Below, piece after piece: positions 1 to 64,000 of a DNA stretch of 64,000 nt. This stretch comes from Tubulanus polymorphus. Its lineage: Eukaryota; Animalia; Nemertea. Numbering within the stretch: position 1 is the stretch's first letter; the number at the start of each line of letters is the position of its first letter. The notes under the pieces are model-generated. The model was not told the origin of the DNA and did not search any database. It saw nothing but the letters and a program-made list of their open reading frames with translations. Both the position numbers and the translations under genes were made by a program. The DNA lies in the NCBI RefSeq assembly GCF_964204645.1, contig NC_134032.1, positions 4,798,175 through 4,862,174 of the forward strand. Direction: 5' to 3'.

Positions 1-869
1 GTGTAGAATTGTTTATGCGATGGTGGGGAACTTTAATCAACTGGCGTTAAAAATGACATAATAAAACCTAAGAATTATGTTTTTTTTTTACTCAAACTCA
101 ACTATGTAGAACTGGACCTAGTTTGTTATAGCAATGATTGGGAACTTAAACCAACGGACTATAAGCAAACTGGCTTCAAAAATGACATCATCAAACCTAA
201 GAATTATCATGGGTAGTGTCGAAACTGTCTACATTTTAGAAATATTTTCCGTCATTAAATGGTATTATCACAAATATGTTTTCGTATTCACGAATTAAAT
301 AACATTAGAAAATTACAGAAATTACATGGGAAAACAAGATTAGCATGAATTTAAGCAGATGGAAACCAGGAGATGCCGACGTTTTAATATTTATACAAAG
401 ATAAGGTAGGTGCTTTCACTTGTCTCATATCGATGCCGCCAAGTGATCGTGATAAGTGAGATCCCCTTCCTCGAGTATTGACTTCCCCGAACGTAATTTG
501 AATATCGTCATTAAACGCAGTCTCAAATGTTTTGTGACTTTCTCAAAATGTATCAAAAATTTAAGTAATTTTTAGTTCATAAGTCTTCAAATATTCATAA
601 ATGAACAGTTAAAAATTGTTGAAACATGTCGACTCAGCCGTAAAATCAACCCATTCACAGTCCCGAATGTGGGATAATGTCGGGCTTTAGAGAACATAAT
701 GCCCCCGAGGTCTTCACATTTACAGATAAGATTATGTAAGCGTGTCGCGCGTTACACCGGATAGGCACACAATAGAGATATGAGCCGCACGTTCATTGAT
801 CATCACCAATTAAGAGGACCGCTATTGTGAAAATTGACTTTGGGAGAAATATTCCTCCCAAGGTCAAAC

Positions 870-904
870 CAGGGAAGTGTGATGTGTCTCATCACACTTC
901 CCTG
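870..904. mobile_element. 35-bp mini-element made of the two fused TIR tips of the adjacent transposon
   Basis: CAGGGAAGTGTGATGTG-TCTCATCACACTTCCCTG, flanked by GTCAAAC at 863-869 and 905-911. Confidence 0.8.
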
Positions 905-1372
905 GTCAAACCAGGGAAGTGTGATGAGATGGAATACGGACGCTATTGTGCAGCTCTTGTCGAATGTGCGTTGTAATTGCCCTAAAGCCGATAACGGTTC
1001 GTCGGCGAGCGCTTTGTTACGTAACGCGCCGATAAGCGATAACCAGCGAGATCGGGAATCTCCGTAATAATTCAGTTGTTTCCGAATATCGGTTTTTCAT
1101 CCCATAATAAACTTATATAAAAATTCCTCTGTAAACTGGTTAAACTCAACACCTGATTTCCCCTCATCAATTTTAGTCGATCAACTTGTATTCACAATTG
1201 TCTTAAATTTAAGTGCCCCCTAGTTTGTCTCTTAACTGCTTCTCTTTAATCTGTTTTAGCGTGTAACTGTTTCTACGTTAATTTTCCTTTAGTTAGTATC
1301 ATCTCTGATTACTTGAATTAGTCTCTTTGTCTCTGGATTGTATATATCTCTCATAATTTCTGTAGTATTCAT

Positions 1373-1416
1373 TATTTCTGAAGATGACTATTAGGACATA
1401 GACGAAACGTTGAATA
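1373..1416 (+). ncRNA. Minimal type I hammerhead ribozyme of a Penelope-like element fragment
   Basis: TATTT-CTGAAGA-T-GACTAT/ATAGAC stem II-GAAA-CGTT-GAATA; same family as the 11.4-12.1 kb repeats. Confidence 0.7.
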
Positions 1417-1529
1417 AACTACTAACATTTTTGGACTTTTTCGTTATCATTGTGGGATTCTCTCTACATCGCTTCAGACGGATATAGTGTTTTATCAATC
1501 GTGATATCGGTTCTTTCCGCTGTATTAAA

Positions 1530-2160
1530 ATGGCAACGGTTGTCAACGAAATTATAAATGATGACGATTTTGACGATCTATTCTTTGATAGTGACGAATT
1601 GGTTCAGATCCATACGGAAATATTACGGGAATCCTCTGGATCAGGATCAACTAATTCGGCCGATTCTAGTGAGTGTTATTCCTTTTGAATCAATGAAATA
1701 TCGGAATAGTTTCCACCTAATTGCAGGCACTTTATTCTTTCCTTTTCTTTTTCATATAGGTACTTCTCAGGCTCAGCTGACCAGAGACTGCGATCTGAAC
1801 ACGAGAAAACACACATACAGGTATTTTTTACATTTATTTTTATAATCAATACAATCCTTTTAGGTTATAAAATAATAAACGAATACAGAAAATAATATAT
1901 AAACATAATATAAAAAATCCAGATAAGTACATGTTAAAATAATAATCATTATTATTATTTTCGCAGGAACACTATATATTTGGAAAAGGCTATGACTGAA
2001 ATGATTAACCATCGAGTATTTAAATTCAGTTCAAATGGAATGGCAGCAGTACATAATGGAAAATCGATCGATAAAATTTTGACTACAAATACGTCGCCGT
2101 CCAGACTTGGAATTAACCAGTGGTTTACAAAAATTCAAGATACATTATGTTCCGCCATTC
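1530..2160 (+). pseudogene. 5' part of a spliced transposon gene with an acidic N-terminus (function unknown)
   Basis: Exons 1530-1668, 1760-1820 and 1967 onward join in frame through GT-AG introns (MATVVNEIINDDDFDDLFFDSDE...) into ORF 1980..2459. The 3' limit is uncertain. Confidence 0.55.
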
Positions 2161-2428
2161 ACATAAGCACTGCGAAAGATTTGGATAAAATGTGGGCAAA
2201 GTTTCATGTTGTGATAGTCACAGGGACAGTTTTTTTAACGTTTTTGTTCTTACGCCATTTTTGTAATTTGACACGACACATATTACAGATATATATCGGG
2301 TACTGTTCAGTATCATCATCAAAATCAATGTTGAACAACTCCTTCACATGGCTTTTGAAATTATTTTTATCGATAGGACGACGATCCGGAGGTTTCGCAT
2401 TTTTTCCACACAATCGACAAAGATCCAT
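2155..2428 (-). pseudogene. Truncated protein with a Chapa / RAG1 central non-core-like zinc-binding domain
   Basis: LCRLCG...VKELFNIDFDDDTEQYPIYICNMC, then a frameshift to FYPNLSQCLC. Splice acceptor at 2431 and candidate donor at ~2807. Confidence 0.6.
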
Positions 2429-4384
2429 GACTAAAAACAAGAAAAGGTTAATTAAATGAGATTGCTGATGCTATTTAGGCAACTTGGTTTATATGGGGGA
2501 CAATAATTTGTAGGCCTAATGTAAGCGTTATTAAGTAACATTATTATGTAGTAAATACACATTTTAAAGATCATACTTCGTGTATATGTTTGTGTCGTAA
2601 CATAGCAACATGACGTCAGAAACGAAAGCTGCGCGAGTCTGGGCCGAAATATTTGACATCTTCAAGGCCCAAATAACGCTAAACCCGGAATCGGAACGAA
2701 CTGGCAAAAACATATGTTTAACACATAAAAACAGACTTTAATCACAATATAAATACTTAATGTTCCGATTCCGGGTTTCGGAGATATAGAAGAATAAAAA
2801 TACATACCTTTTTGGACAAATTTTACGAGAAATTGTTGAATTTCAACCGATTTTCTAAAGAAAAATATGTGTATACACAGCCACTTCCACGTGGTTCAAT
2901 AAACTGCAGTGCGCATGCGTAGTATCGATCGCAGAACATTTATCGGGCTAAAACTATTGCGGGTTGTTCTGCGACCGAATCAAAGTTGATGTTGACTGGT
3001 GTTCAGCTGGTAACACACACTCGATAAGCGTAGCTTACTGCTGTTGCGGTAACCTTTGATGTACGGGCTGAATTGAATAGCCTACATCCGGCAATTAAAA
3101 GCGTCCGTATTCCATCTCATCACACTTCCCTGGTCAAACGAAGAGAATTTGACCTGCAGTTCTGATATTCAAAGTATCGACTTCGGGAGGAATATTCCTC
3201 CGACTGTCAAACGAAGGAAAATGGACCTAGGTCTGATATTCGAAATATTTACTTTGGGATGAATATTCGTCCAAACCTCTAACGCTAAAAACCTGAGCTT
3301 TTAGAATGATAGGTCTACATAAATGATATTGATGTAATTGTTTTTAATAAATAGTATACTATAGCGACGAAACCAGACATATTTAGGCAATTTGATTGTT
3401 AATTATACACTGTATTTGAGGGTCTGCGACAAATAATTTAGAAAGTTAAATAGCTGTAGTACAGGTTCTAATAATGAGCCTAATATAGTCTTCACATCGC
3501 AATCAGTTGTTAGAATGCATCTTCCTTTTTCTTGTTTTGATCTGAGACGACTAGTTAAATTTTTTTCTTGATTGATTCACCCTGGGAGGTCTACATCAAA
3601 TTATATTGTTGATCAAATCAATTATGTTTCAACTGCGAATTCACATTTGATATTGATATTAATAATCAATATTACTCATCATTATATAGCGCACTGCTGC
3701 AAATTGTAACCAGTCTGCTTTTCATGGGTATAAAATTAACACAAGTTGAAGAAATCGAATTTGAAATACGTGGATAATAAAAAATAAGTTGAAGGTATGG
3801 CGGAGAGATCTGACGAAAAGAAACAACAAACGATATGGGCGCCAAATTGACCCATGCCTAATTGCCCAACCAAATAGTCCGACCAGACCTGAGTCAAATT
3901 AAGCCGAGTCAAATTAGAGCGTGTTAATTTAAACTGGTTCTGGAAGTCAGTCACTTCGTTTTGCTTAAGTATGGACTCGTTTTAGAGTCTCTTCAAGCAT
4001 TGTTTAGTATCGAATGAATGGGTTTGTATTTGAATGTGAAATAAATTTGAACATGAAAATCAGCGCGCTCTTTGGTAAGCCATGAAAACAATTAAAGTCG
4101 GACCCTGATTCGAGCCAATTTTGATTTATACCCTGTATAGGCCGGTTTATATTTCTGTTTGTACTCTTTCATAGAAATTCGACAGATATCAAATGGCATC
4201 TTTGATTACAGACACTGTTGACCGGTACACACCAATATGTCCATCCATCCGACATACGAGCAATTATCTCATTAATGAGATAATTGCTCGTAGATTCGAC
4301 AGCTACGTTTTACAACTAGAAGTGCATAAAATCAGATTCCTAATGATATTACATGTATTACTATTAAGAATAAGCTATTAATTA

Positions 4385-6040
4385 TGATTAAATTCAAAAA
4401 GAATTGAGAAAATATCTTGCTTTGCATGGCTTTTAATTAAATATTGGAAAGGGCGATTTTGAAGGGGGAATATCTGCGGTGTCACTGCTAATCGAGTAAT
4501 CAAGAAGCGTTTAAAGCAGATCTTAAGATCGTGTTTTAAGCAGATCTTTTCCGATTGTGATCCCAATATATGAATTGCACATGGAACTATTATGTATAAA
4601 CACCTCTCACAATTTACGTAATGACTGAGTGGCGTCCTTTTGCACAAGCTATATTACACCATGATAAAAAGCCTTTTATAGTTTAGAGTTGGATTTCTCG
4701 ATGTATAAATGCAAGGAGGGTCAGAAGCTTTATGCTCAATAACATTAGGTTCCTATAAATGTTTGCTATGGATTTCAAAATAAAAGAAAAATCTACGTTT
4801 AAATGAGATATCTGTTTCATTACTCGTGATATATCGAGGAATCTCTGCAATAAAATTTGACGATTTCAAAATTATTACAAAATGAGCAAACTTTGTGATA
4901 TCTGCTAACAGTATAAATTCAAGCGTATATGCGGATTTGCGTGATATGTAATAAATATCGTAGCGAATAATCAAAGTGAGAAAAGTATCTGCCGTAGCTA
5001 GAGATGATAATGAGTCCCATATCCAGAATATCTGAACCAAAATATCTCCCTCAAAAAAACCTTCAACCATTCAAAAAAAACATAGGAATATGGTTGTAGG
5101 TAAAAATCTCCCTGGTAAAAATCCCCTAGGTAAATATCCCCTGTGTAAAAAACCCAAAATATTCAAAGTAGGTAAAAATCCCCACTCGGTGATTTTCAAA
5201 GACATTTCAAAGCAAAATGTTTCTCCAATTTTATTAATTTGCTATGAGACTGAAATATGTTAGAACTGTGCAATGAAATCTTTCGTTGCGATAAATTCTT
5301 AAGTAAAACTCTTAGCATAAAATAAATTGTTAGAATTGATAAGAATAATACATCTTTATTTGTAATATCTAAAGATTCGAACAGGAGTATTTTTGAACTG
5401 CGGACTCTCGTTAACTGTGGTATATTTCAGCTGTGCGATGCCAAAAATTATTAGAAATAATGTTCTTTTGATTTGAAATATTTTAGATTCAAGCTAGTGT
5501 AATATATTTGAAATGTGCGATGAACCCTTTCATTAAGCTGTGCGATCACTTTATTTACCAATTTAGTAGTAATGAACAAGTTAACATGTTAATTTTGTAG
5601 TATGTTTTAATTCAAATAGTATATACTATAGTTTGTATACTCATGATATCAGTATGGTGTTTCACAGTAAAATATGAATAAATTGGATATATGTATCAAT
5701 AATATGAATTAATTGACCTTAAGATTGTATCTACAATCCATTCAAAAGGAGGGGGATTTCTACCTACACTTAAGAATCGGGGATTGTTACCTAGGGTATT
5801 TTTTACCCAGATGATTTTTGCCGCTAACCATAGATGTAGTTTGTAATTTTGAATAATGGTCTTGGCAATGCACTAATTATGAACAATTTACTCTGCTTTG
5901 TTGAATTAACTACTTGTAATCAATTCACTAGAGAACTATGGTGGATCCTAACAATGAGTCTGGCCTGCTATTCTAAACTCTTTCCGAAAATTATATTGCT
6001 AAGATATTCCTAGTCTTCATCATTTAGTATGAACTATAGA
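4385..6040 (+). repeat. Composite repeat (includes a GGTAAAAATCCCC-repeat MITE, ~5093-5830) with an inverted second copy at 15715-16974 plus 34053-34531
   Basis: Many colinear reverse-complement matches, e.g. 4681-4755 vs 34190-34260 and 5921-6040 vs 15720-15855. Confidence 0.8.
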
Positions 6041-9000
6041 TGTTGGGCCTGGATATGTTTCGGATTTATTAAATGGTATCATGGGCGTGGAATGTTTGGG
6101 CGGAGGTATTATGCTCCAGTTTCACGCGTAAAACAAAAAAAAAATATATATCCATACATAGGTCATTGCATTATAGAAATTAAACTGTTGACAAGTTGTA
6201 ATACATCTCTATAGATGAAACAATTTTAAAGAAAATGCATTATGTTTGTAGTTTCTATTCAACTACTATTGACTGTGCGCCTCCAGCTCAATCAACTCGT
6301 CACCTCCATGATTTCTATCACACATCATCAGCTGCCATTGAAATATTTGATTAGGCAGTCCTATCAAAAGTAGCGTAAATTGATACATGCGAATAATTGA
6401 TGTTTCCAAAGGGTTTTTGTAACTGGCTCGTTTACATGGGAATGGTCGAAATTCCCCGTTAAGAATCCCCCGAGAAATCCCATTGAAGAGGTTATGATTT
6501 GCTGCTGTTGGCCTGTTTTTTCGTTCGTATTGCAAAATTTAGTCCAAACTTACTGGAATCGTTTTAAATTGATTTCTGTGAAAATGTTCAATTTTTCCCC
6601 ACATGTCAACAAGTGCCTTTCAAATCAGGATAGATTCCGATTGCGAAATAATGATTGTAGCAATTTTTTTAGTATTATTTATCTATGGTTTGATACGTCA
6701 AGATTTCAGTAAAAAGGGCAACTTTATCGTTTATGTTAGCGAAGCTTGGTATACAAGCAGGCTGACAATAACAAGCCACTGAATTTTATGGGGTTAGTCT
6801 TTGTATAGGTCTTTATCTATAGAAAGTCAGTGATTAAGCCCTAAGTAAATATTGCTCAATTAAAGAGAATTCATTATGATGAGCAATGTACTAGCGATGA
6901 CAGGCCTATGAGGCACCCGTAAATCAAAAATATATTTCGCTGTGCGATGCGAAAATTATTGAAAATAATAAAACTTTTAATTTGAAATCGCTTAAATCAA
7001 AGCTAGTGTAATATATTTGAACTTCCTAGCGATATATTTGTCCTGTGCGATAACTTTTAGTATTAATTTAGTATTAATGAAGTATATCAATCTTTGGGTG
7101 AACGGAAAAAAATGGCCTAGGGAAAAATTGCCGCTAAATGAATATTAGAATTCGCTCCTTTTGTAATAACTTTGAATTGTCAAATTCAACTGGACATTGG
7201 TGTATGCTGAATATCACGAACAACGAAACATTTATCCTTAAAAACGTTGATTTTCTTTTTCATCTTTCTTTATTTCAATAATAATCAATCGATTTTTAAG
7301 TCGAATTAATTACCAGGATAGCGAGTATATGTGTATGTGCTTTTAAGTCAACTAGTTTCCGAACCCATGGTATGTCAATCAAGACAGATCTTCGTCTAGA
7401 AAAAGTAAGATGCATTCTATCGTGGACTCTAAAACGATTGATTCGTTTTAGAGTCCATGATTCTATCCACTAATTTCATCGTAAGGACTATATAAGGCTA
7501 CATGAGTCAATACGAAAGCATGTATACCGCAGGTCACTTAATCTTAAGCTTGATTGTGAGAGTTGTTTAAACACAATGGTCACATGAGTAATTATTGGTT
7601 GTGCGACAATGGGAGAAATCTGCCTTAGACATCTCATCCCGATATCCGGAGTCCTGGGCTTAGTAACTTATGTTTAGAATAAATTTTATCCGATATTTTT
7701 ATAACAATGTTTTTCTCTCTCTCTCCGTAAATTCCGGACGTTTTCTGGGTGCTAACGTTCAGTGGCCAGTAGGCTGGATTGTATTTTCTCTTATTTCAAA
7801 AATCACAATGCATATAAACTAAAACTGAACTGAATTGAAACTGAGTTCGGTTAGCAGTATAAACCTCCTAATTAACTTTCGGAATTATATATAAAAGAGT
7901 GAAGAGTGAAACATCAACCCTTATACCGAATACACTTGTATAAATGAGAAAATGCACACTAGGACAATGGCTAATTTGCGACCTTAAAATGAAAGAAAGA
8001 CTCGAATTTCTTTTATCACACGCGACACGCGAATCTCCTAATTACTCTAATAATGAGAGAAAACTTCAGACGAATTAAATGTACCAGCTTTATAATTGAA
8101 TGATGATTATGTACGCGTAACTTCAATGATTTGTATTGATCGGTAAATGAAATTTCCATTTAAAGAATGCATTTATCAAATTACGTCCATTGAAAAAGAA
8201 ATTAGCTAAACTCGAGCCATATTGCTATTTAGATTTATCGCAGTTGTCTTGTGAAAATTTATAACCAATCTTTATATAGTCCCCTGTAAAATCTAAACTC
8301 AATTTCTATATTATACACGTGATTTAATTACGATTTCTCAACTTCGTGTTTATTCTATAATGAGAAGCGCACTGATAAAATCTGATTTCAACAGATTGTC
8401 GAAAAAGTTACAGCAATTTACTGTTAGAGAAATAAAATACTAAATCTATTAAGTTTTCTAAAATTATATGTAAGTGTCATACCATCTCATGCTCTAGGAT
8501 ATTGTGTATCGTAACATTTGAAATTCCTAAATCTACCTGGCTTCATTGGGTACTATAACACCCAACGCACCAATACCTATAATTCAAAAAGTTCAGGTTA
8601 TAACGTTTAGAATATTCCTCCCTAAGTCAATACTTTGAATATAAGACCAGAAGGTAAAATTCTCTTCGTTGGACTTTTGGAGGAATCGTTTGAATATCGG
8701 ACCCCTTGGTCGAGTTTCCATCGATTGACATTGGGAGGAATGTTCCTCCCGAAGTCGATACTTTGAATATCAGAACTGAAGGTCAAATTCTCTTCGTTTG
8801 ACCTTGGGAGGAATATTCCTCCCAAAGTCAATTGTTTGAATATCAGACCCCTTGGTCAAGTTTCAATCGATTGACTTTGGGAGGAATATTCCTCTCGCAG
8901 TCAATTTTCACATTAGCGGTCCTCTTAATTGGTGATGATCAAATGAACGCGCAGCTCATGTTTCTATTGTGTGCCTATCCGGTGTAACGCGCGACACGCT

Positions 9001-9629
9001 TACATAATCTTATCTGTAAATGTGAAGACCTCGGGGGTATTATGTTCTCTAAAGCCCGACATTATCCCACATTCGGGACTGTGAATGGGTTGATTTTACG
9101 GCTGAGTCGACATGTTTCAACAATTTTTAACTGTTCATTTATGAATATTTGAAGACTTATGAACTAAAAATTACTTAAATTTTTGATACATTTTGAGAAA
9201 GTCACAAAACATTTGAGACTGCGTTCTTAGTACTGACTGAGATGATGAGCTAGACATGGTGTTTTTGGGGCTCGTCATCTATCGGAATTTTGCTGAACTA
9301 CGAGAATTTTCTACTGTCGATAAGGGTAAAGTTTTACAATGTTTACAATTACGATTACGATTACGATTTTATTTACACTTCAACCATTCCATTGTATATG
9401 GAGGAAAAGTATTACACGTGTATATACAAACATTTACAAAACAACACTTAATAAAAGAAAAACGTAACAGAATATATATACATTAACTATTTACAATATA
9501 CAGATAAACAAGTGGAGGGATCTCTATACATCTAAGCTGGTTTTAATGAATTTAGCAAATTGGATCGTTTGGTTTTTCAAAATATCAAGGGGATCAAAGG
9601 TATTCAAATACTTTACTTGGAAAGAATGG

Positions 9630-10574
9630 TTATTTGACTGAATTCCTGCAGCAAATTTTCATACAGAAATATTCGCGAATTTCTTGTCCCAGTAAAAGAT
9701 ATATGTAGAAATTTACGGCATAGTTTAAAACGTGGAACTGAGTGAAAATGTCAAATAGAAAATCTCTCGGTGACGTTGACAACAATGCCACAATAGTGGT
9801 TGGAAGAGTTAATACTGCAAATGCGAGTGAAACTGTTACAAGCATTATTGATGTACGTTTTGATTTTGTAGTTTTCTGATCGGACGAAACCATTTTCGAA
9901 CCTCTGAATAACTGAACTATTATAACAGAATTTGATGCCAGAATCAGGGATAAAGGTAGAACGTTACAATGGATAACAATTACGGCGAATATTGTTACTT
10001 GTTCCGATAATTCCCAGTAACACCCAAAACTATGATCGGAAACGTGTACCGACAAAATAGGAGTGAGGGATGGAACTAATGCATTTAGTGCAGTAATTAT
10101 CAATATAACAAATCTAGCGAATTTCGGTGTACATATCAAACGAGATGTGAACGGGAAGAGCACAACTGCCGCACGTTCTAGAGATATCGCTACTATTAAC
10201 CACGAACTATTGCCGCCGGCAAATGCCATTACAAATTCATAGATTTGACAACTGACCAGTGAATTCATCATGAGAATAGGACTGCCTTTAACGTGAAAGA
10301 AAACGAACTGTAAAACTGGCATCAGTGTATAATTGATACAGTATATGGAGTCACTTGCAGACAAAACGATCAAATAGTTTGCGTATGATAAACTGCGGAA
10401 TCTGCGACTTATCATAATGAGGGAAGTAGCCGAATTTCCAAACGCCCCAAACAAAAACACGACAGGCAAAAAGACCAGCGACACAGTGCGGTAAATTCCA
10501 GATCTGCTCACCACTGACATGATGACAACATGACTGTTGTAAGTTCTGCCGATTTGCATTTGAGAAGAATTCAT
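9630..10574 (-). CDS. Class A (rhodopsin-like) GPCR, FMRFamide/peptide-receptor-like, single exon
   Basis: 314-aa ORF with 7 hydrophobic segments: GN in TM1, LSASD in TM2, SLER at the DRY position, TLP in TM6, NFYIY in TM7. Confidence 0.88.
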   Translation of the reverse strand: MNSSQMQIGRTYNSHVVIMSVVSRSGIYRTVSLVFLPVVFLFGAFGNSATSLIMISRRFRSLSYANYLIVLSASDSIYCINYTLMPVLQFVFFHVKGSPILMMNSLVSCQIYEFVMAFAGGNSSWLIVAISLERAAVVLFPFTSRLICTPKFARFVILIITALNALVPSLTPILSVHVSDHSFGCYWELSEQVTIFAVIVIHCNVLPLSLILASNSVIIVQLFRGSKMVSSDQKTTKSKRTSIMLVTVSLAFAVLTLPTTIVALLSTSPRDFLFDIFTQFHVLNYAVNFYIYLLLGQEIREYFCMKICCRNSVK

Positions 10575-10589
10575 GATTCATGCAGTCTA

Positions 10590-10752
10590 TGAGTGTATAG
10601 TGACTGTCTGAGAGTTTGTTGACTGCTGTCTTGGAGTGGACTGACCGTCTGTGAGTGTACTGACTGTCTGAGAGTGTACTGACCGTCCTTGAGTGCGTTT
10701 ACTGATGTCTGTGAGTATTGTGAGTGACTGAGAATGATCTGGAACTGACCGT
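10590..10752. repeat. Degenerate ~20-bp minisatellite immediately upstream of the GPCR
   Basis: Repeated ACTGAC(C/T)GTCTG(T/A)GAGTGT units. Confidence 0.8.
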
Positions 10753-11447
10753 GTCTCCTCGCACATGAGAGAATTGATTTGACTAATGATATCATTAAGT
10801 CTGTATGTAACAGCTACAAATCGTTTGTAAAATGTATTGTGAACAGCAAATAGACACAAATTCTCAGAAATCTTACACAATTCATTCAGATAATGTGAAA
10901 GTCTAATATTGTGTAACATACGTAATGTAACTGTATTGAATATGAATATTGTATGAATACCGTTGTACAAGAATTCATTGTAATGGTGAAATATGTTATA
11001 GCTAAACATCTGAACAGTTCTTGAAACTCAGTGTCTTCTAAATACCTCCATCGGGGACCTGTTATAACAATAATATATGATATTTATGCGAATTATATAT
11101 AGTCAGTGCTAAATCCAACTAAATATAAGCTATGCTGGGTTTGCAACTAGTTGTAGAATTTCGCATTGCCCGATACTCTTTCGGATTAATCATAATATCT
11201 AAGCTTAAAAGCATCGAACTTTGAATTCACATATATCAGCGATGGGATGCAATAATCTGAAAATTTTATATTTTCCATCTTCCACTTTTCTCAGATTTCT
11301 ACGCACAAAAAGACAAGGATATTTCATATTTGTCTATACCTAAAACATAATTTATTCACAGAGAATGAATATTACAGTGATCTGACGAAAGATGAAAACC
11401 GTCTAGTTTCCTGATAGCTAACAATTCATTCGAATTGACAATTCGAA

Positions 11448-12085
11448 GTTCGACTATATTCTAATAGTCAATTTCAGGAAGACAGATATTGCCCTCATTA
11501 TAACCAATGATTAACACTGTGTTGTAAAAGATGATATTAATTCCCTGCACACTAAGAATAAAAAGAGTCTGAAATGTACCCTTGAACTAGTGTATTTTAT
11601 TCAACGTTTCGACTATATCCTAATAGTCATCGTCAGGAATTTCCTGACGATGACTATTAGGATATAGTCCCGAATACTGAGTTAACAAAATGATGTGACA
11701 TTTATATACGCCAGCAAGAACAGAGAGACAAATAAAGTAATTTATTAAGAGTGACGGCACAATTCTTGATGGCTTGTCTGAATATCAACATTTTGTTTAT
11801 TATTCATCGTCGCAACACGGAATATTGTTTCTTTAATGGTTCTAATAGTCATCTTCAGGAATACTGATGTTGTCATCATTATAACCTTGATGAAACACTC
11901 TGAGTGCGTGTTGTAAAGATAATATAAAATCCCTGCACACTAAGAATAAAAAAGTATGAAATGTTTCCTTGAGCTAGTGTTGTTTTTTCAACGTTTCGAC
12001 TATTGAATTGTCATCTTCAAGAATACCGATGTACTCATTATAACCATTGATGAAACGCTCTAAGTCCGTGTTGTAAAGATATAAT
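11448..12085 (-). repeat. Tandem Penelope-like pseudo-LTR repeats (~150-230 bp spacing) bearing hammerhead motifs
   Basis: Recurrent CAACGTTTCGACTAT...AATAGTCATC(T/G)TCAGGAATA units at ~11450, 11600, 11840 and 11990, with shared CCCTGCACACTAAGAATAAAA. Confidence 0.7.
11599..11640 (-). ncRNA. Minimal hammerhead ribozyme
   Basis: The reverse complement reads ATTC-CTGACGA-T-GACTAT-TAGGAT-ATAGTC-GAAA-CGTT-GAAT: intact core, 6-bp stem II, stem I ATTC/GAAT. Confidence 0.75.
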
Positions 12086-15000
12086 ATCCCACACCGCCTT
12101 TCATCCTTTTTTATCTCCTCCGCCCGTTCACAACCCTGGAACACCGATCTATCATGGCGGATATCAGCAGCCGTGCTTAGGGAGCTCTCTATCTTAAATC
12201 TATTATCTGGTCAGTTTGCGTCTATCTATAACGTCTAGATTCAACCATTTATATCAAGATAATAAATATGAGTGGATTAACAAGGGACATGTCCATTAGA
12301 TTTGGATAATAGGAGTTAGCAAGTTAAAGAAAAATATCTCACCAGCAAGTTATGGAGGCGATAAGGCACAAAATGGATGTAAGTTTAATTTACTCTGTTC
12401 AAATAACAGCAACAGATTGTGATAACAACAGCGAATTTGGAAAGTAAAAACACTCTGAAATTATCGGGATTAGATATTAATACTGATCCGCAGCAAGATT
12501 TCGTAGTAGCTAAAAAATGTTTGTAATGTTGATTTCCTGAATGCGTTGGTGGTTATTAATGGTTTCAGACAACAAACGTAGTAAGATGTAGTAAGCAGGG
12601 TGTTGTTTGATGCTTTGATCTATCAGCGCTGACCATAAATCAGCCTGGTGTAAAAATAATTCTTTCTCGGTTCTTCTGCTGCGATATCTGGCAAACATTC
12701 AGAAATCTTTTTATAAACTTAAGAATAGACGGAACCGTATTTGGTCGGAACAATGGGTTTCATTAATTATGCGGCTGGTGAAAGAATCACGCTGTTACTT
12801 CATGATACTCCCGACTACTTTCTATAAAAAGAAAAACGGAAGTATGGGGAGACATTGTTGTTTTGCTTTATCCCGTATTGTAATCAAATTTATTTAGTAT
12901 AACAGTAATAGAATGATTTTAAGAGAGATAATGGATTATAATGAAGTTCCGAATCAAGAGTATTTATGATAATTCAAAAAGAAATAATCAGTGGTACCGT
13001 AATTTGAGACAAAAACTTAAGTTTCGAAAATATATTTAATTTGAATATCCTAGATGTTAATTGAGAACAAAGTCTCTATAATCGCTAAAGTTTTAAGAAA
13101 ATTAATTTGTGTTAAATGATAATACTAGCTCTCTAAAGTTTCTCTTGTTGTATACGTCTGTTGGTAACTCGCAGAGAGTAGCTGTTCTCTCAACGATGAT
13201 AAGCAAGGAGTGAGTAAATCATGCCGCGTCATGACAGGAGGGTTGGAAGGAAAAAGTTAGTTTAGCAAATCAGTTTTGAAAATAATTTTAGATCAGTGAA
13301 TCATTAAGGCTAAATTCTATGTGACCAAAACAGTCATGGCAGTAAGGTTGCTGCTCCTTGCCAAAAGTCGAGTGGGAGAGTCGGTATTTTTAAGAATGCC
13401 GATTCTTTCTATAAAAGGGACCCGCATCTTGAGAGATCAGACACTCCGTAGACACTCAAAAAAACACTCGATAGAGATTCGATAGTTACTTGTTAAAAAC
13501 TACTTTGGGACTTGATTCAGGACCGGTTACCAGCAGGAGAGTGCAATAGGAATTTAGAGCTAGGATTTGGATTGTGATAAACTGGAGAGCTGAGTTTAAA
13601 TATTAAGGTAAATAAATTCGTCTTGTTATTGTTATATTCATTCAAATTTCCGGTATTCTAGTTTTTTTTACTTGGGTTTGTGTGCGGACACGTTCTCTCG
13701 CCAGGGACCGATCATCGCTTTTATTAATTATACGACTAAGGAGAGGATTGTGACCAGCGTATCAATTTGCTGCCCGAGCAAACAGACTACGATGCCTTGC
13801 TACAACTGGTCTCACTTGTGGTAGCTCATCCAAGTCAATTGGTCTAGTACTATTGCCATTAGTGCTAGAAGTAGAAGAGGTAGTAGGTAGCGTACTAGTA
13901 TTAGTCGAAGAAGACGTTGTCGTTGTAGACGTATTTGAATTCGTACCCTGCCTCATTAATCCCTGCGACAAAGTGTCAAGTGTACTTCGGATAATGTTTA
14001 TGGCTTCCAAAGCTTCATGTGGTGAGATTGGAAATTCTGACATGATGAAAATTAAGAATAATAAGAGTTAATTGTAAAGAACGAGAATTGTATAGCTGCG
14101 CGAAAAGATTTCTGTGACGACCATGGATGCCACGTCAATTCAATTCAAGCAATATTTATTATCTTCGTAACCGCAATATTTGGGAACCAGTCTATCTTTC
14201 GTCATCGTTGCTCGGGTGGATGTCTATCGTTATAATGCTACGCCGTTTGAAAGGGAACCAGTCTATCTTTGATCATCGATCACTCAATGATCATCGTTTT
14301 TAGATTAACATCATCAAATGTGATCAAATAATATCGTTAATTCTTCATCGATGCATGTTCTATATCGTTTCATAACTAATATCATCGTTTTGTATGTTTT
14401 AGTATCATCGTTTCATATCATTTTATTATCGTTTCATATCTTTTTATTATCGGTTTATATCTTTTTAGTCATCGTTCAACCCTTTTGTTATGTTTTGGTG
14501 GTTTTTGGCCCGCCATATGTAGTTAAAGATATGAAATATTATGAACCATTCGATATGAAATTGTAGATATATATGATTATGAAATATGTGACATATCAGC
14601 GTGACAGATGCCCCCTTGTCCAATTAAATTTGGTCCTCCAAATTTGCGGAAAACGTAGATGCTGAAAGCTCATCAAAACTCCCTCCATCGCGAAAATATG
14701 AAAGATTGAGTTTCACCGCGCGAAAATGTGCAAACGATGGACAGTAACGGCCGGATTCTCAGTCATTCACGAAAGAGTCACATGTCGTTATATACGATGC
14801 GATGATACGTTAACTGTATTTGAATGATCTGCAAAGGATCCCCGAATTCTGGCTGATTCTGCGAGGAAGGAACAGAACTAGCGACGTGTTGTGTAGTTAT
14901 ATCGTCCTGAAGTCCAGTTGGTGGTTGCAATTAGTACCGGCACGCATTTCTCTGTTTTGAAGATCTTTCGATTACTGACTGGAAATAACTTCGTGACACA

Positions 15001-15714
15001 ATGATAGTAACGTACATCATCTGACATCAGAGCAGAGTTCAGGCAATGACACAACACGAATACAGTTACCCTTGTCAACCAAACGGAAAAATGATCATCA
15101 TCCAAAATAAGTGGTCAAGTGTAACTGAGATTATATATTTGTCAACATAAAAAATTAACCAATTCATCTTCACTTTTCAGTTATACTAACAAACAAAAGA
15201 TATGAACCGGTGGAAACGAAATTTGCCGATTAAACCTGTAGTTTAGTCGAAATAGTTTGTTGCGAAAAAAGTATAGATACGCACTGTACTGTAAGTAGAT
15301 GAATTTGACTAATCAACCTTAGACATATCTCTGAGAAGTGTACCGTATTCTAATACTTATAGTACGAAATGAAACTAAAACTGATTTATGCTGATTGGAA
15401 CTAGATGCCTGGAAAAAAGAATTGTTTAACAACCGACCGACCCGATATTTCGTCATTTCAAATAATTATTTTCGAAATAAAATAAAATAGCCTACCGACC
15501 CTATTTCAAAATTGTGGATGAAATAACTATTTTCAAAAATATGTATGTAACCGACCGACTACAAAGCTCTCCATTCTCGTAAATATTTTTTTCTTCATCG
15601 TGAAATCGTGATGTCAAGTTTTAGACTAGTGATACGGGGGGGGGGGGGATAATACCTTCGCCCAAACGTTCTACACACACATGATACCATTTAATGAATC
15701 CGAAATATATCCAG

Positions 15715-16974
15715 GCCTAGAGTTCATGCTGAAGGATGAAGACTAGGAATATCTTAGCAATATAATTTTTAGAAAGAGATTTTTGTCCACTGAAGTTTAG
15801 AATAGCACGCCGGACTCTTTGTTTGGATCGACCACAGTTCTATAGTGAATTGATTCCAAGTAGTTAATTTAGCAAAACAAAGTAAATTGTTCATTACAGT
15901 GCATTGCTAAGGGTTAACGGAAAAAACCCCAGAATGTTGGAAAAATGGCCAAAGAAAAAATGGCCAGGAAAGAATGGCCAAGGTAATTTGTCTAGGAAAA
16001 AAATGACCAAGAAAAAATGGCCACGGAAAAAAAGGCCTAGGAAAATTTATGAGAACTACTGCCAATGTTAATAAAACATTAAGCTTTCAACTTAATGACA
16101 TCACATATTTTTCATGGGGCTTAAAACAATTAAAATCGGTATTAATGAGTTCAGAAATGTGATGAACTTACATTTCATTTCATTGCATATAATGAATATA
16201 TCAAGAACTATCATGCAAGTGATCAATGAATAAACTTACTAGTGATGAACTTAAACTTAATAAAATAACTAAATCAATAATTCAAAACATCTAAGTAAGC
16301 GAGTAAAAATCCCCTAGGTAAAAATACCCAATTCTTCAAAGTAGGTTATCCCCTCCCTTTGAAGGGATTATAAGTAGATACAATCTTAAGGTCAATTAAT
16401 TCGTATTATTGATACGTATATCCAATTTATTCATATTTTACTGTCGAACACAATAAGGATATCAATATGCCCATACAAACTATGCTATTTAAATTAAAAC
16501 ATACTCCAAATTAACAATTCATTGATACTAAACTAGTACATATACATGTAGTTATTGCACAGCTTAGTAAAGGGGTTCATCGCACATTTCAAATATATTA
16601 CATTAGCTTGAATCTAAAATATTTAATATCAAAAGTACGTTATTTTTAATAGTTCATGGCATCGCACAGCTGAAATATACCACAAGTTAACAAGAGTCCG
16701 CAGTTCAAAAATATTCCAGATCGAATCTTAAGATATTACAAATAAAAGTTTATTACTCTTATTAATTCTTGCAATTTATTTTATCCGTAAGAATTTATCG
16801 CAACGAAAGATTTCATTTAAAAGTTCAAACATATTTCAGTCTCATTGTAAATTCGAGAAACATCGTGCTTTGAAATGTTCTTGACAATCACCAAGTATGA
16901 ATATTTGGGGGATTTTTACCCAGGGTATATTTACCATGTTTACTTAGGGTTTAGATTTTTTAGATTTCTACATA
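15715..16974 (-). repeat. Inverted copy of the 4385-6040 repeat, left part; contains GGAAAAAATGGCC repeats at 15915-16050
   Basis: Reverse-complement similarity to 5100-6040; interrupted by the EnSpm element. Confidence 0.75.
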
Positions 16975-17659
16975 CACTGTAAAAAACTGTTCGGCCATAA
17001 CCGAAATTTCACGCTGATTTTCCCGTGCATATGCGGTCTATTCCTGAAAAATCGGCCCTTTCACTTGAAATTTGGTCAAAATCCGATTTGCTACGGCATA
17101 ATCCGTCGACAAACGTTTTGCTCCGCAAATTGGCATGTCGTTTTTTCGCGGATCGATTAAATATGGAACAAAACAGTAGAAATAGGTCTAAAACCGCAAA
17201 TAAACGGCGTTCCTTGCGAGGAATCGGGAGAAGGCGTTTAGAAACGGTAACGCTCCGTCAGATGCGGCCAAGCAACCGTATAATGACGGTATTAATCGGA
17301 AATTAGCAATCGCGATCCAACATGGCGGCGGATGAAGGTGTAGGGGCCCTAGGAAGCATTCAAGACGCTACAAGTAATGTACGGGTAAGTTGTGGTAATT
17401 TGTCATTCATTTTTTTATTTGGGCGCAGCAGTTATTTTTGGCAAGTACTTTGCTGTATCATGTGCTCATCGACTGATTTGTAGTCACCCGGCACAAGTAA
17501 AGCGCATAAAGAATGAAGGACCTTACAAACTCAATTCAATCAAAACTTTACAAATCCACTGCCTACTGGGTCGCATTAAGTATCAGCGGACTGTGCTACA
17601 AATTGGAGTAGGGCCAGTGTTGAATTCTCAGTCCAGCCCTGACTGTGTGACATGTCTTT

Positions 17660-17997
17660 CATCCTCCCTCTGCAGGGACTCGAACCTGATGGCATCGCTA
17701 CACTCAGCCACGGCACGAACCCCTGCATCAGTAGACCGGGTGCGCAGGTACATGCGCAGCTTTCCGAATGGAATCTGGCGGCACCAATCAGATTGCTCGT
17801 TGTATGATCGTTGAGGCAAATTTCAAGGAAGAACTATAAATGGGAAAACCCGGGCTAAAATACAACGGGATTTCTGATTGGCTAAAAATCATATCATCTG
17901 AACTGCGCATGTATCTGCGCACACGGTCGATTATGGCAGGGTTTCGTGCCGTGGCAATCTGATGCCATCAGGTTCGAATCCCTGCCGGGGGAAGATG
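17660..17997. mobile_element. Palindromic MITE-like insertion with tRNA B-box-like arms, in the transposase intron
   Basis: ~100-bp inverted arms, including GGGACTCGAACCTGATGGCATC / GATGCCATCAGGTTCGAATCCC. Confidence 0.6.
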
Positions 17998-18457
17998 CAG
18001 GTCTTTAAGCTTTACATCAAATACTTCAATCATCAACATAAAAATTAGAGTTTCTATTTTAACACTTAAGCTGTCTCCATGAGGCTTCCAAGGGTTTTCT
18101 GTCAATTTCTAATAAGCCTAATGTGCTTATTGTTTTTCAAATTCATACTTGATCTCGCACTAAGGGTTTATTGTTCATTGGCAATAAATGTAAAAGGGTT
18201 GCCACAGATTGCAACATGCTTATGAAATTTCCGCAGTTTCCTAAAGGTTGTTGGATTTGTGTGAATGATTTTTCTCACTGCTTGAAATGTGGATACAAAC
18301 ACTACACAAAGGGTGTAAAAACATTACACTGGTACGCGTGTTGCTATTAAAAAGATTGAAGGAAACCAAAACAAATAGGCATATGTGTCATGTAAACTGT
18401 AGCTATTTAAGGTTTTTTAGGCTTAGATTTAGACAATATTGTCTGGTGTATTCGCGC

Positions 18458-18936
18458 CTACTCTCTGTCACACCTGCTCTCCGTGCGACGTTTCGATCCA
18501 TAATTCCGTTAAAAATTGGTTTGATTTACCTTTATTATGCATCAATATGTTCAGAAAAGAATTTGCATTCAGAAATAAACAAAAAATTTCCCTAAAGTTG
18601 TTTTTGTTTTCATTTATGAGCGATAGTTTACTCAGCATACGCTCGCGTAATGCTGAAAAACTGCTCCGCGGACGCTCGGAAACGTTACAGTGACGCCTGC
18701 TCAGGTGGCGCCACGTTATGGGCTGTGAAAGCCGTTTTTCATCATTACGCTAGCGTATGCTAGGTAAACAATCGCTGATCGATGAAAACACAAACAAATT
18801 CATGCCAATTCATGAATTATTTCTGAATGCAAAATCCTTACTGAACAAATTGATGCATAATTTTCACAAATCCACCGATTATTAACGAAATTACGGATCA
18901 AAACGTCGCACGAAGAGCATGTGTAACAGACAGTAG
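18458..18936. mobile_element. Long imperfect palindromic MITE in the transposase intron
   Basis: CTACTCTCTGTCACACCTGCTCTCCGTGCGACG...CGTCGCACGAAGAGCATGTGTAACAGACAGTAG, with inner inverted matches. Confidence 0.7.
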
Positions 18937-21679
18937 TTACAATTCTTCTTTTTTTTTGTTACAGGAGCCCTATACTTGTCAAGTTTGCCATGAAAAGTTG
19001 TTATCTCTGAGGGCATATTGCTGTCATTACAAAACGCATAGAAATGTTCCTAATTATCCCAACATACCATGTCCAAATTGTTCATAGCAGTCATGTTCTT
19101 ATGACGCCCTTCGCATGCACTTTTCTCGCAATCACCTGTTTCATGAGAAAGCAGTTCGTTCTATTAGTAAAAAACCATTAAGCCATGGTGAATTCAAATG
19201 TTCGGTTGTCCATTGTGAAAAGCTATTTTTGTCGCTAAATGACCTCATAAATCATCTTAAAGTCCATATCACTAACGGTATAGAAATAACATGTCCCTTT
19301 ACTAACTGCACTGCAAGTTACATTGTGAAATCATCATTTTCTAGTCATTTATCTCGCCTCCATAAGGGACATTGGTCTGCCAGTCGTTTAAGACCTGAAT
19401 TTCTTGTAACAGATTCTGATTCTACTACAGACTCTGACTCAGCTGCATCTGTTGCAGACTGTATCGATTCTGCTTCGGGCTCTGACACTGAGGAACAGGA
19501 GTTAAATGAAAATAATCTATGTATGCAATTAGAAATAAATCTAGCGCTATTTTATCTAAAATTACAATCAAAATTGCTTATACCATCTAGCACTATCCAA
19601 GTAATTGTTAATGAACTTTCAAATATCAGTGATCTCCAAGAAAAATACATAAGTGCAGTAATGTTAGAAAAGATGAAACAACATGGCATTGATGAAGCTA
19701 CAGCTCTGCAAGTAATTACTGTACTTGAGAGTCATACTGAATTTCATCAGATCATTGATAGTGTGAAAGGGCCTTTCAGATCAGAATATATTAGAAAGAG
19801 ATACTATGAAAAACAATTTCATTTTGTATCACCAAGAAAAGTAGTAATTGATGAAACTGATTGTCGGCATCACATGTATTATGTACCAATACAAGAATCA
19901 CTGCGAAGCATGTTTCAAGATGCATCTTTTGTTCATCAGTATAATAATCCAGCCTTACCAAGTAGTCCACCTGGTGAACTTCGTGATATACATGACGGGT
20001 TGGTTTTTCAGAACAACCCATTTTTGGCAGCAACAGTGAAAGGGAGCTTGAAATCGTTTTGTAGCAAGATGAGTTGGAATTGGTTAATCCACTCGGGAGC
20101 ACTAAGTCCAAACACAAGGTTCTGGCGTGTTACTTTACTCTCGGAAACATTTTTCCATGGAACAGATCAAAAATTGATCAAATTCAATTATGTTTTCTTT
20201 GTAAAAGTTCCACTGTTAAGCATGTTGGAATTCAGAAAGAGTTCCATCCATTAATTACTGATCTTCGAAACATTGAAATGAACGGGATAATGGTGCAAAA
20301 CTTCACCAATCCTATTAAAGGGTCAGTCTTATGTTGTCTTGGGGATAACTTGGGATCAAATGCTATCGGTGGTTTTAGTGAAAATTTCTCTGCTTCTGAC
20401 TATTGGTGCAGGTACTGTCTGCACACAAAAGCAGATAAAAAAATACAAAACATTTGGCCAAAAAGTATTCGTACAGTATCATCATACAAAGAATCACTTG
20501 AGAAACTTGATTCTAGTGCATTTTCCAATGGAATCAAGGCAAATTCAGTTTTAAATGAGTTAGAACACTTCCACGTGTGTCAACTAGGCCTTCCTCCATG
20601 CTTGGCTCATGATATTTTCGAGGGTATATTAAGAAAAGACCTGGACCTCATTCTAAATCATTTCATCTCCCAGAAATGTTTCAGAGCACAAGACATAATA
20701 AGTATGCTATCTGAATTCAAATTCTTTGGTTTGGACTCTCTAGATAAACCATGTCTCAGTCTTCAAACTAAAAAGAAAAACTTAATTAAGATAAGTGGTA
20801 GTGCCATTCAAAACTGGAACCTTTCGCGTTTCCTTCCTTTGATATTATCAAACACAGATGCATTGTATGATAATGTTTGGCACATGCTCATTCTACTGAA
20901 AAGGATGGTAGAATACATCTGCGCCCCCTGTTTAAGTATGGAAATGATTTCAATTATGGAAGAACTAATTGAGGAGTACTTAACTATGCGGAAAACATAT
21001 TTCCCAGATGTCAGTTTTATTCCAAAGCATCATTTCATCTCACACTACCCATACTTGACGCTGTGTTTTGGACCATTAATTCGACTTTGGACAATGAGAA
21101 TGGAGTCTAAGCATACATACTTCAAGCAAGTCACTCGTAGAACGCAAAATTTCAAAAATATATTACTTACTCTTAGTGAAAAACATCAATATATGCTTGC
21201 CTACTACTCTGCTGGCAACATGTTTCCGCCAATGCTAACATACTCTACTGGCTTCATATTTATGGATACGGTTTACTCTGATGAGATAAAAAATTGTGTC
21301 CGGAAAGTTATCCCCAAGGGTCAAGATTGCATTGTTACCAAGGAGATCAATTTCAAAGGAATTACTTACAAAGTTGATTCTGATACGCATATGGTGATTT
21401 CTAATGATCAACATGGACTTAAATTTGGAAAAATTCTCCTCCTCCTCGTATCTAATGAGGAGACTTATGTTGTTGTCGAAAAGGAGGACTCGCTTTGTAT
21501 GAGAATGCAAGGAGTACATGAAATAATTACCATTGGAGTCAAGTTGTGTTTGAAATTGTCCTCAGTGCATGATTTCTACCCACTACCATCCTATAGACTA
21601 TTAACAAAGAAAGTTGTAGTATTGAAGCATGCTTTAACTAAAGGTAAGCCCAACTAAATTAACTTAAGCTAAGGAACTA

Positions 21680-21788
21680 GGGCCCGGTTCCGCAGTTGTG
21701 AGTTAGAGTAAACTAGAGTTAAAGTTAGTTTATTTTCAGTGTTTTAACTCTAGAGTCAAATTTAACTCAGAACTGTGGAACTGGGTCC
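21680..21788. mobile_element. Short PIF/Harbinger-like MITE
   Basis: GGGCCCGGTTCCGCAGTT...AACTGTGGAACTGGGTCC inverted ends, internal GAGTTA/TAACTC repeats. Confidence 0.55.
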
Positions 21789-22196
21789 AGGTGTTCTTGC
21801 ATCAGTAATCCTATTTTCCTTCATTTCAAAGTTGTCTAGAAGTTATTAAGGGACATTTATGTAATTTATGCCCATAACTTGCCTCAATGATGGTCACATT
21901 CACCTAGATCTCTAAAGAATCAGTAATTTATGTCTTTTTCAATTTAATTTCTATATTTCGTGACATACTTTTGATGGTAGGGGTACAGTAAATAAAACGT
22001 TTTTGAATCAACTCTTCCCAACACCATTTTGAAGGCGAGGTTGTGTTATTTAGCTACGGACATAGTAACCAGTAATGAGGTTTGAGTTGAGGGTTATAGG
22101 GTTGGCAATTTATCAGAAAATGCATGCTTGAATTGTGAATGAGTTAACAAGTCACATCAAGTCAAAGAATTCAATTCTATCAACAGGGGGTCAAAC

Positions 22197-22386
22197 TGTA
22201 AGAAATGTTTGAAAATTAATAATGTTAAACTGTGTACTACACGATAGCGCCATCTGGCGTCTTGTGTTCGAAATAAAGATGGAGAAATCCCACCTACAGA
22301 AAATATGATCGTCCGAGTTTGATGCTTTTTTAAAACCAATCGGAGAAGGGGAACTCGCTTATAAATACCAGCAAAAGAACAGTACA
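22197..22386 (+). repeat. 5' LTR
   Basis: Direct repeat of 29138-29327; 5 mismatches counted. Confidence 0.95.
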
Positions 22387-22404
22387 TGGTCCCTCGAACC
22401 GGAT
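22387..22404 (+). promoter_or_regulatory. Primer binding site, probably tRNA-Tyr
   Basis: TGGTCCCTCGAACCGGAT directly after the LTR; resembles the complement of the tRNA-Tyr 3' end. Confidence 0.7.
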
Positions 22405-22522
22405 TGCTGTGAGAAAGTGAGTAAATAAATTGAACCAGAGAAAAAATTGCATCTAGTAGAACGAACACGCTGACGAAGAATTTATGTGACCTTGACCTTC
22501 AATAGTGAAACTAAGTTGAAAA

Positions 22523-25500
22523 ATGGATGAAATTAGAAAGAAAATAAAAACCCGAGGAGGTCAAAGGGCTTCAAGTACAAAATTATTAAATGATGCCGAC
22601 AAAATCATCAGTGATTTTCAAACATCAGATCCTGAAAAGGTCCTAGCTCTCGCATCCTTGAGCACCATGCTTGGTGAAAAGATGGCCACTCTTAAAAGAA
22701 TTGACGCAGAAATCCTAGATTTAATGAGTGGAGAGGACAGCTTTGTAGATATGGAGGCTGAAATAACAGCAGCGGATGAGTGGACACTTAAATTGAGAAA
22801 ATATATTTTGAAAGTTGATTCAACACTTGCAACCAATGTAAAACCACAATCTGCGGTCTCCAATTGTAGTCCTGTAACTGAGAAAAGGGTTACAGCAGCT
22901 GTGAGACTACCGAAGCTGGAATTAAAGAAATTTAACGCAGATATTACAGAATGGTTACCCTTTTGGAGTTGCTTTAAATCAGCAATTCATGAACGGAACG
23001 ACATAGAAGATATAGAAAAATTTGCGTATCTTTCTTCAATTCTCTCAAAAAATGCAGCCGATGCTATCAGCGGATTAACAGTCACCGGAGAAAATTACCC
23101 TCATGCAATAGAAATTTTGCAGTCCCGTTGTCGGCAACAAGCAACAAATAATAAATCGTCATATGGAAATGCTGTTGAATCTTGATGAAGTTAGCTCGTC
23201 AAATCACGTCGACCTTAGAAGACTGTATGACAAAATTGAGAGCCATGTTAGAGGTCTTAAGGCATTGGGGATAGAATCGGATTCTTACGGACAACTGCTA
23301 ACATCTGTCGTCATAAAAAAGTTACCTGCTGGACTTCGACTGATTTTATCAAGTAAAATTAGTAATGAAGAAAACTGGAACATGGATGCGTTGATGGAGA
23401 CATTATTTGAAGAAATAAGTGCTCGAGAACGAGCGGGAAATTTGAGTACTCAAAACAGAGATCGAAATTTTAATAGGCAGAATCAGAATGCTAGAACGTT
23501 ATATACCGGAGATAATAGTAGGTGGTCAACAGATCCTATTTGTGTATATTGTAAGAAAAAACATGATTCTTCAAATTGTCGTACTGTTACAGCGATTCCG
23601 TCCAGAAAAGACATTTTGAAGAAAGGTGGCTACTGTTTTATATGTATAAAGAGGAATCATATTGCTTCAAGATGTCGTTCTAACATGAGGTGCCAAAAGT
23701 GTAATGGTAGACACCATGTGACTATATGTGAATTTGACTCGAAGAAAGAATCTAGTAATGGCGAACAGTCAAGTCCGAGAGAAAACCAAACACCTAGTCC
23801 TGACCAATCAGCTGGAGAGAAAGCTATCTCAGGAGCAACGAGTTCTCGGAAAGTACTCTTACAGACTGTTCAAGCAATAATGCAAGGTGATGATGGGCCA
23901 GTGAAAGTCCGAATCCTATTTGACACCGGAAGTCAGAAATCATATATTACGAAACGACTGGCTGATAGATTACACCTACAGGTACTGGGCAATCATCGTA
24001 TGAACATTCAAGTTTTTGGTTCAGACACAGATGGTCAGTTTGAGGAGTATCCCATAGTAGAATCAAGATTACTGGATACAAACGGCACGGCAATGACTTT
24101 TCCACTAGTGGTAGTACCCGTCATATGCACTGGTCTCTCAGTATATGACTTGTCAAATTGCAAGAAAATGTTTCCACATCTGCGAGGAGTACATTTTTCA
24201 GAATTTTATTACAAAGACGGATCGGTGGATGTAGATATTTTAATCGGAGCTGACTACTATTGGTCAGTGATGACTGGCGAAGTCAGGCGGAGTAACAGAG
24301 GTCCTGTGGCACTGGGAACCAAATTTGGTTGGACATTGTCTGGTCCAATCGGAGAATCTGAAACCAATCAATCATCAATGGTGTATTTTATTAACGAGAA
24401 AACAGCTAAGAAATCTACCTACAGCAACCATGATGATGATAAACACAATAATTTATTGATCACACAACAACGGAATTGTGACTGTCATCAGCTGGAAACT
24501 AAGCTTAAGAATTTTTGGTCGATCGAAAATCTTGGTCTTGAAGAAAATACTGATGATCCATTATTTGAAGAATTCAAGAAATCTGTCTAGTTTAAGGATG
24601 GTAGATACCATGTTAAGTTGCCATGGCGCGACGTGGATGACTTGATTCTTCCGGATAATTATAAGCACGCGAAGAAGAGACTTATAAATTTACTGACAAG
24701 ACTGAGACGATCACCTGACATTTTATCAGAGTATGACAGCGTAATAAAAGAACAGCTTGACAATAACATAGTTCAGCTAGTAGAAAGTCCGGAAATCGGT
24801 GAAGTAGGAAAAGTGCACTATATCCCTCATCAGGCAGTAATACGAAGTGGTCATTCAACTACGAAACTCCGAATTGTGTATGACGCATCGTGTAAGGCTG
24901 ATGGACCCTCATGAAATGAGTTACTGCATGCCGGACCTGTGATGACTAACAATATTTTGCATATATTGCTTAGATTTAGAATGAAACCTGTTGCCTTGAC
25001 AGGAGATATCGAAAAGGCATTTTTGCAGATAATGGTTGATGAAGATGATACTGATGTTCTACGATTCTTATGGGTGAAGGATACTCATGATGAAAATTCG
25101 GATGTTATCGTTTTGAAGTTCAATCGAGTAGTTTTTGGTGTAACATCCAGCCCGTACTTGCTGAACGCTACTCTGAAGTTCCACATGGAAAGTCACGAAG
25201 ATCAGAAATTTGCTGAAAAGTTTCTACAGTCAGCATATATTGATGACACAAGTTCGAGTTTTGATACCGTCGGTGAAAGTTTTGAGTTCTACCGAGAAAC
25301 GAAATCATATCTAAAGAACACAAATTCAGTACAGCTCGGGATTTAATACTTCAACAGGAAGCTGATAGTTCAAACACTACAGACGGAAGCCACGTTGATG
25401 AATCCTATGCTCAGCAGACTTTGGGCATGAATGCCAGGGTGCAAGAATCTGATATGATAAAAATTCTTGGCGTCTGCTGGAACTACAGCACTGATGAAAT

Positions 25501-28029
25501 CATGTTCGATCTTACTGATATTATAAATTGCATTCAAGATCTGACACCGACTAAAAGGAATATAGTAGGAGTCGCAGCAAGGTTCTTCGACCCATTAGGA
25601 GTAATAGCACCAGCAGTGTTGAAGTTTAAACTGTTATTTCAAGACACATGTAGATCAGAAATCGGCTGGGATGAAATCGTAGACGCTGATTTAGAACGGC
25701 AATGGAAGCAAATTGTTGAGGATATGAAGAATTTTGAGACAATCCATCTGACAAGATGCTATTCAGCTGGGTTGAATGGTGGACTTGATTCATTTGAACT
25801 CCATGGCTTCTGTGACGCTTCATGTAAGGCCTACGGGGCAGTGATATACTTAGTAGCTCGATCAGAAGATAAGTCGAACTCAAGTTTTGTAGTATCCAAG
25901 ACCAAAGTGGCACCAACTAAACAAGTATCCATCCCACGACTAGAGTTGCTGTCTGCAGTTACACTGGCCAAACTAATGAAGGTTGTTTATGATGAATTAT
26001 CATTGGTGACAACAATCGATGAAGTATACTGTTGGACCGACTCTAAGGTGGCTCTAGCTTGGATTAAGGGAGTGACAAAAGACTGGAAACAATTCGTTGA
26101 AAATAGAGTTCGAGTGATAAGAAAATTGATTAAACCTGAAGCATGGCGACACTGTGCTGGTATTAAAAATCCAGCTGACATTCCATCTAGAGGTATAAGA
26201 TTCAGTGAACTAAGCTCTGACAAAATGTGGCTCACCGGACCAGATTGGTTGCTAAAGAAGTCGCTACCAAGTAAGATTGAAAAAATTGATGACGCTTTGC
26301 CTGAAGAATGTTTAGTAGAGTTGAAAATTGCTCAGCGTAATCTAATTTCATCTACATCAATGATGTGTCTTGAAGTCGGTACTGTCTCAGAAAGAGAGAT
26401 AGTTATAGAAGAAATCATAGACTGTAAGAAATACAGTAGCTTTACAAAACTAGTAATGGTGACTTCTGCAGGAATGAAGGCATTTAAAGTTTGGAGAAGA
26501 AAAACCTGTGATTGGGAACTGTCAATAAATGACTAGAATGATGCTGAAAAGTTGTGGTTAACAGTGGTTCAGAAGTGTTTAAATATACATAGACTGTATA
26601 ATGTATGGCGTTTGCAACTTAAGTTATTTGAAGAAGATGGTATTATCAAAAGTGCTGGTAGATTGCAGAATTCTACCTTGAAATCTAGTCAGAAAAATCC
26701 AATCGTCCTCGTAAATCATCATGTCACTGAAATAATCATCTGGGATGCACACGAGAGGGTTATGCACCAGAAGGTGAAAGCTACGCTTGGTGAAGTGCGC
26801 TCCAGATTCTGGATAATTAGAGAAAGACAGATTGTGAAGAAATTGATAGCCAAATGCGATTTATGTAAAAAACTTGATGCATTACCATACAAGCTGCCAC
26901 TACCTCCACCACTTCCTGAATTCAGAGTGACTAGGTCACACCCTTTCGAAACGACTGGTGTAGATTTTGCCGGACCTATGTATGTGAAGGGAAGAAAGAA
27001 GATTTGGATCTGCTTGTTTACTTGTACTACAAGTACAGCTGTTCATCTAGAATTGGTATTAGAGCTTACAACAGACGGTTTTCTACGATGTCTTAGAAGA
27101 TTTGCAGCACGTCGTGGAATGCCTAGAAAAATGATCTCTGACAATGCTAAGACTTATAGGAAAACATCAACAGAGTTAGCAAAATTGTTATCTGACCCGA
27201 GACTCAAGGAATTTGCTCTAAGAAATCGAATTGAATGGATGTTCATTTTGGAGAAAGCCCCATGGTGGGGAGGGTTTTATGAACGCCTAGTTAAGTCGGT
27301 GAAACGTTGTTTGAAGAAGATCCTTGGAGTCACGAAGCTTAGTATTGAAGAATATAATACAGTCCTCACTGAAGTGGAATTAGTTTTGAATTGTAGGCCT
27401 TTGAGCTACATAGCCTCTGATGATTTTGATGAACCTGTTACACCATCACATCTCGTGTATGAAAGACGTCTCATGGGAACACCAGATACCCATCCTTGTT
27501 CTGAAGAATATGTTCCAGAAATGGATAGAAAAGCTATGAGTGGAAGAATGAGACATCTGAAAACGTTGATGGATCACTTTTGGCAAAGATGGTCCAGCGA
27601 ATACTTGCTCGAACTTAGAGAATCTCATCGGCAACAGAATAAAGAAAATTCTGACCGAAGAAAAGTAAAAATTGGTGAAATAGTTCTTGTACACGATGAA
27701 GGGAAGCAGAGAGGTGAATGGAGACAGAGTTAATAACTGGTAGTGATGGCAACCCGAGAGGTGCTGTTTTGAAGTTAGGAGTTCGCGATAAGAAGTCAAC
27801 AACTCTTAGAAGGCCACTCAACTTGCTGTATCCATTAGAAGTTCAAGACTCGCCCGAATTAACCAGGGATGCGCGAGCAGAAAACGTTCGGAGACCTATA
27901 GGCCTAGATGTCGTCACACGTCCATCTGAAGTAGTGTGTCAATCTCGTCCGAAGAGAAAATCAAAAGAAAATGCCGAAAAGCGTTTATCTGGATGGATTA
28001 ACGAACTCGAATTAAGTGACGATTGTTAG
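22523..28029 (+). pseudogene. BEL/Pao gag-pol polyprotein (disrupted)
   Basis: Gag LPKLELKKF, three zinc knuckles, protease LFDTGSQ, RT DIEKAFLQ/YIDD, RNase H GFCDAS, integrase GVDFAGP/SDNA/WWGGFYERLV. Split into 7 ORFs by stops and frameshifts. Confidence 0.93.
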
Positions 28030-29137
28030 TATGTGAACTGACTAACGTTTCTACACAGTGTTGATCGAACCTGTTATTGCGAACTTGCGAATAATGAACA
28101 TTTGTGTTACTGATGGAATCGTAATTGGATACTTGTGAATATATCGACATTTTTGACACTTGCGTGAACAATATCATCGAAACGAATAATGATTTGTGTA
28201 GTGATTAAATATATATATATATATATATATGGGAGGTGAGCCTAGCGCCCTCTCTTTATAGACCGTGAAGGTCTCAGTGATTCGAATGTTACAAGCTTGC
28301 ATTTATCATTTGTGATTAACTCTTCAATTTATGCGATATGCGCTGACATTATTGTGATTAATATCAGAGGAGGTGAGCCTAGCGCCCTCTCTTAATTGAC
28401 CGTGAAGGTCATATGTAATCGGAAATCTACTATTATCAGTTCGATGGTTACTTGGAAAATTAGAACTCTACGTACCCTATAAGTATACGAACTCATCCAG
28501 TTAATGGAATATGAAGTGAACGATTATTTTACATCAGTGAACCAGACTCTAAGTTACTATTCAGCTGTTGCGTATAGACGAGAAGATAACCTTAAATATC
28601 TGGTTGTACCAAGATGCGGTTATCATATTATGCGAAGACTCGGTTAATTTACCTAGAACTTTAACGGAACTTTATCGGTTACGTACTTTTAATTACACGA
28701 AGTGATTCATTAAGATAAACATACAATTTAATATAGTTTGATATAGTTGTATTTTGTTTTAAACGTGCAAAATTATTAAGTGAACTATCTTCATATTATA
28801 GTTGATAAACAGAAGTTAGGTTTAGTTACTTAATACTTTAACTATTATAGAGAAGTTTAGTTGTAGTGAATTTGCTTAACGTTCGAGGTTTTAAGTCCTC
28901 TTTAATTAGTTTAATCATTAAAATAGTTAATTATATATTAGCTGAATATTTTATATAATTTTCTTTGAGAAACTAATTGTAACTTAACTCAGTCTAATCT
29001 AGGGATAAGTAGGATTGCTATAAACTTTTAGAGATTTTATTGATTGTTTCTGAATCTATTTTTGACTTGATTAGAGAATTTATTTAGATAACTTAGATTA
29101 ATTTAATTTTGGAACAGTATTGTCCCAAGATGGGAAG

Positions 29138-29327
29138 TGTAAGAAATGTTTGAAAATTAATAATGTTAAACTGTGTACTACACGGTAGCGCCATCTGCCG
29201 TCTAGTGTTCGAAATAAAGATGGAGAAATCCCACCAACAGAAAATATGATCGTCCGAGTGTGATGCTTTTTTAAAACCAATCGGAGAAGGGGAACTCGCT
29301 TATAAATACCAGCAAAAGAACAGTACA
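29138..29327 (+). repeat. 3' LTR
   Basis: Direct repeat of 22197-22386. Confidence 0.95.
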
Positions 29328-30078
29328 CAAACACTTAACTTTACATAATATATTTGAGTACCTGTGATTTGCTGAAATGATAAACCAGTAACCCCTCGCA
29401 CCCAAAAGCAATCCATGTGCTCTAACAACTGGAAGGAATTAATTAGCATATATATAAACAAAAATATATATTTCAAAATTGATATTGTAAACTGTCAATT
29501 CAAAACATTTTTTCCTCCCATTATTGGAAATAAAAGAAACAACACATGCGATATGTGCAAAAACTGCTTGCATTTAAAAATGAATAGACACTAGTAGAAT
29601 AACCGACTATCATTGGCTCCTATTTTAGTTTCAGACTCGTGTGCATTTTATTCTCAGTGCACAGCGTCTCTTATGTTTGTTCATTTACTTTTTTTCAGCT
29701 ACTTGAAGAATCAAACTCAGTTATAGATCTTTACAACTATTCGACGTATTCTTCGATTTCAGAGGTATGCATGGATTCTTAAATTTTGTCTGCTCGGAAA
29801 AAAATTGCAACTTTAGATGACTGCCTTGTTCACATTATGAACCTAGAACATGTCATAAATGTATCTGTGAAAATATGAATTATGTATAAATCTTCCAGAT
29901 AATAATTGATATTCAGTGCTCAGTGGAGGAATCTATTTAACCATTACCCATCTGTGGGCCTCAATTTGAGCTTGACTCAGTCACAGCAATTTTTAAGTGT
30001 CATATATAACAGTGACTCTCCTTTTGGCACTTTACCCCTTTGTCTCTCTATATTTATATATTATATTTCAAATTCAGA

Positions 30079-32579
30079 ATGACTCATTATTGTCTAATGC
30101 TGACGTGAACAGATCCAGTTAAAAAATCGTTAAGTTTAAAGACCGAAAGATCGGAGTGAAAGAGGGATCGTGTTATGATGATTTTGTTAGGAATGGTAAG
30201 TAACCGATTTTGCAAAAAGTGAATTTAGTAAATTCAAGTAAATTTTACTTTTTGGCATTTATAAGAATTCTTCACTATCATAGATTAATTTGCGCATGTT
30301 TTTTTTCTTGCGTGATCAGAATATAGCTTTTAGTTCAGGGAATCTTCAAATCCAGAGATTGTGTATAAGAATGTGATTCATGATGCAAAAATTCATAGGC
30401 CTAGCCACTCAATTCTTAATTTTCAGTATCTCTGAAACTGATGATAGATGCTGATAAATTTAAGTTAACATATGATGGTATTGATGTTGATGAGGACATT
30501 TGGGATGAAATACCTCACAGATCTGAAATCAATGTTATTTATGATACGAGTGGTAGGTATTATGCCCATTTTCTTGTTGTGTTGAGGTATACACATTCTG
30601 TCTGAGAGTGTAGGGATTCTGTATTTTGATGCTTATGTTTGAATTTTTTTCAGAATTCACATTTCTTTCACCAGTGCCAAGACAATCCAGTACACCTTGT
30701 TACCAATCTGATTGTGCTCAGCCGTTATCCAGAGCACAAATCCCATCGTTAAGTTCTTCATCTTCCGTTTCTACCATTCCAGTTACCGCCAGCTCTTCTC
30801 AAAGTTACTTGCCTTCTGTACCTTTATTAGAAAATCGATTTCAAATTCCTTCACAAAAATTCCCTATCACATTAATTAAGGAGTTAGAAAGTGGCGCAAG
30901 ATTAGATAGAGAAAACAAATCGTTAATGCTCAAAATAACTTATGAGGAACTTAAGGCAATTAACGATAAACCCGGAACTACTGAGTTTCGTAAGGTAGCA
31001 GACATGTTGATCGATAAATACAGTCATTCATTTGAGTGTCGACTTGGGGATCAACTGATTAACGACGGAAAATGGGCTATAATAACTGGATTCGAATCAT
31101 ACAGGGACCAGGAAACAAAATTAAACAAAAAACGTAAACCATGTTCTGTTGAAGATAACAGGAATTTCAAATTGGGTAAAATCGACCTTGAATCACAAGT
31201 AAGTGATCACCCAAACCGGGAAATATTAGCTAAGATGTACATTGAGGGACACAAACAATCGGATGAGATTCTTCCTTTAGTAGAGGACTGCTTTTCGGTT
31301 ATCCGAGATGAAGTATTACGTGAGAAAGATGTGAAAAAACATCTTGAAAGATGGCCACATGTTTTCAAAGAAATTGTGTACTTCCTTTAGTTCTGCGAAT
31401 ATATCACTCATGTGGACTTTGACACAGTAAAAGTTCATCTACAGCAGAGACTCGACCTTTTAGTGAATTATGTGGAATCCAAATACAAGAAGAAGCTAAC
31501 ATCAAAACCTGCAGATGATTGTTTCAAAGTATTGACAGACTATTTCAAAGAAGACGCTGGGAATGTTGAAATAAAACATAACGAAGAGCAGGAACCAGAT
31601 ATGGCAGCATACCCACCTGTGCCTCTCATCATCGTTTTCGGTAAGTGTCAGTGTAAAAGTGAATAATTGTATCTGAATAGACCATTCTTCGATGTCTGTT
31701 TACTCTTCTTGTGATAATCTACATTCATTTTTAAGGGTTTTGTGAGGAGATAGAAATTGAATTAATTAGATTGGTCTGCTCTAGATGCTAATAATCAATG
31801 TTTTCTTTCCTTACGATAATGCCCTTACTTTTAACGGTTTTTTCTACGGCTACTGTCATTCCTTCTGAAACAAGTTTTTCGTTTTAACATGGTCTTTACC
31901 GTTTTAACGCCCTGTTAAAACCAGTTTTTCAATTAAAACCTAATTTGAAAACTGGTCTTAACGATGCAGTTAAACGAACTACTTGTTTTAACGTAGTTAA
32001 AATGAAAAAAATGTTGGTGGAAATCGAATGTCATTTTTTCTTTTATTTTTTGAAGTGTCCCCAATCAGCCAGTGTTCTCCATGTGCTGGAATTTCAAAGG
32101 TGCTGCATTCATTGTTAAGTGAAGTAGCAAGACTCGATCCCCCAAAAATACAAACGCTAAAGCTTAATTTTGAATTAATATTTCTTCAATCATCACATTA
32201 GCACAATGATAGAGGGGTGGATGTAAAATAAAAAATTGGCCACCCCTCTGAAACCAGTTTTGGAGAACACTGAGCACTTAAATCTGATTTCAGTGAATTC
32301 TACTTTTTAATCTTTTGTTTTTCAGCAAATGTCGATGCAACTCAATATGTTATAACAATGGATGGAGTTGTTCTCTTCAAAGTCAGCGATCGGCTGTTGG
32401 CCTTAGAGTTGTTGTTTGCAACATATTTTGTGTTCCACAAAAGATATCCTAAAACTGCTGAAAATACGCTTGAATTCTTTCAGAGATTTCTGATCAAGTT
32501 TGACCCACCGGGCCGTGCAAAACCCAAAGCTGTTAAATTAGCCGACAATTTGGGAAAATTTCTTATTCAGCAATATTGA
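30079..32579 (+). pseudogene. EnSpm second gene (SAMD3-like C-terminal domain), spliced
   Basis: Putative exons ~30079-30195, 30427-30552, 30654-31640 and 32326-32579. C-terminal ALELLFATYFVFHKRYP...TLEFFQRFL motif; premature stop at 31388. Confidence 0.65.
32070..32272. mobile_element. hAT-like MITE
   Basis: 12-bp perfect TIR CAGTGTTCTCCA/TGGAGAACACTG; no 8-bp TSD recognisable. Confidence 0.55.
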
Positions 32580-34052
32580 TAAACAGTATTTGATTGTGTT
32601 AAATGATATTATTTACAATCCTGTATACGGTATTATGGCCATCTAATCACATGTGATAGTATATATTGCTTTGGATCGTATACTAGATAGTAAATAATAT
32701 TTAGCGCTGATTTTGAAGTTCCAAGACTTTCGAGGCAACCAATTGATGGATTATATGTTCTTAGTGTCATTCTAATGACTACGTTATGTGTTAGGACTAC
32801 TGGCTAAGAATTAAGCCTAGTTTGCATATCACATCATGACCTGTCAACGTGGCATTTAGATGTTATGTTTTTAGTTTGGGAAGTGAGCCTAATTTGTATG
32901 AAATTTATTTTTTCATTCTGTAATTACTATGTGTTATGATGTTAAATCAGTGCACTTTTTAAAGTTTTACTTAATTATTATTTTCTACAGCATTTTTTAT
33001 GGTACAAGGCTATTCTTAGAGAGTGCTATGAGTCCATGTAGTTAAGTTATACATGTACATGTAATTTTGTACCAAGGGTTTTATCATTTAATCGTAAATG
33101 TATCCGTAATTAATTTTCTAGTTTCATTCAATTTTCAGAGAATAATCGGTCTCATGTAGCATAGTTATAATTCTTTTTATGGAATGTCATCCCTAACCTT
33201 TGTAAAGCCAAGCAAATCAGGGATGATAATACGTATTACCTCACTTATGATTGATATTCTGAGATATTCTTAGATCTTATCATCAATGAAATTACGCTCA
33301 TCCAGTTTAAGGTGTGACTAACCTTTACATATAGAATACTACCTTGTGAAACTGTGTTAGTTGGAATGGAATGGGGTCCCACATTTTAAACGTAAATCGC
33401 CATACAGTTGTATTTCTTTATTTTTCCATGATCTGGTCAATTAGTGGACGTAGCAAATACATCATAATTTGAAAAAACGTACTTTTCCTATATACATTAT
33501 ATTATATGCGATAATGATATTCTTTTTGTTAATCAGTTTTGTTAATCAGTTTAGTTTAAATCGTTAAAAATACATTCCAGTTTGTAATAAAAATTGAATA
33601 CTGACTTATTTATGAAGGATTTAGGAGGCAAAATTGAGGACGCGGAAGTGTGCGTTTTTATACGGATGACCAATATGGTTGCCGTAGAAAAACGGATTCT
33701 GCCGTAATTTATCGCCAGGTTTTCTGTTTCGAGATGGCTGCCCACGCCGTATATTAACGGGTCCGATCGTCATTCGACGGAATATTGTCGGAGAAAACAG
33801 GAAAAATCGCCGTCATCAAACGGTTGCTACCGTTTTAAAATGGATTTCTGTCGCTATTTATCGGTTAGTATACCGTCTTAAGACGTCTGCACGACCTTTT
33901 TAAACGGTCAAAGTGCCCGTTATTTGTCCGAAATCTGCCGTCTTAAAACAGTGAGGGATACCGCATAAAAACGGAACTAAAACGGTAGAATTTCCGTGTT
34001 ACATTGCTGCATAGATTTTCACCGTTATTATACGGAAATATTTTTTACAGTG

Positions 34053-34531
34053 TAGGAAATCTTTACCAGGGGATCTTTTTTGAACGGATGAAGGTATTTT
34101 GAAGGAAATATTCTGGGGGATTTTTAATGGTCATATCTAGCTACGGTAGATACTTTTCTCATTGGTTATTATTTATCCCATAGAGCAAACATTGGAACCT
34201 AATGTTATTGAACATATAGCTCCCGGCCCTCCCTGCATTTATACATCGAGAAATCCAACTCGATTATGATAGGCTTTTTATCATGGTGTAATATAACTTG
34301 TGCAACATGACGTCACTGAGTCATTACGTTAATTGTGAGGTGTTTATACATAATAGTTTCATGAGGAATTCATATGGTGGGATCATAATCGGGAAAGATC
34401 TGCCTTAAACACTTTATCGCCTTAGGGAGTTTGAGCTTCTCGATAAAATTCCCCAAAAATAATTCAAAATCACCCTATCCACTATCTGAAGGCCATTCAA
34501 AGCAATATATTTGGTCAATTCTTTTTGAATT
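34053..34531 (-). repeat. Inverted copy of the 4385-6040 repeat, right part
   Basis: Reverse-complement similarity to 4385-5120. Confidence 0.75.
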
Positions 34532-37194
34532 AGAAATGATGGATTATCAAACAACTATGAACTCTCACAACGCCACATGTCTTTGATAATCTACAGTGAA
34601 AACCTGGAATTAAATGAAATAAATCTTAAAATTCCGATTTGAACCCAACGTAGGCCCTCTCTCTACTTGTAGGCCTAAGATCTTGAAAAAGGATAAATAA
34701 TGTTATGATGAAAGAGGCATAATGGTTCGGAAAAAATTGAATTCAATATGGCTCTTGGCCCGGCAAAGTTTGCTTTTGAAATATCCTTTTGATTAGGCCT
34801 AGTTACACATTTTAAAAGCAGATTTCATTTTGCATCAAACTAAAAGCGGCTTTGTTGAGGAAAAGATTCGTTTGAGTCGTAAAATTTATAGCCTTGAACC
34901 AATTTCTTCGTCAAAGCGTGATGCACAATTTTGACTAGGTCTTATTTCCACGTGGTAGTGGACAGAAAATTTGAATAGGCCTAAATAATAGAATAATCTT
35001 TCTTAGGTTTCATGATAAAGATGCAGCATTAACATAGATTAATGCTTATCTTTTACAATTAGGCTTATGTTTCAAAGGAAAACGCCCACAGTTGGTCGAA
35101 CAGGGGTTAGGCATTGATGGTAGAGGGGCTGTGTGTGTGAAACAGAGAGATAAAAATGCACGGGAACGAGTTTGTCGAGTGGAGCTTATTATTCCATCAG
35201 GGATAGTGATTAGTGTACTATAGTCATGTTATATATCAAAATGTTCCTTATTAGTTCCGCTGCATCGCTAAAAACAAATTGAGATAGGTTTCCCTGCATT
35301 TTCTTACATATTACATCACTTACAACGATAAACGTCCGTCGCCGACTGAAAAATTCGCCACCGCACCAATTCAAATTGGATCGGAAACCCTCCAGCGATG
35401 CACTCTATGATCTTTAGAACCTGTCTTTGCTGACTGGGAATAAGATATTTCTCAGCGCGAAGGGGGCGGGGCGCAGCGTCACCAGATCCCGCTCCGCGAG
35501 GAAGCTAGATTTTCAAAGAAATGAGTGCACGCGACGGCCGTGACCACTTGTTAGTGACGTCATCAAGAATGATGGCTCCGAGGATCGCCACATCACAGGT
35601 TACTGTGAATAAATGGGATTCGACCATTCAAAAGTTCAAAATGTACTTTCTTGTTTTGTAAAACAAATTTATTCATGTCGTTATATAAAGCATTTTGTTT
35701 GAAACATTCTTTAATAATGTTTGTTGAGTTTAAAGCCAATTGTCGTTGTGTAATTCGATACTGGTCACTGACATCAAAGTTTTAGTTTCTGTTCACATCA
35801 CTCCATTAGTTTAAAAAGAGAGCACATATTTCGATATTGTTAAATAATTAACTACATTTTTTTCTGTCACACGTTGATTTTTACCCATCACCTATAAAAT
35901 TCAAATGTACGTGATGTATTTTGTAAGGTATGTAAGCTTGTTCTTAAAAATACACTATGAATTTTCAATTTGTACTGACCATAATAGTTTATTTTTCGTA
36001 AATAAAATTTATATTTTAATTAAATAATTTCAAAATCTTTTCTATGCCCTCTGCAACAGAAAGTTACTAAGGACTATTACATATTCAGATGTACGTTGAT
36101 AATTTATTTCAATCCTCCCTTCAAATAATTATATGAACATTATTTCTGAAGATGCAGGTGGCGCACAATCATAATACATACAACTCATCAAGCTGACGAG
36201 TCTTTTCCGTAACCAATGTTACAGACGGGTAACCAATCTACTCGACTCCGCGGACAATAAACGACCCGAGTAACCCCCAATTTGACTATAACTATAAATT
36301 ACGTTATGTTAAGCCGCATTGGTGTGACTTGACACGTCAAATGCGTAACCCGTATTGATATATTTCTATTATCCACTTTTCAAACTATGAATAGCACGCC
36401 TGCTCAGAAAACCCGTTATCGCTGCTTTGCAGCTATATTTATTACTTTTTTTCCCTTTTCCACATAGTTTTTGTTTAAAGTGTAAAGGCTTCCTTACCTT
36501 ACTGCTGTCGCCGATACAATCCGTATGATATCCTTCAGCTCACTTCAATCTCCAGATACTGCGTGGGAATTTTGATAAATCCACGTTATAAAGGCACCGT
36601 CGAGCCGTAAACATCGGAAATTTGGCTCCGTTCAATTAGTAGCCATGTTGTGTTTTCTTTCCGATATTTCTCTCTTCTTTTCGAGGAAGAGCTATCAAAT
36701 TATTCCCTCTCTTCTCCACAATCAATTTCAAAGTCAATTTTATGAATTTATTGCTCAGCGGGTCCGAGTCCAATAGTTTACGAGTCCGGCGTTCGCGTGT
36801 CTGACAGGTTTACGGGCATTTGTTTGTTACCTCTTTAATATTTTTGATTTCTTGTTATTCCGGTTATTTTATTTAAGTATATTGCTGATCAGTTCATGTA
36901 ACCAAAGCGTCAATTAACAGATTTTGAATTGATCAAGTTTAAATCAAGATCGTTGAGTTGCGGAAGGCTACTAGAATTACGTTCGTCTCAGAGAGAAAAC
37001 AAACGACAGAAAAGTATCAGGTGATTATCGATAGCCTACTACGGTACACACAGTTGACAAACAGTGTTAGGCCTGTGCTGGTTGGTGCGTACTGGGACTA
37101 AATATACTGGTTGGTCAGTTGGTTCGGTTGTGAATTGTGGAAGTTAAGAAAGCCTACCGCAGTACCGGTTTTTATTTGTCTATAGGCCTATTAT

Positions 37195-37680
37195 ATAGTA
37201 GCCAATACCATTTTTAGTACGTAGTTGTTACTCGTACGTGACTGTATGGTGATCTCCACAGGTTAACCGTACGTGAGTTCCCTAATAACGCCGTACGTGA
37301 GTTCTTAGTAGCCAATACCATTTTTAAGTATGAAGTTGTTACCCGTACGTGACTGTACGGTAATATCCACAGGTTAACCGTACGTGACTTCCCTAAAAAC
37401 GCCGTACTGAGTTCCTATAATCTGCAAACGCGCATGCGTGAAAGAATAGAGTTCGGGTTAGGTGAGGCTAGGCTATTCGTAAATCAAATTTCATCCACCC
37501 TGCAGGTACGTTCTGTGGCACAGTGGGTAAATCACTGGACTACAACTGGATTTTTTTTCGTTTGGTTTCGAATCCCAATATTGCAAGTCTGAGCGTCAAC
37601 ATACTCACATACGGCTAACCTGTAGAAATTACCGTACAGTCACGTACAGGTAACAACAGCGTTTTAAGTGAGTACGACAA
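37195..37680. mobile_element. MITE-like element with a duplicated left arm and a central tRNA-like sequence
   Basis: ~110-bp tandem duplication (37195-37415), inverted arm at ~37600-37660, A-box TGGCACAGTGG and B-box GTTTCGAATCC at 37516-37576. Confidence 0.55.
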
Positions 37681-40600
37681 GCCTACCATGTCTATGTACT
37701 ACAAACACAACTTTTTCCCTCTCGACGGCCCTACAGTGTTGTTACTATAACTGGTGCAATTATAACATGGATAGGATTTGGTCAGGACTAGCCTAAAGTC
37801 TAATTCAGTCTATGTACTAATTCACTCGATAGGCCTATTTTTAAAACAATACAGTGAAATATTCACACGCAGAAAGGTTAATTGATTTGAGCCATGTGAT
37901 TAAATTTGGCCAGGCCTTCTCTGACCTGCTGACATTAATAGTCAAACCAAAACGTTCATGTGGTCACGGCTTGTTTACCAGAAATCATTGTAGGCCTGTA
38001 CAATTTGCTGTTCGTAGGTTTGGTATACCGATTTCTCCATTCTTGACTGATAAGTGTACAGTATAGCGTACGCATTATACAATTGTTCCAATGGGAATAG
38101 GGCCTATTGATTGGGCTTATTATTTCCTGCTTTAGAATACTGAAATAAGCCCAACGTTCATTCAAATATCCAACATCGGTGAAAGTTTGATTACTGTATA
38201 CATGTACTGTAGGTTTTCATGTTGTATGAATATTTTGCAGTTCAAATGGGTATGATGCTGATTCGAATGTCAAACGCATGAAGTTAGATGGTCAAGGACA
38301 GTCAACACCAATATATCTCTCATCGCTCGATGTTGCACCATAGAAGATCTGATTCTTTCGACTCAAGGAAAGTTATTCAACACGATCGACATAACACTGG
38401 AATAGGTTTGCAGTAACTAACGGTTCATTTCATTTAGTCATATGTACATTTTAGCCAATTTGGATTTGATTGTAATTGAAACTCTGGAACTGTTAACAAA
38501 AGACAAGTTGAAAAAAAAAGTTATGCTTGATTCTCATGTTCAAATTTAATTCAAATTCAAATTTATTTTATTACATTATATTTACAAAGCATATCATTGG
38601 TTCATACAGTAATAATAATTAGGACAGAACAAATATTATTACAGAATTTCCAAAAAGGCAATGAATTTCTATAACTAAATGAACATTATTTTTCTAATAA
38701 CTCAGATCAAGAGTGACTCTCCCGTTTATTAGGAAACACACGCAACTAGTGGAATAGGTTTGATTTACACACATGTTGCAGGTTCCAATTGTTTATCACT
38801 ATAGAATTTGTAATTCATAAAAGCCAAAATCAACATCAGCCGGAAACCCAGACTAGATCAATTCATAATTTATTGATTGAATCTACACTACAATATATGT
38901 ATTTATTCAATTATTTCAATAAAAACATTAACTTCTTTAATCTATTCTAAATCATAATACGTTCTTATCTGTAAATTCACTCAATCTATCGACTCATCAG
39001 GTGCTTCAAATGAGTTCTTAATAGGACAGATCCATTTTTAAGCATGGTGATAATACAGTATCATGATGTTTGAATGCCAAAATATATGCCTGGTCAAATG
39101 AATTAATATTTGTTGATTGTACGTCCGCGTATGTTCGGTTTCAAAGCTGAATCATATTTGACGTTTACACAGTGGTAGCATAATAGGTTCGAATCTGTCA
39201 ATGCATTTTATTCTATGTATCGATATTTCAATTTAATATAATTCCCATCTTTCTGAATGGTTTTTCAGAAAACTCGTGATCGCTGCTTAGCAGCTATATT
39301 TATGTTTTATAATTCATATTTAATTGAGGCCATGGCTCGAAGGGTTATAAATAGGTTATGTAATTGTGATTTTCCTCACTGTTTCCTAAGCTTAATATTA
39401 AGTTGTATTAATATTGAGTTGTTTCCCACATTTTGTAACGGTGTGATACACGCACATAATTAACATACAAGTCCCCGTTTGTACATCTCAATGAAACCCG
39501 TTTCGTGGATGAATTACTTTTGATACGATCATCCAGGAAGAAAGCGACTAAATATTTGGATGGATATATGAAAGCTGGGGGTACTGGAGTGTGTAATGGG
39601 TAGTGTAGTGTGATCTGTGTGCATTTTGGTGGCCAGCACACAGATCACATTGTTCATTGGGGTTTAGTCCAGGACTCGCGAGATTTTCAACAACACGGAA
39701 GTAACGTGTAATAAATGATGACTTGAATTGCACGACTACCTACCATCTCTCATTATTGTTGGAAAACTAAACATTCCGCACTGACTAAAAATTAGTAATA
39801 ATAATCAATAACATTTTAGAAATGGCCAGAATTCTGACTTAGGTTCTATCTCATTTTTATTTTACAATTGCGATTGGTATAATTTTTTTTTAAACGGCCG
39901 TTAAGGCGTCATGTTTCGTCTGCAATTCACTGCAAATAGTTACGCAACTACGCACATTTCAGTGTTTTGGCAGCTGTACACTCAATCGGCACCGTTCGTG
40001 ACTAGATTCACTGCGGAATTATCATTAATTAACATCGCCATATCACATCATCAACTTATATTGTGCCTTAAAACCCTAACAGCCGAAATAATTGAAATAC
40101 ACACACGATTTCTATCATTGAAAATTGAGAGAATGGCCGTGTTTGTGTTCTGCTGCTTCGCGTAAATCCCGTGGGGTGGCGCCACCGCGCGGAGTGGGGC
40201 CGATACGTCCAGTGTCCTATTCACTTGAAAATTTAAACACCGAACAACATCACCGTTGCGAGAGAAGACCAAGTATTCATCTAGGTAATGCAACATCCCA
40301 CTTTTCCACGGACTGAATACGGTATCGAGTAGTTTTTTATTATACCAATTTCATTCTTTTTTTTACGAAGTTCGAATACAGAGATTTAGTTGGCTCTGTT
40401 ACAGTTTGACTGCCATCGATAACTTAAAGCTTCAACTTTTTTCCAGATAAACCACGCGCTGTCATATTGGCTCCCTTCCCGAACACGATTACACGTTCAG
40501 TATCAACCTTTTCAAAATCGAAGAAATAACGAAGTTTGTGCATTGGTGGGGGGTTCGAGACTGCAACAGCTGAAAAAAACCAATGTCGTTTTGAGGAAGT

Positions 40601-41599
40601 GTAATCCATGTGGCCAAAGGCCGGGGGGGATCGATGCATTCTCTTCCTAGGTTTGCAGGTACTGATAGAAAACTAACTAAAAAGGATTTTGGCAAATAGT
40701 AATTTGTCATTGGAGTCAAATTAATCTTATTCGATAGTCTATTTGCTATGGAACTGAAGGAACAAAGGTGGGCAAATAATTGATTGTATACAAAAACCCA
40801 TTCGGCACTTTCGGCTACACAAGATTCGTATTTAACGTACAACTGTAAGGGTAATCTCGATTGACTGTTGTTTTCCTTGCATGAACTGCAAAATACTTGG
40901 ATGCATAATAGGTAGATCAACCGGACAAACGTACACATCAAAATGTCGCACAGAGAGCAATGCTGGCGTTGGTGTCACCAGTGAGGCTCTTTTTGTTTGT
41001 TTACGTCGTTCGGACCTTGAGGTGTTTAACCCTCTTGGATTGTCCATTTAACCTCACGATGGGACGGCCTTTCAAGTGTTGCCCGCAAAATGTAAGCAGT
41101 CAGCAGGACTCGAACCCACTTGTCAGACAACACTGATAGTGGATGCAACATAACAGCATCACGCCTTCAATTCCAAAAAAACAGAGGCGGGAAATAACCA
41201 TCGCGATATTGCAATTTACGACAGACAACGTGGAAATTTAATCATTGTTGTGGTGTTCAACGCGTGGATAAGATAAGAGTTATTTTTCACGGCGCGCATT
41301 ATATAGCGAATCTCTATGCCGCGTGCGTTATGGACTGCTTCCGCCTCGTGAGTGCGCAGGAGTTATCATGAAATGGTTTTAACTTTAGTAAAGGCGTTCC
41401 CGCGCGACGGGCTTCAGTCGGGAGTAGGCCTGCCGCACCACTGCTCTGGAAATACGTATTCTGACGCTGAGAATTAATCCCATGGCTACTGATAGTTTAA
41501 ATTACAGTGATATTCAAAAAATGATATTTATAAATCGGAGGTACATAATTGTATGTTTTTTTATTCAGAAGAGGCCTTTCCCCATTCTTCACTGCCAAT

Positions 41600-42289
41600 G
41601 TCAATGCGGACATATCACTTCGCGATTGATTAACCCTCTCATCCACCAGATAACTAACGAGAAAATGCAATAGAATAACTTTTTGGGCCATTAAATCACA
41701 AAGGTGAGGCAAAAAAGCTCATCCAGAGTTTAGGTTATAGTGCAAAGAATTACGCTCAAGCTCTGCAAGTACACACAATAATTGTGTAACTTCGGGGTTG
41801 CAGGTTCGCTCAGGGGACTCTGTTGCTTTGGTAGATTGTTTATGTATCTGTCACGAATTGTATCACTACCCTTAGTCAGCTTAATTACTGTTATAAATTA
41901 AGGAGTAGTGATCTGTTGGAGAAAGAATCACGCAGAGTTCCAACTGAAAAGTGGGCAAAATGGAATTATTTTGTACGAAATGTATCCAGAATGCATGAAG
42001 CTACGTTGTGATCTTCAGCGATTTCTTAAAGATTGTGTTGATTCTGAGTTTGGGCCATACGCTATTCCGTATAAATCTAGATCTCATACTGTAGATACAT
42101 TTCCAGGTAGAGCCAACTCTGTAAAACACACTACTATGATATTGTCAGGCAAAATCGTTTATGCTATAACTGTTTATAATATATCTATAATATGTTTATC
42201 TATAATCCCAGTCATGTCGTTGCTAAATGTCCATCTGCTATCGTTTGTAAGATAAGAGGCTGCGGTAGAAGACATCACACTAGTTTGTA
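41600..42289 (+). pseudogene. Decayed BEL/Pao gag, left part of the element interrupted by the Polinton
   Basis: KGEAKKLIQSLGYSAKNYAQAL, RLCYNC and HVVAKC...CKIRGCGRRHHTSL, reading in frame into 62957 onward once the Polinton is removed. Confidence 0.7.
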
Positions 42290-42382
42290 AGTAATTGGAA
42301 AAGTAGGCTTTCATACCAGAGGACGAGAGGACGAGACACCACTCATCACCACAAGTAATTTTTTTTCCTAATAAATGGGAGA
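42290..42382 (+). repeat. Polinton left TIR
   Basis: Reverse complement of 62865-62956 with 2 substitutions and 1 indel. Confidence 0.95.
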
Positions 42383-42701
42383 TAGAAAAGCATTCTTAGC
42401 TACAATAAATAACAGAATTAAACCAGCAAAAAAACAATTTGAAATAAAAAAGTTAGTTGATGTTACAAAAGAAATTGAACATAAAATATTGAAATTAGAA
42501 AAGATAAAAACTAAATATGGAGAGAAAGTATCAGCGAATTTAAGCTACTGTAATGTTAGTACATCGCGAGAATTTAAAGTGTTTTTACCTGATCAATGGG
42601 TTTCATTGAGTACAGAGGAATTAAAAGATTTAGAAGGATTTAAAATAATCTATCATGGGAAAAATGAAGACGGTCATCATGATTTAGAAATTGTTGATTA
42701 A
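42375..42701 (+). CDS. Polinton hypothetical protein, 108 aa
   Basis: Intact ORF whose ATG lies in the TAAATG motif at the inner edge of the TIR. Confidence 0.7.
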   Translation: MGDRKAFLATINNRIKPAKKQFEIKKLVDVTKEIEHKILKLEKIKTKYGEKVSANLSYCNVSTSREFKVFLPDQWVSLSTEELKDLEGFKIIYHGKNEDGHHDLEIVD

Positions 42702-43893
42702 ATAAGAAATAAAAATAATGAATATCTAGAATCCAAAATGACCTTAGTCGTTTTATAAACAACTACAATCATACAGTCAAACATCTGTTACATGTTATTA
42801 TAAGAGAGTGCTTCATTTGAATATTGATCAATCAAACAGGTGTTGCACAACGTTGTTGTTATATTGGATAGCTAGCAGCTATATAATAAGCACGCAGTAC
42901 ATACAACACACACCAGTACATACAACACACACAGGACAGGACAGGAGGATAGTCATTCTCTCTCGTGATTAAAAGGAATATTTCAATATTTTTACGGTAA
43001 GTTTTAGCAAAACCACCCGACTTGACTCGCAGAGTTTTTAGGGGATAAGCATCCCGTTATTGAGAGGCGCCACGAGATACCTATCCCCAAGCATTTCTAC
43101 TTACACCCCTGTGACCCACACCACGCCAATTCTCCTTCAATATTTGACAGGGAACACATTATATTAAAGGCGCTTTATGCATTTCCTATCAACCCCTTAC
43201 CCCCGAAAGGAGGATCGAAAGTCGAAACTGAAGGAGAACCACGGAGGGTGGACAAAGGTGCATTTTCGAAATGCCCCTGCAAGCCAAGCCCGGCGGCACT
43301 CCAGTGGTTGAATGAATTGCCTGATATACTTAGCTAAAACACCTGAGTAAATGTTGTTGGTGCTTAAAAAATATATGAAATTTGAAATTATGAATTATTC
43401 CGAATGAAAAGAATATGAGAATGAAAACTGATAAATGAATTATGGATTTTTAACTTAATTATGATATAATTTTTAATCAAATTAGTAATCGATTACCATG
43501 TTAATTGATTAACAAATTCAAATTCAAATATTCATTTTAGCATCACACCCCAACCAGTGCTGCCATCTTTCAATTTAAGATACAACTAATAATAAGAAAC
43601 GACTGTAATACAATATTCAAGTAAAAACAAAATAAATTAATAAAAATAATGAATATCTAGAATCCGAAATGACTTATCTGGACAATTTAATTGCTCCGCA
43701 TAGATAGACAAAAGTAGTGAGATGGTGCCGTACGGAACCCACATGGCGATATTCAATTATTTTTTTTGCTTTTTTTCTAAAATATTAATCCATTTTTTTT
43801 CATTGTCAGTTTTGGAATTTCAGAAGTATTTTCATTTTTGATAGCAGTTGTTTCAGAATTATGAATATCATGAATTTTATCTGATTTCTTATA

Positions 43894-44139
43894 CTAATTA
43901 CACCCAATCAAAATGAATACAATTACAAATCCAACTGTAAAATATAAATGATTATCAAATATTCTATTATCAGCAGGAGTAGAAATAACAATATTTTCAC
44001 CATTTTTATTAACATTTTTACTACTTATTTTTTCTTTTACAGCTTTTTTATATTCTTGTGATTCAATTCCTAATTGCCGAGACCATTCAATTTGTTTCTG
44101 TGATCTCGGTTTTTTCTTCACTTCTTCCACCTTGTTCAT
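43894..44139 (-). CDS. Polinton small protein with a transmembrane segment
   Basis: TAAATG start; hydrophobic C-terminus; may be truncated. Confidence 0.55.
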   Translation of the reverse strand: MNKVEEVKKKPRSQKQIEWSRQLGIESQEYKKAVKEKISSKNVNKNGENIVISTPADNRIFDNHLYFTVGFVIVFILIGCN

Positions 44140-44677
44140 TTATTATAGAAATATTTTTACCTGCAATATTTGAAAATGTTATAACCCCAGTTGATAATAA
44201 TGTCATAAATCCACCTAATTGAAATGATAAATATCCAATCCATTTATTTAATTCAGTCATAACTAAATAATCATTTTTTAAATCGGAATATAATCTATTT
44301 TCATCTTCAATTGGTAGTATATAATTACATAATTTACTATAACCTTTTACTACGTTTTCTGATATCGCGTCATCAATTCTAGCTGTTCTCGCGGCTTCAT
44401 AAATCTTAAATAATCTAATAATTTCATCTGATTTCATTGTATCTAATTCATTATATGTTAAATTTTTACCGACAAAATTTTTACATTTTCCAGATGCTAT
44501 TAATATTTCTAATTGATGTTTACAATAAAGATAATATTCATAATTATTATTTGTTGTAACATTATTTAAAGCACCATCATCTGGAATTAATTTGTTTTCT
44601 GTTATTCCTAAATCATCTAAAGTTTTTTCAATTGGAACATCACCATTTTTAGATTTTATTTTCTTTTCACCTACCAT
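44087..44677 (-). CDS. Polinton hypothetical protein, 196 aa
   Basis: Intact ORF, TAAATG start, hydrophobic stretch near the C-terminus. Confidence 0.7.
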   Translation of the reverse strand: MVGEKKIKSKNGDVPIEKTLDDLGITENKLIPDDGALNNVTTNNNYEYYLYCKHQLEILIASGKCKNFVGKNLTYNELDTMKSDEIIRLFKIYEAARTARIDDAISENVVKGYSKLCNYILPIEDENRLYSDLKNDYLVMTELNKWIGYLSFQLGGFMTLLSTGVITFSNIAGKNISIINEQGGRSEEKTEITETN

Positions 44678-44699
44678 TTATATAACAAAAAAATTAGTT

Positions 44700-44970
44700 G
44701 TGATGTTGCAACTAGAATTTAAATAGAATGTAACTAGAATTCAACTAGATTAACAAGCTAGTTGAAATATTGTTGTTTTTGTTTATTTCTTGTTAAATCT
44801 AGTTGATTTTTGTTCCAACTACCAATAACTAGAATTCAACTAGAATGTAACTAGAATTAAACTAGATTAACAAGCTAGTTAAAATATTGTTAAATCTAGT
44901 TGATTTTTGTTACAACTACCAATAACTAGAATTCAACTAGAATTCAATTAGATTAACAAGCTAGTTGAAT
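44700..44970. repeat. Internal tandem/inverted repeat array (CAACTAGAAT / CTAGTTG)
   Basis: 11-bp units in direct and inverted orientation within a higher-order ~100-bp duplication. Confidence 0.85.
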
Positions 44971-45582
44971 TTAAATAAATTCATATTTAAATGGGTGTTG
45001 TAATCTAAATAGTAATTTTGATCTTTTAATATTTTTCAACTTATCCATATATTCATTACGTAAATCATGTGGAATAATATCATTTTCCTCAAGTGCATTT
45101 TTCATCGATTTTTCTATCTTTATTGAAGAATAAAACTAGAAATCTTATATTCTCCCTAAAGTCTTTAACAATTGAATTATATTTTTGATTTAAAACCCAA
45201 GTTGTTATCCCAAAATGTCTCCCAGAGAAAGCTAAATAACATAACTCACTTTCTCTAACTTTTGAATCATGTAAATTTGCGCAATCATCTATGATAAATA
45301 ATGTATTTGATCCTTTATAAATATCAATTGCTATTTTTATACAATTATCTAAATTTTCTTTTACTGTTTTAAGATCTAATATAATAAATTTATTATTTCT
45401 AGTAATATTTCTATCATAAGTTTGATTAAATTCATATGTTGGACAAAATAATACTATATTATCAAAATAGTTTTTTTATAAACAGTTTCTAATAAATTTA
45501 ATATAAAATAAGTTTTTCCACAATTTGTTACACCAGAAATTAACATATTATGAGGCTCAAATATGAATAATTCCTTATTCAT
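44971..45582 (-). pseudogene. A32/FtsK-like DNA packaging ATPase (frameshifted; not in the ORF track)
   Basis: Manual translation: Walker A ISGVTNCGKT, Walker B LFIIDD, SGRH motif, WVLNQ. Confidence 0.85.
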
Positions 45583-48500
45583 TTATATATTTTTAATTTT
45601 ACTTGATAATATCCATTCATTGAATTTATCTGGCCATCCAACCCATTTTACTAAAGAATATTTTTTTCTTTTAATAGTTTTTGTTTTTAATACTTTTTCA
45701 ATTTTAAATTCTTGTTCTAGATTTTCAGTAGTTAAACTCAATTCTTCTTCATAAAAATACCCATCAACTTCTTCACCATCTAAATCTTCTAATTTATAGA
45801 CATATGGTTTTGTTGTTATTACCTTTTTTATTTTATATATTTTATATATTATTTATATTTTAAAATTTCGATCGTATCCTTTATCGAATATCTTTTTATA
45901 CTTAGATATTCTAACATTTTGGCCAACTTTAAATTTAGGGTCACCAAAATCATCTACAAGAAATGCACCATAAAAATTATTCCAAACAATTTCAGCATTT
46001 TCAGGTTTTCTAGCATCAATAGGTTTCATTCCAATAGAAGAATGATAAGAATTATTATATCCTTCTATCAATTTTGGTAAAACATCAATCCATTTCAAAG
46101 TATTATTTGCTGTAAAATATTTCCACATTATTTGTTCTTAATGTTCTATTAAATCTTTCAACAACTGCCGCTTTTTTATCCGATTTTGTTGAAAAATATT
46201 TAATATTATGATTATCTAAGAGTTCATGAACAAGTGAATTATCAAACTCTTTTCCATCATCAAATTGTATTTTTTCTGGTTTTAGTTTATCATCCGAAAG
46301 AAATTTTTTTAAAACATTTGATGTTTGTACAGCATTTTTTCTATAAAGTGGGAAACTCCATACATAACGACTAAAAATATCAATTATATTCAATAACCAC
46401 CAATAATCATCATTATCTTTCTTAACATTTTTCATATCAATTAAATCTCCTTGCCACTGTTGATCTACATAACTTACCATAGTTCACGAAGGTACAGAGC
46501 CGCAACTTTCAGCGACTTTGACACCAAACACGTGAACTATCTAGGTGCGCGAATGTTGTTATGACGTCATAATACTCTAAATAAAAAACACCGCGCGGTC
46601 TCGCGATACGCGCGTGGAAGGATCTAAAATCTATTCTGCGATGTATTTTAAATAATATTTATAAAAGAATCCATTTAAAGACTATAATTAACATATAAAA
46701 CATAAAATTAATTGAAAGCAACATCGCTGGAAGATTAGTTTTAAAAATTTGATGTCAATCATCAATTACCGCTAGTCAAAATGGCGCCCGTCATGATAAA
46801 CAAGACGGAGAATTTTCTTTAACTGACTGGATCTGGTATAAAATGTAGTATTTCACATCACAAATGGCCCAAGTCCGTTTAAAAGAATAACTGTACCGCA
46901 CTCAAGGCACCAAGGTTGGAATATGGCTATGGATCATGACAAAATAGTGCGCTACGACCGATAAAATATCAGCTGTCGGTACTCGGTCATGCCATGTGGT
47001 ACAGGCCTACTACTACTCTTCTGTCGCATGGAATCGGAACCTGATTCCCGAAGCAGCCAAGGTCCTAACGAGAAGAATAAACGAAACAAATGTAAGTATC
47101 CTGCACTCAATTCTACGGTGTCTAATTATCTTCAAGTGTCTACTCCATCCACACTTTAATGTAGTCTACAAAAACATGGACAAGCAATACTTTAGTAGAT
47201 TAGGTTCTCATCAAACAATCTACTGGGGGTTGAGTGTACGTGTAGGTAGTGTACTCACTGCTACTTATCTTATTTTTAGGAAACATTTTTGACAGACCAC
47301 CTATCTACTAGTGAATGATTTTTCGAGGACCCGAAAAGTAGGCCTAGGCCTCTTAGAGTCGTAAGACGGTAGGCTATTCATGTCATTTATTTACATAACT
47401 ATGAAGTCTTGAAATAAATTTCCACATGCAATTTTTTTATTTCAAAGGCAATGTTTTTTTTTTTCAGAGAGTTCAACCGGTTACAGGAACCCGAACAATG
47501 CTAATTTAGAGGTCAACTTGTGACTAGATAAGCCAGGTTTACAGGATTGGAGATGATAAAGAGTGAGTAGGCCTCACTGACTGAATGGTAAATACATCAT
47601 CTGTAGTCATCGCTGCTGTATTGAATCATTTAACTTTCAGCAATCAATTGATTTTTTTGTTTGCTTTTATTCATCTTTAGTTGATGCAGATATCAAGTAC
47701 AAGGGCATGAAGTTGAATCTTTAAACTGGGGATTGTCAAGATTTTACTTGTTTCCATCTTTTCACTTTGATGTTTGAATAAATCTAAACATATAAAAGAG
47801 CTTTTTCTTATGCGTATTCTTGAAGTCGTGAATTCCTATTCATTCCTACTAACAGAAGAAAATAAGAGAAGCTTCGTCTACACTTGCATCTTATACCGAG
47901 GTTATGCGTCTACACTAAGCTCGAAACACGGGTTGAATGCAAAAAGCCAGGTTTTTGAAAAAGGAGTTATATAACCTATTGAGAATTGAACCTATGTTCA
48001 CGAAAAACTCTACAGATGTGGATTCAGTTACTGGAGCTAAATTAAGTGTAGATGCAGCCCTGCAAACGCTGGTTTTTTTATGAACCCGCATACTTTGAAA
48101 CCCGGGTTCAACGAGCTGTGGACGTGGTAATATATATCGCAGTCAGAAAAAGAAGCAAATTGAAAGTACATCAATCTTTTATTTCCAACCTAAAACAATG
48201 AGACAGAAGGTTTGAATGCAACAAGCCATTTGAGCAATTGCGGTTACTAATTTGTAAAATGTATTGATATGATATGGAAGGCCAACTGCTGAATTCCATG
48301 GGTACCATCAGAACCAAATGCACGCTACTTGCCATCTACCTGAAATAAACAATTGTCAATATTATGTTATAAACAAATAAATATGAAAAAAATGCAAATT
48401 TCTGCTTGATACAACTTACATTTGAATGGGAAAAATCGGTTATAAAATATCTGCTATGTCTGACAAATAACTGACGAATCCTATAAAACAAAAAATATAT

Positions 48501-50006
48501 TATCTTTAAAATAAAATTAACAATTCAATGATTTTTGGCAATCTTCCAATACAATATACATAGGTCCCTAGTAGGCCTACGCTAACACTAACTGAGCCAG
48601 ACAACCTGATATCCATTCAAACAAAACTGAATTCGACATTAGATGTGAGATGCGTGAAAATGAGCCATAGGCTGGTTTTCCACGAGAAACAGATCAATCA
48701 AATTTATTTCCCTTTAGCCGTTTCCACAACAAGGGAGCGGCACTGTTGGACAGGACAGACACACATTTTCGAGTCTGTATTAATCAATTGTTTACTGTGA
48801 CTGCGCAGTAATTAGTCAGAATTTTCAGGGAAATCCCCTACAAAAATGGCCCCACCACCCGAAGACCTGCACACAAATTTCTGTGTCAGAGCCAAAATTG
48901 AGGTAACGCCTGCGCTTTTACGCCTTTCTTGTGGAAAATCCTAGTTTAGTCATATTACGCAACGAAATCAATATTTCCTTATGCCAAATGATTATTCTCA
49001 TAACAGTCTTTCATTTCAGGATTCAATAAGTCTCAGTATGTGGCACTAGTCCAATTACAATAATTTTCGAATTTGGTCCGCAGTTTACGATTAGGCCTAA
49101 CTTGATGACGCAAATTCTAAGTCAACTCGTAATAGGGAGTACACATTCTATATTTCAAAATTGACAGGAGAACAAGATCTAATTACGTATGTTTTCAGAT
49201 TTCGAAAGAACCCAATTATATTCCAGTAAAAGTCATCAAAATTAATAAGGTAAAAACGCTAGCTCATAAAATTAGTTTTGAAGTAGTACGAGAAACTGGG
49301 AATATCTCACTTATTTCCAATGCCATATAGACATATAAGGTATCATTCGATTCGTTTCTAGATGGGTTTTAATACTATTGGGTATTTGGATGACTGAACT
49401 GTCTATTCTACCTTAAATTCTTCCAAAACTTTGAGATTTCGCAGGCCCAAAACCGGCAAAATGACAAAATTACTTCCTGGTTTTTAGCGCCGCCCTGAGA
49501 AATTAATATGGCGAAAGTTGAGAAAACTGGAACATAGCTAAACGCTAAAACACGTATAATTTCGTTTTAGATATGTTTCGGTTCGAATCCCAAATACTTA
49601 ATACCTTAAAACGTGACATAAGTCCGGGTGCCGTTCCGTATTCATTCAACACGCGCGCTCAACCGCGAAGCTATTTTTAGCGCAACAATCAATTTAACCA
49701 ATAGAGACGCGCTACGTCATAACGTTCGACATGGTCGCATTTGCCTTTACTCGTACTGTCGTGAGTTTTACGAGTTTTATATTTTCTAACAATTTTTTTA
49801 TGTGTTGTATATGTTGGTTGTTCTAGCATAAATTCATTTATATCTTTATATTTAACTAAATTGTGTGGGATTATCTTATCTAATTTATCTTGTTTTACTT
49901 TACTCCATATATTTTTGGTAGAAGAATAAGCAACCGAACTCTCAGGGTTGTAATATAAATTTCTTAAATATTGTTCTTTAGTATTAGGAGTTTTTTTACC
50001 TCCCAT
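45583..50006 (-). pseudogene. Retroviral-like (rve) integrase with a C-terminal chromodomain, split by the 46485-49763 insertion
   Basis: LYYNP N-terminus (49764-50006) joins in frame as RKT|MVSYVDQQWQGDLIDM. Also IDIFSRY, QFDDGKEF, VVERFNRTL and chromo LVKWVGWPDKFNEW. Confidence 0.92.
46485..49763. mobile_element. Non-autonomous Chapaev-like DNA transposon
   Basis: CACGA...TCGTG termini with imperfect TIR, 4-bp TSD AGTT (46481-46484; 49764-49767); removal restores the integrase frame. Confidence 0.85.
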
Positions 50007-50036
50007 TTATATATCCTGAATTTTAACTTTATATTT

Positions 50037-51285
50037 CTAATATTGAATACTATCTAATTGTGAATTTACAATATTTAATTGCGCATCAGATATAATATAA
50101 ATATGCGTTTTGAAATTTAAGCTTCCTTCTTTCTTTTTCATTAATAATTGTATTCCATCTTTAGTGTTCTGTAGTTTTTTTTCCAGAACCATGTAATGAA
50201 TTATCCTCTGTTGTTCTAAAATCTAACCATAATGCGTATCTATTGCCGGTATAATAATCAATTTGATTAATATTACAATTTTCAAATGATTTTACTTTTT
50301 CATTCATAACATGTTTTCTAATTTCTGGCCACTGATCAATCATTCTCATTCCTTGACAAAATATTTTATTTGCTATTCCTTCGATAGTTATTTCTACTTT
50401 TGTTATTTCAGGATTATAATAATTATCTACCTTTATTGCGCCATTAGAATATGTTACAATGGTAAAAAATATTAATATGCCTTTAATAGATCTTCTTGGG
50501 AAGTTAATATTCTCATTAATTATTTCATCATTTGCATTAATAGTTACAGTTTTAAATTTATCAATATAATCATATAATAATGAAAATCCTTGATTGTATT
50601 GAGTTTGAATTGTGCTAGCAATATTTTCATTAGTTACTGTGTTATATTCTAAACATATATTCGATAATTTATAACCCATATCTTTAACAACGCTAGATGA
50701 TAAAATTTCATTTACAGGAGCAAATGTTATCTCAAATATAATATTTTCTTGAATTACATATTTATACGAAGGTGCATTATTATTTATCAATTCATAGTCT
50801 AATGGAATTTTATATTTGCTTCCATAAATCTTTTTAATCAAATTATCTGTGGCACGAGTTACTATTGTGTCATTAGCTCCCGATCTTAATTTATTATGGT
50901 TTTTCGATTGAATGCCCTGAAATATCATATTATTTCTATTTTCTTTAGTTAACCATACATCTTTATAATGCATAAATAAATTATAATCATCTAATGAGAA
51001 AACTGTTTCTGGACCAATCTTTATTGTTAACTTTTTAATCAAATATCTCCCAACATTATCGACAACATAATTATTATCATGACCTGTTACTTTTATATCG
51101 GCTGATAAATAAATACTATTTGGAACATAAAAAGTGTTTTGTGTTAATCTAGGAATTCAAACATATAAAGTTTCATCCGAATTAATATTTGAAGGATTAT
51201 GAGTAATTATATGATGTGATCTTTCTGCTTTAATAGCATTAGATATTCTAGAAATCTTAGAAGGACTTATGTAACTCCCACTCAT
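50037..51285 (-). pseudogene. Major capsid protein (double jelly-roll, putative)
   Basis: ~415 codons from the TAAATG start at 51285 with one stop and one frameshift; beta-rich pattern; size and position fit a Polinton MCP. Confidence 0.7.
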
Positions 51286-51305
51286 TTATTTAACAAAAAA
51301 ATTAA

Positions 51306-52750
51306 TTATTTATTTTTTATTATTTTTTCCTGATATCTTTTTGATATCATATTCACTAACCCAAAAATAATAGCACTTACAACTGTAATTAAAAATAAGA
51401 TAATATGTTCAGCAGCAAAATTAAGAATATTCCCAGCAGATTTCAATATAAAACCAACAATTGATGCAATAATTCCTGGTAAAGCTGCAGCAGATTTTTT
51501 AGATAGTTCCCATAAATATTTTGCTAATTTCTTTAAACCATCTTTAACTTTATATTGTATTGAATTATTACCTGGGGGTTTATCCGGTTTATTGGGAGTA
51601 GGAGTAGATTTTAAAGAATTTGATATTGCTAAACCAATTGTTGTAAATAACATAGTAACAGCTGTTAGAATTGAAAGAATTGTTATTCCTTCTAATTTAA
51701 ATAATAATTTTATTCTATCTTTCAAGGATAAGTCAGAATTTGGTTTTATTCACAAATCTTTAAAAATAACTTTTAATCTATTAATATTATAATCATATGA
51801 TTTTAATAATAATTTAATTTCTTCTTTTTTAATTCTATGTTATATTCTAAATCATCAATTTCTTTTTCTAAATATGCATTTCTTTTTTTAAATTCAATTT
51901 CTTCAATAACTTTATTATCTCTATCTAATTTTAATTGTTCTATTTCTTTAATTTTATCAGTTCTGTCTTTTTCCAAAGTTCTAATTTTAAAATCTCTTAT
52001 ACTTTTATCATGCGCAATTTTATCAGATGCATTTCTTATGCTAATAATCTCTCTAATTGCTTTATCAAAAAATATATCTAAATCCTCTAGTTGTTGATCT
52101 GTTGCATCAATTAATCCATTCGGTAAAAGTTTTTCAATTGGAACTTTATTTGATTTAAGTTTACTAGTTTTGGAAGTTATATTTTGTTCAGAAGTTGTTT
52201 CTGTTTCTGATTTCTTTTTGATTATTTCAAATAATTCATTAATTCTTTGTTTATATACGTCTATATTATCATCTATTTCTTTTTGTGTAACATCAGTTAT
52301 TTCATTACTATTACTTAATATTTTAATTCTATCTGGTTTTAATTTTTCTAAAGTTGATTCTGATAATATTCTATTTTTATAAGTGATATCAATATAATTA
52401 TCACCTTTCAAACGATAATAACATTTACCATTATCTAAAAATTTTAATTGATCTGCTAAAAGTCCAACGTCTTCATCATTTATGTTAAGTTTAGATTTTT
52501 CAATTAAATCTTCTAATTTAGGTATTTTGTTTAAATTATCTAAATCTTGTTTTACTAAATCTGGGTCTAAATTTTCAGGATTTAATTGTGATTCTGCATT
52601 TTTAATATAATCAGGCATATTTAAATTATTATTATATTCTGGCTCATTACCGTCATTAAAACTTGTTTCATCAAAATCAGGTGGTTGTTCATCACTTATA
52701 CCAGGTTCATCAAAAGGATCCATTCCAATATCTTCACCTTCTACATCCAT
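51306..52750 (-). pseudogene. Acidic/coiled-coil protein with C-terminal membrane helices
   Basis: ORFs 51803..52750 and 51306..51725 are colinear and only the first has a TAAATG start. Confidence 0.6.
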
Positions 52751-52978
52751 TTATATAATAAAAAATTAAAATTTAAAATATAATATTCCTCCTATAACAA
52801 TTCCTATACAAGTTAAAGCTAATTTAGTATTTTCATGGGATTTATTATCATAATAAGTTTTAATTATATCATGCTGAATATTATCAGTTTAAATATTTTC
52901 TGTAGTATTGTAATCTTTTATTTTGGAATCATTATTTAATTTAATATTCTTAGTTTTAGTTTCTGTTGATTGAATGTG

Positions 52979-54174
52979 TTATTTATTTTTTTCGCCTTCC
53001 ATTAATTTTGGAGCAGTAATAATCTTTTTATTTATATCATTTAACCCAAATGAATTATTTATTGTTGCAGTTTTAATTAGATTATTATAACCAATTATAT
53101 TTCCCATCTTTAATACTAAATCATTAGAAATAATTAATAGATTAGGGCCTATACAATAATTTAATCTTATATGTGATTTATCTAAATAATTTTGATATCT
53201 TACAATGTTTTCTGGAATCGATCTATTTTTATCATTATGAATAGAATCTTCAAATAATACTTTGAATTGTTTCTGTGTATCAAATGATGTATTTAAATTT
53301 CCAATTACTGGGGATCTTGTTTCAACTTGCGCACCTAAAATACATATCAAATGAGTTCTAATAGATTGATTTATTCTTTGTATACCTGATTTTGTAAAAC
53401 CTTCATTATTTTCTAAAATGAAATAAACCCAACCATTATTGTTTTCTTGTTTTAAATCATCATAACATTTCGGTAATTTATTGAAATTTAATGTTTCTAA
53501 ATCCTTTGTTTCTATTTTACCATAACCTAATTCATTATTATAGATATTATAAAAACTATGAGATGGTATGGGAAGTGCACAATATTCTGCAATCTTTTTA
53601 GGGCAAGGAAGTGATCTTATTGTTCCAATTTTCGTTCTAAAATCAGAATTATTTATATCTATATTAAATTCCTTACAAATTTTATAAACCTTTGATAAAT
53701 TAATATTATTATCTAATTCTTTAAAATATCTAGATCCTGGTAAAGCACACTCTAATTCATTTAATATTATTCTTATTTGAAAGTATGTATGAAATCTAAA
53801 TAAACTTTGAATTAATTTATATTTAGAATTATTCAAATGATCATTCCAACTTATACCACATCCTGGGGTTGCACAATAAACAGCAAAATTTAATTGGTTC
53901 TGCCAATACTTCATATTAGATTTTAATAACCATTGTTTTTCATCTTTCAATTTTTTAAAATTAATTAAATATACATGAAATATATTTTCCATCTTTGCAT
54001 TAAAATTATAAGTTTCAGTAACATAAATTTCTAAATTAGTTAATGAATCTATAACTTCATCATTTCTATATGTAATATCTTTATTAAAATCTATTGCTGG
54101 AATATTATATTTAATTGATTTATTATATTGGAAAGCTTTTGGAAAACTATCTACCAAGCTTTTGGAAACCCCAT
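52979..54174 (-). CDS. Polinton hypothetical protein (~400 aa)
   Basis: Long ORF; likely true start at TAAATG 54174, disturbed by a short duplication; C-terminus probably continues to ~52770 via frameshifts. Confidence 0.65.
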
Positions 54175-54190
54175 TTATATAATTAAAAAA

Positions 54191-54616
54191 TTAATAATTT
54201 ATTAATTCTTTTAATAATTTATCTTGTTCTTCAACTGTTATATGACCATTTAAACTTATGATATAATCTAGTATGTTCTTTAATTTATTAATTTCTTTTA
54301 TATTAGTTTTAATTTTTTCTTTATTACTTTTTATATCTAATTTTGAACTTATACCAGTTAAAACACTTGAACTTAATCCTAATACACCAATTGATATAGC
54401 TAAAGGTGTTAATGGACTGAATATTGCTAGAAATGTTATTACAGAACTAATTGTAACCGAACCACTTATAATCAAATAATATATAATTTTAGATTTTAAA
54501 TATTTTTTCTTTTTAACTTTTAAGTCACTTTCAAATTCTAATATTTGTTTTTCTCAATATATTTTTAATTTAGTTTTATTTATATCATGAGGAATAATAT
54601 CAATATTATCTTCCAT
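54191..54616 (-). pseudogene. Small two-TM / coiled-coil protein
   Basis: TAAATG start at 54616 is in frame with ORF 54191..54475; one internal stop. Confidence 0.55.
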
Positions 54617-54635
54617 TTATTTAGAAAAAAAATTA

Positions 54636-55058
54636 CTAATTAGTAAACTTATAAGCAACAAATATAACAATAACAGTTCCGCCTAAAATCCAAATTATTT
54701 CATATTTCTGTTGTTCTTTACTTGGGGTATAATAATCTGATAATTTAGGTTTGTATAGATGTAATTTTTCTTTAATTGTTACTGCGTTATATAAACTCAT
54801 TGCATCATCAACTGATTGAAAATCTCTATGTGAAATCTTCTGATCATATAATTCTTTGCTAATATAATCCATATAGTTTCGCCTCTTTTCTCTATATTCT
54901 TCTGCTGCTTTATTGTATTTCTCTAATGCTAAGTTATTTCTTCTTTGTTCTCCTAATGAACTATTTTTATCAATATGTTTAAATAAATATCCACCACCAG
55001 TAAATCCTAAAGCGTTAACAATTGCCCATCCTATAATATTTATATTTGCAGAAGCCAT
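54636..55058 (-). CDS. Polinton hypothetical protein, 140 aa, Gly-rich hydrophobic N-terminus and C-terminal TM
   Basis: Intact ORF with TAAATG start. Confidence 0.7.
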   Translation of the reverse strand: MASANINIIGWAIVNALGFTGGGYLFKHIDKNSSLGEQRRNNLALEKYNKAAEEYREKRRNYMDYISKELYDQKISHRDFQSVDDAMSLYNAVTIKEKLHLYKPKLSDYYTPSKEQQKYEIIWILGGTVIVIFVAYKFTN

Positions 55059-55082
55059 TTATTTAGTAAAATAATTACGCAT

Positions 55083-55303
55083 TTATATGGGAGGAATATA
55101 TTTTTGTTTTTCTAAATAATCAAAAGTTAAATTAGATAAAGTAACTGCTAACGTTAATTTTAAGATATCATTTATATCAAATCTATCAACATTAACACTT
55201 CCCATTTTAATACATTTTTTAATACCATTGAATAACATACAGTTCCAACTGATAGTAATGCGCCATTATATAATCCAGTTATTATCCACTTATTATCACT
55301 CAT
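55083..55303 (-). pseudogene. Small hydrophobic protein (~73 aa, one frameshift)
   Basis: TAAATG start at 55303; manual translation MSDNKWIITGLYNGALL...YLEKQKYIPPI. Confidence 0.5.
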
Positions 55304-55443
55304 TTATTAATCGAAAAAATTACTATCTTTAAAATATTTAGTTAACTTATTTACGATTAATTCAACATTTATTTCATTACTAGTTTCATTTGTATATATT
55401 TCAATTATTATTTTTTTAATATCATCGATGATAAAATCTTCAT

Positions 55444-55665
55444 TTAAACTAATTCATAAAATATTAAAGATTCTCTAAGTAAATTAGTAATCTTTTCTAC
55501 ATTTAAAGTTTCTTTATCTATTGTTGTTTTATACTCAAATGTTGTTTCATTAGAAAATGATATATTTTTGATATGTGTAATTACATCATTAATGTTAAAT
55601 TTCATTTCTTTCACACGTTTAAAATCAAATCCAAAACATATGCTCGGCCCAACAGTTATATTCAT
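55444..55665 (-). CDS. Polinton hypothetical protein
   Basis: TAAATG start; probably extended to ~55320 originally. Confidence 0.5.
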   Translation of the reverse strand: MNITVGPSICFGFDFKRVKEMKFNINDVITHIKNISFSNETTFEYKTTIDKETLNVEKITNLLRESLIFYELV

Positions 55666-55681
55666 TTATATAATGAAAAAA

Positions 55682-56444
55682 TTACTCTCTACATCTTATA
55701 ACTAATTCATAAATTACAGGAAAGTTATTCAAATCAATTAAATATCCATTATGATTTCTTATTTCTAATTTAAAATTATTAAAATGTGGAATACAAGGTT
55801 TAAAATCACATTCAGCTAAATTATAATTTATTTGCGTTCCAAATTGTTTAACATTTTTTAATGGTAAAATATTTAATATACTAGAATTACAAATTGTATC
55901 TTTAGTTGCTTCAAATGCTTTTGTAGGACCAATTAAATTGCAATAAATATAAAAATGTGTAAAAGGTATTATATTTGATATACATACCATATGTGTTTCT
56001 AGTCATAATACGCGGTTTAATTCCTAACATTTTAGCTATTGGTTTGTGTACCATAAATGCATGTTTGCGTTCATCATCTAACTTTATTTTAATTTTATTA
56101 GAACTATCACTTTTTATAAATCTAATTGAAAATTTATCTTCACTTTCAAGTTTTACTTGTGCTCTTCTATTAATTTCTTGGGCTAATGTTTCTAAATTAT
56201 ATAACCCTGGTTTTAAAAATAGATGAAACCATTTTCCTTTATCTTCATTAAAAATCAAAAAGACTCTATGTTCAAGAGTTTTATCCGATATATTGTAAAA
56301 TGAGTTACATAAACTTATATTTACTAATTTTAAATCTACACAATTCTTAAATTCTCTATCTAATTGTACTAGTAAATTATGTGATTTATAATTTGTAAGT
56401 TTTCTAGAATCAACAAATATTCTGTATTCTTTTAATTCTACCAT
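55682..56444 (-). pseudogene. Minor capsid (penton-like, single jelly-roll) protein
   Basis: Two overlapping ORFs; SFYNI, PGLYN, FYIYCNLI and NGYLIDLNNFPVIYEL motifs typical of Polinton minor capsids. Confidence 0.7.
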
Positions 56445-56512
56445 ATTTTATAACATAAAAAAATTACCGCTCATCACTAAAAATTAATTTTAATAAAATT
56501 TTTCCTAAATAA

Positions 56513-57740
56513 ATTGATGAGAAGATAGCATGCGAAATTTGTGGTGAACTTCTAAGAAAAAGTAATATGGCTCGACATATGAAAAAACATGATGAAAATT
56601 ATAAACCCCCTAAACTAAACTGCCCAAAATGTAATAAATTATTCACACGAAATTATGTTAAAAAACATTCAGAGAAGTGTAGAATTAATGGCACAACGGC
56701 TCATGTTGATAGTTATGAAAGTAATAGTAATTCTGCTGAAGTTGAACCTGAAGTTATTTGGAAAAGACCTTTCTTATTCTATGATAAGGATAATATAAAA
56801 GATCATTTCTGTGAGCCTCGTCGAATGAAATATAGCCCTGAAAATACAGAAGATTGGGAAAATCATCAATTTCGTAAAGCACATATAGATAAAATTTCTA
56901 ATAAATTTGAAACTGAATTCAATGAAAGAAAAGATAATTTATTAGAAAAAAATAAAATATGAGAAAACGTTACCAGATAATAAAGAAACAGTTGAAAAGT
57001 TAGAAAAACAATATAATGAATTAACAAGAAAAACATATTATTGTAAATATTGTAAATTGATTATTAGAACAAGTAATTCAAATCTACATAATAGAACAAT
57101 AAAACATAAAGAAAACGTAAGAAAATACCAAGAGCTTAATGAAGATCTATTACCAATAAATTATAAACAAAAATGCCCACAATGTAGTTATGCGACCTTA
57201 AGGCAAGAAGGTACTGTGTTATTTTGTAATGAATGTGGATGGCAAAAGAATTTATTGGGTGAAGAAAAAACTAGAAATTTTCACATAGATCCAAAATTAA
57301 ATTATCTTGATGAAATTTTTAAAATATTTTCTATAGAAGATCATACACCAGAATATATGCAATGGCTTGAAAAAATGAAAACTATAGAAAATAAAAATGG
57401 TGAAATAACAAAAAAAGATATTATAAAAACAATTATTCCGTCAACATTTAACACAAAACAAAAGAAAATGTATTTATATTTATTATTTAACGATTATTAT
57501 GAAAAACCTAAATTAACAGAAGAAGATATGAAAAATATAAAAAAAATATTCAAACAAATATTAATGTATTATTTGGAAAATAGAATAACAGATTCAATAA
57601 ATTATGAATTCTTTTTAAATAAGATTGTAAATTATTTAAACCTAGATATTATAATTCCATTTGATGAATTAACAAACAAAAAGAAACAAAGAGAGCGAGA
57701 TGATATGTGGAACAAGATAGAACAAGGAAGAAGAACCTAA
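56513..57740 (+). pseudogene. Zinc-finger protein fused to a poxvirus VLTF3 (A2L)-like late transcription factor domain
   Basis: Three C2H2/C2HC fingers, then CPQC-x11-CNECG, NYLDEIF, INYEFFLNKIV and KQRERDDMWNKI. Start apparently mutated (TAAATT at 56510-56515); frameshifts at ~56950-57010. Confidence 0.6.
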
Positions 57741-57803
57741 ACAATTAAATGAAAATGAAGAAGCCAATAGTGATTTCGAGTATGATAATATTGATTTTAT
57801 GTT

Positions 57804-60800
57804 TTAATAACCATAAGGTAATGTTTTTATACCATCATCTAAAATATGCCTTTTATCATCAAATGGATTTAAACTAGTTTTTTCAACTTCATTAATGTAC
57901 ATCTCGTGATCTTCTGATCTTAAACAATTCATTTTGTGTTTCATTACAATTGATTTATATAAACATTTTATATAATCTAGAAATTCTATATGTTTATCAA
58001 CCACATGTTTTGTTATTCCTTTTAACTTTTTAGCTTCATGATCTTTTGTTCTATAACTATACATTTTACTTCTTATCCCAACAAATTCAATCATTTCATC
58101 ACCCCCTAATTCATCTTTAAACTTACCAGGAATCTTTTTATTATCATTGCTAAATAGTTCATGATCTTTGGGATAATTGCTAAAATCAAAATGATGTTTT
58201 AATGTTTTTAAGTCTTTTGTTATATCATTTGTCTTGATTTTTAGTATGTAGGCGTCCGTATTTTTGGCTATTAATGGAAATCCACAGTTAAATGTACCAT
58301 CTTCAGTTGATAAATCATAAACATAATCTGTTGGGTTATATATTTCAAATAAATCCTTAACTTCTTCTGTTAACTCATTTTCTACATGGCTTAAATTAAA
58401 GCAATTTGGTTTAGATTTAATCAATCCAATATTCATATTAAAACCTAATTAATTACATAATATATTCAATCCTGATATAGCAACTTTTCCTTTTTGAGCT
58501 AAAGATATCGTTTTGCGGTTTTTGAAACTTTTTGAACAATCTGCAGCATAAAACCCAATGAAGAACCATTTTCTTAAATTATTTTTTGCATTTAATACAT
58601 AATCTGGTACTATCTTTTCTTTAGTTGAAGTATTACTTTTCACTATTGCATGAATATAGAATTCATCATTATATTTTATAGCAAAATCTTTAGGATTATT
58701 TACAAGTATTCTATAAACTGCTGTTGATTTCATATGATCCACGATGTTTTATGTGAATAAACTTCTTCACAGAATTTCTTTATTCTTTCTAATAATTTTA
58801 AGTTTTGATTGCATAAATACCAGCAATATTGAGTGCGATTAACATAATTATACACACCTGCTGAACCATCTCCCATGAAAAATCCTTTGATAAGATATTC
58901 TTTTTCTTCTAATGTTTCGGGTTCTATGTTATAAATATTATCAATTATTTCATCAAATGACATATGATTCATTCTTTGGAAAAATCTTTTATGTAATAAT
59001 TCATCTCCAATTTTTATATCAGTTGGTTTTATTTCATTACCATTTCGTTTAATTAAACTATGATCTTCTGTAACATCTACAAACCCTAATTTAGTTCTAA
59101 CTCTATAAATTTTCTTATTTGTTTTATGCCTAATAATATTCTTTAATTTTTTCCATCCATTTCTTGTCCAAATATCCATTAAACCATTTATTTGTATTAA
59201 TTCTTTTTCACCATATGAAATATAACATTCATTTTGTTTTGGAATTATTTCTGAAATTTTCTTATCAATATTTTATTATTCCATTTTAATAATATTGGGG
59301 TGTCAGCTGTTACAGAATCAAAATATAATATTTCAATATGCTTTTCCCCAAAAAGTGGTTGTAAAACATTATAATAAAAATCATACATTAATAATTTTGA
59401 TACTCCTAAAACAGTTGAACCAATGAATATAGGTTTATTAAATTTCATTGACGTTCTTTTTAATTTAACTGCTGTTAAATAATCTTCAAATCTTTTATTT
59501 CCTAAATGTCTAGGACTTGATTGTAGATGTCTTAATCTTTCAGAATTATTTACTAATTCAATATCATTTCTATTTCTAATATTTTCGCATGTTTTACCAT
59601 AAAAACTATTATTCATTAATTTGAAGAAATCTTTTTCAAAATCTGTTTTTGATATGGTTCTCTGTTGAGTATTGAAATCTATATATTTTTCTAACCACTT
59701 CGATTGATTAAATTCAATATATCTATGTACTTTCTTTAATTTCATTCTTTGTTTTAGATAAAATTTTAACATTCTATAATGAACAATATAATTGTATTTA
59801 TTATTTTGAGTAAGTATTAATTTTTCTGTAAAAACATGATCTTTCGGTTTTATTTTCTTCTGGTATTCACTTAAATAACTATCATCTACGGTTAAATGTT
59901 CTGGGCAATAAGGTAAGTTTCTTGTTTTAAACTTTATATTTTCAGGATATTCTAAATCAACTACAAAGAAATAACCAATTGGTGCTTCATCTTCTAAACT
60001 CATAATTGCGCTTTCCCAATTAGTTTTATCATCATTTTCAACTTCTGTTAATATAAAATTTTTATATGGTTGAGATTGCATCATTGCCCAACCATATAAA
60101 TTATTGGCGTCAATATATAATAATTTATATTCATCATTTGCTTTAAAATACCTATCTCCCATAACACCACTAATTCCACCTCTAATTGATTTTTTTTCAA
60201 ATAATAAAACCATATCTGGTTTTTTTAATAAATCTTATTCTACATTTGTATATTTTTAACCACATTGCCAGGTTAAACCAGGACTTGAATAACAATAACA
60301 AGGATCAAAATTAAAATGATTCAAATTAACTTCTCTAAATTTTTCAAATATGTCAGCCAATATCATAACATCGGATTTTAGATATAAATCAACTAATTCA
60401 CCATGATTTTTTATCTCAAAATGGTTCCAAATATTTAATGTTCTATTAAACACTTCATCTTTCACATACTCCTCTTTTAATTGATCATAAAATTGATCTT
60501 TTAATAATTCTGTTACATTAAAATCATTGTGTGTTTTATAAAATGAATAAGGAATTGCGCCTTTATATCTCAATAATTTAAAATCTTCGTCATTTGGATA
60601 ATAATATCGAGTTATTATAAAATCATTATCAACTAAACTTTTTTTGATAAATTATCTAATGAACTTGCTAGAAATCTATAAGAATCTAAAAATCTAATGC
60701 AACCAAATTGAAATGAAATATAATTTTCAGATGTTTTAGCTAATAGTTTAAAATCATATTCTCTTACATTTACACCATTCATAGCATTATATTCTTCTAT

Positions 60801-62872
60801 TTCTTGATTAATTGTACCCAATTTGTTTGGTAATTGTTTTATAAATAGATGGGTATCATAGCCTGATAAATTATGAAATAATATTGGTACGAAATTAACT
60901 TTCTTAGCTTGAATATTGCAATCTTCATCAGCAGCTCCACGATATTTTGAATTTAAATGATCGTGATCTCTAACTTTTTTATCAAATGAATAAAAACGTT
61001 TTTCACAATAACAACAATGAGTTGCATAATTAAAATCAATTTCATCTTCTTTTGTCATAACTATTTTTTTATTTTTGTTTAATAATTTTGCAAAATCACT
61101 TTCTAATTCAATCATTTTGTCACAAAAATCATTAACTACATCTTCACCTCTAAAAGAAATATATTGACTTTCATATAATTCGGGATAATTTGATTTTATA
61201 TAAATTCCATAAGGAGCAGCTCTTTGATGAACTTTTTAAATTGTATTTATAATTGGTGGGTCTTGTATTGTGTCTTCATTTAATTCATTTCCTTTATCCA
61301 TTGATTTTAATAATTGCTTTTTGTTATATATTTCTTTTCTATCTTGATCAGTTAATTCTTTATTCAACGATTCAAAATCCCCATAAATTACAAATGGAAC
61401 AATATTTTTAAATTCATGATTAGTAAATTTCAACTTACAATCTTTTTTTGTTGGCATTATTAATTTACAAAAATCTTTATTATGACATAATTCTTTATGT
61501 TTTAATAATGTATTCTCAGTCATAAATTTAGATAAACATTTTCTACATAGATAAATTTTATTATGGTGATCACTTACTGTTCTAAAGAATAAATCAATTT
61601 GTTTTAACCACATATAATGTTCATTTTCATCTTTTTTGTTATATAACAAATCTATAGCATTTTCATCATCATAATATTCTGTTAAATATAAAGCTTCCAA
61701 TGTATAATCTTTAATATTTTCACCTTTTGTCTTTGGTAATTGCATTAATTCGAATACATTTATTTTTAAATTATTAACTTTTTCTATTTTAGGAATCATT
61801 TTTTATAGTTACTGGATATTGATCAATTTTATATAATGTTTCATATTTCCGGTAATTTGTTATTCTAAAACTATGTGTCATATCTTCTGTTGGGTGTAAA
61901 CAACTAATAATTGACCATAGAAAACATTTATTATCTTCATTTTGAACATTTATTACTGCTTTTGTTGTAAATGGTAATTTAATATAAGATGATGCTTTAA
62001 TATCCTTTTCTGTTGTAAAGTTTGAATCATTTTTAAACATTTTATTACTTTTTGATGTTTTATTCCTTTTTGTATTGTAAACATTTAAATCTAAATATAT
62101 AATTTCATTCAATGTTAAGCCAGAACCCTCAAAATATCTTTCTTCAATACGACGTTTAAATACATTAAATATTTTTTCTAACTTCTTTTTTATTTGTGTT
62201 TTTGAAATTATTTCTTCAGAGAGTGTTTGAATATTATAATCCATTTTTTCTTCTGACTTTATAAAACTTACTTTCCCAGAGATACTAATTTTTGGATATT
62301 CAACATCTGTTATCAAATCTAGTATTTTTTCTATTATTTCATTAAATTTACAATAATCTTCTATTGTTGTACCTTTAAAAAATTTAAATATAATAGCTGC
62401 AGGACCAATTTTACTATGTAATGTTTCTAAAATTTCAATTGTATCTTTTATTTCTAATGAATCAATATAATTTCTAACATTTTCCATGTAAGGTTTATTT
62501 GAAATGGATTTAGTTTTTGAACTTGGTTTTTTTACTTTTTGAGATTTATCATCAAAATATTCTGATCCTAAAACATTTTTATTTAAATTTTTATAATGTT
62601 TTTGTGATTCGAGATGTCTATTATAATTCCTTTTTACTATAAATTCATTACAAACTTCACATTTTATTTCATCCACATTCATATTTTCTAATCTTTCTTT
62701 TCTTTCATTGGAATTATCTGGAGTTTCAAAATCTATTAGAATTTTTTATATGATTTGCAGTTTTTTCATGTCGTGTTTTATTAGATGTATCGATGTATTT
62801 TTTACAATATGTGCAATAATATTGATTTTTATTAACATTATTGTTTTCTGTCTGGTGTTCATTCTCTCCCAT
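57804..62872 (-). pseudogene. polB: Protein-primed family B DNA polymerase with N-terminal zinc fingers, an endonuclease VII-like insert and an intein
   Basis: ExoI YGDFES, ExoII FHNLSGYD, ExoIII YLKSDV, SIRGG, motif A YIDANNLYG, motif B KLMNNSFYGK, motif C YFD|TDA, KMY, KLKGI; multiple frameshifts. Confidence 0.93.
58260..59316 (-). mobile_element. Intein with a LAGLIDADG homing endonuclease in PolB motif C
   Basis: Block A SVTADTPI, block B VDVTEDHSL, block C LIKGFFMGDGS, block E FFIGFYAADCS, block F YVYDLST, block G IAKN followed by Thr+1; two frameshifts and one stop. Confidence 0.9.
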
Positions 62873-62956
62873 TTATTAGGAAAAAAATTACTTGTGGTGA
62901 TTAGTGGTGTCTCGTCCTCTCGTCCTCTCGTATGAAAGCCTACTTTTCCAATTACT
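62865..62956 (-). repeat. Polinton right TIR
   Basis: Reverse complement of 42290-42382. Confidence 0.95.
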
Positions 62957-63960
62957 TTTGTATAAATCAGATTTTAGGCAAAATATTGTCAAATCAAATT
63001 CAATGGAAGAAGTAGGTATTTTGAGCAACCACACGCGTAATTCATCAAATATCTATTTTCAGGTGATACCTGTTGCAGTGATCGGAAAGAATGGTCGCAC
63101 CGTCGCCACTCATGCGTTGCTGGATTCAGCTCTTGACATTAGCCTCATCAACGATGAATTAGCTCAAGAATTGGGTTTAAAGGGTAAGAAGCAAAGCCTT
63201 ACCATTAATACCCTGTCAACGAGCGTTACTGAAAACTCTCAATGTGTGTCGTTTAAACTGAGGGCTTTGAATGCTCCATGTACTAAATCTGATATACTAG
63301 TAGTGGGATCGGCGTATACAAAATCTGGTTCATTTCGATGCCAAACTCAGAATAAGGCTCTTTGTCAATCACAATTTAAACATTTGGAAGATTTGCCAAT
63401 TGCAGACGTCAATCGAAGTGAAGTAAAGATTTTAATTGGCGCTAATAATCCCCGTGCACATGTTCAGCTTGAAATTCGGGAAGGGCTCTCCGATCAACAA
63501 CCAGTGGGGATTCGAACCCCCCTAGGCTGGTGTATTTTGGGTTCATCATCGCTTTTGCTTACTGATTCATGTCAGACCATCGTAAACAATACTGACTCTG
63601 AAGAGTCATCTCTTGATAATTTAGTTGAACGTTTCTGAGTCATTTGGTGTGGCTTTTAAGGAGTCTAAAGGGTCTATCGATGATCAAAGGTGTGAAAAAA
63701 TTCTAAAAGAATCTACAAAACTCGTTGAGGGTCATTATGAAATAGGCATGTTATGGAAATCAGATGATTCTGTTTTTCCTGATGGTAGGAATTTGGCGTT
63801 AAGTCGATATAGAAATTAAGAGCGTAGGTTGAAAGGTTCCGAGGGTATGCTTCTAAGTTAACGGAGAGTGTGTTAGCGTTTTCAGGGTCACGGATTTGGT
63901 ATATTCCTCATCATTGTGTGCTGAACCTGAACAAACCAGGGAAAGTTCGAGTGGTTTTTG

Positions 63961-63994
<34 letters not shown>

Positions 63995-64000
63995 GCTATA
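62957..64000 (+). pseudogene. BEL/Pao pol remnant (aspartic protease and start of RT), right part of the interrupted element
   Basis: [56 protein letters not shown]. Confidence 0.85.

Follow-up and report, generated by a model that had tools for sequence, protein, structure and literature searches.

A conserved TAAATG start motif resembling poxvirus late promoters on the genes of an animal Polinton

The window, the whole 64-kb stretch of DNA analysed here, contains a decayed Polinton of 20.7 kb (Table 1). The element has the terminal repeats and target duplication of this group together with a protein-primed DNA polymerase B (pPolB), an integrase and an A32-type packaging ATPase. Its terminal inverted repeats of about 89 bp each have AG...CT ends and are bordered by a 6-bp target duplication at 42284-42289 and 62957-62962. 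Outside insertions its GC content is about 21-26%, compared with 29-47% in the flanks, in agreement with an earlier note on this DNA that had called it very AT-rich. The flanks contain a rhodopsin-family receptor and BEL/Pao retroelements, from which an animal host is very likely. Stops, frameshifts and one or two insertions break most genes of this copy, and X6 reads, covering 3.2 kb of the element, reveal many diverged copies in organism A. Because the gene order is collinear with that of intact homologues, with breaks only at frameshifts, stops and the insertion, the sequence is consistent with genes that have no introns, as the same note had proposed.

The individual genes were assigned with Pfam. 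The integrase gave an rve match (E 4e-11) and also has a chromodomain, and the ATPase matched Pox_A32 (E 4e-7). The probable major capsid protein reached Capsid_N at E 0.006 only and has 1021 homologues. Two pieces of the window polymerase match DNA_pol_B_2 just below the gathering score, and an intact relative, P0134, matches PF03175 at E 5e-17. The 108-aa gene at the left end (42375-42701) is 73% identical to its homologue at L001:125. No Pfam match to an adenovirus-type maturation protease was obtained with 32 window frames and the scanned proteins of the related contigs L001-L003, a search that a divergent protease could escape. A Sputnik_MCP match is absent for the capsids of the window and of L001 and present in the virophage contig L127. 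The element has no RNA polymerase gene. Among the proteins of the window and of L001-L003 no poxvirus-like RNA polymerase subunit was found, and the polymerase-named NCBIfam matches fall on intein segments. Scans of viral contigs with the capsid and the ATPase returned no relative, Rfam gave no match in the element or its four relatives, and the predicted folding of a conserved 80-nt block does not exceed that of shuffled sequences.

Table 1. Features of the Polinton and its motif-bearing gene starts, in window coordinates.
Feature	Position	Strand	Basis or remark
Polinton/Maverick element, decayed copy	42290..62956	.	AG...CT ends, terminal inverted repeats, target duplication
Left terminal inverted repeat	42290..42378	+	3' end is promoter motif and start codon of 108-aa gene
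Promoter motif, A-richer core, gene without assigned function	44137..44160	-	14.6 bits
Promoter motif, T core, 196-aa conserved gene	44675..44698	-	matrix and pattern
Promoter motif, A-richer core, A32-type packaging ATPase (44974-45582, broken)	45580..45603	-	
Secondary DNA insertion splitting the integrase	46485..49763	.	short inverted ends, 4-bp duplication
Weakest exact promoter motif, integrase-chromodomain gene (45583-50006, insertion-split)	50004..50027	-	9.7 bits
Promoter motif, T core, probable major capsid gene (50037-51285, broken)	51283..51306	-	
Promoter motif, T core, homologue of the 485-aa gene of L001	52748..52771	-	
Promoter motif, T core, homologue of the 442-aa gene of L001	54172..54195	-	
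Promoter motif, T core, SLATT-like gene with two membrane helices	54614..54637	-	
Promoter motif, 140-aa gene	55056..55079	-	
Promoter motif, small conserved gene	55301..55324	-	
Promoter motif, small gene	55663..55686	-	
Variant motif, T core kept, initiator inexact, probable minor capsid gene (55682-56444)	56442..56465	-	
Degenerate motif and start of zinc-finger/VLTF3 gene	56492..56515	+	12.7 bits; intact motif at L001:11054
Zinc-finger protein with C-terminal VLTF3 (poxvirus A2-like late transcription factor) domain, two reading-frame pieces	56513..57740	+	Pfam, ESM Atlas, Foldseek
Protein-primed DNA polymerase B, many breaks	57804..62872	-	Pfam
Broken intein, LAGLIDADG-type remnant, in polymerase motif C	58370..59305 (limits approximate)	-	
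Right terminal inverted repeat	62869..62956	-	ends in promoter motif and DNA polymerase gene start (62872)

The intein in the polymerase gene has its relatives in other Polinton-type polymerases and then in Pol-delta-like polymerases of large viruses; the tree is a quick version built from 45 of 64 full inteins, with the broken intein of the window left out. Among the 60 best solved-structure matches of the intein there is no poxvirus polymerase. The intein shows past contact with large DNA viruses, and the placement of its relatives outside the poxviruses counts against a purely poxviral history.

The VLTF3 gene was examined by family, homology and structure. Frame 57165-57737 matches Pox_VLTF3 (PF04947) in Pfam at E 4e-6, above the gathering score, and the same frame matches VLTF3 clusters in the ESM Atlas (0.96); both features of the family, a zinc ribbon and the PF04947 helical domain, are present. 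Three homologues were found in the relatives (P0121-P0123), none of which reaches the Pfam family alone, and a homologue search with the longer VLTF3 piece gave no match. Folding from a single sequence was poor (pLDDT 51), and the four-row fold yielded a model with pLDDT 80.5. In Foldseek the model's best match was cowpox A2, followed by an unnamed protein and then by VLTF3 of two entomopoxviruses, with identities of 14-23%, so that three of the best four structural matches are named poxvirus VLTF3; many other large-virus VLTF3 rank lower in the same list, and no PDB match was obtained at E 0.001. These ranks reflect the compact size of the domain as much as descent. Domain scans of the window and of the relatives' proteins detected neither VLTF2 nor another factor. 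VLTF3 has already been reported in a subgroup of polintoviruses, coral included (PMC11131425, PMC8502044), and is present in mriyaviruses, which have no viral RNA polymerase and are thought to use the nucleus (PMC11253617).

Nearly every gene of the element begins with TAAATG, and this start motif is confirmed as real and conserved. Gene starts were defined from ORF calls together with homology to L001-L004, four contigs from related elements whose capsids are 70-74% identical, leaving out a fragment after a break (L001:7588), a gene cut by a contig end (L004:4700) and short antisense ORFs; each window start either coincides with the point where an intact homologue begins in the relatives or lies within the terminal repeat. 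Of the 15 window starts, 13 have the exact motif (12 of 14 with the terminal repeat counted once), as do 30 of 31 starts in the relatives, a count that overstates independence since L003 and L004 are near relatives. Pooled, this amounts to 43/46 starts as opposed to 78/1143 other first ATGs after a stop. Within the element, 13/15 starts compare with 31/439 other such ATGs (binomial ~1e-13, and <1e-8 with the terminal repeat counted once and a conservative background of 15%). The shared promoter motif proposed by the earlier note is thus both enriched over background and conserved in related Polintons. All 13 positions at which that note placed an exact TAAATG hold one, with the ATG where it was given, and 56513(+) is the degenerate copy it described. 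Two of these 13, 42375(+) and 62872(-), are the terminal-repeat pair and make one observation, not two. Its statement that nearly every gene carries the motif was borne out, while a 15th start with a variant copy at 56444(-) had been overlooked. The degenerate letter at 56513 is private to this copy, as 218 of 222 X6 reads there carry another one. Even the VLTF3 and DNA polymerase genes have no other visible promoter, and in L001 the VLTF3 gene lies behind the full motif.

The architecture begins with a core at -18 to -11 that contains A and T only and is in most cases rich in T; a short spacer and TAAAT over the start codon follow. The position of the core, 6-7 nt upstream, is fixed. None of the 46 start sequences has a G or C at -18..-14; T stands at -12 in 41 of them and at -13 in 35. 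A run of five T at -23..-7 precedes 27/46 true starts and 4/78 other TAAATG (Fisher 4e-11). In the window this run is found at 11/15 starts, so the T tract of the earlier description holds for most genes, and the ATPase, the integrase and the start at 44139 have an A-richer core instead. With a matrix trained on the relatives alone, the top 13 matches in 64 kb, searched on both strands, are true starts, the integrase start ranking lower at 9.7 bits. The full pattern with at most two mismatches gave 11 matches against 1.7 expected, a number reached by 0/100 shuffles. The architecture is matched 21 times within the element and not once in 43 kb of flanking DNA.

In the vaccinia late promoter, a spacer of 5-7 bp separates a core containing T from TAAAT(G/A), which covers the transcription start (PMC5294985). 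The base after TAAAT is usually a G that overlaps the start codon, a conserved T lies 10 nt upstream, and vaccinia intermediate promoters combine TAAA with an AT-rich stretch further upstream (PMC11980589). Orthologues or conserved genes of salmon gill poxvirus, from fish, are marked with TAAATG (PMC4542343). The conserved T positions of the element, -12/-13, lie 9-10 nt before TAAAT, measured against published poxvirus text rather than poxvirus DNA, and on these descriptions the geometry fits that of the vaccinia late promoter within one base. The element sequence shows both hallmarks of this promoter class, the initiator TAAAT(G) at the start codon and a T-rich core 5-7 nt upstream. The likeness proposed in the earlier note has become stronger, as the motif is conserved, has vaccinia-type spacing and is accompanied by an element-encoded VLTF3. 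Signals described for other viruses are the late initiator TATA with variable spacing in ASFV (PMC7163114), the late signal TATATA in pacmanvirus (PMC11788076), the promoter TCTA in CroV (PMC5294985) and AAAATTGA in Gezel-14T and PgV (10.1101/2022.07.28.501842).

The association with the poxvirus early terminator TTTTTNT, also raised by the earlier note, was not sustained. TTTTTNT is depleted in coding DNA (17 vs 39.4), and general homopolymer avoidance equals this depletion (A7 43 vs 102, T6 7 vs 32.6 expected), leaving the terminator without specific support; the T tract is also found before genes without an upstream neighbour. AATAAA is not depleted in the element genes (173 vs 166.9), and because nine host-side ORFs behave alike (5 vs 5.1), it is uninformative on nuclear transcription.

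In a quick capsid tree of 39 of the 120 listed homologues, the motif-bearing contigs fall together with good support, in a single group separate from the Polinton capsids that carry mollusc names. Two short contigs with capsids at 37-39%, L005 and L006, have TAAATG at 0/4 starts each, and the Sputnik-type virophage L127 at 0/11. The distant element L128 (38% GC) has it at 7/7 starts, with the initiator but a poor T-core score in the matrix, and VLTF3 was not seen in the 9 kb of this incomplete contig. Eight giant-virus metagenome loci, chosen as a control for holding one motif match, carry TAAATG at 6/36 other starts; for all 80 motif-containing loci of this kind the figure is 32/358. A helper was not found in 120 of about 510 motif-bearing viral stretches, where multi-gene stretches have the motif at no more than three starts, at best 3/5.

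In line with the nucleocytovirus suggested in the earlier note, we lean towards reading the motif as a post-replicative promoter for an RNA polymerase that a co-infecting large DNA virus of poxvirus type would supply, and it is quite probable that some polymerase of large-virus type transcribes the element. A virophage-like lifestyle is proposed as the best reading of the data. The helper's viral polymerase would start inside TAAAT, and slippage on the A run would place a non-templated poly(A) leader directly before the AUG, each element gene forming its own transcription unit. The element VLTF3 may join or bias the late initiation complex of the helper. All element genes would be post-replicative, with no visible early class, and because polymerase, integrase and VLTF3 all lie behind the same signal, an integrated copy would remain silent up to the arrival of a helper in the cell, in the manner of mavirus and CroV. 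Slippage poly(A) leaders are described for vaccinia and for the linear plasmids of yeast, which have a TAAAN initiator and a polymerase of their own (PMC6211774). The endogenous mavirus-like elements that reactivate are those with the helper's late promoter, as in EMALE04 (PMC10945749), and polinton-like viruses (PLVs) occur with entomopoxviruses (PMC11296320). The presence of VLTF3 in viruses without an RNA polymerase and the yeast TAAAN initiators count against a pox-type helper, as does the difficulty that its polymerase would be cytoplasmic and the integrated copies are nuclear.

With the same virophage-like logic, the polymerase might instead come from a source other than a poxvirus, be it a different large DNA virus whose initiator is TAAAT or, as pGKL2 does for pGKL1 in yeast, a cytoplasmic companion that brings a viral-type RNA polymerase of its own. 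For most large viruses of invertebrates the late promoters are not known to have been mapped. The sister group of the intein in Pol-delta-like large-virus polymerases, the T tract with TAAATG in some giant-virus loci and the TAAAN initiator with poly(A) leaders in the yeast elements (PMC6211774) speak for such a source. We regard it as unlikely, since those loci have the motif at a minority of starts (6/36 vs 43/46 here), the published asfarvirus and mimivirid signals differ, and the motif lacks ATNTGA, the upstream element of the yeast plasmids. It is rather improbable that the element is autonomous, its own VLTF3 redirecting the RNA polymerase of the host nucleus to a promoter that only the element has, with the pox likeness inherited along with the factor. 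The element does integrate into nuclear DNA and is high-copy in its host, the VLTF3-like protein is kept in relatives (P0121-P0123), and mriyaviruses, with VLTF3 and no viral RNA polymerase, are proposed to replicate in the nucleus (PMC11253617). However, the VLTF3 gene itself lies behind the motif, so that there is no host-type early gene, no further factor such as VLTF2 was detected, and L128 has the initiator with no VLTF3 seen in its incomplete 9 kb. An initiator placed on top of the ATG moreover leaves no templated leader for scanning.

A role in translation, as an A-rich start context or as stop-start coupling on a polycistronic RNA, would suit tightly packed, mostly co-directional genes, since TAAATG can be read as the stop codon TAA and the start codon ATG in direct succession. 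We consider it very improbable: the TAA is the stop of the upstream gene in only 1/21 same-strand pairs, the motif also precedes divergent and terminal genes, a T core at the fixed distance of -18..-11 is foreign to start-codon context, and the distant contigs L005 and L006 and the virophage L127 do without the motif. That the motif is a mere product of 22% GC DNA, TAAATG being indeed common in the window, has a negligible chance of being right; this explanation is already refuted by the background counts (7% vs 93% of true starts), the shuffles and the held-out matrix, and the motif is present at 38% GC in L128.

A bolder extension of the favoured pox-type helper reading is possible, although we hold it as doubtful. 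A widespread lineage of animal Polintons might be endogenous virophages whose helper is an as yet undiscovered poxvirus infecting invertebrates other than insects. Hundreds of germline copies, silent before the poxvirus arrives, would then divert late transcription by means of its polymerase and their own A2-like factor, and so form an inherited antiviral system in animals. It is a long-standing question if animal Polintons live as nuclear viruses in their own right, as plain transposons or as parasites of larger viruses, largely because they are silent, and a uniform helper-type promoter makes the question testable. With this signature, Polinton lineages could be divided into those transcribed by the host and those transcribed by a helper. 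If the extension is true, endogenous virophage defence would extend from protists to animals, pox-like viruses would be indicated in invertebrate groups for which our literature search found none described, and the promoter signature could predict where such poxviruses exist.

Use of a helper's promoter is already known for protist virophages and PLVs; in a literature search that covered subscription papers thinly, we found no report of a TAAATG motif in animal Polintons. Animal Polintons or adintoviruses and coral polintoviruses share the architecture of the element, with VLTF3 in a subgroup (PMC8502044, PMC11131425), and the texts of both papers contain no occurrence of promoters or inteins. 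The entomopoxvirus-associated PLVs of Barth et al. 2024 are suggested hyperparasites of poxviruses in animals and come from occlusion bodies of moths; they are likened here by description, not by sequence (PMC11296320), and the main text of that paper has no occurrence of promoter, TAAAT, motif or intein. Vaccinia late and intermediate promoters share the T-rich core, the 5-7 nt spacer and TAAAT(G), and vaccinia encodes its own RNA polymerase (PMC5294985, PMC11980589). The yeast pGKL linear plasmids share pPolB and the TAAAN initiator and likewise encode their own RNA polymerase, whereas the element encodes none (PMC6211774). Gezel-14T/PgVV of Phaeocystis globosa is a PLV that depends on a large virus for transcription, as deduced partly from shared promoters (10.1101/2022.07.28.501842); it carries the early motif AAAATTGA on five genes in an algal host, whereas the window element has a late-type TAAATG on nearly all genes. 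Mavirus and EMALE04 with CroV are likewise integrating small DNA viruses with integrase and pPolB, and they use their helper's late promoter and are silent until infection (PMC10945749). Their host is a protist, their capsid is of virophage type and their helper, with its TCTA promoter, is known and tested, whereas the element described here combines an animal host, Polinton-type genes, a pox-type motif and its own VLTF3 with a putative helper.

The polymerase gene of the window element carries an intein at the polymerase motif C, the insertion site that is also used by inteins of large-virus polymerases. Its closest relative is found in the Polinton-type polymerase P0134 (66%). In a quick tree of 45 of 64 full inteins, built without the window intein, three inteins of Polinton-type polymerases form one clade with a support of 99, and their sister group consists of the inteins of the Pol-delta-like viral polymerases P0147-P0150 (support 97). 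Inteins are unusual in animal nuclear genomes, and the presence of one implies that a large DNA virus was once co-resident. The content of the flanking DNA, with a rhodopsin-family receptor and BEL/Pao retroelements, is consistent with an animal host.

The motif also precedes genes that Polinton relatives have acquired. Since both a deoxynucleoside kinase (Pfam E-value 2e-31) and an HNH-like gene of these relatives lie under it, acquired genes are refitted with the motif. Among more distant elements, contig L128, with a polymerase at 37% identity, has TAAATG at seven of seven gene starts and a weak T core. At the polymerase start of contig L129 (L129:95-117) the T core is present and TAAAT lies two bases ahead of the ATG; the motif matrix trained on the related contigs L001-L004 scores this start at 11.9.

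Table. Features of the window, its element and related elements.
Feature	Position	Strand	Details
Flank features	window 9630-10577, 22520-27733, 62960-64000	(-), (+), 	rhodopsin-family receptor (intronless), BEL/Pao retroelements
Intein	window 58370-59305	(-)	inside motif C of protein-primed polymerase gene
Deoxynucleoside kinase and HNH-like genes	L001:10340-10981; L003:5568-6083	(-); 	in relatives, behind same motif
Distant element L128	1-9034		ATPase, integrase-chromodomain and pPolB genes; 38% GC
Secondary insertion, 3.3 kb	window 46485-49763		short inverted ends, 4-bp duplication; splits integrase gene
Direct duplication, 35 bp	window 42708-42742 and 43639-43673		either side of ~0.9 kb foreign-looking DNA
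80-nt block	window 43642-43721; L001:2433-2512		84% identity between both elements
Repeat array	window 44710-44970; L001:9085-9400		between ATPase and next gene in both elements

Element region 54560-57800 is present at high copy number in organism A. Among 1,934 million bases sequenced in run X6, 12,617 reads matched it, most of them with a similarity of 90-99%, at a depth of roughly 70-1,100. The secondary insertion has the appearance of a non-autonomous Chapaev-type transposon. The 80-nt block, which sits past the stop codons of different genes in the window element and L001, gave neither a fold signal nor an Rfam match; it may be what is left of a gene, or else act as a 3' signal. The repeat units of the two arrays are unrelated.

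Core composition tends to follow gene class. Capsid-region genes of the window and of L001-L004 mostly have T-rich cores, while the ATPase, the integrase and one small gene (window 44139, 45582 and 50006, with homologues in L001-L004) tend towards A-rich cores. Speculatively, this split resembles that between the late and intermediate promoters of vaccinia; several of the A-rich cores overlap with coding sequence.

Follow-up and report, generated by a model that had tools for sequence, protein, structure and literature searches.

A dead Maverick/Polinton copy whose gene starts and VLTF3-like protein point to poxvirus-type transcription

The element at positions 42290..62956 of the window (the whole 64,000-nucleotide stretch of DNA that was analysed) is a dead member of a multi-copy Maverick/Polinton family, and its VLTF3-like protein and predicted gene starts both point to poxvirus-type transcription. 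Judging from sequence, we see about an even chance that intact family members would rely, in the manner of virophages, on RNA polymerase from a co-infecting poxvirus-type virus. The original prediction had made such an element dependent on a giant DNA virus; dependence on a large DNA virus stands as a fair, slightly favoured hypothesis, but the type of helper would be poxvirus-like and not that of the giant viruses with the closest inteins. The features of the element are as follows.

42284..42289, no strand: left target-site duplication (TSD), TTTGTA
42290..42382, + strand: left terminal inverted repeat (TIR), 93 bp; a T-run/TAAATG start inside it opens the first gene
42375..42701, + strand: 108-aa gene, function not assigned; homologue in L023 and L026
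42708..43673, no strand: non-coding segment, 0.9 kb, 36% GC, flanked by two 35-nt direct repeats
43894..44677, - strand: pair of conserved small genes, 81 and 196 aa, each with a TAAATG start; L024 and L038 have homologues
44710..44960, no strand: degenerate tandem repeats, intergenic
45089..45582, - strand: A32-like packaging ATPase with a frameshift and a stop (Pox_A32, E 3.8e-7, over cut-off)
45583..50006, - strand: RVE integrase bearing a chromodomain at its C-terminus; broken, with an insertion dividing it (rve, E 4.3e-11; Chromo, E 2.1e-5)
46485..49763, no strand: secondary insertion, 3,279 bp, 37% GC, with a 4-bp TSD (AGTT) and short imperfect inverted ends
50037..51285, - strand: major capsid protein (MCP) interrupted by a single stop and a single frameshift; 70% identity to intact P0136
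51306..52750, - strand: uncharacterised gene in two open frames, C-terminal part hydrophobic, no family match
52770..54174, - strand: conserved 416-aa gene, broken; homologues in L068 and L057, no function assigned
54191..55665, - strand: four short genes with T-run/TAAATG starts
55682..56444, - strand: candidate penton (minor capsid) gene in two frames, weak DUF5901 match only
56510..57740, + strand: zinc-finger protein with C-terminal zinc ribbon and a VLTF3 domain like that of poxvirus A2; carries a frameshift and an altered start region
57804..62872, - strand: DNA polymerase B of the protein-primed type (pPolB), with several frameshifts and stops; its start is the TAAATG in the right TIR
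58260..59316, - strand: intein (~350 aa) that includes a LAGLIDADG endonuclease, inserted at the site equivalent to pol-c and spread over three frames
62865..62956, - strand: right TIR, 92 bp
62957..62962, no strand: right TSD, TTTGTA

Of the features of Polinton membership, a pPolB, an RVE integrase, an A32-like ATPase, and TIRs with a 6-bp TSD were present. The TIRs and TSD had been described as intact, which agrees with what was found (the TIR pair differs by two mismatches and one gap, and TTTGTA stands at both ends), but the interior is not intact: frameshifts or stops interrupt the pPolB, intein, MCP, ATPase, integrase and VLTF3 genes. The insertion that splits the integrase, a gene that is contiguous in the relative L024, is likely a non-autonomous DNA transposon. 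Since the core genes are broken and the integrase carries this 3.3-kb insertion, the copy is dead and cannot act as the antiviral once suggested. The segment at 42708..43673 is an insertion or an internal duplication, and the core measures ~16.4 kb.

Profile matches confirmed the predicted packaging ATPase and chromodomain integrase, while of the predicted capsid genes one, the MCP, is supported and the penton gene is a candidate. The MCP gave a weak Capsid_N match (E 0.006, under cut-off) and 1059 homologues (~415 aa); a PDB sequence search returned no match, and its fold is likely a double jelly-roll. The pPolB gave PF03175 matches on pieces and is 48-83% identical to the intact pPolB of L022. 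The predicted model of the conserved 416-aa gene reached a pLDDT of only 35, and of the four short genes one is weakly SLATT-like, a second encodes a conserved 140-aa protein whose homologues occur in six loci, and the other two are unassigned. No adenain-type cysteine protease was matched among the scanned ORFs, several of which have no family match and could hide one; its absence fits group 2 as described. Likewise, no RNA polymerase or capping gene was recognised, and a subunit could be hidden among the same unmatched ORFs. A scan against Pfam gave no match to a virophage family. The assignment to a likely animal genome rests on two other finds in the window, Pao/BEL-type retroelement domains and a gene for a 7tm_1 GPCR.

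The case for poxvirus-type transcription begins with the gene starts. The bare TAAATG hexamer is not enriched in the element (44 against 36.4+-6.0 in 200 shuffles), but a T-run precedes TAAATG ten times compared with 2.7+-1.5 (shuffle maximum 7). Eight of ten starts fixed by alignment with relatives lie no more than 36 nt from a TAAATG, and in 27 of 30 pooled starts T occupies -16 to -10 and TAAAT occupies -3 to +1, with a spacer of ~6 nt between T-run and TAAATG at nearly all starts of the clade. This arrangement precedes the polymerase and integrase genes, and in L022 it also stands before the VLTF3 gene; the clade has no separate early promoter class. In close relatives 11 of 12 genes have TAAATG starts, and in other pPolB loci 3 of 84 do; in giant-virus loci the counts were 4/28 (viruses with the closest inteins) and 11/151, and poxvirus late-gene loci, the positive control, gave 74/106. 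The vaccinia late promoter, as set out in the available part of PMC5294985, consists of a T-rich core, a 5-7 bp spacer and TAAAT(G/A) overlapping the start, a layout that the predicted starts of the clade match. Because the giant viruses with the closest inteins rarely use TAAATG, the promoter points elsewhere, to the poxvirus type.

Other accounts of the motif were considered. The shuffles, the AT-rich controls and L068, where three of four starts are TAAATG at 44% GC, speak against mere AT bias, which was rejected; stop-start overlap was ruled out for most genes, since the upstream stops lie at other positions. Depletion of TTTTTNT (O/E 0.54) was not accepted as a sign of early termination as in poxviruses, since all T-runs share the depletion and the same is true of other Polintons.

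The second line of evidence is the predicted VLTF3-like protein, for which PF04947 scored 27.6 bits (cut-off 25) on a 127-aa ORF, with no match on the longer 264-aa frame or on L022, whose intact homologue of the zinc-finger/VLTF3 protein has 697 aa. Fold searches agreed with the original assignment: in BFVD seven of ten matches at E<=0.001 were named late transcription factors, the top Foldseek match was cowpox VLTF3, and identity in the fold matches was 14-23%. The Atlas gave 0.95 for the L022 VLTF3 domain with a low recognition score, and leads only (0.77-0.78) for the window frame. With a two-sequence profile, scores were 18-46 bits for 13 poxvirus A2 proteins, a set gathered by a motif from the query, and did not exceed 0 for nine giant-virus VLTF3s drawn from 15 records searched; the sampling left out asfarviruses and most entomopoxviruses. 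With the search motif masked, the mean z for poxviruses versus giant viruses was 11.5 versus 5.7 for the window protein and 8.2 versus 3.5 for L022, to be read against a pox-versus-giant baseline z of 3.4. By these scores the VLTF3-like protein is nearer to poxvirus A2 than to the nine giant-virus forms. A word search for VLTF3 homologues retrieved none of 542 candidates, and PDB sequence searches gave nothing relevant. Like poxvirus A2, the protein has a zinc ribbon, a VLTF3 core and shared motifs; in contrast, its domain is fused behind extra zinc fingers, and no A1, G8 or polymerase genes were recognised. VLTF3 is also reported from coral polintoviruses in the available text of PMC11131425. 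A lack of nucleocytovirus affinity in the intein and the VLTF3-like gene, which would speak against a helper of that kind, was examined, and both show such affinity.

The promoter layout, the TAAATG counts, the A2-like VLTF3 and the single promoter class together argue for dependence on a poxvirus-like helper. Under such dependence, integrated copies would lie silent in the nucleus until infection, when the helper's late machinery would read all element genes together, drawn toward element promoters by the element's own A2-like factor. The TIRs would be the starting points for genome copying by the pPolB, packaging would fall to the ATPase and the insertion of new copies to the chromodomain integrase. 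The same lack of an early class is reported for virophages that have late promoters in common with their helper (PMC6428243). On the other side, the Polinton VLTF3 pair is not nested in the poxviruses, and the terminator and AATAAA tests were uninformative.

Alternatively, the family may be autonomous and nuclear, transcribed by host Pol II with its own TFIIB-like VLTF3 (perhaps with host TBP on a TATA-like core), the factor and promoter having been captured together long ago. We regard this as possible but doubtful. VLTF3 is also retained by mriyaviruses, which have no RNA polymerase and whose replication is thought to be nuclear (PMC11253617), and this weighs against helper dependence. In addition, a helper would already supply A2, so that an own A2-like factor fits autonomy equally. 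The VLTF3 model weakly resembles cyclin/TFIIB folds (Z 5-6.8), and TFIIB chains lead the non-significant list of a Foldseek search of PDB, which had nothing at E<=0.001. In the tree the sequences fall into three deep, separate clades; the Polinton pair lies outside the poxviruses at similar path lengths to both sides, consistent with an old, separate branch. Finally, the family is amplified in host DNA, with high copy number and many insertion sites; this requires repeated germ-line access and was counted against a helper. Nevertheless, the VLTF3 gene and the pPolB share one promoter type, leaving no early class to start a cascade, and the starts offer no space for a 5' leader. In six of seven cases, intact relatives show stop-to-start gaps of -8 to 71 nt, which was counted in favour of helper dependence. 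AATAAA is also not depleted on coding strands, occurring about every 170 nt in close relatives (147 observed versus 149.5 expected), although other AT-rich Polintons are the same: every AT-rich group has an O/E close to 1, and the measure separates none.

Expression in trans from other endogenous elements, either sister Polintons or integrated large-virus polymerase-subunit genes, would dispense with an outside virus altogether, and we consider it improbable. Four relatives (L023, L024, L026 and L068) carry an endonuclease-type gene in the slot beside pPolB (tested for L024 and L068) and yet have the same promoters; their contigs are partial, however, and VLTF3 may sit elsewhere in them. Read depth is lower over the VLTF3 gene (249-279) than over the structural block (441-1111), but reads were placed at 85% likeness, at which depth also drops with divergence, and their placement did not extend to the left half of the element and so gave no single-copy reference. 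No such helper element was seen here. Scanning viral_contigs with the MCP, pPolB and VLTF3 proteins found no close relatives and one distant pPolB locus.

The intein itself was correctly predicted as pol-c type: it is inserted between YFD and TD of pPolB motif C, at the position equivalent to pol-c, and has a Ser start, block B, two LAGLIDADG motifs and an Asn before Thr. LAGLIDADG_3 is over cut-off in the intact P0016 and P0021 inteins. Empty alleles in relatives have the two exteins directly joined. Members of the intein family occur mostly in giant-virus-type PolB genes, and these pol-c inteins share the motif-C site, the Ser start, the Asn before Thr and LAGLIDADG at 30-40% identity; here, in contrast, the host gene is the protein-primed polymerase of an integrated element. 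The nearest kin are inteins of other Polintons, which form one clade across two unlike pPolB classes (P0016-type and P0021). The closest relatives of the element lack the intein, another Polinton family is polymorphic for it, and its state changes at least five times on the pPolB tree. A giant-virus sister group of the Polinton inteins appeared in a quick tree (SH-aLRT 94) and was not upheld by a careful one (70/98), which did not resolve it. Depth over the intein was 166-244 versus 324-349 alongside, which is no more than suggestive, and no intein-skipping joints were found among the 15 of 147 joints listed.

The intein therefore probably spreads among Polintons by homing and is likely a passenger, which would have entered once from the large-virus PolB intein stock and then moved from Polinton to Polinton. 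It gives no information on a present helper: since its nearest kin are in Polintons and its state has changed at least five times, homing between Polinton copies suffices, and homing is no sign of co-replication with a helper, as had been argued. Nor do the intein, VLTF3-like gene and TAAATG starts act as three independent traits pointing to one giant virus, the first having its kin in Polintons and the others being of poxvirus type. That one giant (mimivirus-like) virus donated all three and is the present helper is very improbable, and largely refuted for the sampled viruses: although the closest non-Polinton inteins by identity (39-40%) lie in giant-virus PolB and P0032 is identical to a gene in a giant-virus bin, TAAATG starts are rare in those viruses, giant-virus VLTF3s score poorly and the Polinton inteins are a patchy clade of their own.

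We found no description, in the literature searched, of a canonical homing intein that moves from one Polinton polymerase to another, one of these being integrated in what is likely an animal genome, although supplements of coral and PLV surveys may list some. A 2023 study by Jeong et al. is reportedly cited for endonuclease inserts in pPolB. The nearest published statement suggests that such inserts are intein-derived (PMC11161782).

Returning to the poxvirus-like helper, a larger scenario is unlikely but conceivable, in which the copies form a large endogenous virophage family of an undiscovered poxvirus-like virus: every one of their genes would respond to that virus's late polymerase, infection would wake them, their A2-like factor would divert its polymerase, the helper would be curbed and the homing intein would sweep the pPolBs present in host cells. 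Host protection would be a further step beyond helper dependence.

Among known systems, the element is most like Maverick/Polintons (Polintoviricetes; 'adintoviruses') of group 2 with Beta-type PolB, placed by descriptions and not by a tree with named references. It shares with them the pPolB, chromodomain RVE integrase (the chromodomain is noted as an adintovirus feature in the available part of PMC8502044), A32 ATPase, capsid gene, TIRs and 6-bp TSD, and differs in its canonical Hint and LAGLIDADG intein in pPolB, its uniform poxvirus-late-type starts and a protease not found. PLVs in entomopoxvirus occlusion bodies provide a precedent for poxvirus-associated Polinton-type elements: in PMC11296320, as far as its main text goes, they are animal elements proposed as poxvirus hyperparasites, two in the mavpol2 capsid clade, and VLTF, intein, TAAAT and promoter motifs are not mentioned there. 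Those PLVs, unlike the present element, were co-sequenced with their helper. Mavirus and other virophages (Lavidaviridae) likewise have pPolB and an RVE integrase, integrate in nuclear genomes and use one late-type promoter class (available part of PMC6428243), whereas here the capsid is Polinton-type, a protease was not found, the host is an animal and the motif is poxvirus-type rather than CroV-type; mavirus has been shown to depend on and protect against its helper, which for the present element is only inferred. The occurrence of VLTF3 in animal Polintons and the idea that Polintons are virophages are already published, and the open question of whether animal Polintons live autonomously or as virophages has been debated on the basis of their genes (PMC8097293 and PMC11296320). 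A uniform poxvirus-late-type promoter together with an A2-like factor makes that question directly testable and predicts the type of helper.

We interpret the element at window positions 42290-62956 as a genuine, now dead, member of the Polinton family whose sequence points to poxvirus-type late wiring. Its pPolB (protein-primed PolB), rve integrase with chromodomain, A32 ATPase, capsid protein and VLTF3-like gene lie in a 16.4-kb core of 23.6% GC (the window is 32-41% GC), and TTTGTA is duplicated at either side. The original prediction of a pol-c type intein, a VLTF3-like gene, a packaging ATPase and a chromodomain integrase was borne out, as were its TIRs, which measure 93 and 92 bp and differ by two mismatches and one gap; of its plural capsid genes, one is supported. 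The features in and around the element are as follows.

9630-10577, minus strand: rhodopsin-family GPCR gene in a single frame (7tm_1, E 2.8e-16)
19088-21657 and 30614-31390: zinc-finger ORFs of considerable length
22520-27733: Pao/BEL-type LTR retrotransposon, nearly whole but spread over several frames, with an integrase zinc finger and DUF5641
42708-43673: GC-richer 0.9-kb segment flanked by direct repeats of 35 nt (97% alike)
46485-49763: 3,279-bp (3.3-kb) insertion splitting the integrase, with a 4-bp target duplication (AGTT), short imperfect inverted ends from CACGA and no long ORFs
63003-63638: aspartyl-protease ORF of retroelement type, the right flank of the element

The GPCR gene and the Pao/BEL-type domains make an animal host likely. 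Because of its right flank, the element was probably inserted into an LTR retrotransposon remnant. The first two of the zinc-finger ORFs gave no Pfam match; the ORFs resemble DNA-transposon proteins. The 35-nt repeats are longer than is usual for a target duplication, and the 3.3-kb insertion is likely a non-autonomous DNA transposon. Relative to intact relatives, frameshifts or stops interrupt pPolB, the major capsid protein, integrase, ATPase and VLTF3 genes and one conserved unknown gene, and the intein is spread over three frames, a state in which we consider this copy incapable of activity. In a same-species DNA run (about 12% of the run), read depth was 166-1111 across 52001-62800 versus 20-28 at the right flank, a ratio that is not a copy number because the flank may itself be repeated. 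At the right end 586 reads continue into varied DNA (agreement 0.35), and only 800 of 38,728 mapped reads are at least 99% alike to the element. The excess depth, varied junctions and scarcity of near-identical reads thus indicate one among many diverged copies.

The predicted TAAATG starts held in modified form: the hexamer alone is not enriched, but a T-run followed by TAAATG is. Eight of the ten starts fixed by relatives have TAAATG at most 36 nt away, the exceptions being the VLTF3 gene, whose start is altered, and a gene whose N-terminus is longer. Among close relatives, 11 of 12 genes have a first-ATG start that ends in TAAATG, as do 3/4 in the related locus L068 and 74 of 106 across 12 poxvirus loci; the counts are 3/84 in other pPolB loci, 4/28 in the giant-virus loci whose inteins are nearest and 11/151 in other viral loci. 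When 30 starts were pooled (14 from the window, partly chosen by motif), T prevailed at -16 to -10 and TAAAT at -3 to +1, the same layout as that of vaccinia late promoters in a review (PMC5294985). The pPolB start is of this type, as is that of the VLTF3 gene in the closest relative (L022), and one such start lies within each TIR; tests of TTTTTNT and AATAAA failed to discriminate. Gene starts of four more distant pPolB elements (L033, L043, L077, L097) are TATATA-rich, like those of giant-virus loci L018-L021, which suggests that promoters may be matched to different helpers by lineage.

The VLTF3-like product is a zinc-finger protein with a C-terminal zinc ribbon and a VLTF3 core, and the equivalent position in L022 is occupied by an unbroken homologue of 697 aa (domain identity 46%). 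The structure model (pLDDT 68; a single good model among five) gave ten BFVD matches at E<=0.001, seven of them named late transcription factors (14-23% identity, cowpox virus first), and similarity to cyclin/TFIIB folds that is weak (Z up to 6.8, rmsd 3.6, 89 aligned; the tool's bar is 8). A window-derived 10-codon pattern, its wildcards picked in view of a poxvirus motif, matched 117 viral loci: 38 correspond to poxvirus A2 genes, and the remaining 79 fall in frames no longer than 111 aa. This bias was controlled by profiles, shuffled alignments and motif masking. By profiles and shuffled alignments, also with the motif masked, both Polinton proteins are nearer poxvirus A2 than nine giant-virus VLTF3s (masked z 11.5 versus 5.7 for the window and 8.2 versus 3.5 for L022; baseline 3.4). 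The original reading of this gene as a nucleocytovirus-type trait stands, with the affinity leaning to the poxvirus side. Since the unrooted VLTF3 tree has three clades on long stems, the kinship with poxviruses is old and does not reflect recent capture. The pPolB-adjacent slot that holds VLTF3 in the window and L022 holds an endonuclease VII/HNH-like gene in two relatives (L024:4079-4846, L068:920-1651) and similar ORFs in L023 and L026, and may be described as an exchangeable cargo slot.

No polymerase for transcription was recognised among the element's genes. Together with an A2-like factor, promoters of a single late-type class and starts that leave leaders no space, this is best fitted by a polymerase of poxvirus type, provided in trans, that would read the element's genes, a reading to which we give roughly even chances. 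The main rival, in which Pol II would transcribe an autonomous element in the nucleus with the aid of a TFIIB-like factor that the element itself encodes, is possible and somewhat less probable; in its favor, A2 need not be brought to a helper, and VLTF3 persists in polymerase-less mriyaviruses (PMC11253617). Transcription supplied by sister elements is unlikely, and a single giant-virus donor is slightly less likely still.

The intein, which contains two LAGLIDADG motifs, lies between YFD and TD of motif C; its first residue is Ser and its last is Asn, followed by Thr. Homologue searches gave 15/192 and 128/863 candidates; among the matches listed, pPolB inteins rank first in whole-intein identity (P0016 59%, P0021 45%, P0020 45%; P0016 and P0021 are intact) and those of RNA-primed PolBs follow at 38-40%. 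One comparison protein, P0032, is identical to a gene of a giant-virus bin. A quick tree (104 rows) united 17 pPolB inteins (SH-aLRT 99), adjoined by giant-virus inteins (support 94). A second, more careful tree (55 rows) was restricted to inteins bearing homing endonucleases, with mini-inteins and near-duplicates left out; in it the pPolB clade had support of 94/91, slightly below the tool's threshold, and no single sister emerged from the inteins of giant-virus PolBs and further inteins of untraced origin. Of 76 related pPolB loci, 63 were called empty, one has the intein, one a non-intein gap and 11 were left undecided; L022 (84% identical) and the next four relatives are empty. The extein tree (45 rows) requires at least five changes of intein state, with the window nested among five empty rows, and four of 15 members listed from a 121-member cluster show the site, three full and one empty with identical flanks. 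Because the P0021 pPolB belongs to another class and gives no BLAST hit against the P0016 extein, the intein appears to have crossed between polymerase classes. The same family also occupies a QD|TD site in type II topoisomerase genes (P0025, P0063, P0067, P0079, P0090 and others), which we regard as a second, non-allelic jump. We infer one entry into pPolB followed by spread and loss among Polintons, which would imply one ancient encounter with a large virus. Present co-replication with such a virus, as originally proposed, is not implied, since that meeting and Polinton-to-Polinton spread suffice. The intein is best viewed as mobile, homing and separable from the poxvirus-type late wiring, both being unusual in a Polinton.

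VLTF3 in animal polintoviruses is already reported (PMC11131425), at odds with the statement in PMC11253617 that homologues could not be detected outside the phylum; inteins occur in endogenous viral polymerases of algae and protists (PMC10710043), and endonuclease inserts of pPolB are suggested to stem from inteins (PMC11161782). Polinton groups are defined in PMC4028283 and bioRxiv 10.64898/2026.06.19.733378. Passages of PMC12220804, PMC13768754, PMC3671162 and bioRxiv 10.1101/2024.03.23.586382 held nothing further on this. Within literature consisting mostly of main texts of open papers, no description was found of a canonical intein in Polintons or Mavericks or, among the listed results, of a TAAATG promoter in Polintons. 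Endogenous vertebrate Mavericks have been proposed as inducible antivirals (PMC8097293), PLVs were found together with entomopoxviruses (PMC11296320), and adintoviruses are reported to have been recovered in virion-like form from baculovirus cultures (PMC8502044). Virophages described in PMC6428243 use late promoters in common with their helper virus, and the late-type promoter class of the element would parallel that arrangement.

Follow-up and report, generated by a model that had tools for sequence, protein, structure and literature searches.

The Polinton and its surroundings

The window, that is the whole 64,000-nucleotide stretch of DNA analysed here, harbours an integrated Polinton/Maverick element (Table 1). 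Its terminal inverted repeats (TIRs; 42289-42365 and 62881-62957) measure 77 nt and are 97% identical, and identical copies of a 6-bp target-site duplication bound it at 42284-42289 and 62957-62962; both features define Polintons/Mavericks. The element carries the Polinton gene set of protein-primed DNA polymerase B (pPolB), rve integrase, A32 ATPase and capsid protein, with most of the genes broken. Pfam recovers rve (E 4e-11), Pox_A32 (E 4e-7) and DNA_pol_B_2 (E 2e-5) and, weakly, Capsid_N (E 0.006), and tblastn with related loci also backs this gene content. No adenovirus-type maturation protease was found in the Polinton with one protease-like ORF of locus L124 and the frames of 24 related loci, a search that covered short or decayed frames in part. 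Neither an RNA polymerase gene nor an A1 or G8 gene was recognised in the element, and Pfam and solved-structure look-ups, which were not exhaustive, recognised no VLTF2 or TBP-like gene; for four unknown Polinton ORFs they returned no solved relatives.

Higher-GC DNA of about 3 kb (46600-49600), probably a later insertion, splits the N-terminal integrase frame (49689-50006) from the integrase core (46103-46483), and degenerate tandem repeats of 86-117 nt lie between the ATPase gene and a 196-aa ORF (44710-44980). An aspartyl-protease frame (62901-63638) adjoins the right end of the Polinton and is similar to that of a decayed Pao/BEL retrotransposon in the flank (22520-27733). Because the flank holds this retrotransposon and a rhodopsin-family GPCR frame, the host is likely an animal. 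Two long overlapping frames on the forward strand (19088-21657; 388 and 530 aa) are without a Pfam match.

Table 1. Features of the Polinton and of its VLTF3-like gene (window coordinates)
Feature	Position	Strand	Basis
Integrated Polinton/Maverick	42290..62956	.	20.7 kb with later inserts; TIRs, target-site duplication, genes
Promoter-like motif of the VLTF3-like gene (T-tract around -10, then TAAAT)	56494..56514	+	Leave-one-out score above all 556 other TAAAT sites
Twelve further motif copies	42356..62891	.	First T of TAAAT at 42372+, 44680-, 45585-, 50009-, 51288-, 52753-, 54177-, 54619-, 55061-, 55306-, 55668-, 62875-
First frame of the broken gene (fingers 1-2, degenerate finger 3)	56513..56962	+	Matches P0003 residues 10-65 and 186-263
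Zinc finger 1 (C2H2)	56531..56590	+	Pfam zf-C2H2, E 0.0013, under curated cut-off; kept in P0003 and P0004
Zinc finger 2 (C2HC-like)	56621..56680	+	Sequence; kept in P0003
Zinc finger 3 (second cysteine missing in window copy)	56810..56884	+	Alignment to P0003, where the cysteine is present
Second frame (finger 4, zinc ribbon, VLTF3 helical domain)	56946..57740	+	47% identity to P0003 over 238 aa
Zinc finger 4 (U1/matrin type)	57042..57107	+	Pfam zf-U1, E 1.1e-6, above cut-off
A2L-type C4 zinc ribbon, CPQC-x13-CNECG	57174..57239	+	Four cysteines invariant with avipox VLTF-3; aligned in both hhalign runs
VLTF3 helical core	57270..57719	+	Pfam Pox_VLTF3, 28.3 bits; BFVD top match cowpox VLTF3
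Short acidic frame ending against the pPolB stop	57721..57807	+	In L001 both stops also abut (2135-2140)
pPolB, several broken frames, tail-to-tail with the VLTF3-like gene	57804..62872	-	tblastn of intact L001 pPolB, 48-83% identity, five pieces
Intein in the YxD/TD motif of pPolB, broken in window copy	58260..59316	-	Pfam Intein_splicing, E 2.6e-4; PI-PkoII, E 9e-7; junctions

A broken VLTF3-like gene with zinc fingers

The preliminary description had read the gene opposite pPolB as a fusion in which three zinc fingers precede a CxxC-x11-CxxCG ribbon and a domain like the viral late transcription factor VLTF3. The span is in fact made up of two overlapping frames of 149 and 264 aa (tblastn frames +2 and +3), and the fusion itself stands by way of intact relatives. 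Three fingers are recognisable as described, and a fourth, degenerate one is present as well. The four-cysteine ribbon is real; its spacer is x13, not x11. The sequence motifs that had been quoted all lie in the second frame, NYLDEIF at 57300-57320, INYEFFLNKIVNYL at 57597-57638 and QRERDDMWNKI at 57687-57719.

A phmmer search over 1.84 billion representative proteins returned four proteins. Among them P0003 (697 aa, E 6e-42) and P0004 (446 aa, E 4e-20) each have one ORF in which fingers at the N-terminus precede the VLTF3 domain, and it is these that show the fusion of fingers and VLTF3, which does not hold literally for the window copy. Both window frames match the one ORF of P0003, the first with E 2e-18 and 4e-15 and the second with E 2e-64, and the P0004 finger that corresponds to zinc finger 3 is of the zf-C2H2_jaz type (Pfam, E 7e-6). 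The contig that encodes P0003 (L001) has an intact pPolB tail-to-tail with the VLTF3-like gene, the same arrangement as in the window. Another protein, P0005, has the VLTF3-like domain without fingers; this finger-less family member of 281 aa (P0005/P0009) sits on contigs of 6-13 kb. Word-indexed protein searches gave no match for the window domain among 103 candidates, nothing but P0004 itself for the P0004 domain, and nothing but P0005 and poxvirus proteins for alignment A5. A locus search found no VLTF3-like gene in viral contigs or prokaryote genomes and at least one, L001, in metagenomes, of which 25 of 64 parts were scanned.

At the promoter-like site of the window gene (56510-56517) there is no in-frame ATG. 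The short acidic frame is, judged by the abutting stops in L001, likely the original C-terminal tail of the protein, which would make its separation a third break in the gene. The first two breaks were compared with contigs of three public runs from one organism, one study and two samples: the contigs differ from the window at these sites in about 98-100% of depth, and the breaks are therefore peculiar to the window copy or its assembly. Summed contig depth over 55900-58400 amounts to tens of thousands in run X1 and to hundreds to thousands in X2 and X3, from 1740, 602 and 523 contigs, respectively, with many variant copies; this depth is not a copy number.

Membership of the VLTF3/A2 family

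The proposed homology with the nucleocytovirus protein VLTF3/A2L is borne out by Pfam, hhalign, profile HMMs with shuffled controls, phmmer, the predicted fold and ESM Atlas. The Pfam search suggested earlier for this purpose succeeds with the trimmed 194-aa domain (57156-57737), which scores 28.3 bits against Pox_VLTF3 (cut-off 25, E 1.7e-6). The whole 264-aa frame does not match Pox_VLTF3 at E<0.1, nor do five of the six members of alignment A4 (five relatives), and the Pfam A2L_zn_ribbon model does not match the window domain. A C4 ribbon lies N-terminal to the helical domain, as is typical of the family, and its four cysteines align with poxvirus and Megaviricetes ribbons. The fourth phmmer match is an avipoxvirus VLTF-3 (E 9e-4, residues 6-186, 28% identity), relative to which the window domain keeps the ribbon cysteines and the INY and W motifs.

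Profile comparisons connect the Polinton family to both virus groups. A four-sequence Polinton profile aligns by hhalign with avipox A2 (96.8%, E 2e-10, 186 columns, score 68.7) and with 74 Megaviricetes VLTF3 domains (94.9%, E 4e-8, 177 columns, score 57.2), whereas 40 column-shuffled controls for each reach at most 0.8% and 4.8%, with scores of 17.6 and 24.4. The Megaviricetes set is narrow; it was gathered with a single motif, and 74 of 119 ORFs were kept. A 17-sequence chordopoxvirus HMM gives the domain 34.5 bits compared with 10.9 for the best of 300 shuffles, and a domain-only Megaviricetes HMM gives 17.2 bits compared with 6.1 for shuffles; the whole-protein Megaviricetes HMM gives 11.3 bits, which does not exceed the best of 300 shuffles. 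By both methods poxvirus A2 thus gives the domain a higher score than Megaviricetes VLTF3 does. In ESM Atlas, 27 of 30 matches are Pox_VLTF3 (top 0.96), with a recognition score under the tool's own confidence level. The window gene belongs to the VLTF3/A2 family, as the broken copy of a member that is carried by Polintons and fused to zinc fingers.

Predicted fold and divergence

A structure model built from six non-pox rows reached pLDDT 82 and pTM 0.70; single-sequence prediction was unusable (pLDDT 49). With this model the structural check proposed earlier also came out positively: the first-ranked of six BFVD matches at E<=0.001 is cowpox VLTF3 (E 4e-6, TM 0.63), and the other five are two late factors of entomopoxviruses, a VLTF3-like protein of Megaviridae, one exonuclease and an entry without a name, so that four of the six bear the name of a late transcription factor. 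The domain is accordingly similar to VLTF3 over its full length in profile as well as in fold. Foldseek with the domain model returned nothing from the PDB at E<=0.001, and a sequence look-up found no solved VLTF3 structure. VIA aligns TFIIB chains over 84-93 residues (Z 5.5-5.7, rmsd 3.3-3.9) and, as its best cyclin, a chain with Z 6.4, values below the tool's threshold for helical proteins. Judged by entry titles and chain identities, cyclin folds make up 17 of the first 19 VIA rows (Z 5.4-6.4). A TFIIB-like fold of the domain is thereby weakly suggested by the model.

In a 30-row tree, the phylogeny that had been called for, Polinton, poxvirus and Megaviricetes sequences form three long branches, and the Polinton rows fall outside the 10 chordopox A2 rows (99/98); the tree is without entomopox, asfarvirus and egovirus rows and names no donor. 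Between the window and L001, dN is 0.38 for the VLTF3-like domain and 0.06 for pPolB, so that the domain has evolved about six times faster, in contrast to the conserved chordopox A2, and its function may have shifted. Synonymous sites in DNA this rich in AT have probably reached saturation, which makes dN/dS unusable for inferring selection.

A promoter-like motif at the gene starts

The VLTF3-like gene had been linked to TAAATG motifs, a claim that survives in modified form: the hexamer alone is not enriched (44 compared with 33-39 expected), and a bipartite form of it is. This motif, a T-tract centred at -10 followed by TAAAT(G), marks 13 gene starts in the Polinton. The pattern AATTTTT-N5-10-WTAAATG, which was defined after seeing the data, occurs nine times in the Polinton where 0.2-0.3 are expected, a number attained in none of 600 simulations, and is missing from the 43 kb of flank. 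Two of the 13 starts are the two TIR copies, and five stand in front of broken frames, with the motif itself contributing to their assignment. T at -10, A at -14 and TAAAT are found at all 13, and TAAAT runs into the ATG at 12; at least five T residues in -13 to -8 occur at 10 of the 13 compared with one of 32 other TAAATG sites (Fisher p 9e-7). Scored with a leave-one-out matrix, 11 of 12 sites exceed all 556 other TAAAT sites, the exception being the integrase site. A start at 56444 has the T-tract and a variant initiator and is excluded from the 13. In the intact relative L001 the VLTF3-like ORF begins at the same motif as the window gene. The motif and the first codons lie inside both TIRs (42356-42377 and 62870-62891), where one predicted promoter would drive pPolB and the other a 108-aa ORF.

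A single promoter class precedes the genes for polymerase, integrase, ATPase, capsid and VLTF3-like factor, and no separate early class was seen in the element. Transcripts from poxvirus late promoters start within TAAAT and carry a non-templated 5′ A leader. In vaccinia late promoters TAAAT and a following G overlap the start codon, and a conserved T stands ten bases upstream among other T residues (PMC11980589), and the Polinton starts share this layout, with TAAAT over the ATG and T at -10.

An explanation outside transcription would have the domain serve RNA binding, genome packaging or replication together with pPolB, and the motif be an AT-rich context for translation start. Fingers of the U1/matrin and jaz types often bind RNA according to their Pfam descriptions, the tail-to-tail linkage with pPolB is fixed, and TAAATG alone is not enriched, all of which would fit. 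Fixed spacing and the invariant T at -10 and A at -14 nevertheless suit a promoter better than a start-codon context, and the entire VLTF3 domain has been retained, so we regard this explanation as very improbable. The T-tract was also considered as a splice or trans-splice acceptor, and this was rejected because no AG follows it.

Co-occurrence of factor and motif, which had been put forward as a check, was followed in 25 partial pPolB loci (L125 was dropped, being on the same contig as L122). A VLTF3 gene is present in one of them, L001, with the motif at both of its two genes. An IMG/VR Polinton fragment (L123, 1-9034) begins all seven of its ORFs at TAAATG, in most cases with no T-tract, and gives no VLTF3 match in 9 kb; the remaining 23 loci have TAAATG at 13 of 211 starts. 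A VLTF3 match in L134 was rejected as weak (E 0.002, 38 residues). The counts are compatible with a linkage of factor and motif, in one lineage and across partial loci.

The main rival to a dependence on another virus is an autonomous switch, in which the factor acts as a TFIIB-like initiation factor with the host's nuclear RNA polymerase II and the shared motif is a private promoter that needs no helper. Integration takes place in the nucleus, the window and L001 both have the motif as well as the factor, and the combination of a ribbon with a weakly cyclin/TFIIB-like predicted core would suit such a role, although the VIA Z values fall under the threshold for helical proteins. An ordinary 5′ leader is expected from the promoter spacing of RNA polymerase II. 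TAAAT over the ATG is the poxvirus layout and leaves no such leader; moreover, the factor gene and pPolB stand behind the same motif, so that no distinct early class is available to bootstrap the system, and the missing VLTF2 and TBP-like genes (within the non-exhaustive look-ups) speak against it too. The rival has precedents among viruses without RNA polymerase, in which VLTF3 presumably works with host polymerase II. Ariadnaviruses lack RNA polymerase yet keep VLTF3, along with VLTF2 (10.64898/2026.08.29.747986), and mriyaviruses of 35-45 kb carry both factors (PMC11253617); for this reason the presence of a VLTF3 domain alone does not mean that a viral polymerase is at work. These two groups resemble the Polinton in being small or reduced and in having kept VLTF3; they differ from it in also keeping VLTF2 and in being classed as Nucleocytoviricota, whereas the window element is a pPolB/rve Polinton. 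On balance we consider the autonomous switch rather unlikely.

The pPolB neighbour and its intein

The intact pPolB of L001 starts with a zf-U1-like finger (E 0.001). Its core is 88% identical to that of the window pPolB, and it lacks the intein, which we take to carry homing-endonuclease-like motifs. The closest relatives of the intein are found in environmental giant-virus contigs (up to 50% identity over about 140 aa), and YGD stands just before the intein start in 19 of 37 giant-virus-contig loci. This sequence kinship points to a past exchange of DNA with nucleocytoviruses, without naming a pox-like partner. Homing-endonuclease inserts in polinton pPolBs have been mentioned as likely intein invasions (PMC11071308).

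A proposed helper-dependent Polinton

The reading that we prefer, at a probability of about 0.5, is that the intact factor recruits a pox-type helper virus's machinery for late transcription to the Polinton's own poxvirus-late-like promoters. The element would lie silent until the helper's post-replicative machinery reads the T-tract/TAAAT promoters; this silence is proposed because no early promoter class and no RNA polymerase gene are seen. As the factor gene itself stands behind the motif, its product would be made from the same promoter class and would amplify rather than trigger expression. The ribbon and helical core would replace the helper's A2 in the late initiation complex, while the added fingers, of the U1/matrin type also found at the start of the neighbouring pPolB, might hold the factor on the nucleic acid of the element. 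Late transcription would thereby be biased toward the element at the helper's cost.

The sequence support for a helper virus is circumstantial and consists of the late-promoter layout of the gene starts and of the leaning of the domain towards poxvirus A2. Precedents also count in its favour: the promoters of mavirus mimic the late motif of CroV, and integrated mavirus has been proposed to be read upon CroV co-infection (10.1101/068312); polinton-like viruses (PLVs) occur in entomopoxvirus occlusion bodies and have been proposed to be hyperparasites of poxviruses (PMC11296320). The kinship of the intein with giant-virus contigs and the zf-U1-like finger on the L001 pPolB are counted on the same side. 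The intein relatives weigh on the other side as well, being environmental giant-virus contigs that name no pox-like source. Also counted against a helper are the tree without a resolved donor, the fast evolution of the domain relative to pPolB, the fragment L123 with TAAATG and no VLTF3 match, the finger-less P0005 domain, and the motif, which is data-defined and helped to assign five of the 13 starts. Timing is a further point, in that vaccinia A2L is an intermediate gene (PMC11980589) and the Polinton gene lies behind a late-like motif.

The same helper could be met in the opposite way, with its factors reading the Polinton promoters and the Polinton protein acting as a dominant-negative mimic of A2 that curbs the helper and shields the host cell lineage. 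In vaccinia, A2 works in a complex with A1, G8 and H5 (PMC2674943, PMC8400408), which would be open to poisoning by a mimic, and both the fast divergence of the domain and the late-like timing of its gene, as read from the motif, would accord with a decoy. A plain inhibitor would, however, silence the element too, all of whose genes would need the same late complex, and the ribbon cysteines and the INY and W motifs have been kept; we therefore think a decoy quite unlikely.

Returning to the helper-dependent reading, a wider proposal is that this animal Polinton lineage consists of endogenous virophages of a pox-like virus still to be discovered, wired throughout with pox late promoters and equipped with their own zinc-finger-addressed A2 that commandeers the helper's RNA polymerase. 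We offer it tentatively and would place it somewhat short of even odds.

Relation to known systems

With poxvirus A2L/VLTF-3 (PF04947 and PF08792; NCVOG0262) the Polinton protein shares a C4 ribbon followed by a helical core over 186 columns, the same predicted fold and the pairing with TAAAT(G) promoters that have T at -10. Sequence identity is about 25-28%, and the Polinton protein differs in having four added N-terminal fingers and in evolving fast; its gene resides in a 20-kb integrating element in which A1, G8 and RNA polymerase were not recognised.

VLTF3 as an accessory gene of Polinton-type elements is not new. It has been reported in coral polintoviruses (PMC11131425, citing Krupovic and Koonin 2016), a polintovirus gene has been labelled VLTF (PMC8502044), and about 30% of clusters VC123/VC126 carry it (10.64898/2026.06.19.733378). 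The passages of these reports that deal with VLTF3 give no domain architecture, promoter analysis or mechanism, and the likeness to them is one of description only; the parts of PMC8715426 and PMC3671162 that were consulted hold nothing further on a Polinton VLTF3. Within the literature outside subscription papers and supplements, we came across neither the fusion with zinc fingers nor a pox-late promoter signature spanning the genome of an integrated Polinton. Genes of this class were known before, and the novelty lies in the finger-fused architecture together with the pox-late-like promoter wiring.

Mavirus shares with the window element an integrated pPolB-rve design with promoters that copy the late motif of a large virus (10.1101/068312). 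It is proposed to rely on the late factor of CroV, whereas the Polinton encodes its own homolog, has a pox-type motif and a likely animal host, and dependence on a larger virus is what we infer here. The PLVs of entomopoxviruses were found in occlusion bodies, whereas the window Polinton is integrated; VLTF, TAAAT, motif and transcription do not occur in the main text of PMC11296320. Gene transfer from egoviruses to polintons has been described for KilA (10.1101/2024.03.23.586382).

How animal Polintons are switched on, and whether they depend on larger viruses, receives a testable answer from this element in the form of a single promoter class of vaccinia late layout in front of almost all its genes and of a homolog of a factor that vaccinia requires at such promoters. 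If the helper-dependent reading is true, it predicts a pox-like virus in the host and a virophage-type defence in an animal. Should the lineage indeed consist of endogenous virophages, it would represent a virophage that encodes its own specificity factor for the polymerase of its helper, and a natural probe of the function of VLTF3, one of the most conserved nucleocytovirus genes.

VLTF3, a marker of Nucleocytoviricota, was called undetectable outside the phylum in 2024 (PMC11253617), and Polinton copies of it bear on marker-based surveys of Nucleocytoviricota. The Polinton family also links poxvirus A2 to Megaviricetes VLTF3, two groups with hardly any direct match to one another in the same comparison (hhalign 10%, with avipox rows only).

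Follow-up and report, generated by a model that had tools for sequence, protein, structure and literature searches.

Introduction

The closest described relatives of the insert reported here are the PolB inteins of nucleocytoviruses (mimivirus, P0026), found at YGD/TDS (the slash marks the junction) in motif C, a site whose label we take to be 'pol-c'. They have in common with our family the position in motif C, Ser1, terminal Asn and Thr+1, a frequent penultimate Lys, a length of about 350 aa and two LAGLIDADG motifs, and they form the nearest branch in our tree. The present inteins differ in having a protein-primed Polinton polymerase (pPolB) as host, integrated in an animal chromosome in the case of the window, and in junctions reading YFD, YGD, YMD, YLD, ASD or MTD. 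Nucleocytovirus alleles are defined by an RNA-primed PolB (PF00136); the pPolB inteins would work in the same way but form a separate host class.

Two other groups of inteins are comparable in chemistry or fold. Class 1 inteins of the cysteine-less type that bear motif NX (PolB16; PMC10189870) have the same Ser1/Thr+1 oxyester chemistry and NX Arg-His, whereas the archaeal homing inteins TliVMA, PI-PkoII and PI-PfuI have the Hint-plus-LAGLIDADG fold that is predicted for our family. Identity to PolB16 and the archaeal inteins is 12–19% in structure alignments, the host here is a eukaryotic viral one, and the window-family intein is contiguous, not split.

PMC10710043 describes inteins in viral-like polymerases encoded on scaffolds of the nuclear genomes of Klebsormidium, Tetrabaena and 'Honda fermentalgiana'. 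These cases likewise place an intein in a viral DNA polymerase gene of a eukaryotic nuclear genome, but the hosts are algae and a labyrinthulomycete rather than an animal Polinton. The main text of that paper contains none of the words 'Polinton', 'animal' and 'metazoa', and two supplements contain none of 'Polinton', 'metazoa' and 'protein-primed'. Animal Polintons (adintoviruses), as portrayed in PMC8502044 and PMC10748475, have the same terminal inverted repeats (TIRs), 6-bp target-site duplication (TSD), integrase, ATPase, capsid and pPolB as the element analyzed here. Insertions of HNH and VSR domains in pPolB are described by Jeong et al. (10.1101/2023.08.22.554363 / PMC10748475). Inteins are mentioned neither in the main text and searched supplements of PMC8502044 nor in those of Jeong et al., and the latter does not mention LAGLIDADG. 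One sentence of PMC11161782 suggests an intein origin for the endonucleases inserted in pPolB, saying that they 'result from intein invasions'; the passage names neither a Hint domain nor the motif C site. PMC13215967 and the supplement of PMC11131425 likewise gave no match. Inteins are stated to be absent from metazoan genomes in PMC5784728 and PMC8529194.

Our literature search, whose scope lay outside closed journals, Repbase and InBase, yielded no Polinton, adintovirus or protein-primed polymerase described as carrying a Hint-type intein. An insect iridovirus carries an intein, and the presence of inteins in viruses that infect animals is therefore probably no novelty in itself. What is new is the host class in which this known family of inteins is found, and its arrival in animal chromosomes by way of Polintons; the gene it occupies is viral rather than cellular. 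We regard it as highly probable that the locus described below is a broken homing-endonuclease intein in the pPolB of an animal Polinton, and that intact copies would splice, likely home and likely originate from giant viruses.

An intein within motif C of the polymerase

The window, as we call the whole stretch of 64,000 nucleotides that was analyzed, had initially been annotated as carrying an intein that splits motif C into YFD and TDA by 1057 nt. Translation of the minus strand bears this out to the nucleotide: the upstream half of motif C, YFD, ends at 59317, the insert starts with SVTADTP at 59316 and ends with PLIAKN at 58260, and the C-extein resumes with TDA at 58259. The insert thus has a length of 1057 nt and the following features.

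58260..59316, minus: intein coding sequence from Ser1 to the C-terminal Asn, with two frame changes and one stop
59060..59316, minus: N-terminal splicing (Hint) region with Ser1 (block A), NX Arg-His (IRHKT) and block B (TEDH)
59071-59060, minus: block B, TEDH
58865..58900, minus: first LAGLIDADG motif, IKGFFMGDG (FFMGDG near 58880-58865)
58533..58570, minus: second LAGLIDADG motif, WFFIGFYAADC (FYAADC near 58553-58536)
58260..58330, minus: C-terminal splicing region with YVYDL (block F) and PLIAKN (block G)
58325-58311, minus: block F, YVYDL

The splicing blocks named in the initial annotation (Ser1 in SVTADTP, TEDH, YVYDL, terminal Asn and Thr+1) could all be located in the translation, so that the insert displays the complete S...N/T arrangement; motif NX, as used in PMC10189870, was assigned by motif, not structure. 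The predicted lesions are likewise present. Frame changes near 59257 and near 58745 divide the intein into three reading segments, and a single in-frame stop lies at 58451-58449. As for the two proposed LAGLIDADG helices, both motifs were found, but the second is eroded, reading ADC in the window copy where relatives have ADG.

Searches with Hint and LAGLIDADG HMMs, suggested at the outset, did not lift the window's own copy above threshold. Its N-terminal piece stays below the curated cut-offs of both Pfam Intein_splicing (E 2.6e-4; 21.3 bits against 35.8) and TIGR01445 intein_Nterm (E 8.7e-4), whereas intact relatives (P0001, P0408, P0393 and P0379) carry LAGLIDADG_3 above cut-off. The C-terminal piece alone matched nothing in Pfam at E 0.01 and gave weak matches to intein-containing models in NCBIfam. 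The N-terminal piece matches the solved intein PI-PkoII (E 7.7e-7), the C-terminal piece aligns to the intact relative P0001 at 59%, and the intein as a whole is 59% identical to that of P0001 over 356 columns. Motifs and homology together place the insert far beyond chance level as an intein. At the level of sequence, it is confirmed as an intein of the Ser1/Thr+1 type whose LAGLIDADG endonuclease has two motifs. Given its lesions, the copy in the window is incapable of splicing or homing.

The host Polinton and its chromosomal setting

The proposed host, a Polinton in an animal chromosome, is well supported by TIRs, a 6-bp TSD, Polinton genes and an animal-type GPCR. The element comprises the following parts.

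42290..62956: whole Polinton, 20,667 bp
42284..42289, plus: left TSD, TTTGTA
42290..42382, plus: left TIR, starting AGTAATT
45089..45475, minus: piece of an A32-like packaging ATPase (Pox_A32 E 3.8e-7)
45583..46483, minus: rve integrase core and chromodomain (rve E 4.4e-11, Chromo E 2.1e-5)
50161..51156, minus: putative major capsid protein (Capsid_N E 0.006, below cut-off)
57807..58259, minus: C-extein of the polymerase, beginning with Thr+1 (TDAY)
59317..62745, minus: N-extein of the protein-primed polymerase, in several frames, with an endonuclease-VII-like domain (tblastn to P0001)
62865..62956, minus: right TIR
62957..62962, plus: right TSD, TTTGTA

The TIRs (about 93 bp, ~97% identical) start with AG and are flanked by a perfect 6-bp TSD, as is characteristic of Polinton/Maverick (adintovirus) elements. 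The gene content (DNA_pol_B_2, rve, Pox_A32, a weak Capsid_N match and a chromodomain) identifies the element as a Polinton. Polymerase pieces match DNA_pol_B_2 just under the cut-off (E 1.8e-5 and 6.8e-5) and the relative P0001 does so above it; in tblastn, N-extein pieces are 31-56% identical to P0001. No cysteine maturation protease was found among the Polinton ORFs covered by general domain scans. GC content is mostly 21-25% in the Polinton and 36% in the left flank. The N-terminal part of the integrase (about 49764-50006) is separated from the core by a nested 3.3-kb insert and the polymerase lies in several frames; this Polinton copy is therefore dead. The same contig carries a single-exon rhodopsin-family GPCR (9630-10577, minus; 7tm_1 E 2.8e-16), for which all 10 look-alike clusters listed are commonest in animal phyla. 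The chromosomal host is an animal.

The insert that splits the integrase (46485-49763) is GC-richer, has imperfect CACGA...TCGTG ends, an apparent 4-bp duplication (AGTT) and no long ORF, and looks like a non-autonomous DNA transposon.

The endonuclease-VII-like (HNH-type) domain is situated toward the N terminus of the polymerase (60636-61235, minus; E 5e-4) and was also observed in P0408 (residues 411-458, E 2e-8). Window-type pPolBs therefore bear two nuclease insertions, this domain accompanying the intein.

Filled and empty sites in genomic reads

Region 57200-60600 was examined in sequencing data, in particular in X6, a set of raw genomic reads with the same species label from a separate study (~12% of the run covered). 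By identity to the window, the 10,832 X6 reads divide into 297 (99+), 3271 (95-99), 2548 (90-95) and 4716 (under 90), which indicates many divergent copies. X6 reads cover the whole intein, and a contig from X2 that contains the intein crosses its N-terminal junction, with two differences. Most X6 reads differ from the window at its lesions, the stop not being shared by 142 of 148 and the first frame break not by 176 of 227, so that these lesions belong to this copy or to a minority.

An assembly chimera or contaminant, in which giant-virus or protist DNA had been joined into an animal assembly, seems extremely improbable against this background. Such an error would be in keeping with the small share of X6 reads at least 99% identical to the window, and with the fact that the organism behind the reads is linked to the window's host through word sharing: four runs, all from a single study that may itself be the source of the window, contain 0.38-0.46 of the words of this region. 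The TIRs and the perfect duplication, however, tie the element to its flanks, the GPCR shares its contig, and intein GC (0.25) equals polymerase GC (0.24-0.26). Moreover, the X2 contig crosses a junction, X6 comes from another study, and independent records show the same architecture.

Other reads skip the insert: 43 were listed as joints, there are further classes of 20 and 32 reads, and a contig from X1 does the same. Three joint classes each skip a net 1057 nt, and in the two empty-site classes that were checked TDS follows the joint. Intein-plus and intein-minus copies, for which the initial annotation had proposed to look, occur together in the reads of one species, the empty ones being short by exactly the length of the insert. 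Mean X6 depth was 214 inside the intein (8 bins) and 604 on the neighboring polymerase (6 bins), a ratio of 0.35 that is rough, as reads of more distant families also align to the conserved polymerase. The filled and empty classes may represent separate Polinton families rather than alleles of one family.

Directly after the intein (58251-58259), TDA is encoded in the filled copy of the window and in P0185, a close relative, but TDS in the empty-site reads checked; in one empty-site read class 4 of 9 bases differ. The difference is possibly a co-converted flank or a mere family difference.

Relatives with open reading frames

The N-terminal piece of the window intein matched 329 of 734 candidate proteins (best E 9e-64). 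Among the 120 matches listed, 113 are RNA-primed PolBs (PF00136, mimivirus included), four are pPolBs and three are topoisomerase-type proteins. The best relative, P0001, has an open frame with PF03175, Intein_splicing and LAGLIDADG_3, and is 66% identical on the piece. Full-length open proteins combining pPolB and intein are P0001 (1693 aa), P0004 (1603 aa) and P0408 (1476 aa), and all three have the intein at the same D/T position as the window. Further pPolB-linked members came from a profile search and cluster look-ups. On the basis of >55% identity to a pPolB reference, 142 of 440 proteins could be sorted into five groups of pPolB inteins, with 4 members in A, 2 in B, 5 in C, 130 in D and 1 in E, and 16 of these 142 include both junctions. 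The hosts are PF03175-type polymerases or closely alignable to them, and the pPolB relatives derive from metagenomes. Group D consists mostly of fragments, each on a separate ENA contig (up to 917 kb), as would be expected if one large eukaryotic genome, or a small number of them, contained many decayed copies.

A search of 50%-cluster representatives gave 1855 matches; junction reading of the best 150 revealed no further full-length pPolB host. A pPolB extein was likewise absent from 52 scanned loci (17 on viral contigs, 35 on metagenome contigs), where readable junctions were YGD/S, save one. In an Atlas search with the P0001 intein, all scores were <0.9, which provides a lead at most. The window had originally been interpreted as recording a single transfer into one germline. 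While the intein, its site and its host all hold, the presence of the family in several pPolB lineages, and of filled and empty forms in the reads of one species, shows that this is more than one event in one germline.

P0123, P0392, P0393 and P0395 (from a cluster of 55) are ORFs of ~365 aa that contain nearly the intein alone, beginning ~10 residues before it and stopping 4-7 residues after it. They are possibly intein-only remnants, split genes or inteins at an ectopic site in the host of group D.

The intein superfamily was also observed at D/S or D/T sites in the type II topoisomerase-like proteins P0054, P0072, P0089, P0267, P0332, P0350 and P0356, which points to a readiness of the superfamily for non-allelic moves.

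Splicing residues and predicted fold

Residue conservation was counted among the 142 pPolB-intein proteins, in each case only in those with a matching flanking pattern. Ser1 is present in 75 of 79, every one of 91 proteins has the block B His, the terminal Asn occurs in all 34 matched C-ends and Thr+1 in 33 of 34. The motif NX His, described as critical in Ser1 inteins in PMC10189870, is found in 65 of 70. Both endonuclease Asp residues are also conserved (73/74 for the first and 36/38 for the second). The block F Asp (YVYDL) is present in the window and in full-length aligned rows; its family count, 20/46, comes from an unspecific pattern. The penultimate Lys, regarded in the initial annotation as a departure from the usual His, turned out to be the norm: the 95 related inteins have Lys in 66 cases, His in 19, Ser in 8 and Gln in 2, mimivirus being among those ending KN.

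A structural model of the relative P0393, built from 72 sequences, had a pLDDT of 93.3. Its best PDB matches were homing-endonuclease inteins (TliVMA, E 4.4e-18; PI-PkoII; PI-PfuI; PI-SceI), and it also matched the I-DmoI fold. Thus, a Hint-plus-LAGLIDADG fold is predicted for the family through P0393 rather than through the window's own protein. An earlier model from 6 sequences (pLDDT 49.1) was set aside.

In open-frame relatives, removal of the insert restores the motif (YxD plus TDS), whereas the frame of the window copy is broken. Conserved residues and the location inside the catalytic motif argue for splicing. A nuclease insertion tolerated as an extra domain without splicing, like HNH/VSR in Polinton polymerases, has precedent in 10.1101/2023.08.22.554363, and the window's polymerase itself harbors the endonuclease-VII-like domain elsewhere. 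Nevertheless, we judge this very improbable: here the catalytic motif itself is split, Ser1, the NX and block B His, the terminal Asn and Thr+1 are present, and the predicted fold of the relative is that of a complete intein.

Origin and spread of the intein

A tree of 68 rows and 356 columns was computed with IQ-TREE (LG+G4 without a mixture model) and rooted on two inteins from another site. It omitted P0054 (wrong end call), 29 of 100 sequences as near-duplicates (>80% identity), three partial group D rows and the proteins from the 50%-cluster-representative search, and its rows included no archaeal or phage pol-c inteins. The window's intein belongs to a single branch (100/99) that unites eight of the nine pPolB inteins and joins 11 RNA-primed PolB inteins (96/92) with the common ending G[FY]xLI[VI]KN. 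These 11 sister inteins, whose records are unnamed or labeled 'viral metagenome', probably come from large viruses. The ninth pPolB intein, P0167, falls elsewhere without starred support. An AU test did not reject all nine pPolB inteins together (p 0.429), and a second independent entry through P0167 is accordingly not established.

The tree supports the link to large DNA virus polymerases that the initial annotation had drawn, and sequence relationships make giant-virus polymerases the likely source. Because the two-intein root is weak and LG+G4 was used without a mixture model, we infer donor and direction rather than reading them from the tree. An archaeal, phage or cellular source, or passage from Polintons to large viruses, would be compatible with that root, with the set of rows in the tree and with sister rows that are mostly unnamed metagenome proteins, their large-virus origin being deduced from PF00136/PF03104 content and a mimivirus member. 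We nonetheless consider it improbable. The predominance of RNA-primed PolBs among the matches listed, mimivirus among them, points the other way, the sole phage record matched at 26% identity, the archaeal PI-PkoII match is weak, and the pPolB clade is nested among PolB inteins of far greater diversity.

Lateral homing from one Polinton lineage to another is best indicated by the mismatch between intein and exteins in P0004. Its polymerase has a strong PF03175 match (E 9e-32) and its exteins are only 24% identical to those of P0001 (E 0.02), yet its intein shares 45-46% identity with the inteins of the window and P0001. Following the description in PMC8502044, the P0004 polymerase would be Alpha-class and that of the window Beta-class.

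Alternatively, the intein may have been a passenger that a free-living viral ancestor of Polintons acquired a single time and that was then inherited with the polymerase, with no homing in the animal; filled and empty elements would then be separately integrated families, and splicing would still be required. Among Beta-like hosts plain inheritance fits, as inteins and exteins have diverged to a similar degree (59% and 58% between window and P0001, about 45% for both between window and group D). Next to the junction, moreover, the sequence of empty-site reads is not that of the window, and a large share of all reads (4716/10832) is <90% identical to it. On the other hand, P0004, a single record accompanied by one fragment (P0296), bears an intein of the same clade in a barely alignable polymerase, and the endonuclease aspartates are kept across the family. 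Unused homing endonucleases usually decay. All things considered, passive inheritance strikes us as less likely than an intein that homes.

Proposed mechanism

In an intact element, the polymerase would be made as one precursor. Ser1 would form an ester, aided by the block B and NX histidines, Thr+1 would take over the ester and the terminal Asn would cyclize, rejoining YxD and TD and restoring polymerase motif C (class 1 oxyester chemistry). Any replicating carrier element would have to splice, because the insert splits an active-site motif. The LAGLIDADG domain would cut empty motif C sites in co-resident or co-infecting elements, and repair would copy the intein. Entry into pPolB would have occurred from a large-virus PolB via the shared D/TDS target, once or possibly twice, and would have been followed by lateral homing between Polinton lineages, distant polymerase classes included. 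We are quite confident of splicing, LAGLIDADG-driven copying into empty sites and entry from large-virus PolB as a joint account. That homing took place among integrated germline copies, rather than only among free replicating genomes, is possible but somewhat doubtful. Equally tentative is the broader idea that animal genomes hold hidden true inteins from giant viruses, with germline and Alpha/Beta homing, many copies per genome in more than one host and more than one entry into protein-primed polymerases.

Significance

On this evidence, the statement that metazoans are devoid of inteins remains valid for the cellular genes of animals but fails for their genomic DNA; proposals for intein-inhibitor drugs lean on that absence. 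A shared intein would be a record of DNA-level contact between giant viruses and Polintons, in line with the view that the replication of certain Polintons accompanies that of large viruses. With both filled and empty sites present in one species, intein homing becomes open to testing in an animal genome, which has no precedent within the literature searched. The family also adds Ser1/Thr+1 inteins from hosts that do not look thermophilic to a class valued in protein engineering (PMC10189870).

Other features of the window

Two zinc-finger ORFs (56513-57740, plus), for which Pfam gave zinc-finger matches only, lie tail-to-tail with the polymerase. The second presumably resembles late transcription factors of large DNA viruses. 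An LTR retrotransposon at 22520-27733 has what we take to be a Pao/BEL appearance. Finally, an aspartic-protease ORF (62901-63638) adjoins the right end of the Polinton, which was inserted into or beside it.
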